Assembly: GCF_016127575.1 (NCBI RefSeq)
Contig: NZ_CP066019.1
Location: 840,001-872,000, forward strand
DNA length: 32,000 nucleotides
Reading direction: 5' to 3'
From: Cupriavidus necator
Lineage (GTDB): Bacteria; Pseudomonadota; Gammaproteobacteria; Burkholderiales; Burkholderiaceae
The translations under genes were made by a program, and so were the position numbers. Under the pieces are notes generated by a model. It did no database searches, had not been told where the DNA came from, and was given only the letters and a program-made list of their open reading frames with translations. This document shows, one piece after another, positions 1 to 32,000 of this stretch. Position 1 is the stretch's first letter, and the number at the start of each line of letters is the position of its first letter.

Positions 1-101
1 TGGACATCAGGGGCTCCAGGTTGTCTACGCGAAAGATTGGAATGGTTGCTGCGTCGGCAGACCGCGGCGCCATCGCTGCGCCGCGGGTAGCGCGGATAAA
101 C

Positions 102-113
102 TCAGTATACTGA
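102..113. promoter_or_regulatory. Perfect 12-bp palindrome TCAGTATACTGA; sixth copy of the operator-like motif found in the 1778-2216 intergenic region
   Basis: Read directly from the sequence. It lies about 95 nt upstream of a possible minus-strand ATG at position 7 that runs off the left edge, and downstream of the MFS gene terminator. Confidence 0.5.
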
Positions 114-129
114 ATAGTTTGCCGGAAGA

Positions 130-151
130 AAGGGCGGAGAGATCCGCCCTT
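130..151 (-). terminator. Stem-loop downstream of the MFS transporter gene (AAGGGCGGA-GAGA-TCCGCCCTT)
   Basis: 9-bp perfect stem with a 4-nt loop, 22 nt after the stop at 173. On the minus strand it is followed by TCTTCC, a weak pyrimidine tract. Confidence 0.4.
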
Positions 152-172
152 CAGCTTCACCCGTAGTGCCGC

Positions 173-1777
173 TCAGGTGGCCAGATCGCGGCCGCGCGTC
201 TCCGGCACGAACAGCATGCCGATGACAAAGGCCAGACCGGCGATGATCACCGGGTACCACAGGCCGAAGTAGACGTCGCCGCTGGCCACGTTCATGGCCG
301 TGACCACGAAGGACAGCATGCCGCCGACCCAGCCCGCGCCGAGGTGGAAGGGCAGCGACAGCGAGGTGTAGCGCACCCGGGCCGGGAACAGCTCCACCAT
401 GAAGGCCGCCATCGGCCCGTACACCATGGCCAGGAACAGGATCGGGACCAGCAGCAGCACGAATACCATCGGCGTGTTGATCTTGGCGGGGTCCGCGCGC
501 TCGGGCCAGCCGGCCGCCACCAGCGCGCTCTTGATGGCGTCGCGGTCAAAGCCCTGCAGCGTGCGATCCGCGATGCGTACTTCAGCCTGCGCCGGATTGC
601 TGGCCGGCACGAAGGTGTAGCCCACGCCCAGGTCGGTCAGGTAGCCGCGGATCTTGTCGCAGGCGGACACCGGCTCGCCGAACAGGCGCGCCTTGCAGTC
701 GCCGGCCGTCACCTGCACGGCGCCCTGCTGCTGGAACTGTTCCAGCGCCGGATTGGCATAGTGCGTCAGGCCCTTGAACACCGGCTGGATGCACACCGCC
801 GCCAGCAGGCAGGCGGCCATCATGATGTACTTGCGGCCGATGCGGTCGGACAGCCAGCCGAACAGCAGGTAGCAGGGGGTGGCCACCACCAGCGCGATCC
901 CGATCAGCATGTGGACCGTTTCGAGCGGCACGTGCAGCGTCTTGTTGAGGAAGAACATCGAATAGAAGTGGCCGGTGCCGAAGATGGCGCCCAGGCCCGC
1001 CGCCACCACGAACAGCAGCAGCACCGACCTGAGGTTCTTCCAGTTGGTGAAACTCTCGCGGATCGGCGCCCTCGAGGTGGTGTTGGCAGCCTTCATCCGG
1101 GCAAAGACCGGCGATTCATGCAGCTTGCCGCGGATGTAGACCGAGATCACCAGCATCACAAGCGACACGATGAAGGGAATGCGCCAGCCCCAGTCACGGA
1201 ACTCGGCCTCGGTCAGGAAGGTCTTGAGCAGGTAGACGACCAGCAACGAGGACAGCAGGCCCAGCGTTGCCGTGGTCTGCAGCGAACTGGTGTACAGCCC
1301 GCGCTTGTGCACGGGGGAGTGCTCGGCCACGTAGGTGACCGCGCCGCCGACCTCGCCGCCCAGCGCCAGGCCTTGCAGCAGCCGCAGCAACACCAGCAGC
1401 ACGGTGGCGGTGATGCCGATCTGCTCATACGTGGGCAGCACGCCGACGCCGACGGTGGCAACACCCATCAGCAGGATGGTGACCAGGAAGGTGTACTTGC
1501 GCCCGATCAGGTCGCCCAGGCGGCCGAACAGCAGCGCGCCCACCGGCCGTATCAGGAAGCCTGCGCCGAAGGTGGCCAGGCTGGCCAGGAAGGCGGCAGT
1601 CTCATTGCCCTTGGGGAAGAACAGTGCGCCGAAATACACCGCCAGTGCGGCGTAGATGTAAAAGTCGTACCACTCCATCAGGGCGCCGAAGGAAGAGGCA
1701 AGGATGACCTTGCGCTCCTCGGCTGTCATGCCGGATGCGGGGGCGCGTGTCTCGCTGCGAGTCAGGCTGATCGTCAT
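173..1777 (-). CDS. MFS transporter, metabolite:H+ symporter (MHS; ProP/KgtP-like) family, with a ~100-aa insertion in the TM9-TM10 loop
   Basis: 534-aa ORF with 12 predicted hydrophobic segments. MHS-type motifs are GRLGDLIGRK (loop 2-3), SDRIGRK (loop 8-9) and ELFPARVRY after TM10. AAGGA lies upstream of the ATG. The gene is divergent from the catabolic operon. Confidence 0.85.
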   Translation of the reverse strand: MTISLTRSETRAPASGMTAEERKVILASSFGALMEWYDFYIYAALAVYFGALFFPKGNETAAFLASLATFGAGFLIRPVGALLFGRLGDLIGRKYTFLVTILLMGVATVGVGVLPTYEQIGITATVLLVLLRLLQGLALGGEVGGAVTYVAEHSPVHKRGLYTSSLQTTATLGLLSSLLVVYLLKTFLTEAEFRDWGWRIPFIVSLVMLVISVYIRGKLHESPVFARMKAANTTSRAPIRESFTNWKNLRSVLLLFVVAAGLGAIFGTGHFYSMFFLNKTLHVPLETVHMLIGIALVVATPCYLLFGWLSDRIGRKYIMMAACLLAAVCIQPVFKGLTHYANPALEQFQQQGAVQVTAGDCKARLFGEPVSACDKIRGYLTDLGVGYTFVPASNPAQAEVRIADRTLQGFDRDAIKSALVAAGWPERADPAKINTPMVFVLLLVPILFLAMVYGPMAAFMVELFPARVRYTSLSLPFHLGAGWVGGMLSFVVTAMNVASGDVYFGLWYPVIIAGLAFVIGMLFVPETRGRDLAT

Positions 1778-1901
1778 GGCGGGGGTCCTTTGGTCTAGCT
1801 ATTGTCTCTATATGTCTGCTCGTCCCGGCGGTGCCGGCGCCGCTGGCCAGGGCCTGTCGGTCCCTCGCGCAGTGCAGCGCCGCATCCTTCCGGTGCATCA
1901 G

Positions 1902-1933
1902 TCAGTATGCTGATGAGAAACGCAGTATGCTGA
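1902..1933. promoter_or_regulatory. Pair of operator-like palindromes: TCAGTATGCTGA (1902-1913) and GCAGTATGCTGA (1922-1933), 20 bp centre to centre
   Basis: Read directly; lies in the MFS/decarboxylase divergent intergenic region. Confidence 0.55.
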
Positions 1934-2004
1934 GCAAAATGCGGGCCAGTCCACAATGTGCCGGAATGCCCGAAATCGCCTATTTAAATGGCCTTTTAAT
2001 ATCG

Positions 2005-2038
2005 TCAGCATACTGAGCATCTGGGCTCAGTGTACTGA
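2005..2038. promoter_or_regulatory. Pair of operator-like palindromes: TCAGCATACTGA (2005-2016) and TCAGTGTACTGA (2027-2038), 22 bp centre to centre
   Basis: Read directly. 2005-2016 is the exact reverse complement of 1902-1913. An AT-rich stretch (TATTTAAATGGCCTTTTAATAT) sits immediately upstream. Confidence 0.55.
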
Positions 2039-2083
2039 GCACCTATGGTCATCGTTATAGGTGTTAACCCTCCGCGCCGTTTC

Positions 2084-2112
2084 TAGACTTTTGGAAATTC
2101 GCTGACTAGAAT
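2084..2112 (+). promoter_or_regulatory. Candidate sigma70-type promoter of the catabolic operon (TAGACT-17 nt-TAGAAT)
   Basis: Hexamers were read by eye with a 17-nt spacer. The predicted start near 2119 would put the 2123-2134 palindrome at about +4 to +15. No experimental support. Confidence 0.3.
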
Positions 2113-2122
2113 CCGAAACTAA

Positions 2123-2134
2123 TCAGTGTACTGA
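2123..2134. promoter_or_regulatory. Operator-like palindrome TCAGTGTACTGA (extended form ATCAGTGTACTGAT), 83 nt upstream of the decarboxylase ATG
   Basis: Read directly; identical to the 2027-2038 copy. Confidence 0.55.
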
Positions 2135-2216
2135 TCAATTGCATCGGTGCACGCCGCATGCCATGCAGCACACGCCCGCAGCGAAGCGATTTCACCAATC
2201 AGGAGCCCCCACCAGC

Positions 2217-3179
2217 ATGACCAAAGTGAAGAAGATCGCCCTCGAAGAGCATTTCATGACGCCGGGATTTCAGGCCTATTCCAAGGCGTTCACGCAGCAT
2301 ATTGATCCGGCGGTGTTTGCCGAGCTGGGCCGCCGCCTCGCCGATTTCGACGAGGACCGCCTTGCCGAGATGGACCGCGCCGGCATCGACATCACGGTGC
2401 TGTCGCAGACGGGTCCGGGCGTGCAGGGCGAGCGCGATGCCGGCCTCGCCGTGGCGCGGGCGCGCGAGAGCAATGACTTCCTGGCCGCGCAGATCGCGCG
2501 CCACCCCACGCGCTTTGCCGGCTTTGCCGCGCTGCCCATGCACGACCCGGAACAGGCCGCGCGCGAGCTGGAACGCGCCGTGCGCGAGCTTGGCTTCAAG
2601 GGCTCGCTGGTGAACGGCCATACCCACGGGCGCTACTACGACGACCCGGCATACGATGCTTTCTGGGAGCGCATGCAGGCGCTGGACGTGCCCATGTACC
2701 TGCACCCGACCGACGCGCTGGTTCAGCCGCAGGTCCTGGCGGGCCACCCCGAGCTGACCGGCGCGGCGTGGGGCTGGGGCGTCGAGACCGCATCGCATGC
2801 GCTGCGGCTGCTGTTCGGCGGCGTGTTCGACCGCTTCCCGCGCCTGAAGCTCATCCTCGGCCATATGGGCGAGGGCCTGCCGTACCAGCGCTGGCGCTTC
2901 GACAGCCGCTTTGCGGTCTATTCGCACGGCGTCCGGCTGGAGCGCTCACCTTCGGAATACATCGGCACCAATATCGTCATCACCACTTCGGGGGTGTGTT
3001 CGCACGGTGCGCTGGCCGGTGCCATTGCCGAGCTCGGCGCTGAGGCCGTGATGTTCTCGGTCGACTATCCCTACGAATCCACCGAAGTCGCGGCGAAGTT
3101 CATCGAGGACGCGCCGCTCGACGACACCATGCGCGCGCTGGTCTGCCACGGCAACGCGCAACGCCTGCTCAAGCTGTAA
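2217..3179 (+). CDS. Amidohydrolase-2 (ACMSD superfamily) non-oxidative decarboxylase, gamma-resorcylate/2,3-dihydroxybenzoate decarboxylase-like; candidate 3,6-dihydroxypicolinate decarboxylase (PicC-like)
   Basis: The start was moved from 2139 to the ATG at 2217 (MTKVKKIALEEHF), which is preceded by AGGAG at 2201-2205. Motifs IALEEHF, FAALP, LHP and ILGHMGEGLPY match the ortho-hydroxybenzoate decarboxylase group as I recall it. It is the first gene of the 2,5-dihydroxypyridine operon. Confidence 0.8.
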   Translation: MTKVKKIALEEHFMTPGFQAYSKAFTQHIDPAVFAELGRRLADFDEDRLAEMDRAGIDITVLSQTGPGVQGERDAGLAVARARESNDFLAAQIARHPTRFAGFAALPMHDPEQAARELERAVRELGFKGSLVNGHTHGRYYDDPAYDAFWERMQALDVPMYLHPTDALVQPQVLAGHPELTGAAWGWGVETASHALRLLFGGVFDRFPRLKLILGHMGEGLPYQRWRFDSRFAVYSHGVRLERSPSEYIGTNIVITTSGVCSHGALAGAIAELGAEAVMFSVDYPYESTEVAAKFIEDAPLDDTMRALVCHGNAQRLLKL

Positions 3180-3200
3180 CCGTACAACCCGAGGACCCTC

Positions 3201-3953
3201 ATGCAAAAAGTCTTTCGCATCGGCCAGATCGTTCCCAGCTCGAACACGACCATGGAAACCGAGATTCCCGCGATGCTGCTGGCGCGCCAGCAGATCCGTC
3301 CGGAGCGCTTCACCTTCCACTCCAGCCGCATGCGCATGAAGAAGGTGGTCAAGGAAGAGCTGGCCGCCATGGATGCCGAATCCGACCGCTGCGCGGTGGA
3401 ACTTAGCGACGCCCGCGTCGACGTGCTCGGCTACGCCTGCCTGGTCGCCATCATGGCCATGGGCCACGGCTATCACCGCAAGTCGGAGCAGCGCCTGAAG
3501 GTCCACACCATCGAGAATGGCGGCGACGCGCCGGTGATCACCAGCGCCGGTGCGCTGGTGGATGCGCTGCGCGTGATCGGCGCGCGCCGCATCGCCGTGG
3601 TCGCGCCATACTTGAAGCCGTTGACCGAGCTTGTGGTGGATTACATCCGCAACGAAGGCTATGAGGTGGTGGACTACCGTGCGCTGGAGATTCCGGACAA
3701 CCTTGAGGTCGGCCGCCACGATCCGGCGCGGCTGCCGGGCATCGTGTCGCAGATGAACCTGGCGGATGTCGATGCCATCGTGCTGTCGGCCTGCGTGCAG
3801 ATGCCGTCGCTGCCGGCAGTGGCAAAGGTAGAGGCGATGACGGGTAAGCCGGTCATCACCGCGGCCATTGCCACGACCTACGCCATGCTCAAGGCGCTGG
3901 ACCTGGAGCCGGTCGTGCCGGGCGCCGGCGCGCTGCTGTCGGGCGCCTACTGA
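3201..3953 (+). CDS. maiA: Maleate cis-trans isomerase (Asp/Glu racemase superfamily; NicE/PicG/MaiA)
   Basis: 250 aa. N-terminus is RIGQIVPSSNTTMETE. The two catalytic-type Cys contexts are GYACLVAIM and VLSACVQMPS. Sits 21 nt after the upstream gene. Confidence 0.85.
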   Translation: MQKVFRIGQIVPSSNTTMETEIPAMLLARQQIRPERFTFHSSRMRMKKVVKEELAAMDAESDRCAVELSDARVDVLGYACLVAIMAMGHGYHRKSEQRLKVHTIENGGDAPVITSAGALVDALRVIGARRIAVVAPYLKPLTELVVDYIRNEGYEVVDYRALEIPDNLEVGRHDPARLPGIVSQMNLADVDAIVLSACVQMPSLPAVAKVEAMTGKPVITAAIATTYAMLKALDLEPVVPGAGALLSGAY

Positions 3954-3962
3954 GGGCTTGCC

Positions 3963-4790
3963 ATGACCACCTTCCTTTATGGCGGGCATGTCCATGCCAA
4001 CGGCATTCGCCAGCACTTCCTGCGCTATGGTGGAAACGACGGTGAACGCGCCGCGCGCGATCCCGTGATCATCGTGCCGGGCATCACCAGCCCGGCAATC
4101 ACCTGGGGCTTCGTCGGCGAGCGCTTTGGCGCCAGCTTCGATACCTATGTGCTGGATGTGCGCGGGCGTGGCCTGTCGTCGGCCGAGGCCGGGATGGACT
4201 ACAGCCTCGACGCCCAGGCCCGCGACGTGGTGGCCTTTGCCGAGGCACTTGGCCTGCGCCGCCACAGCGTGGTTGGCCATTCGATGGGCGCGCGCATCGG
4301 CGTGCGCGCCGCGGCGGGCCGGCCTGGCGGCCTGGCCAGACTGGTGCTGGTCGACCCGCCGGTGTCGGGGCCCGGGCGCCGCGCGTATCCTGCGCAACTG
4401 CCGTGGTATGTGGATTCCATCCGCCTGTCGCGCCAGGGCACCGACGTGGAAGGCATGCGCCGCTTCTGCCCGACCTGGACCGACGAGCAGCTGCGCCTGC
4501 GCGCCGAATGGCTGCATACCTGCAACGAAGACGCCGTGGTGCGCAGCTTTGAGGATTTCCATCGCGACGACATCCATGCGGATCTGCCCCGGGTCAAGGT
4601 GCCGACGCTGCTGATGACCGCCGGGCGTGGCGACGTGGTGCGCGCTGAAGACGTGGCGGAGATCCGCACGCTGCTGCCGGGGGTGCTGGTCAGCCACGTT
4701 GCCGGGGCCGGCCACATGATCCCGTGGGATGACGAAGCGGGCTTTTACGCGGCGTTTGGGGATTTCCTCGGCGCGCCGCTGACGCAATGA
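3963..4790 (+). CDS. nicD: Alpha/beta-hydrolase, N-formylmaleamate deformylase-like (NicD/PicE)
   Basis: 275 aa with nucleophile elbow GHSMGA and a GAGHMIP histidine region. The function is assigned mainly from its position between the maleate isomerase and the 2,5-DHP dioxygenase. Confidence 0.7.
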   Translation: MTTFLYGGHVHANGIRQHFLRYGGNDGERAARDPVIIVPGITSPAITWGFVGERFGASFDTYVLDVRGRGLSSAEAGMDYSLDAQARDVVAFAEALGLRRHSVVGHSMGARIGVRAAAGRPGGLARLVLVDPPVSGPGRRAYPAQLPWYVDSIRLSRQGTDVEGMRRFCPTWTDEQLRLRAEWLHTCNEDAVVRSFEDFHRDDIHADLPRVKVPTLLMTAGRGDVVRAEDVAEIRTLLPGVLVSHVAGAGHMIPWDDEAGFYAAFGDFLGAPLTQ

Positions 4791-4806
4791 CAAGCAAGGA
4801 GGCGAC

Positions 4807-5862
4807 ATGCCGGTAAGTGACCACCAGATGATCGAGGCCTGGCGCAAGGTGCTGAAGCTGTCGCGGCTGGAGCCGGGGCAGACCGTCACCATCCTGACCA
4901 GCGCCGCGACCCACCCGCAGACGCTCTCCACCGCGCTGATCGCCACGCAGGCGATGGGTGCCATCGTCAACCGGCTCGACCTGCCGCCCGTCAACGGCGA
5001 AAAGGCGCTGAGCCGCGACGCGCTGGCCTACCTGGGCACGACCCCGCTCACGGGCAACCGGGCCGCGATTGCCGCGCTCAGGGAAAGCGACCTGGTGCTG
5101 GACCTGATGACGCTGCTGTTCTCCCCCGAACAGCACGACATCCTGAAGGGCGGCACCAAAATCCTGCTGGCCGCCGAGCCGCCCGAGGTGCTGACGCGCC
5201 TGGTGCCTTGCGAGGCCGACCGCGAGCGCGTCAAGGCCGCCTCCGAGCGGCTGGCCCGCGCCAAGGAGATGCATGTGGTGTCGCCGGCCGGCACCGACCT
5301 GCGCTGCCCGCTGGGCGAGTTCCCGGCCATCAGCGAGTATGGCTTTGTCGACGAGCCCGGGCGCTGGGACCACTGGCCCAGCGGCTTCGCGCTGACCTGG
5401 CCCAACGAGGGCGCTGCCAATGGCACCATCGTGCTGGAGCGCGGCGACATCCTGCTGCCGCAGAAGACCTACGTCACCGAGCCGGTCATGCTGACGGTGG
5501 AGGGCGGCTTTGCCACGCGCATCGAAGGCGGCCTGCACGCCGAACTGCTGAGCGAGTACATGGCCTCCTTCAACGACCCGCAGGCCTATGCCATCTCGCA
5601 TATCGGCTGGGGGCTGCAGCCGCGCGCGCACTGGTCCACGCTGGGGCTGTACGATCGCGAGGCCACCATCGGCATGGACGCGCGCGCGTTCGAGGGCAAC
5701 TTCCTGTTCTCGCTCGGCCCCAATAACGAAGCCGGCGGCAGCCGCACCACGGCCTGCCATATCGATATTCCCGTGCGCAACTGCACCGTGCGCCTGGACG
5801 GCGTGGATGTGGTGAGCCGCGGCAAGGTCATGGACGGGTTCCGCTACCCGGAGGAGAAGTAG
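4807..5862 (+). CDS. nicX: 2,5-dihydroxypyridine 5,6-dioxygenase (NicX/PicD)
   Basis: 351 aa. Long collinear resemblance to P. putida NicX as I remember it: VLKLSRL, LLAAEPPEVL, DEPGRWDHWPSGF, ISHIGWGLQPRA, ARAFEGNFLFS and CHIDIP (metal ligands). Confidence 0.9.
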   Translation: MPVSDHQMIEAWRKVLKLSRLEPGQTVTILTSAATHPQTLSTALIATQAMGAIVNRLDLPPVNGEKALSRDALAYLGTTPLTGNRAAIAALRESDLVLDLMTLLFSPEQHDILKGGTKILLAAEPPEVLTRLVPCEADRERVKAASERLARAKEMHVVSPAGTDLRCPLGEFPAISEYGFVDEPGRWDHWPSGFALTWPNEGAANGTIVLERGDILLPQKTYVTEPVMLTVEGGFATRIEGGLHAELLSEYMASFNDPQAYAISHIGWGLQPRAHWSTLGLYDREATIGMDARAFEGNFLFSLGPNNEAGGSRTTACHIDIPVRNCTVRLDGVDVVSRGKVMDGFRYPEEK

Positions 5863-5864
5863 CC

Positions 5865-6491
5865 ATGCACAAGGAGATCGGCGCGTACCAGCGCCAGGGC
5901 TTCGGCAACGACCTGGAACTGGCGGGCCCGTTCGGGCTGCTGCTGGTCGATTTCGTCAACGGCTTTGCCGACCCGGAGGTGTTCGGCGGCGGCAATATCC
6001 GCGAGGCCATCGCCAACACCGTGCCGCTGCTGGCCGTGGCACGGCGCGAAGGCTGGGCGATTGCGCACAGCCGCATCGTCTTTGCGGACGATGGTTCGGA
6101 CCACAACATCTTTTCCATGAAGGTGCCGAACATGCTGTCGCTGAAGGAGCGCGAACGCAACAGCGCCATCGTCGAAGAACTGGCGCCGCGGGTGGGCGAG
6201 CTGGTGGTGCGCAAGACCGTGCCGTCGGCGTTCTTCGGTACGTCGCTGGCCGCCTGGCTGACGCAGCGCGGCGTGCGCACGCTGGTGGTGGCCGGCGCGG
6301 TGACCAGCGGCTGCGTGCGCGCCAGCGTGGTGGACGCCATGCAGTACGGCTTGCGGCCGCTGGTGCTGTCGGATTGCGTCGGCGACCGCGCGCTTGGACC
6401 GCACCAGGCCAACCTGTTCGACATGGAGCAGAAATATGCGACGGTCACCACGCGCGCGGAAGGGCTGGCGGCCATCGGGGTGCGCGAATGA
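5865..6491 (+). CDS. nicF: Maleamate amidohydrolase (isochorismatase family; NicF/PicF)
   Basis: 208 aa. Isochorismatase D-K-C triad contexts are LLLVDFVNGF, VVRKTVPSAFFGT and VAGAVTSGCVRAS. Starts 2 nt after the nicX stop. Confidence 0.8.
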   Translation: MHKEIGAYQRQGFGNDLELAGPFGLLLVDFVNGFADPEVFGGGNIREAIANTVPLLAVARREGWAIAHSRIVFADDGSDHNIFSMKVPNMLSLKERERNSAIVEELAPRVGELVVRKTVPSAFFGTSLAAWLTQRGVRTLVVAGAVTSGCVRASVVDAMQYGLRPLVLSDCVGDRALGPHQANLFDMEQKYATVTTRAEGLAAIGVRE

Positions 6492-6524
6492 GCGCTTGCA
6501 TGAATCATCGGGACGGATAAAACA

Positions 6525-8921
6525 ATGACATCGTCGATGGAACCGGATCATTCGGAAGGAGGGTGCGGCCAGGGCGTGGGAGCCCGGGTGGCGCGCAAGG
6601 AAGACGCCAGGCACCTGCACGGCAAGGGCCGCTTTGTCGCGGACATCGCCATGCCGGACCTGCAGGAGGTGGCCTTCCTGCGCAGCCCCGTGGCGCATGC
6701 CAGGCTGTTGTCCGTGACCAAGCCCGCGCGCCACGCGCAAGCGGTGATCGTGCGCGAGGACATGGCGGCGGCGCGGGACATCGTCGCGGATTCGGCGTTC
6801 CCGTCCTACCAGCCGTCGGCTCAGGCGCCGCTGGCCAGCGGCAAGGTGCGCTTTGTCGGCGAGCCCGTTGCCATGGCCTTTGCCCCCACGCGCGCCGAAG
6901 CCGAGGACATCGCCGAGCAGGTGGTGGCCGAGTTCGACGAGCTGCCCGCGCTGACCGACGTGGCGCAGGCCCGCCAGCTCGCTGGCGAGGTGCGCGTGCA
7001 CGAACACTGGCGCGATAACACCTTCCTGACGCTGAATATCGACAAGAACTTCGAGGCGCGCCAGCGCGAGGCCTCCGTCGTCGTTCACCGCAAGGTCAAC
7101 CTGGCGCGCCAGTGCATGGTGCCGATGGAGGGCAAGGCGGTGCTGGCCTACTGGGACCACCAGTTCGACCAGCTGGTGGTGTACAGCGCCACCCAGGTGC
7201 CGCATATGATCCGGACCATCCTGAGCCATTGCCTGGACCTGGACCAGGCGCGCGTGCGCGTGATCTCGCCGGACGTTGGCGGCGCCTTTGGCTACAAATG
7301 CGTGCTGCAGCAGGAAGAGCTCTGTATCGCCTGGCTGGCGCTGACCTACAAGCGGCCGTTCCGCTTTATCGAGGATCGGCGCGAGCACCTGACCGCCGGC
7401 GCCAACTCGCGCGAGCATCACTACGAGCTTACCGCCTATGCCGACAAGCGCGGCCGCCTGCTGGCGCTGGACGCGAACATTGCCATCGACGGCGGTGCCT
7501 ATTCGGTCTGGCCATTCACCATCGGGCTGGAGCCGGGGCAGGCGATCGGCAACCTGCCCGGTCCCTATGCCTTCGACGGATACCGCTGCGAGACTACCTG
7601 CGTGGCCACCAACAAGCCGGGTTTCGTGCCGTATCGCGGTGTGGCCCGGACCGGCGTCTGTTTCGCCATGGAGCTGATGATCGACGCGATCGCGCGCGAG
7701 GTGGGACGCGAGCCGTGGGAAGTGCGCGTTGAAAACCTGGTGCCGCCGCAGTCCATGCCTTACGTCAACGTGACCAACAAGCACTTCGACGGCGGCGACT
7801 ACCCGGCCAGCGTGCGCCAGGCGATGGAGATGATCGACCTGCCCGCGATCCGCGCGCGGCAGCAGGCGGGTCCGCAGGGCAGCCGCTATGTCGGCGTGGG
7901 CTTTGGCACCTACACCGAGCAGTCGGCGCACGGCACTTCCGTGTTCGCGGCCTGGGGCACGCCGGTGATCCCCGGCTTCGACTCGGCGACGGTGCGCATC
8001 ACGCCGGACGGCGGGCTGGAGGTGCGCGTCGGCGTGCACTCGCACGGGCAGGGCATGGAGACTACCTTCGCGCAGATTGCCCACGAGATCCTGGGCATCG
8101 ACATCGGACGGATCAAGCTGGTGCACGGCGATACCGGACTCACGCCGTTCTCCACCGGTACCTATGCCTCGCGCTCGCTGGTGATGTCGGGCGGCGCGGT
8201 GTCGCGGGCGTGCAAGGCGCTGCTGCCGCGGCTGCAGAAGATTGGCGCGCATATGCTGGGGCAGCGGGTGGAGGCGGTAACGTTTGCAGCCGGCGCGGTT
8301 CGTGCGGGCGATGCCGACGCCATCGACATCGGCCGTATTGCCGACGCCTGGTACATCAATCCCCACCTGCTGCCGCCCGATGTGGATGCGCAAGGGCTGG
8401 AGGTCACCATGGGCTTCAAGCCCGCGGTCGACACCGGCAGCTTCACCTACGCCACGCATGCGGTCGCGGTGGAAGTCGACACCGATTCCGGCCATGTCGA
8501 GATCCTGGACTACGTGGTGGTGGAGGACTGCGGCACCATGATCAATCCGATGGTGGTCGAGGGCCAGACCTATGGCGGCGTGGCACAGGGCATCGGCACC
8601 GCGATGTTCGAAGAGATGCGCTATGACGGCAACGGGCAGCCGCTGGCTTCCACGCTGGCGGACTACATGCTGCCCGGGCCGACCGAGATTCCGTCGATCC
8701 GCATCCATCATTTCGAGACGCCGTCGCCGCATACGGAATTCGGCGCCAAGGGCATGGGCGAGGGCGGTGCCATCGCACCGCCGGCGGCGATCTTCAATGC
8801 GGTGAACGACGCCTTGCGCGGCTTCGGCGTCGAACTTCAGGAGACGCCGCTGACCCCGAGAAAGATCCTTGAAGCGCTGGATGCGGCAGTGGCCGGCGCA
8901 CAGAGCAAGAAGGCAGCCTGA
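6525..8921 (+). CDS. Molybdopterin-binding large subunit of a xanthine dehydrogenase/CoxL-family hydroxylase (N-heterocycle hydroxylase)
   Basis: 798 aa. Motifs seen are RKEDARHLHGKGRFVAD, GGAFGYK and a C-terminal GAKGMGEGGAIAPPAAI (catalytic Glu region). There is no CxxCH haem motif. The start could alternatively be the ATG at 6537. Confidence 0.85.
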   Translation: MTSSMEPDHSEGGCGQGVGARVARKEDARHLHGKGRFVADIAMPDLQEVAFLRSPVAHARLLSVTKPARHAQAVIVREDMAAARDIVADSAFPSYQPSAQAPLASGKVRFVGEPVAMAFAPTRAEAEDIAEQVVAEFDELPALTDVAQARQLAGEVRVHEHWRDNTFLTLNIDKNFEARQREASVVVHRKVNLARQCMVPMEGKAVLAYWDHQFDQLVVYSATQVPHMIRTILSHCLDLDQARVRVISPDVGGAFGYKCVLQQEELCIAWLALTYKRPFRFIEDRREHLTAGANSREHHYELTAYADKRGRLLALDANIAIDGGAYSVWPFTIGLEPGQAIGNLPGPYAFDGYRCETTCVATNKPGFVPYRGVARTGVCFAMELMIDAIAREVGREPWEVRVENLVPPQSMPYVNVTNKHFDGGDYPASVRQAMEMIDLPAIRARQQAGPQGSRYVGVGFGTYTEQSAHGTSVFAAWGTPVIPGFDSATVRITPDGGLEVRVGVHSHGQGMETTFAQIAHEILGIDIGRIKLVHGDTGLTPFSTGTYASRSLVMSGGAVSRACKALLPRLQKIGAHMLGQRVEAVTFAAGAVRAGDADAIDIGRIADAWYINPHLLPPDVDAQGLEVTMGFKPAVDTGSFTYATHAVAVEVDTDSGHVEILDYVVVEDCGTMINPMVVEGQTYGGVAQGIGTAMFEEMRYDGNGQPLASTLADYMLPGPTEIPSIRIHHFETPSPHTEFGAKGMGEGGAIAPPAAIFNAVNDALRGFGVELQETPLTPRKILEALDAAVAGAQSKKAA

Positions 8922-8924
8922 CCG

Positions 8925-9752
8925 ATGAAAGCCGTCGCCTTTTCCTATCATGCGCCCGGCTCGCTGCCGGACGCGCTGGCCCGCCTTGGCGCGGGCACCG
9001 ACGTGGCCAAGACCATGGGCGGAGGCCAGTCGCTCGGCCCGATGCTGAACCTGCGGCTGACCCGTCCTGACACGGTGGTCGATGTGTCGGGGCTGGCCGA
9101 ACTGCGGCAAGTCGCGTCCACCCCCGATGGCATCCGCATCGGCGCCTGCGTGACCCATGCGCAGATCGAGGACGGCGTGTTCGCGCCGCTGCAGGGCACC
9201 ATGCTGCAGGCCGTGGCGGGCGGCATTGCCTACCGCGCGATCCGCAACCGCGGCACCGTTGGCGGCAGCCTGGCCCATGCGGACCCGGCCGCGGACTGGG
9301 TCGTGGTGATGACCGCGCTGGGTGCGCGCATCGAGATTGCATCAGGCACCGGCACGCGCGAGGTGCCCATGGAAGCCTTCATGATCGGCGCCTACACCAC
9401 GGTGCTGGCCGATGGCGAGCTGATCGCCGCCGTGCGCGTGCCGCACGCCACCGCGCACAGCCGCTGGGGCTACCAGAAGCTGTGCCGCAAGACCGGCGAG
9501 TTTGCCGAAGCCAGCTGCGCCGCGTACTTCGATGCCGGCTGCCGCTTCGCACGCATCGTGCTCGGCGCGCTGGACGGACCGCCGGTGGTGCTGCCCGGCC
9601 TCACGCGCGCGGTCGCCGCGCAAGGCGCCGCGGCGCTCACCGCCGGTGCCGTGGACGAAGCGGTGGCGCAGGCCGCGCCCGGCAAGGACGCCATCGACCG
9701 CAAGCTTTACCGTACCGTCGTGATGCGCTGCGTCACGCAAATGCTGAACTGA
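8925..9752 (+). CDS. FAD-binding medium subunit (CoxM/XdhB-like) of the Mo hydroxylase
   Basis: 275 aa with a GGGQSLGPMLNLRL FAD-binding motif. Starts 3 nt after the large-subunit stop. Confidence 0.85.
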   Translation: MKAVAFSYHAPGSLPDALARLGAGTDVAKTMGGGQSLGPMLNLRLTRPDTVVDVSGLAELRQVASTPDGIRIGACVTHAQIEDGVFAPLQGTMLQAVAGGIAYRAIRNRGTVGGSLAHADPAADWVVVMTALGARIEIASGTGTREVPMEAFMIGAYTTVLADGELIAAVRVPHATAHSRWGYQKLCRKTGEFAEASCAAYFDAGCRFARIVLGALDGPPVVLPGLTRAVAAQGAAALTAGAVDEAVAQAAPGKDAIDRKLYRTVVMRCVTQMLN

Positions 9753-9761
9753 GGAGCGCCC

Positions 9762-10931
9762 GTGCAGACCATCGAATTCAGTGTCAACGGCCGCCGGGTT
9801 TCCGGCGCGTGCGCGGACCGGACGCACCTGGGCGACTTCCTGCGCGACACGCACCGGCTGACCGGCACCCACCTCGGCTGCGAGCACGGCGTGTGCGGCG
9901 CCTGCACCGTGCTGCTCGACGACAAGCCGGTGCGTTCGTGCATCACCTTCGCGGCTGCCTGCCAGGGCGCCGACATCGTCACCGTCGAAGGCTACCAGGA
10001 CGATGCCGTGATGGCCGGCCTGCGCGCGGCGTTCAACCAGCACCACGCGCTGCAGTGCGGCTTCTGCACGCCGGGCATGCTGGCGACCGCGCGCGACATC
10101 GTGCTGCGCCTGCCCGACGCCGACGACGCCACCATCCGTCACGAGCTGTCGGGCAACCTGTGTCGCTGCACCGGCTATATGGGAATCGTCGCCGCCATCC
10201 GCTCGGTGCTGGACGCACGCCGCGCAACAGCCGGCGTGATTGCGCGGCACGCCGCGGGCGCGGCGCCGGCCGAAGCGCCGTTCACCGGTTTTGCCGTTGC
10301 GGACGAAGCGCTCGGCACGCTGCCTCACCTGGCCGCGGGCACCGGCGCCGAGGCGGAACGGTCAGCCGACCGCAAGGGCTGGTCGCGCATCGAAGGCGGC
10401 TTCACCGTCCCCTATACGCTCGACGCGGTATGGGCCTTCATGGCCGACCTGCCGGCCGTGGCAGGCTGCCTGCCGGGTGCGGTGCTCACTGAAATGGAGG
10501 GGGAGAAGGTCAAGGGCCATATCGCCATCAAGTTCGGCCCGATGTCCGCCAGGTTCGAAGGCGCCGCGCGCCTGCAGCGCGACGACGCGAACAAGCGCGG
10601 CGTGCTGAAGGGGGCGGGGCAGGACTCGCTCAGCAATTCCAAGGCCGCGGGCGACATCGCCTACCAGCTGAAGGCGCTTGCCGCGCACGAGACCGAGGTT
10701 GCGGTCGACCTGCAGTATTCGCTGCAGGGGCCGCTGGCGCAGTTCTCGCGGTCGGGGCTGGTGCGCGATTTCGTGCGGCGCATGATTGCGGATTTCGGCA
10801 AGTCGGTGGCGCGCCGGATGGACCCGACGCTGAGCGATGCCGAACGCAACCAGGCGGTACGCCTCAATCCCGCGGCGATGTTCTTCGGCGTGCTGTGGGA
10901 GCGGGTCAAACGGTGGTTCGGCGCCCGCTGA
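9762..10931 (+). CDS. [2Fe-2S] small subunit (CoxS-like) fused to a C-terminal CoxG-like SRPBCC domain
   Basis: GTG start preceded by GAGGAG. The N-terminal ~160 aa carry GCEHGVCGACTV and CGFCTPGM...CRCTGY cluster motifs. An Ala-rich linker follows, then a CoxG-type domain (TVPYTLDAVWAFMADL...KFGPMSARFEG...LQGPLAQFSRSGLVRDF) and an amphipathic tail AAMFFGVLWERVKRWF. Confidence 0.8.
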   Translation: MQTIEFSVNGRRVSGACADRTHLGDFLRDTHRLTGTHLGCEHGVCGACTVLLDDKPVRSCITFAAACQGADIVTVEGYQDDAVMAGLRAAFNQHHALQCGFCTPGMLATARDIVLRLPDADDATIRHELSGNLCRCTGYMGIVAAIRSVLDARRATAGVIARHAAGAAPAEAPFTGFAVADEALGTLPHLAAGTGAEAERSADRKGWSRIEGGFTVPYTLDAVWAFMADLPAVAGCLPGAVLTEMEGEKVKGHIAIKFGPMSARFEGAARLQRDDANKRGVLKGAGQDSLSNSKAAGDIAYQLKALAAHETEVAVDLQYSLQGPLAQFSRSGLVRDFVRRMIADFGKSVARRMDPTLSDAERNQAVRLNPAAMFFGVLWERVKRWFGAR

Positions 10932-10966
10932 ACCCGCCCTCCGGGCTGTCGCAACCCTTGCCCGCG

Positions 10967-11563
10967 TCAGCCCGGATGCACTACAACCAGTAGTGCGGTG
11001 GCAGTGGTCTTGCCGCCATTGGAGATCGCATGTGCGACATCGGCCGCATAGCGCGCGGTCTCGCCGTGCCTCAGCTTCTTTTCATCGGCACCCGCGCGCA
11101 CTGTCATCGATCCGCTCAGCACAGACAGGTGTTCCTGGGTGCCGGCCTCGTGTGGCTCGGAGGCCAGCACGCCGCCGGCCTGGATGGTCAGCTCATACCA
11201 CTCGAAGCGCCCGGCCAGGTCGATCGGGCCCAGGATGCGCAGGTCGCAGCGGGTATCAGGGCTTTTCAGCGACGGGATCGCGTGCGGCTGGACCACGGTG
11301 ATGCCGCCGGCGGGGCGCTCAGCGGCGCCTCCGGCGAGGAAGTCCGTCAGGTTCACCCCAAGCGCATTGGCCAGGCGCCACAGCACCGCCACGGTGGGGT
11401 TGGCCAGGTTGCGTTCGATCTGCGACAGCATCGACTTGGAAACCCCGGCACGGCGTGACAGTTCATCGAGCGACAGCCGTTGCTGCTGGCGCAGCGCCTG
11501 CAGCGCCATGCCGACGGCGGGCGGGCCATCGGCCTGCGGGGTCTGGGCGAGGGCTTGCGTCAT
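10967..11563 (-). CDS. XRE-family HTH plus cupin-domain transcriptional regulator
   Basis: 198 aa with HTH_3 motif [28 protein letters not shown] and a C-terminal cupin-like beta region. Divergent from kbl. No clear SD, so the start is uncertain (an alternative ATG lies at 11509). Confidence 0.75.
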
Positions 11564-11568
11564 GGATT

Positions 11569-11630
11569 AATGTTCGTTATATTGCGCAAAATGTTCGATA
11601 TACAGAACGTGTTCGATTTATCGATCGAAT
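11569..11630. promoter_or_regulatory. AT-rich divergent promoter/operator region with three TGTTCGNT repeats and the inverted repeat TTCGAT-N6-ATCGAA
   Basis: TGTTCG occurs at 11571, 11592 and 11610. GAAC-GT-GTTC lies at 11605-11614. TTCGAT (11612-11617) pairs with ATCGAA (11624-11629). The region lies between the XRE regulator and kbl. Confidence 0.4.
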
Positions 11631-11667
11631 CCTAGCATATCCCTCGCACACCAACGGGAGCCAAGCC

Positions 11668-12867
11668 ATGTCGAATGCCGAGGCATTCTATGCATCCATC
11701 CGTACCGAACTCGAAAGCATCCGCGCGGCGGGGCTGTTCAAGAACGAGCGCGTGATCGCCACGCCGCAGGGTGCGCGGGTGCGCACCACCGACGGCCGCG
11801 AGGTCATCAACCTGTGCGCCAACAACTACCTTGGCTTGTCGTCGCACCCGCAGGTGATCGAGGCCGCGCATGAAGCGCTGCGCACGCATGGCTTCGGGCT
11901 GAGCTCGGTGCGCTTTATCTGCGGCACGCAAGACCTGCACAAGACGCTGGAGGCGCGGCTGTCGGCCTTCCTCGGCACCGAGGACACCATCCTCTATGGC
12001 TCGGCCTTCGATGCCAATGGCGGTTTGTTCGAAACGCTGCTGGGCGCGGAAGACGCGGTCATCAGCGATGCGCTCAACCATGCCTCGATCATCGACGGCG
12101 TCCGCCTGTCCAAGGCGCGCCGCTACCGCTACCAGCACAACGACATGGACGACCTGCGCGTGCAACTGGAGCAGGCGCGGGCCGACGGCGCGCGCTACAC
12201 GCTGGTGTTTTCCGACGGCGTGTTCTCGATGGACGGCACCGTGGCGCGGCTCGACGAGATGCGCGCGATCTGCGACGAGTACGGCGCGCTGCTGGGCATA
12301 GATGAATGCCATGCCACCGGTTTCATGGGCCAGCGCGGGCGCGGCACGCATGAGGCGCGCGGCGTGTTCGGCAAGATCGACATCATTACCGGCACGCTGG
12401 GCAAGGCGCTGGGTGGCGCCTCCGGCGGCTTCACCAGCGCGCGCAAGGAAGTGGTGGCACTGCTGCGCCAGCGTTCGCGGCCGTATTTGTTCTCCAACAC
12501 CGTGGCGCCGGCCATCGTGGGCGCGTCGATCGCGGTGCTCGATATCCTGGAAGCCAGCACCGAGCTGCGCGACCGGCTGGAGGGCAATACCAGGTTCTTC
12601 CGCGCGGGACTGGACCGGTTGGGCTTCGACGTCAAGGCGGGCGACCACCCGATCATCCCGATCATGGTCTACGACGCCGACAAGGCGCAGCAACTGGCGC
12701 AGCGCCTGCTGGAGCTGGGCGTGTACGTGGTCGGCTTCTTCTACCCGGTGGTACCCAAGGGCCAGGCGCGCATCCGCGTGCAGATGAGCGCGCTGCATGA
12801 CGAGGCCGCGCTGCAGGCGGCGCTGGATGCCTTCGGCCAGGCTGGCCGTGAACTGGGGCTGATCTGA
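11668..12867 (+). CDS. kbl: 2-amino-3-ketobutyrate CoA ligase (glycine C-acetyltransferase)
   Basis: The start was trimmed to [12 protein letters not shown], which has GGGAG upstream, giving 399 aa. It shows class-II aminotransferase/Kbl features, including the SFSKALGG-type PLP Lys region ([13 protein letters not shown]). Confidence 0.9.
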
Positions 12868-13823
12868 TGGAAGCTGGCAAACCGAAGATCCTGATTGTCG
12901 GCGCCAACGGCCAGATCGGGTCTGAACTGGCACTGGCGCTGGCCGAGCGCTACGGGCGCACCAACGTGATCACCTCCGACGTGGTGCCCACCGGCCGCCA
13001 TGTGCATCTGACGCACGAGATGCTCAACGCCACCGACCGCGGCGAGCTGGCCACCGTGGTCGAGCGCCATGGCATCACCCAGGTCTACCTGCTGGCCGCC
13101 GCGCTGTCCGCCACCGGCGAAAAGGCGCCACAGTGGGCCTGGAACCTCAATATGACCAGCCTGCTCAATGTGCTGGAGCTGGCGCGGCAGACCGGGCTGG
13201 AGCGGGTGTTCTGGCCAAGCTCGATTGCAGCCTTCGGCCCGACCACGCCTGCCGGACAGACACCGCAGAAGACCGTGATGGAGCCCACCACGGTCTACGG
13301 CATCTCCAAGCAGGCGGGCGAGGGTTGGTGCCGCTGGTATCACGCCAACCACGGCGTGGATGTGCGCAGCGTGCGCTATCCGGGCCTGATCTCGCACAAG
13401 ACGCCACCCGGCGGCGGCACCACCGACTATGCGGTCGACATCTTCCATGCGGCGGTGACGGGCGAGCCCTACACCTGCTTCCTGAAGGAAGACGAAGCCC
13501 TGCCGATGATGTATATGCCCGATGCGATCCGCGCCACCATCGAACTGATGGAAGCCCCGGCGGACAAGCTGAGCGAGCGCGGCAGCTACAACATCGCCGG
13601 CATGAGCTTCACGCCCGCGCAGATCGCCGCGGCCATCCGCGAGCAGGTGCCGGGCTTCCAGATCCGCTATGAACCCGACTATCGCCAGGCGATTGCGCAG
13701 GGCTGGCCGGATTCGATCGATGATTCGGTCGCGCGCGCGGACTGGGGGTGGAAGGCCCAGTATGGACTGAAGGAGATGGTCGCGGACATGCTTGCCAACC
13801 TGAAGGCCACGCTGGCGGGCTGA
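12867..13823 (+). CDS. tdh: L-threonine 3-dehydrogenase, NAD-dependent epimerase/dehydratase (extended SDR) type
   Basis: 318 aa with N-terminal Rossmann motif ILIVGANGQIGSEL and YGISK catalytic Tyr/Lys. Its ATG overlaps the kbl TGA (TGATG). This SDR-type TDH next to kbl is the arrangement known from Cupriavidus necator. Confidence 0.85.
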   Translation: MEAGKPKILIVGANGQIGSELALALAERYGRTNVITSDVVPTGRHVHLTHEMLNATDRGELATVVERHGITQVYLLAAALSATGEKAPQWAWNLNMTSLLNVLELARQTGLERVFWPSSIAAFGPTTPAGQTPQKTVMEPTTVYGISKQAGEGWCRWYHANHGVDVRSVRYPGLISHKTPPGGGTTDYAVDIFHAAVTGEPYTCFLKEDEALPMMYMPDAIRATIELMEAPADKLSERGSYNIAGMSFTPAQIAAAIREQVPGFQIRYEPDYRQAIAQGWPDSIDDSVARADWGWKAQYGLKEMVADMLANLKATLAG

Positions 13824-13863
13824 AGCGCTATGGCCCCAACGGGAAGCGCGTGCGCGCAGTGGC

Positions 13864-16569
13864 TCACGGGATCAGGCCGCGCGCGCGCCCCAGAGCCACC
13901 GCTTCCGTACGGCTTTGCGCGCCCAGCTTGGCATGGATGCGGCGCAGGTGCGACTTGACGGTCAGCTCGGACAGGAACAGCTTCTGCGCGATCACCCGAT
14001 TGCGGTAACCCGCGGACAGCATGCGCAGCACTTCCAGTTCGCGCCCGGTCAGCGGGTCGGGCTGGTGCGCCGGTTCCGCCGGCGGTTCTGCGGCCGGCTT
14101 GGTCGAGCCTGCGTCGGTAAGCCGCGCGAGCAGGCTCGCGACAAAGGGCTCGGCCACGCCAAGCGCTGCTGCCTGTGCCAGATGGACACCTGCCCAGGCC
14201 CGCAGCAGCACGGCAACGCGTTCGCCTTCTTCCAGGAAGGAGCGCAGGAAGCCTTCATGGCTGGCCAGGCGCAGGGCTTCGGTCATTTCCTGCAGGGCGG
14301 CATCGCGCTGCTGCATGCCGTCGAGCGCGGTGGCGCGCAGGACGCGCAGCCGGATCAGGCGCCAGTAGCGCTGGCGTGCCAGTGCGGCGTCGATGGCGGC
14401 ATCCAGCGCGGACAGCGCCGGCGCGATATTGCCGCGCGCTATGTCGAGCCGGCAGCGCGCGATGGAAGGCCGGTCGATGTCGTTGGCATGGCCGGTGGCG
14501 TCCAGCGCTTCCCAGCCGCCGTACAGGTCGGCCGCCTGCAACGCCTGCGATGCGGTTTCCAGCTTGCCTTCCAGCGTGGCGACGCGGGCCCGCTCCAGCC
14601 AGGCCGAGCACACGATGCGCGCGGTGCCGGACTGCTGTCCCAGTTGCTCCAGTTCAGCCAGGCGCTGCAGCCACTGGCCGCGGTCGCCGCGCGCCAGCGC
14701 AAGCCGCGCGCTCAGCACGTGACAGGCGATCAGCGAATCGGGCGGGCCGTTGCCCTTGCTGTAGGGCAGCGCATTGGCCAGCAGGCGCCCGGCCTCTTCC
14801 AGCGCATCGTGCTCATACAGCGCCAGTGCCCAGAACACGTCGCTGCCCGGGCTGTCGCCGGACGCGGCGCGCAGGCGCGCCAGCGCGTTGCCCAGGCGCC
14901 CCTGCACCAGGTCGATCACGCCCTCCAGCGTGTCGCTGAGGCTGCGTACCGGCTGGGGCTGCTGCGCGCGCAGCGTCGCCCGCGACAGCACGCTGCGCGC
15001 TTCGTCGTAGCGGTGCGTGCAGATCAGCGCGTAGGCCAGCGAATTGGCCAGGATGCGGTACTGGAAGGGCTCGTCGGGCGCCAGGCGGCGCAGGTGCGCG
15101 CCGGCGGCATCGCGGCAGGCCTCGACCTGGTCGGTCATGGCCAGCAGCACGCAGTGGATGGTCTGTGCTTCCACCCCCAGGCGCGCACGCTGGCTGTCGT
15201 CGCCGGGTTGCTCAAGTTCGGGCTGGAATGACGCCAGTGCGGCCATGGCTTCGGCGTGGCGCCGGTTGAGCAGCAGCACCCACGCGCGCGTCAGCGCCAG
15301 CGCCGGTTGCCGCGCCAGCGTTGCGGGATGGATCTGCTCGAACCAGCGCAACAGCAGGCGCACCCGGCCCGTGCCCAGCAGCGAGTCGGACTGGCTGGCA
15401 ATGGCGCTGAGCGCCTCGTCATGACGGCCCGCCTGCAGCAGGTGGTCCACTGCGGGGATCGGGTAGCCGTGCTCCAGGTACCAGTGCGCGGCGGCCAGGT
15501 GCAGCGGCGCGACCCGATCCGGCGCCTGCACGGCCAGCCGGTGCTGCAGGAAGCTGGCAAAGAGCCGATGGTAGCGGTACCACGTGCGTTCGGCATCGAG
15601 CGGGAACAGCAGCAGGTTGGCGCGTTCGAGGTGATCCAGCATCGCGCGCGCGTCGGCGCGGCCGGTGAGGGCGTCGCATAGCGGCGCGCTCAGCTGCCCC
15701 AGCACGCTGGTTTCCAGCAGGAAGGCGCGGCACGCGTCGGACTGCCGCGCCAGGATGTCCTCGGCGAGGAATTCGCCCAGCTCCAGGTGAGTGCCGGAAA
15801 ACACCGCGACGAAGGCGGCGTGGTCGCTGCACTGCTGCAGCGACAGCGCGGCCAGGTATATCGCGGTGGCCCAGCCTTCGGTGCGGCGATGCAGCGTGGC
15901 GATGTCGCTGTCGCGCAGCGGCAGGCCGCAGCGGCTGCGCAGCAGCTGCGCGGCCTCGTCGACGGAAAAATGCAGGGCGGCGGGCGGGATCTCCAGCAAC
16001 TGCCCGCGCGCGCGCAGCCGGCCCAGGCCGATTTCCGGCGCGGTGCGCGAGCCGATCACCAGTATGCCGCAGGGCGGCATCGCCTCGATCAGCTGCTGCA
16101 CCAGGTCCAGCGCCGGCAGGCTCTGCAAGGTCTCGAAATCATCCAGCATGATCGCGAACGGCTGCGCCGTGGCGCCCACCAGCCCCAGGATGCGCTGCGC
16201 CAGGCGCGGTCCGCTGGCCGGCTCCGGCGCTGCCGCGCCGCGCCGCTTGCCGCCGCGCAGCGCGTCCAGGCCGGCGTCCAGGTGGACCAGCAGCCGTTGC
16301 AGGTCATTGTCGCCCGCATCCAGGCGCAGCCACACCGTGGCTTGCTGCTGCGCTGCGCAATGCTCCGCGTATTGCTGCATCAGCGTGGTCTTGCCAAAGC
16401 CGGCCGCGGCCCGCACCAGGATCACGCGCGCAGCGCGGTCCTGCGCCATGCGCGCGACCAGGTGCGGCCGGCCGATCGTGGCGGGGTGCGCCACGGGGGG
16501 CGCGAGCTTGGAGGCGAGCACCGTCGGCAGCGGGCCGCCGCTCACGGCGTGGTTGGCAAAGGGATGCAA
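13864..16569 (-). CDS. Large ATP-binding LuxR-family regulator (LAL/MalT-like)
   Basis: 901 aa with Walker A AAAGFGKTT, a long helical/TPR-like middle and a C-terminal LuxR HTH (LTGRELEVLRMLSAGYRNRVIAQKLFLSELTVKSHLRRIHAKLG). AGGAGA sits 5 nt before the ATG. Confidence 0.85.
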   Translation of the reverse strand: MHPFANHAVSGGPLPTVLASKLAPPVAHPATIGRPHLVARMAQDRAARVILVRAAAGFGKTTLMQQYAEHCAAQQQATVWLRLDAGDNDLQRLLVHLDAGLDALRGGKRRGAAAPEPASGPRLAQRILGLVGATAQPFAIMLDDFETLQSLPALDLVQQLIEAMPPCGILVIGSRTAPEIGLGRLRARGQLLEIPPAALHFSVDEAAQLLRSRCGLPLRDSDIATLHRRTEGWATAIYLAALSLQQCSDHAAFVAVFSGTHLELGEFLAEDILARQSDACRAFLLETSVLGQLSAPLCDALTGRADARAMLDHLERANLLLFPLDAERTWYRYHRLFASFLQHRLAVQAPDRVAPLHLAAAHWYLEHGYPIPAVDHLLQAGRHDEALSAIASQSDSLLGTGRVRLLLRWFEQIHPATLARQPALALTRAWVLLLNRRHAEAMAALASFQPELEQPGDDSQRARLGVEAQTIHCVLLAMTDQVEACRDAAGAHLRRLAPDEPFQYRILANSLAYALICTHRYDEARSVLSRATLRAQQPQPVRSLSDTLEGVIDLVQGRLGNALARLRAASGDSPGSDVFWALALYEHDALEEAGRLLANALPYSKGNGPPDSLIACHVLSARLALARGDRGQWLQRLAELEQLGQQSGTARIVCSAWLERARVATLEGKLETASQALQAADLYGGWEALDATGHANDIDRPSIARCRLDIARGNIAPALSALDAAIDAALARQRYWRLIRLRVLRATALDGMQQRDAALQEMTEALRLASHEGFLRSFLEEGERVAVLLRAWAGVHLAQAAALGVAEPFVASLLARLTDAGSTKPAAEPPAEPAHQPDPLTGRELEVLRMLSAGYRNRVIAQKLFLSELTVKSHLRRIHAKLGAQSRTEAVALGRARGLIP

Positions 16570-16901
16570 TGCACTCTCCTGGGGGCGATGCCCGTCACCG
16601 CCACCCTGGCCCGTCTGTGGCAGACAAGATCATAAGTGCTGTATCGGGAATATTTTGGCGGGAGGGCATCAGGTCCGGGCGATTGTTCCACGGCCCTGAG
16701 GGTTGCGTCCTAGTTCGTTTGGACGATTCTGCCGGCTTGCCGAATTTCCTCCCTTCGATGGACGACAGCGGTGCCCGAGCCTCCTACATTGACCCGCACG
16801 CGCTCCCGGCAGCGGCCCGCAGAGGCTGGCCGGGTATGACACGGCAGGATGCCGGCACGGCACGAGGCCGGCTGCCGGAGACGAGACACAGGAGACAAGG
16901 T

Positions 16902-17906
16902 ATGCAGCAAGGCAGGCGCAGGGTTCTGCAGCAAATGGGTCTGGGCGTCGCGGGTGCGGCGCTGGCAGGGGTTGGGCTGGGTGCGCGCGCGCAGGGTGGT
17001 GCGGGGGTGGATTTCCCGGCACGCACGGTGCGCATCGTGATGCCATACGCCGCGGGCGGGACCGGCGACGTGGTCGCGCGCATGGTCGCGGACGGCCTGG
17101 CCAAGGCATGGGGCAAGGCCGTGGTGGTGGACAACCGGCCGGGTGCCGGCGGCATGATCGGCGCGGACATGGTGGCCAAGGCAGAGCCGGACGGCTATAC
17201 GCTGTTGTTCGCGCTGACCGGCCTGGTCCAGGCGCCGCTGCTGTACAGCAAGGCAAACTACAACGCAGTGCGTGACTTCGCGCCGATCTCTGAGCTGGCG
17301 ACCTCCAACCTGGCGCTGGTGGTGCAGCCCGACGTGCCGGCGGCCAACGTGAAGCAACTGATCGACTACATCCGCAAGCTGGGCAAGCCGCTGCCGTATG
17401 GCAGCTACGGGCTGGGTTCCAGCGGGCATCTGCAGATGGAGGTCTTCGGCCGCAACGCCAGGGTTGAACTGACCCACGTGCCCTACAAGGGCGAGGGCCC
17501 GCTGGTCAACGACCTGCTTGGCGGACAACTGCCCGCCGGCGTCGTGGCCGCGGTCACCGCGCGCACGCATGCGCGCGCCGGCAAGCTCAAGGTGGTCGCC
17601 GTGGCCGGGCAGTCGCGCTCGCCGCTGCTGCCGGAGGTGCCGACCTTCCAGGAGGCGGGCGTGCCCGGGCTGGAGCGCCAGGGCTGGCTGGGCCTGTTCG
17701 CGCCGGCGGCGACGCCGCGCGCCGTGGTCGACAAGGTGTCTGCCGACGTCAACCGCGTGCTGGCCAACCCCGAGCTGCACACACGGCTGGTCGATCTCGG
17801 CATCATCGTCAAGGGAAGCTCGCCCGCGGCCTTTGCCGATGTCGTGAAGGTGGAGCAGACCTACTGGGCTGAAGCGATCCGGGCGTCCAATATCCGCCTG
17901 GACTGA
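16902..17906 (+). CDS. Bug-family (TctC-like) tripartite tricarboxylate transporter substrate-binding protein
   Basis: The start was trimmed to MQQGRRRVLQQ (twin-arginine-like leader) with AGGAGA upstream, giving 334 aa. Typical Bug motifs are present: RIVMPYAAGGTGD, VVDNRPGAGG and VPYKG. Confidence 0.85.
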   Translation: MQQGRRRVLQQMGLGVAGAALAGVGLGARAQGGAGVDFPARTVRIVMPYAAGGTGDVVARMVADGLAKAWGKAVVVDNRPGAGGMIGADMVAKAEPDGYTLLFALTGLVQAPLLYSKANYNAVRDFAPISELATSNLALVVQPDVPAANVKQLIDYIRKLGKPLPYGSYGLGSSGHLQMEVFGRNARVELTHVPYKGEGPLVNDLLGGQLPAGVVAAVTARTHARAGKLKVVAVAGQSRSPLLPEVPTFQEAGVPGLERQGWLGLFAPAATPRAVVDKVSADVNRVLANPELHTRLVDLGIIVKGSSPAAFADVVKVEQTYWAEAIRASNIRLD

Positions 17907-17928
17907 TGCGGCCCCGGCAGGGCATGGC

Positions 17929-17965
17929 GGCAGGCAGGGCCGGCTGGTGCGGGCGCCTGCCTGCC
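17929..17965. terminator. Hairpin between convergent genes (GGCAGGCAGG-17 nt-CCTGCCTGCC)
   Basis: Perfect 10-bp stem between the Bug stop (17906) and the stop of the small minus-strand gene (17972). No clear U-tract on either strand. Confidence 0.4.
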
Positions 17966-17971
17966 GCGCGT

Positions 17972-18319
17972 TTACTGGTAGGTCACTACCACCACGTACG
18001 CGTCCGGCGTGCCGCGTTGCCCGGCACGGGCGGGCTCGACGTCCAGCCTTGCCACGCCGATGCGGGCTTGCCCGGTCATCCGGGCAGGCGACAACGGCAA
18101 CGGCGCCGAGACGATCTGCCCCGACGGCTGCTGGCAGCTCGCCTGCAACTGTCCGGCGGACGGACGGAAGCCGCAGGACGGGTACGAGATTCCCCCAAGG
18201 AACGTAATGGTGCCGGTATGCGCGGCAGCGGTGCCGATACCCGCGGCTGCCAGAACGCCCACTGCGACCAGCCGGCCGGCAACGCCGGCGGCCTTCCTGC
18301 TGAGTTCGACCGTTTTCAT
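17972..18319 (-). CDS. Small secreted protein with type-1-pilin-like N- and C-terminal motifs (hypothetical)
   Basis: 115 aa with a signal peptide ending AAA|HTG. The mature N-terminus is GTITFLGGISYPSC and the C-terminus is YVVVVTYQ. Third codon positions are mostly G/C, and GAGAGAGGGG precedes the ATG. Confidence 0.55.
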   Translation of the reverse strand: MKTVELSRKAAGVAGRLVAVGVLAAAGIGTAAAHTGTITFLGGISYPSCGFRPSAGQLQASCQQPSGQIVSAPLPLSPARMTGQARIGVARLDVEPARAGQRGTPDAYVVVVTYQ

Positions 18320-18387
18320 GACTACCCCTCTCTCTTATTGTCAGCGTGGCGCCGAGACAGGGCGCCTCTGAGAACCGGCACAGTGCA

Positions 18388-18411
18388 GGCCCACGGATCC
18401 GCGCGTGGGCC
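18388..18411 (-). terminator. Hairpin GGCCCACG-8 nt-CGTGGGCC downstream of serA
   Basis: 8-bp perfect stem about 85 nt after the serA stop. No U-tract. It could alternatively lie in the leader of the small secreted-protein gene. Confidence 0.3.
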
Positions 18412-18494
18412 ATATTCATCATAGCGACGGTTTCAGAACATTCTTAAGAGTTATGACACTTCTGTGACAATTGAGCCTGGGGACGGCCGCTGCC

Positions 18495-19712
18495 CTATCG
18501 CAGGATCAGCCGCGAGCGGGCAAAGCCTGCATGGGTGCGCAGCGCCTGCATCAGCTGGTCTGACGGCACGCGGTCGAGGTCGGTGACCACATAGCCGGTG
18601 TGGCCGCGCGTCTGCAGGTGCTGGCCGGTGATATTCACGCCTTCCTGCGCCAGCAGCGTGTTCAGTGCCGCCAGGGCGCCCGGCGCGTTGCCGTGCACAT
18701 TGAGCAGCCGCGCCGGCGCGTGCAGCGGGCCGGGATCGACCTCGGGGAAGTTGACGGCGCCGATGGTGCCGCCGGTGGCCAGGAAGTGCGCCAGCTTGGC
18801 CGCCACTTCGGTGCCGATATTCTCCTGCGCCTCTTCGGTGCTGCCGCCCACGTGCGGGGTCAGCAGTACGTTGGGCATGTTCTGCAGTTCGCTGACGAAA
18901 GGATCGTTGTTGGTCTTCGGCTCCTCCGGGAACACGTCGATGGCGGCGCCGCCCAGGCGCTTCTCGCGCAGCGCCGCGGCCAGCGCGGCGATGTCCACCA
19001 CGCTGCCGCGCGAGGCATTGATCAGGATCGCGCCCGGCTTGCAGGCGGCCAGGATGCGCGCATCGATCATATTGCGCGTGCGCGGCGTGGCTGGCACATG
19101 CAGGGTCACCACTTCGGCCTGCGACACCGCCTCTTCCAGCGATCCCGCGGCGCGCGCGGAACCGTGCGAGAGCCGCGCCAGCACGTCGTAGTAGACCACG
19201 CGCATGCCCATCGATTCGGCCAGCACGCCCACCTGCGAGCCGATATTGCCGTAGCCGACGATGGCGATGGTCTTGCCGCGCGCCTCGAACGCGCCGGCGG
19301 CGCCCTTGGCCCACTTGCCGGCGTGTGCCAGGGTGTTCTTCTCCGGAATCCGGCGCAGCAGCATCACCGCTTCCGACACCACCAGCTCGGCCACCGAGCG
19401 GGTGTTGGAGAAGGGCGCGTTGAACACCGGGATCCCGGCCGTGGTGGCGGCTTCCAGGTCCACCTGCGAGGTGCCGATGCAGAAGCAGCCAATCGAGAGC
19501 AGCTCGGGCGCGCTGCGGATGTCGTCGGCGCGCAGGTGGGTGGCAGAGCGGATGCCGACCACGTCGTGGCTGGCCAGCACCTGGCGCAGTTCGGCACCGG
19601 CCAGGGCGCCGGTGCGGCGCTCGACCTGCAGGCCGGCTTCAGCCAGCCGGGCATTGGCGCTCTGGTGGATGTTCTCGAGCAGGATCGCAGTGGTCACGTT
19701 TGTTTTCCGCAT
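18495..19712 (-). CDS. serA: D-3-phosphoglycerate dehydrogenase with C-terminal ACT domain
   Basis: The start was trimmed to MRKTNVTTAILLENIHQ. Near-collinear resemblance to E. coli SerA as I recall it: GCFCIGTSQVDL, FNAPFSNTRSVAELV, INASRGSVVD and LTPHVGGSTEEAQENIG. No obvious SD. Confidence 0.9.
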   Translation of the reverse strand: MRKTNVTTAILLENIHQSANARLAEAGLQVERRTGALAGAELRQVLASHDVVGIRSATHLRADDIRSAPELLSIGCFCIGTSQVDLEAATTAGIPVFNAPFSNTRSVAELVVSEAVMLLRRIPEKNTLAHAGKWAKGAAGAFEARGKTIAIVGYGNIGSQVGVLAESMGMRVVYYDVLARLSHGSARAAGSLEEAVSQAEVVTLHVPATPRTRNMIDARILAACKPGAILINASRGSVVDIAALAAALREKRLGGAAIDVFPEEPKTNNDPFVSELQNMPNVLLTPHVGGSTEEAQENIGTEVAAKLAHFLATGGTIGAVNFPEVDPGPLHAPARLLNVHGNAPGALAALNTLLAQEGVNITGQHLQTRGHTGYVVTDLDRVPSDQLMQALRTHAGFARSRLILR

Positions 19713-19822
19713 GGAGGGTTGGCGGCGCTTGCCGCATCGCCACCATTCTGCGCGCAAAAAAGCCCGTGGACCGGGGAGTCCCTGCTGCCGGCAATGGCAC
19801 CGGCTGCCTCGCTGGCGTCGCT

Positions 19823-20356
19823 TCAGCGCGAGTGGCGCGCGTCGCCGCCGAGCGGGTCGACGATGATCATGGTCTGGCGCAGCACGCCGGCATCATCGAA
19901 GTAGCAGCTGAAATGCGCGGTCTGCAAGCCATCCTTGTACATGCGCCAGGACCAGGCTTCACGCTTCATCAGGGGGTAGTACTGGATGGGCTCGCGCGGC
20001 AGGCCAAAGTGCTCCTGCACGTCCTTCTTGGTCCAGGTCCCGACCTGGGCGCGGTAGATCTCCGTCTCGGTCAGCATCTGGCGATAGTTGGTGAGCTTGC
20101 CGCCGGCGTCGAAATCGGCGGCATAGACCTGATGGCCAAGGGGCTGGCGCGACCAGATCCAGCGGCTGGTGCCGTCGGCGAGGCGGTAGGTCTCGGTGGG
20201 GGATCCGAATGTACTGCGTACGGCACTTTCTGGGCTGCCGATCATTTGCTTGCCGGTCTGTTCCGGCTGCAAGGTCGCACAGGCTCCGAGCGAGCCGAGC
20301 ACGACAGCGGCGACGCACAGTTCGCCGATACACCGGGATGGCGTGCGTGATTGCAT
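19823..20356 (-). CDS. Lipoprotein with BamE/SmpA-OmlA-like domain
   Basis: The start was trimmed to MQSRTPSRC, preceded by AGGAGA. Lipobox is LGAC. The motif VGTWTKKDVQEHFGLP resembles the BamE-domain signature. Confidence 0.65.
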   Translation of the reverse strand: MQSRTPSRCIGELCVAAVVLGSLGACATLQPEQTGKQMIGSPESAVRSTFGSPTETYRLADGTSRWIWSRQPLGHQVYAADFDAGGKLTNYRQMLTETEIYRAQVGTWTKKDVQEHFGLPREPIQYYPLMKREAWSWRMYKDGLQTAHFSCYFDDAGVLRQTMIIVDPLGGDARHSR

Positions 20357-20481
20357 GGCGCTCTCCTGCGGACGAGATGCCCGCATCCGGCCATTCTCCG
20401 TCCGCCAGGCCGGCCCGTGCAACACCGGCTGGTGCCGGGGGCAGGCGGGGCCGGCCGGTCAGTGCGGCGCCGGGCGCTGGC

Positions 20482-20676
20482 TCAGCAGCGGCCTTTCTTG
20501 GCTTGTCCCGGCGGGCAGAAGGACTCGTTGCCGTACGGGTCGACGCGGCAGTTGCCCTTCTTTGCCTGCCCCGGCGGGCAGCCCTGGGGGCCGCTGCCGT
20601 AGGTGTCATAAGGGGCTACCACGCAGCCACCCAGCAGTGCGCTGCAGGCGACCAGAAGGGCCAGAGCGGATTTCAT
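20482..20676 (-). CDS. Small Cys-rich lipoprotein with two CPPGQAKKGxC repeats
   Basis: 64 aa with AAGGAGA 6 nt before the ATG and lipobox LGGC. The tandem units are PYDTYGSGPQGCPPGQAKKGNC and PYGNESFCPPGQAKKGRC. Third codon positions are mostly G/C. Confidence 0.7.
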   Translation of the reverse strand: MKSALALLVACSALLGGCVVAPYDTYGSGPQGCPPGQAKKGNCRVDPYGNESFCPPGQAKKGRC

Positions 20677-20785
20677 CGCATTCTCCTTGTTGTGGGGGAT
20701 TCCGTTTGCGACAGGAGAATAGATGGTGGCAGCGCCTTTGTCTGTAAGGAATAGTGAAAACGAGTCCGCTCAGGGTGAATGCCGG

Positions 20786-21454
20786 CTACTTGCCCGCGCC
20801 GCCGGCGGGGCGCTTCCCGGCTGGCCGGGGCCGGCGCACCGCACGGATTTTGCCGCTGTTGCCGCCGCCGCAGAAGAACTGGTCGCCGCCATCGGACTCC
20901 AGCCCCGACACGCTCGCGCCGGCCGGCATGGTGACCGATTCCAGCACCGCGCCCGATTGCGGGTCGATGTGCCGCAGCTCGCTCTGGTCACCTTCCCAGG
21001 TGCCGTGCCAGAGCTCGGCATCGACCCAGGTGACGCCGGTGACAAAGCGGTCGGACGTGATGGTGCGCAGGATCGCCCCCGTCTGTGGATCGACCTGGCG
21101 GATCTTCCGCTCCCGGTACTGGCCCACCCACAACGTGCCTTCGGCCCAGGCAAGCCCCGAGTCGCCGCCGCCGCCCGGCGCGGGGATCGTGGCCAGCACG
21201 CGGCCGCTTTGCGGATCGATCTTCTGGATCCGGTCCTCGGCAATCTGGTACAGGTGCTGGCCGTCGAAAGCAGTACCGGCATGGGCGGCGACATCGAGCG
21301 AGCGCAGCGTCCTGCCGGTGACCGGATCCAGGGCATTGAGCTTGTCTCCGCTGGCAAACCAGACCCGCTGGCCGTCATAGCTGACACCGTGGACGTTCTC
21401 GACGCCGGGGAAGGGACCATACTCGCGAAGCACTTCGGCTTGTGATCGTTTCAT
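20786..21454 (-). CDS. Beta-propeller repeat protein, glutamine cyclotransferase-like fold (hypothetical)
   Basis: 222 aa with a four-fold repeated motif: LDPVTGRTL, IDPQSGRVL, VDPQTGAIL and IDPQSGAVL. It has no signal peptide and a basic disordered tail. AAGGA precedes the ATG, and the gene starts 34 nt after the upstream regulator gene. Confidence 0.65.
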   Translation of the reverse strand: MKRSQAEVLREYGPFPGVENVHGVSYDGQRVWFASGDKLNALDPVTGRTLRSLDVAAHAGTAFDGQHLYQIAEDRIQKIDPQSGRVLATIPAPGGGGDSGLAWAEGTLWVGQYRERKIRQVDPQTGAILRTITSDRFVTGVTWVDAELWHGTWEGDQSELRHIDPQSGAVLESVTMPAGASVSGLESDGGDQFFCGGGNSGKIRAVRRPRPAGKRPAGGAGK

Positions 21455-21488
21455 GCTGTCATCCTTTTGGTTTGGGGATGGCTACATG

Positions 21489-22709
21489 CTAGTCAACCGG
21501 CAGCGGCGAGGGGAGTAACAAGGTCGTCGTGAATCCCGGCACCGGCGGCGTCATCCAGCGGCGCGCACGCCCGTGGCCAAGGGACTGGATCTTGCCGGCT
21601 GCCGCCAGCGTTTCCAGTGCCCGCTGCACCGAGCGCTGGCTGGCACCCAGCGCCAGCGCGAGAGCGGAGCTGGACCATGACTCGCCATCGGCCAGCAAGG
21701 CGAGCACTGCCGCGTGCTTCTCTTCCACCGGCCGCGCCAGCACCACCACCTCGCGCGCGTGGTGCGGCACCAGCGCGAAGCCGCGCCCGCTTGCCGTGAC
21801 GCCGGCAAATGCGCCAAGCACCGCGCGCAGCCGCCCGATCTCGACACGCAGCCGCGCGCGGTGCGATGCATCGGCGTGCCTGGTGCGGAAGGCGTGCGCG
21901 ATCAGCGTGTCCCGGGGCACGTCGGCGGGCCAGGCCTCGGCCAGCGCGCGCGCCAGCGTGAACAACACCGGCCGCCTGGCGAGCGGGACCGTGGTGCCAG
22001 CGCAGCGCACGGCATAGCGGCACGCGTCCACGACCAGCGCTTTCGATGCCAGCAGCGCTTCGACTTCCTCAAGCAGCAGCGGCCGTTCCTCGCCGCGCGC
22101 GATGCGGCGTGCCGCGGGGCTGTGCAGCGCCTGGGCCGCGCTTTCGACCTCGGCGCGCAAGGATGGAATGCCGGCGCGCTGCGCCGCGTGCGCGGCCTGT
22201 GCCAGCGCGGTGCGCGCCGGCCGGGTCTGCACGCGCCGCATCGCGATGCCCGCCACGATCAGGGCATGGGTTGTGCGCAATGCGGGCGGGAAGGGAGTGG
22301 GGTCAAGCCCGGCAAGCGCCTGCTCGGCGTCGTCGATGCGGCCGATCAGCAGCAGCCGCCGGATCGCGAGATACCGCGCATGGGCGGCGTTGACCCAGTC
22401 GCCGTGCGCTTCAAGGGTGGCGCGCGCACGGTCCAGCGTCTTTGCCGGCCAGCCCAGGTCGCGCGAGGCAAAGGCGATTTCCGTTTCGGCCACCAAGCAC
22501 CTGGCGCGCGCTACGGCTTCGCGCGGACCGAAGGCGCGCGCCGCGCTGCGCAACAGTGCCCGGGCGCGGATAAAGTCGCCCAGTTGCGCCATGGCGATGC
22601 CGCGCAACGCCAGCGCCGGCGGATCGTCGCGCAGGGCAACCCGGTTCAGCGCGCCAAGCGGATCACCCGCGGCAAGCGCGAGCGCCGCGGCGGCAATGCG
22701 TGAGTCCAT
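21489..22709 (-). CDS. Putative transcriptional regulator: helical/TPR-like N-terminus, OmpR/BTAD-like winged helix, C-terminal wHTH
   Basis: 406 aa. The central segment LARRPVLFTLARALAEAWPADVPRDTLIAHAF...RLRVEIGRLR looks like a trans_reg_C-type domain. The C-terminal SSSALALALGASQRSVQRALETLAAAGKI is a DeoR/MarR-like HTH. Confidence 0.6.
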   Translation of the reverse strand: MDSRIAAAALALAAGDPLGALNRVALRDDPPALALRGIAMAQLGDFIRARALLRSAARAFGPREAVARARCLVAETEIAFASRDLGWPAKTLDRARATLEAHGDWVNAAHARYLAIRRLLLIGRIDDAEQALAGLDPTPFPPALRTTHALIVAGIAMRRVQTRPARTALAQAAHAAQRAGIPSLRAEVESAAQALHSPAARRIARGEERPLLLEEVEALLASKALVVDACRYAVRCAGTTVPLARRPVLFTLARALAEAWPADVPRDTLIAHAFRTRHADASHRARLRVEIGRLRAVLGAFAGVTASGRGFALVPHHAREVVVLARPVEEKHAAVLALLADGESWSSSALALALGASQRSVQRALETLAAAGKIQSLGHGRARRWMTPPVPGFTTTLLLPSPLPVD

Positions 22710-22712
22710 CCG

Positions 22713-22734
22713 AATCCCGCCAGAAATCCCGCCA
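22713..22734. repeat. Tandem 10-bp direct repeat AATCCCGCCA (22713-22722 and 22725-22734), immediately 5' of the regulator ATG
   Basis: Read directly. On the coding strand it reads TGGCGGGATT-TC-TGGCGGGATT-CGG-ATG. Confidence 0.6.
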
Positions 22735-22807
22735 CACTTGTCACTCCCACCGTTGGAAGCCGGCGCCTAATCTAGCACACGAACACCAACCAACGGAGGG
22801 ATGCACG

Positions 22808-23584
22808 ATGACCACACACAGCACCGGAACCCGTGAAGCATGGCTGGCCGCGCGGCGTGAACTGCTCGAGGCCGAGAAGGATCTCACCCGACGCAGCGAT
22901 GAACTGGCACGGCAGCGCCAGGCCTTGCCGTGGGTTCGAATCGACAAGCCCTACCGGTTCGAGACCGCGGCGGGCAGCGCCTCGCTGGCAGACTTGTTCC
23001 AGGGACGTTCGCAACTGCTGGTCTACCACTTCATGTTCGGCCCGGACTACCAGGCAGGGTGCCCGTCCTGCTCCGCGATTGCGGACGGGTTTGACGGCTT
23101 TGTCGTCCACCTGGCGCATCACGACGTCACGCTGGCCGCGGTGTCGCGGGCACCGTTGGCGAAGTTGCAGGCGTACCAGCGGCGCATGGGCTGGACCTTC
23201 CCGTGGGCATCGTCGCAGGGCAGCGACTTCAACACGGACTTCAACGTCTGGTTCAGCGAAGCGCAACAACGCCAGGGCGATATCGACTACAACTACCGGC
23301 GCGAGGCGGCATTCGCCTGGCGACCTGAACTGGAGGCCGGCGGCGCAGCGGCCGAGGCCCAGTTTGCTGCCATGTGCGGCACCGATGCCGCAACGTACCA
23401 GCGCGACCGGCCGGGCATGAGCGCCTTCGCGCTGGAAGATGGCGTTGTGTACCACACCTATTCCACCTATGCGCGCGGGCTGGATGGCCTGTGGGGCATG
23501 TACCAGTGGCTGGATCGCGCACCGCGCGGACGCAACGAGGCCGGGGTCTGGTGGCGCCGGCACGATGAATACGAGCAGGGCTGA
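22808..23584 (+). CDS. DUF899-family thioredoxin-like protein
   Basis: The start was trimmed to MTTHSTGTREAWLAARRELLEAEKDL (typical DUF899 N-terminus), with GGAGGG 7 nt upstream. It carries a CPSC motif in YQAGCPSCS. Confidence 0.75.
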   Translation: MTTHSTGTREAWLAARRELLEAEKDLTRRSDELARQRQALPWVRIDKPYRFETAAGSASLADLFQGRSQLLVYHFMFGPDYQAGCPSCSAIADGFDGFVVHLAHHDVTLAAVSRAPLAKLQAYQRRMGWTFPWASSQGSDFNTDFNVWFSEAQQRQGDIDYNYRREAAFAWRPELEAGGAAAEAQFAAMCGTDAATYQRDRPGMSAFALEDGVVYHTYSTYARGLDGLWGMYQWLDRAPRGRNEAGVWWRRHDEYEQG

Positions 23585-23592
23585 GGCATTCC

Positions 23593-24429
23593 ATGTCCAT
23601 CGTACTCACCACGCACAGGCTGGCGCGCTCACGCGGCACCGGCCCGCGCCTTGCCTTCTTTGGCATCGTGGCCGTGCTATTCATCGCCGGCGGGGCGGCG
23701 ACACTCGCCTGGCATGCATCCATGCCGGCGATGAGCGCGATGCCGATGCCCGGCGGCTGGACCATGTCGATGGCGTGGATGCGGATGTGCGGCCAGACCT
23801 GGGCCCGCACGGCAATGGCCTTCCTCGGCATGTGGATCGCCATGATGGTGCCGATGATGCTGCCCTCACTGGCACCGATACTGTGGCGCTACCGCCAGGC
23901 CCTGGCGACGGCAGGGCAGGTGCGCCCGGGCATGTCGACGGTATTGGCGGGCGCCGGCTACTTCTTCGTGTGGGGCATGGTGGGCTTCGCCGTTTTCCCG
24001 GTTGGCGCTGCGCTGGCGGCGATAGCCGTGCAGGCGCAGGGCCTGGCGCGCGCGGTTCCGCTCGCCACGGCGGTGGTCTTGGTGATGGCAGGCGTGCTGC
24101 AGTTCACCCCGTGGAAAGCACGGCAGCTTGCCTGCTGCACCAACGCAGCGGGCCGCACGCGCGCACTGCCGGCGGATGCCGGCTCGGCGTGGCGCCATGG
24201 CCTGCGGCTGGGCCTGCACTGCACCCGGTGCTGTGCGGGCCTGACTGCGGCATTGCTCGTCATGGGCGTGATGGACCTGCGCGTGATGGCAGCGGTGATG
24301 TTGGCGATGACGCTCGAACGATGGATGCCGGCAGGTGCGCGCGTGGCCAGGCTTGCGGTACGGCTTACCGGGGCCGTCCTGGTCGGCGTGGGCGTGGCTA
24401 CGCTTGTGCAGGCAGGTTGGGGCGGATGA
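23593..24429 (+). CDS. DUF2182-like predicted metal-binding integral membrane protein
   Basis: 278 aa with multiple TM segments and a Met-rich segment, HASMPAMSAMPMPGGWTMSMAWMRM. Starts 8 nt after the DUF899 gene. Confidence 0.7.
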   Translation: MSIVLTTHRLARSRGTGPRLAFFGIVAVLFIAGGAATLAWHASMPAMSAMPMPGGWTMSMAWMRMCGQTWARTAMAFLGMWIAMMVPMMLPSLAPILWRYRQALATAGQVRPGMSTVLAGAGYFFVWGMVGFAVFPVGAALAAIAVQAQGLARAVPLATAVVLVMAGVLQFTPWKARQLACCTNAAGRTRALPADAGSAWRHGLRLGLHCTRCCAGLTAALLVMGVMDLRVMAAVMLAMTLERWMPAGARVARLAVRLTGAVLVGVGVATLVQAGWGG

Positions 24430-24439
24430 CGGCGGGGTA

Positions 24440-24605
24440 CTAGTGTCCTGTTCCGCAGATAGCTTGCCATGAAATCGCCCAGTTGGCCGCCATGCGTCGC
24501 TGCTCGTCGTTGCCATAGCTACGGCTATGGCGCCTCCTCGCGCCTAGCCTGACGACCAACTGGACGATTTCACGTTGGCAAGCTATCTGCGGAACAGGAC
24601 ACTAG
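24440..24605. repeat. 166-bp MITE-like palindromic element with perfect 30-bp terminal inverted repeats
   Basis: CTAGTGTCCTGTTCCGCAGATAGCTTGCCA (24440-24469) is the exact reverse complement of 24576-24605. The match extends by 8 bp (TGAAATCG/CGATTTCA) across a 3-nt indel. Internal arms CCAGTTGG/CCAACTGG and GCCATAGC/GCTATGGC also pair. No ORF of its own. Confidence 0.75.
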
Positions 24606-25468
24606 CCCAGCGCGACCGCGAACAGCGCCGCAATCAGCGGCCGCTCCTTGCGCACCTCCAGGCAGCACAGCGAGTAATCGATCGACAGCAGCGGCTCGTC
24701 GACCGGCACCACCTGCAGGCCCGGCAGCGGGATGCATTCGATCTGCGTGACGAAGCTGATGCCCATGCCATTGGCCACTGCATGCAGGATGGCCTCGCGG
24801 CTGTTGATCTCCATCACGCAGTTCAGCGCCACGCCATGCTGTGCGCACGCGCGTTCAACCCGGAGCCGGGTCTTCGAGCCCGGCTCGCGCAGGATCACGG
24901 CTTCGCCGGCGACCTCCTGCACCGTGATCGAAGCGCGCGCGGCCAGCGGATGGCCGGCCGGCATCACGGCAACGATGCGCTCTCTCCGATACGGCGCGAT
25001 ATGCAGGCCATCGACCGGATCGGGCTCGGCCAGGATGCCGACGTCGATATCGAAATCCTGCAGGCCGCGCAGCACCGAGGCTTCCGAGCCGATGGTGACC
25101 GTCAGTTCCAGCGAAGCATGGGTGGAACGGAAACTACGCGCCAGCCCCAGCGCGATCGGCGGTGACACCGCGCCCACGCGCACCAGCCCGGTCTTGAGCT
25201 TGTGCGCGCTCTGCAGGAACTGCATGGCCTCTGCTTCCTGCCCGAACAAGCCCTGGGTGATGGCGTAGAGCCGCTCGCCGGTGTCGGTCAGGCGCACGGT
25301 GCGGCCTGCGCGCAGGAACAGCTCCACGCCGAAGCGCGTCTCCAGCGCCTTGACCTGGTCGGTCACGGTCGGCTGCCCGATATGCAGGTATTGCGCCGCG
25401 GCAGTAAAGCCGCCCGTCCGGGCGACCGCATGGAAGCAGCGGATCGACTTGTAGTACTGGTGGAACAT
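24602..25468 (-). CDS. LysR-family transcriptional regulator
   Basis: The start was trimmed to MFHQYYKSIRCFHAVARTGGFTAAAQYLHIGQPTVTDQVKALE (LysR HTH), giving 288 aa. Divergent from the ADH gene. Its TAG stop lies inside the terminal CTAG of the palindromic element. Confidence 0.85.
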   Translation of the reverse strand: MFHQYYKSIRCFHAVARTGGFTAAAQYLHIGQPTVTDQVKALETRFGVELFLRAGRTVRLTDTGERLYAITQGLFGQEAEAMQFLQSAHKLKTGLVRVGAVSPPIALGLARSFRSTHASLELTVTIGSEASVLRGLQDFDIDVGILAEPDPVDGLHIAPYRRERIVAVMPAGHPLAARASITVQEVAGEAVILREPGSKTRLRVERACAQHGVALNCVMEINSREAILHAVANGMGISFVTQIECIPLPGLQVVPVDEPLLSIDYSLCCLEVRKERPLIAALFAVALG

Positions 25469-25627
25469 GGGGTCTCGATGGGAGCTGGCCGCCGTTCTGC
25501 GCGGCGTGTGCGGCGAGTCTCCCACAGACGCGTGCCGTTGCGTACAGGGTTTCCCCGAGGCCGGCAGCGTGCCGGCGATCCATCGGTTTTGGCGCACCTC
25601 GCCGTCAAAGATGCGATTGGACCGGGG

Positions 25628-25645
25628 GTTTGGCGTCTCCCAAAC
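25628..25645. promoter_or_regulatory. Inverted repeat GTTTGG-N6-CCAAAC; candidate LysR-type binding site
   Basis: Read directly. It lies 68 nt upstream of the ADH ATG in the LysR/ADH divergent region. It is only loosely T-N11-A-like. Confidence 0.3.
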
Positions 25646-25712
25646 TTCAGCCACCAGGAAACGCGGCTCAAGCCGCCGCCCAGGCTACCCAGAAAAGAAG
25701 TGAGGAGACCCC

Positions 25713-26804
25713 ATGAACCATGCCTACCACAACCCCGTGTCGATCCATTGCGGGGCTGGCAGCCTTGACCGGCTCCCGGCCCTGCTGCACGGCCGGCGCG
25801 TCGTCGTCGTGACCTTTCCCGAAGCGCGTGCGCTGGGACTGGTGGCGCGGCTTGAAGCCCTGCTGGGCGCAGACCTTGCCGGGCTGATCGAAGACGTGCA
25901 GCCGAACCCGGATGTCGCCCAGTTGTCCGGCCTGTACAACCGCTTCTGGGAAGACGCCGACGCCTGCGACGCCATCGTTGCGGTCGGTGGCGGCAGCGCG
26001 ATCGATACCGCCAAGGCGTTGATGGTAGGGACCAGGTCGGGCCGGTTCGATTCGCTGATCAGCCTGCTGGCGACCGGCAAGGCGTTCACGCCGGCGCAGG
26101 TCAAGCCGCTGATCGCGGTGCCGACGACTGCCGGCACCGGCAGCGAAGTGACGCCCTGGGCCACCATCTGGGACGCCGCGAACCAGAAGAAGTACTCGCT
26201 TCACCTGCAGGCAACCTGGCCCGAAGCGGCCATCGTGGATGCGGAGCTGATGATGTCGGTGCCGCGGGACACCACGATCTCCACCGGGCTCGATGCCCTG
26301 TCCCACGCGCTGGAATCGATCTGGAACGTCAACGCCAACCCGGTTTCCGACACCTTCGCGATTTCGGCGGTGGAGGACATCTTCGACACCTTGCCGGAAC
26401 TGGTGCGCAACCTGGACGACATTGGCCTGCGTGAGCGCATGGCGCTGGCCGCCCTCAAGGCCGGACTGGCGTTCTCCAATACCAAGACGGCACTTGCGCA
26501 CTCCATCTCCTACGAAATGACGCTGCGCCATGGCCTGCCGCACGGCATCGCGTGCTCGTTCACGCTGCCGATGGTGCTTGAAAAGGCGTGGGCACGCCGG
26601 CCCGACCGCGACCGCACGCTGCAGCGGCTGTTCGGGCCGGTGCTGGGCGACGGGCAGCAGCGGCTGCGCGCCTTCCTGCAGGACCTGGGCGTGAAGACCG
26701 AGTTTGCCGACTACGGCGTCTCCGACGACGAGGCCGGCGCCATGATCGCGCGTGCGCTGGACGGCGCCCGGGGCAAGAACTTCATCGGCGCTGTGCCGGC
26801 CTAG
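25713..26804 (+). CDS. Iron-containing (group III) alcohol dehydrogenase
   Basis: 363 aa with GAGGAGA upstream. Motifs are AVGGGSAIDTAK plus metal-ligand contexts DALSHALES and HSISYEMTLRHGLPHG. Confidence 0.85.
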   Translation: MNHAYHNPVSIHCGAGSLDRLPALLHGRRVVVVTFPEARALGLVARLEALLGADLAGLIEDVQPNPDVAQLSGLYNRFWEDADACDAIVAVGGGSAIDTAKALMVGTRSGRFDSLISLLATGKAFTPAQVKPLIAVPTTAGTGSEVTPWATIWDAANQKKYSLHLQATWPEAAIVDAELMMSVPRDTTISTGLDALSHALESIWNVNANPVSDTFAISAVEDIFDTLPELVRNLDDIGLRERMALAALKAGLAFSNTKTALAHSISYEMTLRHGLPHGIACSFTLPMVLEKAWARRPDRDRTLQRLFGPVLGDGQQRLRAFLQDLGVKTEFADYGVSDDEAGAMIARALDGARGKNFIGAVPA

Positions 26805-26883
26805 TAGCACGACCCCCGGCCGACGGGTGCAGCCGGCCAACACGAGCCCGCAATACGGGCCGACAATACAAGAGGAGACAAAA

Positions 26884-28188
26884 ATGGAAACTGCCGATCG
26901 CATCCAGGCAGGGGCGTTCGTCGCTCCGGCCGAGCATTCGTTCCGGCGCGCCCAGTGGCGCATGCTGCTGGCCGCGATGTTCTGCTACTTCTTCTTCTAC
27001 ACGGGGCGGCAGACCTTTGGCTTCGCCATTCCCGGCATCCAGCAGGAATTCGGGTTTTCCAAGGAAGCGCTGGGCTGGGCCTCCACCTGCCTGCTGTGGT
27101 GCTACGCCATCGGGCAGGCCATCAACGGCAACCTGGGTGACAAGTTCGGCGGCCGCCGCGTGATGACCGCCGGCGCGATCCTGTCGTGCGCGGCCAACTG
27201 GGTGGTCAGCTTCGCCGTCGGCTTCAAGAGCCTGGCGATTCCCTGGGGCATCAACGGCTACTTCCAGGCCCTTGGCTGGGCGCCCGGCAGCCGGCTGCTG
27301 TCGAACTGGTGGGGCGCCGAAGAGCGCGGCAAAGTCTACGGCTTCTACGTGTTCGCGGCCGGCTGCGCCTCGGTGCTGTCGTTCGTCACCTCGATCGTGG
27401 TCGTGAATATCCTGCACCTGGACTGGCGCTGGATCTTCCGCCTGCCGGTGCTGCTGATGCTGGTGGGCGGCATCACCTTCTTCCTGATCGTGCGCGAGCG
27501 GCCGGAAGACCTTGGCTTCAAGTCGCCCGATACCGGCGTTGCCAAGGCCGAGGGTGCGGAGAAGGCTACCGCAGTCGAGACCGATGCCGGCGAAAGCTCC
27601 TGGTCGCGCTACAAGGCCGTGCTGCGCAACCCGCGGCTTCTGATCGCGGGCCTGTCGATCGGTTTCCAGAATGCCGCGCGCTATGGCCTGATCGTCTGGG
27701 TGCCGGTCCACTTCCTGGGCAAGAACTGGAAGAGCGCCGAGACCCTGATCGACCCGGCCTGGATCTCGGTGGCGCTGCCGGTGGGCATGGCCTTCGGCGC
27801 GCTGTCCAACGGCTGGATTTCCGACCGCCTGTTCGGCTCCAGCCGCAGCAAGGCCATCATGCTCTACATGGTGCTGGGTGCGATTGCCTCGATGATCATG
27901 TACCAGCTGCCCACGGGCATGGGCGCGATCGTCGCGCTGTTCCTTGCCGGCTTCTTCGTGTACGGCCCCGCCTCGTCCTTCTGGGCGCTGTGCCCGGACC
28001 TGGTCGGCGCCAAGCGGGCCGGCACCGCCACCGGTATCCTGAACTTCTTCTCGTACCTGCTCGCAGGCCTGGGCGAACCCCTGATCGGCCGCATCCTGGA
28101 CCAGTCCGGCAATACCTCGCTGGTGTTCCCGATCGTGGCAACCAGCTGCATCATCAGCGCCGTGATCGCGGCCTTCATCCGCCGCTGA
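26884..28188 (+). CDS. MFS transporter of the organophosphate:Pi antiporter (OPA; GlpT/UhpT-like) family
   Basis: The start was trimmed to METADRIQ with GAGGAGA upstream, giving 434 aa. Blocks align with E. coli GlpT as I recall it: YTGRQTFGFAIP, GYFQALGWAPGSRLLSNWWGAEERG, ARYGLIVWVPVHFL and GFFVYGPASSFWALCPDLVGAKRAGTATG. Confidence 0.8.
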   Translation: METADRIQAGAFVAPAEHSFRRAQWRMLLAAMFCYFFFYTGRQTFGFAIPGIQQEFGFSKEALGWASTCLLWCYAIGQAINGNLGDKFGGRRVMTAGAILSCAANWVVSFAVGFKSLAIPWGINGYFQALGWAPGSRLLSNWWGAEERGKVYGFYVFAAGCASVLSFVTSIVVVNILHLDWRWIFRLPVLLMLVGGITFFLIVRERPEDLGFKSPDTGVAKAEGAEKATAVETDAGESSWSRYKAVLRNPRLLIAGLSIGFQNAARYGLIVWVPVHFLGKNWKSAETLIDPAWISVALPVGMAFGALSNGWISDRLFGSSRSKAIMLYMVLGAIASMIMYQLPTGMGAIVALFLAGFFVYGPASSFWALCPDLVGAKRAGTATGILNFFSYLLAGLGEPLIGRILDQSGNTSLVFPIVATSCIISAVIAAFIRR

Positions 28189-28273
28189 GCGCGCCGGGCC
28201 GGCGCCTTGCCGGCCCGCCCGCGACGGCTGCATCTCCTTCCACACACTGCTCAAGACCCGAGAGGGCAAGCTC

Positions 28274-29719
28274 ATGACCGCATTGCAAGCCATTGCCGAA
28301 ATCCGCCACGAAGCGCTGCGCATCGCCGGCGAGAAGATCTACCGCGAAGACGTGATCGAGGTGACCTATCCGTACACCGGCGAAGTCATCGCCACCGTGC
28401 CGAAGGCCACGCTCGACGAAGTGCGCCGCGCCTACCGCATCGCGCGCGACTACCAGCCCACGCTGACGCGCTATGAACGCTACAAGATCCTGATGCGCGC
28501 CGGCGAGATCATCGCCTCGCGCCTGGACGAGATCTCGCGCACCATCACGCTGGAATCCGGCCTGTGCCGCAAGGATTCGCTGTACGAGGTGGGCCGCGCC
28601 TCCGACGTGCTGCTGTTTGCCGCCAACCAGGCGCTGGTCGACGACGGCCAGGTGTTCTCGTGCGACCTGACCCACCACGGCAAGAGCCGCAAGGTCTATA
28701 CGCTGCGCGAGCCGCTGCTGGGCGTGATCACCGCGATCACGCCGTTCAACCACCCGTTGAACCAGGTGATCCACAAGGTGGCGCCGGCGGTGGCCACCAA
28801 CAACCGCATGGTGCTCAAGCCCAGCGAGAAGACGCCGCTGGCGGCCTACCTGCTGGCCGATATCCTGTATGAGGCCGGGCTGCCGCCGCAGATGCTGTCG
28901 GTCATCACCGGCGACCCGCGCGAGATCGCCGACGAGATGCTGACGCACCCGGACGTGGACCTGGTGACCTTCACCGGCGGCGTGCCGATCGGCAAGTACA
29001 TCGCCGCCACGGCCACCTACAAGCGCCAGGTGCTGGAGCTGGGCGGCAATGACCCGATCATCGTGATGGAAGACGCCGACCTGGAAGAGGCCGCCACGCT
29101 GGCCGCCAGCGGCTCGTACAAGAACTCCGGGCAGCGTTGCACGGCGATCAAGCGCATGCTGGTGCATGAGTCGGTGGCGGACCGCTTTGTCGACCTGCTG
29201 GTGGCGAAGACCGAAGCGCTCAACTATGGCGACCCCATGGACCCGAAGGTGGACATGGGCACGGTCATCGACGAAGCCGCGGCGATCCAGTTCGAGGCGG
29301 TGGTCAATGAAGCGATTGCCGCCGGGGCCACGCTGCGCTACGGCAATATCCGCCGCGGTGCGCTGTACTCGCCGACGGTGCTCGATCATGTCGATCCCGA
29401 AATGACCGTGGCCAGGCATGAGACCTTCGGGCCGGTGTCGCCGGTGATCCGCTTCAGGGACATTGAAGATGCGATCCGCATCTCGAATGGCACTGCGTAC
29501 GGGCTGTCGTCGTCGGTCTGCACCAACCGGCTCGACTACATCACGCGCTTCGTGCGGGAGCTGAAGGTCGGCAGCGTCAATGTGCGCGAGGTGCCGGGCT
29601 ATCGCCTGGAGCTGACGCCGTTCGGCGGCATCAAGGATTCCGGACTGGGCTACAAGGAAGGCGTGCTGGAGGCGATGAGGAGCTTTACCAATACCAAGAC
29701 GTATTCGCTGCCGTGGTAA
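28274..29719 (+). CDS. NAD(P)-dependent aldehyde dehydrogenase
   Basis: 481 aa with catalytic contexts LELGGNDP (Glu) and GQRCTAIKR (Cys), and PFGGIKDSGLG near the C-terminus. Confidence 0.85.
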   Translation: MTALQAIAEIRHEALRIAGEKIYREDVIEVTYPYTGEVIATVPKATLDEVRRAYRIARDYQPTLTRYERYKILMRAGEIIASRLDEISRTITLESGLCRKDSLYEVGRASDVLLFAANQALVDDGQVFSCDLTHHGKSRKVYTLREPLLGVITAITPFNHPLNQVIHKVAPAVATNNRMVLKPSEKTPLAAYLLADILYEAGLPPQMLSVITGDPREIADEMLTHPDVDLVTFTGGVPIGKYIAATATYKRQVLELGGNDPIIVMEDADLEEAATLAASGSYKNSGQRCTAIKRMLVHESVADRFVDLLVAKTEALNYGDPMDPKVDMGTVIDEAAAIQFEAVVNEAIAAGATLRYGNIRRGALYSPTVLDHVDPEMTVARHETFGPVSPVIRFRDIEDAIRISNGTAYGLSSSVCTNRLDYITRFVRELKVGSVNVREVPGYRLELTPFGGIKDSGLGYKEGVLEAMRSFTNTKTYSLPW

Positions 29720-29736
29720 GCGGCGGTGGCCCGTGC

Positions 29737-29793
29737 GCCGGGGGCGGCAGCGCAGTTCGTCCCTGCGCTGCCTGCCCCGGCGCGTAGTTTCTG
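29737..29793 (+). terminator. Rho-independent-type terminator after the aldehyde dehydrogenase gene
   Basis: Stem GCCGGGG..GGCAGCGCAG / CTGCGCTGCC..CCCCGGC (17 of 19 positions paired) with loop TTCGTCC, followed by GCGTAGTTTCTG. Confidence 0.55.
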
Positions 29794-29851
29794 CTGGTGT
29801 CTCCGGTAGCCGGGGCCAGGTGGGTTCTCCGGCACCACCACCCCGGATTTG

Positions 29852-29903
29852 GCCGCCTGAGCAGGCGGCTGCTTTGTTTTCAGGCGGCGCTGTCCTGCGC
29901 CGC
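29852..29903 (+). promoter_or_regulatory. Two adjacent hairpins in the acs leader, with a U-tract and a duplicated CAGGCGGC arm (possible attenuator)
   Basis: GCCGCCTG (29852-29859) can pair with CAGGCGGC at 29862-29869, which is followed by TGCTTTGTTTT, or with the identical CAGGCGGC at 29881-29888. A third stem is GCGGCGC (29884-29890) / GCGCCGC (29897-29903). The structure ends 20 nt before the acs ATG. Confidence 0.35.
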
Positions 29904-29923
29904 ATTCCTGTTTCCGAGCTTTC

Positions 29924-31906
<1,983 letters not shown>

Positions 31907-32000
31907 AGATGCGGCGCGACTATGCCCGATTCAGACAAGGTCGGCAATTGTGCAGTGCCGCCGAGCGCTGGCCCAAGGTGACCGCAGCCCCTTGAGCTTT

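Follow-up and report, generated by a model that had tools for sequence, protein, structure and literature searches.

The operon at positions 2217-10931 as the probable right-hand arm of the type VIII pic cluster on chromosome 2 of Cupriavidus necator H16

Identity of the Locus

The eight-gene operon at positions 2217-10931 of the window (the whole 32,000-nucleotide stretch of Cupriavidus necator DNA that was analyzed, NZ_CP066019.1:840001-872000) is very probably the right-hand arm of the picolinate (pic) cluster on chromosome 2 of strain H16, in the type VIII layout. This assignment rests on what the DNA itself shows, namely its gene content, orthology, the retention of catalytic residues, and a conserved operator motif. 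Positions 1-13179 of the window are equal to AM260480.1 (C. necator H16 chromosome 2) save for one mismatch, and the H16 pic cluster is already known, having been published gene by gene in 2019.

In that work, the locus tags of H16 NC_008314 are listed under type VIII, with the content picCGEDFA1A2A3, picB1-4, and picR (Qiu et al., 2019; bioRxiv 10.1101/530550, Supplemental Data 1), and its text states that picA does not adjoin picB in Cupriavidus. The listed H16 tags are RS22780 (picC), RS22785 (picG), RS22790 (picE), RS22795 (picD), RS22800 (picF), RS22805/10/15 (picA1-3), RS22745/40/35/30 (picB1-4), and RS22725 (picR), where the column order of the tags was taken from Table S2. The spacing of the tags agrees with the observed gene order, in which picB1 and picC are separated by six transporter genes. 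A literature search returned no experimental study in which C. necator H16 itself was examined for picolinate use, induction, or enzyme activity.

Gene Content of the Operon

The operon comprises eight CDSs on the plus strand, separated in order by 21, 9, 16, 2, 33, 3, and 9 nt. GenBank gene calls on the same DNA give identical starts and lengths, and thus the close spacing (2-33 nt) reported in a preliminary description of this DNA agrees with both sets of coordinates. Likewise, Pfam domains match the functions named there, namely a decarboxylase, maleate isomerase, deformylase, 2,5-dihydroxypyridine (2,5-DHP) dioxygenase, maleamate amidase, and the Mo, FAD, and FeS subunits of a hydroxylase.

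The first gene, picC (2217-3179), is predicted to encode a 320-aa 3,6-dihydroxypicolinate (3,6-DHPA) decarboxylase of the Amidohydro_2 family. All four maleamate-pathway genes follow. The picG product (3201-3953), a predicted maleate cis-trans isomerase with an Amdase/Asp-Glu-racemase-like domain (PDB 4fq7, E 3e-113), is 85% identical to that of the gene adjoining picC in Bordetella bronchiseptica. The picE product (3963-4790) is an alpha/beta hydrolase and putative N-formylmaleamate deformylase (PDB 4l0c, ‘Deformylase’, E 1e-85); that of picD (4807-5862) is a putative 2,5-DHP 5,6-dioxygenase (PF26233 NicX in precomputed Pfam results; PDB 7cn3, E 7e-124); and that of picF (5865-6491) is a putative maleamate amidohydrolase with an isochorismatase fold (PDB 3ot4/3uao, E 6e-91). 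These three share 72, 82, and 70% identity, respectively, with their Bordetella counterparts.

The remaining three genes encode a three-component Mo/FAD/FeS dehydrogenase, assigned to PicA1A2A3 by its Pfam architecture and by picA1 identity. The large Mo subunit, picA1 (6525-8921; Ald_Xan_dh_C plus MoCoBD_1/2), is a predicted picolinate dehydrogenase (6-hydroxylase) subunit that is 76 and 68% identical to the partial picA1 of the Bordetella bronchialis and Pusillimonas pic clusters, respectively, and its closest solved structure is the large subunit of quinoline 2-oxidoreductase (1t3q). It is followed by picA2 (8925-9752), encoding an FAD-binding subunit (FAD_binding_5), and by picA3 (9762-10931), encoding a 389-aa subunit in which two [2Fe-2S] domains are fused to a CoxG/SRPBCC domain (Fer2, Fer2_2, and COXG). 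The same full-length FeS-CoxG fusion occurs as a single protein in replicons of Caballeronia, Burkholderia, and Variovorax and in C. basilensis. As the preliminary description had proposed, the Mo enzyme thus appears to be a PicA-type C6 hydroxylase, with the four genes between picC and picA1 as the putative maleamate pathway.

The Decarboxylase PicC

H16 PicC shares 74.7% identity over its full length (320/320 aa) with the picC product of B. bronchiseptica, where picC was identified as the gene matching both of the primers published for picC(RB50). RB50 PicC (BB0271) has been biochemically characterized as a 3,6-DHPA decarboxylase (PMC10142695). Identities to the proteins encoded in pic clusters of other genera are 73-80%, placing H16 PicC within a PicC clade. 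Six of the residues studied in PicC of Alcaligenes faecalis JQ135 (E10, E11, H12, H163, H216, and D283) occupy the same positions in H16, and H172 is replaced by Q; in JQ135, the H172A variant loses only 10-50% of its activity. The operon therefore encodes a PicC-type Amidohydro_2 decarboxylase with EEH, H163, H216, and D283.

The nearest solved structures to H16 PicC are gamma-resorcylate, 2,3-dihydroxybenzoate, and 5-carboxyvanillate decarboxylases (3s4t, 2dvt, 6m53, and 4icm), and the N-terminal EEH metal motif is common to PicC and gamma-resorcylate decarboxylase (gamma-RSD). The closest matches in the PDB search were gamma-RSD 3s4t (E 1.6e-81) and 2dvt (E 1e-72), and LigW (4icm) scored E 2e-72, such that the ortho-hydroxy-acid decarboxylase branch includes LigW. 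ACMSD (E approximately 1e-22) and IDCase (E approximately 1e-15) were far behind gamma-RSD. By sequence, H16 PicC thus belongs to the ortho-hydroxy-acid decarboxylase branch and not to the ACMSD or IDCase branches. JQ135 PicC itself has <45% identity to other reported Amidohydro_2 decarboxylases and is specific for 3,6-DHPA, with 2,3- and 2,6-dihydroxybenzoate and 3-hydroxypicolinate (3-HPA) not converted.

The Divergent Arm and Operator Motifs

A second arm diverges from picC. It begins with an MFS gene (173-1777, minus strand; 534 aa, Pfam Sugar_tr/MFS_1), continues with five genes for an ABC transporter and four for a Rieske oxygenase, and closes with a convergent MarR gene. The gene for the ABC substrate-binding protein starts at position 7 on the minus strand and extends beyond the window on the left. 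Orthologs of picB1-4 lie outside the window, 4.8-8.2 kb to the left of position 1 (16560-20010 in the numbering of the flanking sequence), and picB starts 7.0 kb from the start of picC. Identities of the four H16 components (Rieske ferredoxin, reductase, large subunit, and small subunit, in that order) are 66, 52, 81, and 66% to the picB products of B. bronchialis and 59, 52, 79, and 69% to those of Pusillimonas, consistent with a four-component PicB1-4. The same arrangement of MFS, ABC, and picB1-4 genes is present in C. basilensis. Pic clusters of Bordetella, Pusillimonas, and Variovorax carry a TRAP/DctP gene, whereas H16 has the MFS and ABC genes instead. The MarR gene that closes the H16 arm encodes a 157-aa protein, which shares 63% identity with the MarR protein encoded beside picC in B. 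bronchialis and 61% with its Pusillimonas counterpart.

This putative PicR is accompanied by an operator motif. A search of the window for TCAGYRTRCTGA, allowing up to one mismatch, returned 12 strand matches compared to 0.81 expected, all in pic intergenic DNA. Operator-like sites comprise a palindrome, TCAGTATACTGA (102-113), in the gap between the MFS and ABC substrate-binding-protein genes; a pair, TCAGTATGCTGA (1902-1913) and GCAGTATGCTGA (1922-1933), 20 nt apart and nearest the MFS gene; a second pair, TCAGCATACTGA (2005-2016) and TCAGTGTACTGA (2027-2038), 22 nt apart; and a further copy of TCAGTGTACTGA (2123-2134). The last of these lies just 3' of the -10 hexamer of a sigma-70-like promoter, TAGACT-17-TAGAAT (2084-2112, plus strand), a candidate by consensus match upstream of picC. 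TCAG-N4-CTGA precedes picC/MFS, the ABC genes, and picB1 in H16; in B. bronchiseptica, B. bronchialis, Pusillimonas, Variovorax, and C. basilensis, nearly all of its occurrences fall in the intergenic DNA of the pic cluster (six loci in four genera when H16 is included). The PicR site is reportedly TCAG-N4-CTNN, which we take to be the motif found in H16. The MarR-type repressor PicR probably controls the picC/MFS, ABC-gene, and picB1 promoter regions through TCAG-N4-CTGA operators.

Proposed Pathway

The pathway was transferred by orthology from A. faecalis JQ135 and B. bronchiseptica RB50. Picolinate would be hydroxylated at C6 by PicA1A2A3, the Mo/FAD/FeS-SRPBCC dehydrogenase (6525-10931), and the resulting 6-hydroxypicolinate would be hydroxylated at C3 by the four-component Rieske oxygenase PicB1-4 of the divergent arm. 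PicC, as a Zn-dependent Amidohydro_2 enzyme, would then convert 3,6-DHPA to 2,5-DHP, and PicD, PicE, PicF, and PicG would carry 2,5-DHP through N-formylmaleamate, maleamate, and maleate to fumarate. Each of these activities is predicted for H16 from orthology at roughly 50-85% identity, and uptake by the MFS and ABC transporters and repression by PicR are likewise predictions.

Alternative Interpretations

The cluster might instead serve as a broader funnel for hydroxypicolinates, in which the extra MFS and ABC transporters admit 6-hydroxypicolinate and 3,6-DHPA as well as picolinate, and perhaps also 3-HPA or other related pyridine carboxylates. Type VIII has two transporter systems in the putative PicR regulon, compared to a DctP/TRAP gene in other genera, and JQ135 mutants grow on the intermediates 6-hydroxypicolinate and 3,6-DHPA. 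However, the specificity of JQ135 PicC for 3,6-DHPA argues against such breadth, and a funnel would extend the picolinate pathway rather than replace it; we consider it very improbable. It is also improbable, if less so, that type VIII recruited the MFS and branched-chain-amino-acid-type ABC transporters into the PicR regulon, giving an uptake range different from or wider than that of TRAP-linked clusters, and that PicA also accepts 3-HPA. If true, the cluster would take in 3-HPA without PicB, as envisaged in the preliminary description, alongside picolinate.

Slightly less probable than the funnel is the interpretation favored in the preliminary description, a compact single-hydroxylase operon for 3-HPA in which the Mo enzyme forms 3,6-DHPA in one step and the physiological substrate is something other than picolinate. 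Only one hydroxylase is encoded inside the window and, on chemical grounds, PicC acting after C6 hydroxylation of 3-HPA would be enough. However, the operon looks like a single-hydroxylase system because the window edge cuts off the divergent arm. Since picB1-4 orthologs belong to the same cluster and share the operator motif of picC, the single-hydroxylase premise fails, and the C3 hydroxylase that had been supposed to be encoded elsewhere lies on the divergent arm, 4.8 kb to the left of position 1. In addition, clusters in which picB is beside picA have a picA1 with 68-76% identity to the Mo large subunit, and the locus has already been listed among picolinate clusters (bioRxiv 10.1101/530550).

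A nicotinate (nic-type) maleamate cluster with nicC just outside the window is almost certainly wrong: PicD, PicE, PicF, and PicG have homologs in the nic/nicotine pathways (NicX, NicD, NicF, and maleate isomerase, respectively), but no FAD_binding_3-type monooxygenase was found among the scanned ORFs of the window and approximately 8 kb of left flank, the operon begins with a PicC ortholog that has the catalytic residues of the characterized enzyme, and its hydroxylase consists of three subunits (Mo, FAD, and FeS), one of them FAD-binding, whereas NicAB consists of two and has a cytochrome c domain. Among scanned ORFs, no flavin monooxygenase was encoded within 10 kb upstream of the MFS start or in the 21 kb downstream of the operon, and none was detected among the larger ORFs of the window screened against Pfam (at least 150 aa beyond position 14000), as previously described. 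The operon is therefore pic-type rather than nic-type, as had been proposed, with a PicC-type Amidohydro_2 decarboxylase predicted to supply 2,5-DHP instead of NicC.

Comparison With Known Clusters

The pic cluster of JQ135 (bioRxiv 10.1101/530550, 10.1101/457895) comprises the same enzyme set as that of H16, with PicA1-3, PicB1-4, PicC-G, and a MarR-type PicR. The H16 cluster differs in that picG lies between picC and picE, picB is apart from picA on the divergent arm behind the MFS and five-gene ABC transporters, and picR is at the far end of that arm. Published identities between the proteins of JMP134, a related type VIII strain, and those of JQ135 are 44-77%, and these values serve here as a proxy for H16-JQ135 identity.

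The order picC-picG-picE-picD-picF is shared with B. bronchiseptica RB50, which also has TCAG-N4-CTGA sites upstream of picC. This is the common order and H16 is listed as type VIII, so that the earlier impression of a layout unlike those of pic clusters does not hold. In B. bronchialis, picB comes right after picF on the opposite strand, facing a DctP-type transporter gene and then picA1, without the MFS/ABC block.

The lower maleamate pathway is common to the H16 pic cluster and the nic cluster of Pseudomonas putida KT2440, which converts nicotinate via 2,5-DHP to fumarate. The two differ in that 2,5-DHP would be derived in H16 from a non-oxidative Amidohydro_2 decarboxylase and not from the flavoprotein NicC, and in the architecture of their hydroxylases.

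Gene Content of the Operon

The operon comprises eight forward-strand coding sequences in the ORF listing, at 2217-3179 (picC), 3201-3953 (picG), 3963-4790 (picE), 4807-5862 (picD), 5865-6491 (picF), 6525-8921 (picA1), 8925-9752 (picA2), and 9762-10931 (picA3), which are separated, in order, by 21, 9, 16, 2, 33, 3, and 9 nt. This agrees with the preliminary description of eight close-packed, same-strand genes with gaps of 2-33 nt. Products were assigned by Pfam to Amidohydro_2 (PicC), Amdase (PicG; the Asp/Glu-racemase-like fold of maleate isomerases), alpha/beta hydrolase (PicE), isochorismatase (PicF), Ald_Xan_dh_C and MoCoBD_1/2 (PicA1, the Mo large subunit), and FAD_binding_5 (PicA2). The Pfam scan returned no match for PicD, for which the precomputed annotation is PF26233 (NicX). 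NCBIfam has no equivalog model for either the decarboxylase (PicC) or the dioxygenase (PicD), and at NCBI and JGI these H16 genes bear generic product names (“amidohydrolase family protein,” “2,3-dihydroxybenzoate decarboxylase”).

Among solved structures, PicD matched NicX (7cn3, E 7e-124), PicG matched maleate isomerase (4fq7, E 3e-113), PicF matched 3ot4/3uao (E 6e-91), and PicE matched deformylase (4l0c, E 1e-85), while the closest solved relative of PicA1 was the quinoline 2-oxidoreductase large subunit (1t3q). PicA3 (389 aa) combines a 2x[2Fe-2S] small subunit with a CoxG/SRPBCC domain (approximately residues 212-351). This fusion is not peculiar to H16: PicA3 aligned at full length and in one piece with Caballeronia, Burkholderia, and Variovorax replicons when plasmids were searched by tblastn, and in C. 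basilensis a single gene is annotated for the fusion. A megablast search of plasmids with the operon gave matches of 75-80% identity in Caballeronia, Burkholderia, Azospirillum, and others, but these were all partial, and no plasmid record spanned at least 80% of the query.

The Decarboxylase and the Divergent Arm

A Bordetella bronchiseptica locus retrieved with the picC(RB50) forward primer (PMC10142695) served as the reference for picC; the 963-bp gene that carries this primer also has the reverse-primer sequence at its 3′ end. Its product and the H16 decarboxylase share 74.7% identity over 320 aa without gaps, and the next four genes occur in the same order in B. bronchiseptica, with identities of 85% (picG), 72% (picE), 82% (picD), and 70% (picF). 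PicC(RB50) has been shown biochemically to convert 3,6-dihydroxypicolinate (3,6-DHPA) to 2,5-dihydroxypyridine (2,5-DHP) (PMC10142695). We also compared the residues mutated or discussed for PicC of Alcaligenes faecalis JQ135. E10-E11-H12, H163, H216, D283, H135, H177, and H194 are identical in position in H16, and the sole replacement is H172 in JQ135 by Q in H16; the JQ135 H172A mutation lowers activity by 10-50%. Among solved structures, gamma-resorcylate decarboxylases (3s4t, E 1.6e-81) come closest to PicC, followed by LigW, 2,3-DHBD, and salicylate decarboxylase, with ACMSD and IDCase far behind. Collectively, these observations uphold the earlier placement of PicC in the ortho-hydroxy-acid branch of Amidohydro_2 and its role as a decarboxylase in place of NicC. 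No flavin monooxygenase was found among the larger ORFs of the window, as had been stated.

The decarboxylase sequence occurs exactly on AM260480.1 (C. necator H16 chromosome 2), from which window positions 1-13179 differ by one base (window position p equals AM260480.1 position 914569 + p). On the flanking H16 DNA (L001 and L007), the MFS gene at 173-1777 (-) proved to open an arm of ten genes whose transcription diverges from that of the operon. It is followed by a five-gene ABC transporter (a Peripla_BP_6 binding protein, two ATPases, and two permeases) and by picB1 (Rieske ferredoxin, 101 aa), picB2 (ferredoxin reductase, 426 aa), picB3 (Rieske oxygenase large subunit, 429 aa), and picB4 (Rieske oxygenase small subunit, 171 aa). 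Past the end of the arm lies picR, a convergent MarR gene (157 aa). Identities to the corresponding genes inside the pic clusters of B. bronchialis and Pusillimonas were, respectively, 66% and 59% for PicB1, 52% and 52% for PicB2, 81% and 79% for PicB3, 66% and 69% for PicB4, 63% and 61% for PicR, and 76% and 68% for PicA1.

The Rieske genes lie at window-equivalent positions -4782 to -8232, outside the window, and thus could not be seen when the cluster was first described as lacking a C3 hydroxylase; that claim is now overturned by picB1-4 on the divergent arm. A window edge can therefore mislead, in that the cut cluster resembled a novel compact variant.

Picolinate as the Predicted Substrate

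Orthology of PicC, PicB, and PicA1, together with the gene order shared with B. bronchiseptica, supports the earlier suggestion of a pic-like pathway, and the identities of PicA1 support a PicA-like Mo enzyme. The proposal that the operon is complete for 3-hydroxypicolinate (3-HPA) does not stand, as it was built on the supposed lack of a C3 hydroxylase. PicA might accept 3-HPA and so give a route from that compound, although nothing now calls for such a route. JQ135 PicC has no activity on 3-HPA, which is consistent with the picolinate and 3-HPA readings alike. Our literature search found no experimental study of picolinate metabolism in C. necator H16, and all enzymatic activities of the picolinate pathway in this strain are predicted by orthology.

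Operator Sites and Putative PicR Regulon

The 439-nt intergenic region between picC and the MFS gene contains five copies of a 12-bp palindrome-like sequence, TCAG-YRTR-CTGA, at 1902, 1922 (one mismatch), 2005, 2027, and 2123 (overall span, 1902-2134). A sigma-70-like match at 2084-2112, a consensus match only, is located shortly before the 2123 site. A sixth site (102-113) is situated between the MFS and ABC genes, and two more, 22 nt apart, occur at 16502 and 16524 of L007 (span, 16502-16535) in the 82-nt gap before picB1. With at most one mismatch allowed, the 32 kb window contains 12 strand matches versus 0.81 expected, none of which falls outside pic intergenic DNA.

In B. bronchiseptica, B. 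bronchialis, Pusillimonas, and Variovorax, too, the motif precedes picC and recurs around picB1/picT, often as pairs 20-22 nt apart (spans in Bordetella: 6714-6904 of the B. bronchiseptica locus L009; 9818-9947 and 17888-18173 of the B. bronchialis locus L010). The C. basilensis locus (L013) carries it in the three equivalent regions and once in the picF-picA1 gap (3148-3181, 8039-8071, 9765-9892, and 14381). Of the exact matches, just two are located in other places: an ABC permease gene of C. basilensis holds one, and an unrelated gene of the Variovorax locus holds the other. The 12-bp site across these loci, TCAG-YRYR-CTGA, is found nearly entirely in pic intergenic DNA of Cupriavidus and Bordetella (two species each), Pusillimonas, and Variovorax.

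Xu et al. in 2022 reportedly described TCAG-N4-CTNN as the binding motif of PicR, with 6-hydroxypicolinate (6HPA) as its ligand. From that motif and the cross-genus footprint, we take the TCAG-N4-CTGA sites of H16 to be probably the published PicR site. One MarR repressor, PicR, would control both arms of the H16 cluster, making picB and picC-picA3 a single regulon, as is also suggested by the motif before the ABC transporter genes and picB1 in Cupriavidus. This amounts to a small, testable prediction of one repressor acting at three promoter regions in Cupriavidus.

Neighboring Genes

An XRE-HTH and cupin regulator gene (198 aa, 10967-11563 (-)) is convergent with picA3, the stop of which is 35 nt away, and occurs in C. 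necator H16 and PHE3-6. It was rejected as a cluster regulator; C. basilensis has LysE and IclR genes at the same position, indicating that the XRE-cupin gene is probably outside the pic cluster. The other larger ORFs of the window encode, by Pfam, MFS, aminotransferase, epimerase, MalT/LuxR regulator, TctC, 2-hydroxyacid dehydrogenase, DUF899, LysR, Fe-ADH, a second MFS, aldehyde dehydrogenase, and acyl-CoA synthetase proteins. A 901-aa MalT-like STAND/LuxR regulator (13864-16569 (-)) and a TctC (Bug-family) binding-protein ORF (16569-17906 (+); 445 aa) stand back to back, and both are unrelated to the pic cluster. The TctC domain begins only at residue 169, and since the ORF is far longer than the domain, its true start is probably internal. 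At 24602-31906, a LysR gene followed by forward-strand genes for an Fe-alcohol dehydrogenase, MFS protein, aldehyde dehydrogenase, and acetyl-CoA-synthetase-like enzyme looks like a separate alcohol/aldehyde/acid utilization unit.

Comparison with Known pic Clusters

The pic cluster was defined in JQ135 by Qiu et al. (bioRxiv 10.1101/530550), where PicA1A2A3, a Mo dehydrogenase, converts picolinate to 6HPA; PicB1-4, a four-component Rieske monooxygenase, converts 6HPA to 3,6-DHPA; PicC decarboxylates 3,6-DHPA to 2,5-DHP; and PicD, PicE, PicF, and PicG lead from 2,5-DHP to fumarate. Qiu et al. also expressed picA1A2A3 in P. putida KT2440. Their Supplemental Data 1, with column order read from Table S2, lists “Cupriavidus necator H16, VIII, NC_008314” with tags H16_RS22805/10/15 (picA1-3), RS22745/40/35/30 (picB1-4), RS22780 (picC), RS22795 (picD), RS22790 (picE), RS22800 (picF), RS22785 (picG), and RS22725 (picR). 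The order and spacing of these tags agree with the genes observed here (C-G-E-D-F-A1-A2-A3, six transporter genes between picB1 and picC, and picR beyond picB4), and the H16 locus was therefore already catalogued. The layout, previously considered unlike known pic clusters, is a published type VIII (bioRxiv 10.1101/530550); proteins of the related type VIII strain JMP134 have published identities of 44-77% to those of JQ135.

With the exact locus in a published table and pic enzymology established in two other genera, we add only two small points: the operator footprint across genera, and the placement of the transporter genes within a putative PicR regulon in Cupriavidus. For C. necator H16, which serves as an industrial chassis, the picC-picA3 labels are useful for annotation rather than new, and they have little importance beyond correct annotation.

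The locus of Variovorax (L012) is another layout variant: a pirin-family gene (9215-9955) separates picR from picC, picF is followed by genes for a protein with a 2OG-Fe(II) oxygenase domain and for an unannotated one of 746 aa, and picA lies to the opposite side, beyond a complete DctPQM TRAP transporter. In most genera picG lies between picC and picE, and picA is next to picB “except in the Cupriavidus strains” (bioRxiv 10.1101/530550). In B. bronchialis and Pusillimonas, picB follows picF, and a DctP transporter gene separates it from picA1. Cupriavidus instead carries MFS and branched-chain-amino-acid-type ABC transporter (Peripla_BP_6) genes between picC and picB (in H16, window 173-1777 (-) and L007 11771-16477), in place of which Bordetella, Pusillimonas, and Variovorax have a DctP/TRAP gene.

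Follow-up and report, generated by a model that had tools for sequence, protein, structure and literature searches.

The catabolic module for the natural phosphonate 2-hydroxyethylphosphonate (HEP), in which HEP is oxidised to phosphonoacetaldehyde (PAA) and then degraded by PhnY-PhnA, is a known type, reported by Piazza et al. (Protein Sci, September 2026; PMC13576164). Their listed clusters contain phpC, encoding an enzyme of the pf00465/TIGR03405 family, plus phnY-phnA without phnW, and Cupriavidus taiwanensis is among the organisms in their tables. PhpC of Paraburkholderia fungorum oxidised HEP with NAD+, showed no appreciable reaction with the other substrates tested in vitro, and led to the release of Pi when coupled to a PAA hydrolase; the equilibrium of the PhpC reaction lies toward HEP, i.e., toward reduction (PMC13576164). 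The NCBIfam family also includes PsrA of Burkholderia cenocepacia K56-2, which has been tied genetically to the detoxification of lipid-peroxidation aldehydes (Naguib et al. 2022; PMC9113575). The current NCBI name of TIGR03405 was taken from this protein. AepP of Pseudomonas putida BIRD-1 is an OPA-type permease for 2-aminoethylphosphonate (AEP) that serves phosphate-insensitive phosphonate use (Murphy et al. 2021; PMC8316502). In Sinorhizobium meliloti 1021, PhnY and PhnA act after the transaminase PhnW, through which AEP enters the pathway. The phnR-phnA-phnB locus of Pseudomonas fluorescens 23F, ascribed to Kulakova et al. in 2001, reportedly has a LysR gene divergent from phnA and a GlpT-like carrier for phosphonate entry.

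The stretch of DNA analysed here (the window) comprises 32,000 nucleotides of Cupriavidus necator and contains three genes, phpC-MFS-phnY, that are predicted, with a probability of about 0.82, to be the upper half of a dedicated HEP catabolic locus. An earlier note on this DNA knew of no described catabolic module with such a composition; clusters of this kind have since been described (PMC13576164). The features of the locus are as follows.

24602-25468, minus strand: LysR-type regulator, 288 aa, with Pfam HTH_1 and LysR_substrate, divergent from the operon
25578-25590: conserved spacer block ATCCATCGGTTTT, a single occurrence in the window
25611-25622: conserved spacer block ATGCGATTGGAC, a single occurrence in the window
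25628-25645: dyad GTTTGG-N6-CCAAAC, which includes T-N11-A
25713-26804, plus strand: phpC-type Fe-ADH-family enzyme, 363 aa, with a GAGGAG ribosome-binding site in front
26884-28188, plus strand: OPA-like MFS carrier, 434 aa, with a GAGGAG ribosome-binding site in front
28274-29719, plus strand: phnY, phosphonoacetaldehyde dehydrogenase (ALDH), 481 aa
29850-29871, plus strand: terminator-like hairpin 3' of phnY, a nine-pair stem followed by the T-rich tail CTTTGTTTTC
29924-31906, plus strand: acs, acetate--CoA ligase, 660 aa, TIGR02188 at 988 bits
G000:C2:873877-875097, minus strand: phnA, about 1.9 kb past the end of the window, TIGR02335 at 630 bits (cut-off 408)

These coordinates agree with the layout given in the earlier note, a divergent LysR gene and three same-strand genes separated by 79 nt (Fe-ADH/MFS) and 85 nt (MFS/ALDH), and the two MFS motifs it had pointed out in the middle gene were both present in the translation. 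The LysR gene started at the ATG at 25468, the 350-aa open reading frame reaching 25654 being an upstream extension. Two further terminator-like hairpins were located at 29764-29784 and 29884-29903, and a consensus scan for sigma-70-like promoters yielded none.

Our results showed that the two enzymes flanking the carrier belong to the families of the described HEP route. The Fe-ADH passed TIGR03405, the model of the phosphonate-associated Fe-ADH (PhpC/"PsrA"), with 641 bits (cut-off 424), and was the sole phpC-type copy in the genome. It was about 61-63% identical to Paraburkholderia homologues. Of the eight residues named for metal and HEP binding in P. fungorum PhpC, seven (K160, D194, H198, T259, H263, Y267, and H277) were kept at a constant offset. 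The enzyme is predicted to be an NAD-dependent HEP dehydrogenase, which probably depends on Zn. The ALDH passed the PhnY model TIGR03250 with 880 bits (cut-off 636), and the models of GapN, SSADH, and lactaldehyde enzymes all fell far under their cut-offs; the sole GapN-type model in the list, the archaeal one, gave 284 bits (cut-off 780). Its best solved relative was PhnY of S. meliloti (4I3T, of the series 4I3T-4I3X) with 607 bits, whereas the other solved ALDHs, including the GapN-type enzymes, gave about 308 bits or less. The motifs NHPLN, ELGGNDP, GQRCTA, and PGYR were retained, and the protein was 71% identical to the second PhnY of the genome, which is encoded in the AEP cluster. PhpC and PhnY had both been among the candidate families of the earlier note.

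The phnA gene is convergent with the phpC-MFS-phnY operon, and its product matched the P. fluorescens PhnA structure 1EI6 with 635 bits. It belongs to a second unit beyond the window, together with a Na/Pi-cotransporter-related permease and its own GcvA-type LysR gene (LysR2), whose product shares 61% identity with the regulator encoded divergently from phnA-MFS on a plasmid of Burkholderia. The earlier statement that no phnW, phnX, or phnA is present here holds within the window, but for phnA it is a window-edge effect because the gene lies just outside; the PhnA-type hydrolase expected elsewhere was indeed found by the genome search, in an adjacent position. With these results, the first option of the earlier note (HEP to phosphonoacetaldehyde to phosphonoacetate) was borne out by the two enzyme models, by the adjacent phnA, by the HEP oxidation of a PhpC of the same family in vitro (PMC13576164), and by the lack of any PEP mutase passing the cut-off in this genome, which also makes a biosynthetic role of the ADH unlikely.

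Compared with the clusters of Piazza et al., the locus likewise lacks phnW, and a separate phnW/phnA/phnY cluster for AEP lies elsewhere in the genome (C2:2.12-2.13 Mb), which also encodes C-P lyase. It differs from them in that phnA, under a regulator of its own, forms part of a second, convergent unit, and from the Paraburkholderia polaris locus in that an OPA-like MFS carrier takes the place of an MHS-type symporter. The two steps by PhnY and PhnA are those of S. meliloti PhnWYA, with a predicted alcohol dehydrogenase on HEP in place of the transaminase on AEP. The LysR gene divergent from phnA and a GlpT-like carrier tied to phosphonate entry recall P. fluorescens 23F, whose phnA-MFS layout is also found on Burkholderia and Caballeronia plasmids; here, however, the Na/Pi-cotransporter-related permease follows phnA, and the GlpT-like carrier, which shares only 54-56% identity with the carriers linked to phnA, accompanies phpC and phnY.

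A survey of neighbours within 10 kb covered 51 loci of the PhpC family, taken from different species. As genes for PAA consumption, phnX, or phnY and/or phnA, were found in 42 of them, and phnW was found in only two; a phosphonate gene was absent from the fetched DNA in seven, three of which were on contigs ending before 10 kb. Because of these seven loci and the naming after PsrA, family membership by itself leaves the substrate unfixed. Among the 13 same-genus loci, eight had the full layout LysR/phpC-MFS-phnY...NaPi-phnA/LysR2, and a ninth (L113) had all of it except the permease. On an Ensifer plasmid, LysR/psrA-phnA-phnY-MFS formed one unit, and many Pseudomonas phpC loci also had phnDCE.

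The carrier is proposed to import HEP, probably in exchange for Pi. Its best solved relative was the E. coli glycerol-3-phosphate:Pi antiporter GlpT (1PW4; E 2.6e-30), a low match of 109 bits, with which it shares the MFS fold and counterparts of both phosphate-binding arginines (R45 and R269), while K80 and H165 are replaced by Q and G. It was below every OPA equivalog or subfamily cut-off, including those of GlpT (135 bits against 633-748), UhpT, and PgtP, and had no close paralogue in this genome. The carrier was directly 3' of phpC in 22 of the 51 loci, 18 of which had phnX and were without phnA within 10 kb; its synteny with phpC holds for both downstream routes, phnX and phnY/phnA. This position, together with the kept arginines, argues for HEP import. 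By description, AepP is likewise related to GlpT and has retained the residues for phosphate binding but not those for the glycerol moiety (PMC8316502), and it too lies beside a LysR gene and an enzyme plausibly making phosphonoacetaldehyde.

It is unlikely, though conceivable, that the pathway stands and that the carrier imports phosphonoacetate or 2-phosphonopropionate (as a PhnB-like protein) or AEP (as an AepP-like one), with HEP entering otherwise. One source labels a 93%-identical Cupriavidus homologue as "2-phosphonopropionate transporter", the homologues with 54-56% identity on the Burkholderia and Caballeronia plasmids adjoin phnA alone, AepP was genetically needed for growth on AEP (PMC8316502), and phnDCE provides a second importer in the Pseudomonas loci; a 70%-identical homologue adjoins an M20 hydrolase and not phpC, and this neighbourhood and those with phnA alone leave room for more than one specificity within the carrier group. 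However, phosphonoacetate is not an intermediate in the 18 phnX-type loci without phnA, and phnW is scarce (2/51), both of which speak against this reading. AepP itself adjoins an FAD oxidoreductase and not phpC, which suggests that such a carrier matches the substrate of the neighbouring PAA-forming enzyme.

Much less probable is a general reductase of stress aldehydes of the PsrA/YqhD kind, whose position in the locus would be incidental or would serve to buffer toxic phosphonoacetaldehyde by reduction. The family name and the equilibrium favouring reduction fit such a role, as do the peroxidation products built up by the B. cenocepacia psrA mutant (PMC9113575) and the lack of linkage of that psrA to phosphonate genes (PMC13576164). 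Against it stand the close and conserved gene linkage to phnY/phnA or phnX (42/51), the conserved Lys, Thr, and Tyr that clamp the phosphonate, and the P. fungorum enzyme being appreciably active on HEP only; the enzymatic activity of PsrA was never assayed (PMC13576164). The second option of the earlier note, the import of a glycerol-phosphate-like ester with stepwise oxidation of its alcohol, via an aldehyde phosphate, to phosphoglycerate, is the least credible. GlpT as the nearest solved relative of the carrier, the PgtP subfamily as its best NCBIfam model, and GapN-type enzymes as the next-best solved relatives of the ALDH would suit it, but the ALDH passes the PhnY equivalog and scores on GapN structures about half of its PhnY score, the carrier lacks K80 and H165 and stays below the cut-offs of GlpT, UhpT, and PgtP, and phnA is adjacent.

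The divergent LysR protein is presumed to be a substrate-responsive activator of phpC-MFS-phnY. Its nearest NCBIfam model was TIGR03339 (the LysR of aminoethylphosphonate catabolism), with 265.7 bits, under the cut-off of 341. Its divergent position was kept in 11 of the 13 same-genus loci (80-96% identity), with inversion in a twelfth (L107), and also in Variovorax (73% identity). ATCCATCGGTTTT and ATGCGATTGGAC did not differ between the window and the loci of Cupriavidus neocaledonicus and Variovorax sp. W6, with the spacer around them diverging. As a candidate site for the regulator, the two blocks rank above the dyad. The dyad noted earlier is present, but as evidence of an operator it is poor. 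Its occurrence does not exceed chance: perfect 6+6 inverted repeats whose arms lie 3-9 nt apart occurred in 59% of the 244-nt stretches of the window and in 43% of spacer shuffles, the LysR/Fe-ADH spacer itself contains three, and the symmetry is broken in the closest named relative, C. neocaledonicus (CTTTGG...CCACAC), and absent from the Variovorax spacer.

The earlier link to acs was borne out only in part. The gene lies behind the terminator-like hairpins and is not a conserved cluster member. Its DNA was 99.5% identical over 1911 nt to the copy on contig C1, the identity being limited to the coding region. No full acs was found at this position among the same-genus relatives; four had fragments, one of them ended by a contig edge, and three more had only short remnants of acs 3'-end DNA.

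In the proposed HEP pathway, the LysR protein would probably activate phpC-MFS-phnY when it senses HEP or one of the intermediates, and LysR2 would probably respond to phosphonoacetate. The carrier would bring in HEP, most likely against internal Pi, and the PhpC-type enzyme would convert HEP and NAD+ to phosphonoacetaldehyde, as shown for a family member. PhnY would then oxidise phosphonoacetaldehyde irreversibly to phosphonoacetate, pulling the PhpC reaction because its equilibrium favours HEP, and PhnA of the convergent unit would yield acetate and Pi. Acs, whose gene lies between the two units, with another copy elsewhere in the genome, could activate the acetate, and the freed Pi could pay for the next HEP via the antiporter or go to the permease.

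The gene cluster was confirmed in the sequence, and the whole locus read LysR1 <-> phpC-MFS-phnY -> acs -> <- permease-phnA <-> LysR2, with phpC the iron-containing alcohol dehydrogenase (ADH) gene, MFS an OPA-like carrier gene and phnY the aldehyde dehydrogenase (ALDH) gene. The source genome (G000, window at G000:C2:840001-872000) comprised 7.42 Mb on three contigs and had a G+C content of about 67%; all searches gave Cupriavidus species as its closest named relatives. The features of the locus and the other phosphonate genes of the genome are as follows.

24602-25468, minus strand: LysR1, divergent regulator, true ATG at 25468, protein start MFHQYYKSIRCF
Between LysR1 and the ADH gene: divergent spacer, 244 nt
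25713-26804, plus strand: Fe-ADH gene (phpC), GAGGAG ribosome-binding site upstream
26884-28188, plus strand: MFS carrier gene, GAGGAG ribosome-binding site upstream
28274-29719, plus strand: ALDH gene (phnY)
Between the ALDH gene and acs: spacer, 204 nt, three terminator-like hairpins inside
29850-29871: clearest terminator-like hairpin after the ALDH gene, tail CTTTGTTTTC
29924-31906: acs
G000:C2:872109-873788 (1109-2788 of the fetched locus L003), minus strand: Na/Pi-cotransporter-II-related permease gene, 250 bits on TIGR00704 against a cut-off of 210
G000:C2:873877-875097, minus strand: phnA, 630.8 bits on TIGR02335 against a cut-off of 407.55, 1.9 kb beyond the window end
C2:1368381-1369196: phnJ (C-P lyase gene)
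G000:C2:2121516-2130477 (2.12-2.13 Mb): 2-aminoethylphosphonate (AEP) cluster with further copies of phnY (71% identical) and phnA (63% identical), and with phnW over its cut-off

The intergenic gaps of 79 nt (ADH-MFS) and 85 nt (MFS-ALDH) reported in the earlier note matched our reading of the sequence. A perfect 30-nt inverted repeat of MITE-like appearance, with arms at 24440-24469 and 24576-24605 lying 106 nt apart, was also present, and its right arm overlapped the stop end of the LysR1 gene. Elsewhere in the window, the plus-strand run at 2139-10931 contained genes for an amidohydrolase, an arylmalonate-decarboxylase-like protein, an alpha/beta hydrolase, an isochorismatase-family protein and a three-subunit molybdenum hydroxylase, the small subunit of which was fused to CoxG; this run resembles a gene cluster for N-heteroaromatic catabolism and has no connection with the phosphonate locus.

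The identity of both enzymes was decided by the NCBIfam equivalog models. The ALDH, with 879.9 bits, clearly exceeded the cut-off of 635.65 set for TIGR03250 (phosphonoacetaldehyde dehydrogenase PhnY), and the NCBIfam models for SSADH and for the archaeal GapN-type, lactaldehyde and betaine-aldehyde dehydrogenases all stayed far under their cut-offs. This spoke against the second option of the earlier note, in which the substrate was a phosphate-ester alcohol. The ALDH scored 607 bits with the S. meliloti PhnY structures 4I3T-4I3X and at most 308 bits with every other solved structure, and in the alignment its motifs NHPLN, ELGGNDP, GQRCTA and PGYR(I/L)E were the same as those of 4I3T. These motifs cover the catalytic Cys/Glu and the residues that we take, after Agarwal et al. 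2014, to be the phosphonate-binding Arg/His. The ADH passed TIGR03405 (Phn_Fe-ADH, 'PsrA') with 641.3 bits against an equivalog cut-off of 423.7, as the single copy in the genome, with 183 bits for its second-best NCBIfam family. On the models for lactaldehyde reductase, 4-hydroxybutyrate dehydrogenase and sulfoacetaldehyde reductase it reached no more than 145-183 bits, where the cut-offs are 500-700.

Residues named in PhpC of P. fungorum were mostly found in the ADH. The metal ligands of the P. fungorum enzyme are Asp191, His195, His260 and His274, and its contacts with 2-hydroxyethylphosphonate (HEP) are Lys157, Thr256, Tyr264 and Arg349 (PMC13576164). The ADH has K160, D194, H198, T259, H263, Y267 and H277, corresponding to seven of the eight at a constant +3 offset, in a mapping made via Paraburkholderia homologues and not via the P. 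fungorum sequence itself. For the eighth, Arg349, an invariant Arg (R353) lay one position off, an offset that is uncertain without the P. fungorum sequence. The recombinant P. fungorum enzyme prefers Zn and oxidises HEP with NAD+ at a kcat/KM of about 270 M-1 s-1, with no appreciable reaction with the other substrates tested and with an equilibrium that favours HEP (PMC13576164), so that a downstream enzyme must pull the reaction. In our locus phnY was in the same operon and phnA 4 kb downstream, and the genome-wide search gave no PEP mutase over the cut-off, which makes phosphonate synthesis unlikely. These results support the ADH as a putative NAD-dependent enzyme oxidising HEP to phosphonoacetaldehyde, an activity demonstrated for the P. 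fungorum enzyme only.

The name PsrA raises a different function. The original name of TIGR03405 was 'phosphonate metabolism-associated iron-containing alcohol dehydrogenase'; the model now carries the name PsrA, after a B. cenocepacia gene that is linked genetically to the detoxification of peroxidation aldehydes, is not linked to phosphonate genes and encodes a protein whose activity was never assayed (PMC9113575). Three Paraburkholderia loci, L056-L058, bear on the choice between the two names: at about 10001-11083 they contained a LysR gene and a phpC homologue with an MHS-type carrier and had no phnA, phnY or phnX within 10 kb, and their phpC homologues kept all HEP-contact residues. PbfF, the NAD-dependent HAEP racemase (PMC12366243), was also considered for the ADH and was ruled out, as it belongs to pf02826 and not to the Fe-ADH family.

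The missing hydrolase was found next to the window. The earlier note had seen no phnW, phnX or phnA and had expected a PhnA-type hydrolase elsewhere in the genome. The profile search of the whole genome returned two PhnA (TIGR02335) matches over the cut-off, one adjoining the window, with a product that scored 635 bits against structure 1EI6, and one beside the second phnY of the AEP cluster, 5 kb from a phnW that passed TIGR03301. The absence of phnX held for the whole genome, where no phosphonatase PhnX was found, and a phnW was present in that separate cluster. With the AEP cluster, the C-P lyase and the HEP locus, the genome thus has three phosphonate routes. Next to phnA lay the permease gene on the downstream side, in the same orientation, and the divergent gene of the GcvA-type regulator LysR2 on the upstream side. 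The permease-phnA pairing was found in nine same-genus loci, and three more distant loci (L052, L054 and L060) had a weaker permease homologue close to phnA/phnY. The permease may act in Pi export, Pi uptake or phosphonoacetate uptake.

Synteny across species was in line with these assignments. Among 80 loci fetched from species-representative genomes with a 14-member family alignment, 51 encoded a homologue at least 50% identical; these were searched by tblastn over the fetched 10-kb flanks with the proteins of this locus plus PhnX, PhnD, PhnE and the MHS carrier from two loci. The flanks contained phnX, or phnY and/or phnA, at 42 of the 51 loci and phnW at two, and at seven no phosphonate gene was found in them; three of these seven were from Paraburkholderia and possibly represent the PsrA situation. 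An OPA-like carrier directly followed phpC at 22 loci, comprising 18 of the phnX type (Pseudomonas and Acinetobacter), two of the phnY type (Cupriavidus, and Variovorax with phnA too) and two on truncated contigs. The sole fully annotated locus of the phnX type, L050, read phnDCE-phpC-MFS-LysR-phnX. Loci without such a carrier had other transporters, for example an MHS-type symporter (Paraburkholderia) or phnDCE. Within the genus, the gene was found in 14 of 78 species representatives, and the order LysR1 / phpC-MFS-phnY ... permease-phnA / LysR2 was kept in eight of 13 fetched relatives at 85-98% identity and, minus the permease only, in a ninth (L113). On an Ensifer plasmid, LysR / psrA-phnA-phnY-MFS formed a single unit, whose carrier shared 72% identity with that of the window.

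Curated family models, conserved residues, synteny and the published biochemistry of the homologue agree, and on them rests the supported reading that HEP is converted to phosphonoacetaldehyde and then to phosphonoacetate, which was the first option of the earlier note. The same hypothesis has since been published: most phpC homologues (pf00465) that are not biosynthetic are clustered either with phnX or with phnY-phnA, and phnW is missing there (Piazza et al., PMC13576164), while the AEP genes form a cluster of their own in, for example, Cupriavidus taiwanensis (PMC13576164). A catabolic role for phpC genes unlinked to pepM had been suggested earlier by Lockwood et al. 2022 (PMC9381506). The HEP module is already known and little discovery is left; the correct pathway was inferred from raw sequence, and the value of the case is mostly calibration.

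The acs gene, proposed to activate the acetate derived from PhnA, is indeed adjacent to phnY, but it was not a conserved part of the cluster. Its DNA matched the acs at G000:C1:2827551-2829458 with 99.5% identity across 1911 nt, and at both ends the match stopped within the coding region, a pattern that suggests a recent gene conversion or duplication. Other Cupriavidus had only pieces of acs between phnY and the permease gene (residues 498-660, 152-240 or 511-588, or a short 3' remnant), and one relative had at least residues 1-203, reaching the contig end. These fragments at the same position indicate that acs was probably once in the locus in the genus and decayed repeatedly. The intact acs may help the HEP locus here, but it lies behind the terminator-like hairpins and is dispensable, and integral membership in the cluster was ruled out by the fragments in the relatives.

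LysR1 scored 265.7 bits on TIGR03339 (phn_lysR, the LysR of AEP catabolism), its best LysR model by a wide margin (runner-up 143 bits), but stayed under the subfamily cut-off of 341.1, and it is therefore a relative and not a member of this subfamily. The dyad GTTTGG-N6-CCAAAC, put forward earlier as the LysR operator, was present at 25628-25645, but neither conservation nor frequency favoured it. Its symmetry was lost in C. neocaledonicus, with proteins 92% identical, and in Variovorax; the spacer held three perfect 6+6 dyads, and such dyads with 3-9 nt spacers occurred in 59% of the 244-nt stretches of the window and in 43% of shuffled spacers. The elements ATCCATCGGTTTT (25578-25590) and ATGCGATTGGAC (25611-25622) were identical in the window, C. 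neocaledonicus and Variovorax and would be better candidate operators. A consensus scan of the spacer gave no sigma-70 promoter, and inspection by eye gave no Pho-box-like repeat or correctly spaced sigma-54 motif; both are weak negatives.

The carrier is OPA-like and outside every named equivalog, with 194.6 bits on TIGR00881 against 407.75, 135 on GlpT against 633-748, 76 on UhpT against 497 and 101 on PgtP against 750. Its best solved relative was GlpT (1PW4, E 2.6e-30). The alignment showed Arg at the counterparts of the two substrate-binding arginines of GlpT, R45 and R269, and Gln for K80 and Gly for H165 (GlpT numbers, at a +1 offset from the chain index). The same pattern, with the phosphate-binding residues kept and the glycerol-side ones lost, has been described for AepP of P. 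putida BIRD-1, an OPA-type permease for AEP (Murphy et al. 2021, PMC8316502). Its gene lies between a LysR gene and the gene of an FAD oxidoreductase whose product rose on AEP (PMC8316502), a neighbourhood similar to the order phpC-MFS-LysR seen in other pseudomonads. In the supplementary proteomics covering the neighbours PPUBIRD1_3128-3130, this FAD-dependent oxidoreductase rose in three of 12 intensity columns, the same three as AepP (PMC8316502), and it may be a PbfD-type AEP oxidase.

Carrier homologues only 54-56% identical followed phnA alone, with a LysR gene ahead, on Burkholderia and Caballeronia plasmids, and LysR2 was 61% identical to the Burkholderia-plasmid regulator of such a phnA-carrier unit. 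The arrangement is reportedly the same as the phnR-phnA-phnB layout of P. fluorescens 23F described by Kulakova in 2001. On plasmid p_2 of Phyllobacterium sp. 628 (L118, 3551-7281), a carrier 70% identical lay beside an M20/M25/M40 metallo-hydrolase gene and a divergent LysR gene, without phpC; this unit may serve another phosphonate, or a phosphonopeptide, by means of the same kind of carrier. A Cupriavidus protein 93% identical to our carrier is named '2-phosphonopropionate transporter' in one source. Since most phpC-linked carriers belong to loci in which phosphonoacetate is no intermediate, HEP would be the most economical common substrate, and the carrier would most economically exchange HEP for Pi; the Phyllobacterium unit and the '2-phosphonopropionate transporter' name call for caution here. 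We give roughly even odds (about 0.5) to a wider reading, in which the carriers following phpC would form a distinct HEP:Pi antiporter clade in a phosphonate-specialised OPA-like branch, beside the PhnB-type carriers linked to phnA and the AepP-type carriers linked to AEP, and the Cupriavidus locus would be a two-stage relay, with LysR1 sensing HEP or the aldehyde and LysR2 sensing phosphonoacetate.

A substantial share of natural organophosphorus, that of marine dissolved organic matter included, is reported to be HEP, and before 2026 the sole documented route for HEP breakdown was the non-specific C-P lyase. On the supported HEP reading, this locus means that the dedicated HEP route, split into two separately regulated units, is present in a Cupriavidus-type soil bacterium that oxidises hydrogen. 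If the antiporter reading is true, each HEP taken up would be exchanged for one Pi set free by PhnA or PhnX, and cells could then use HEP as a carbon source whatever their phosphate status.
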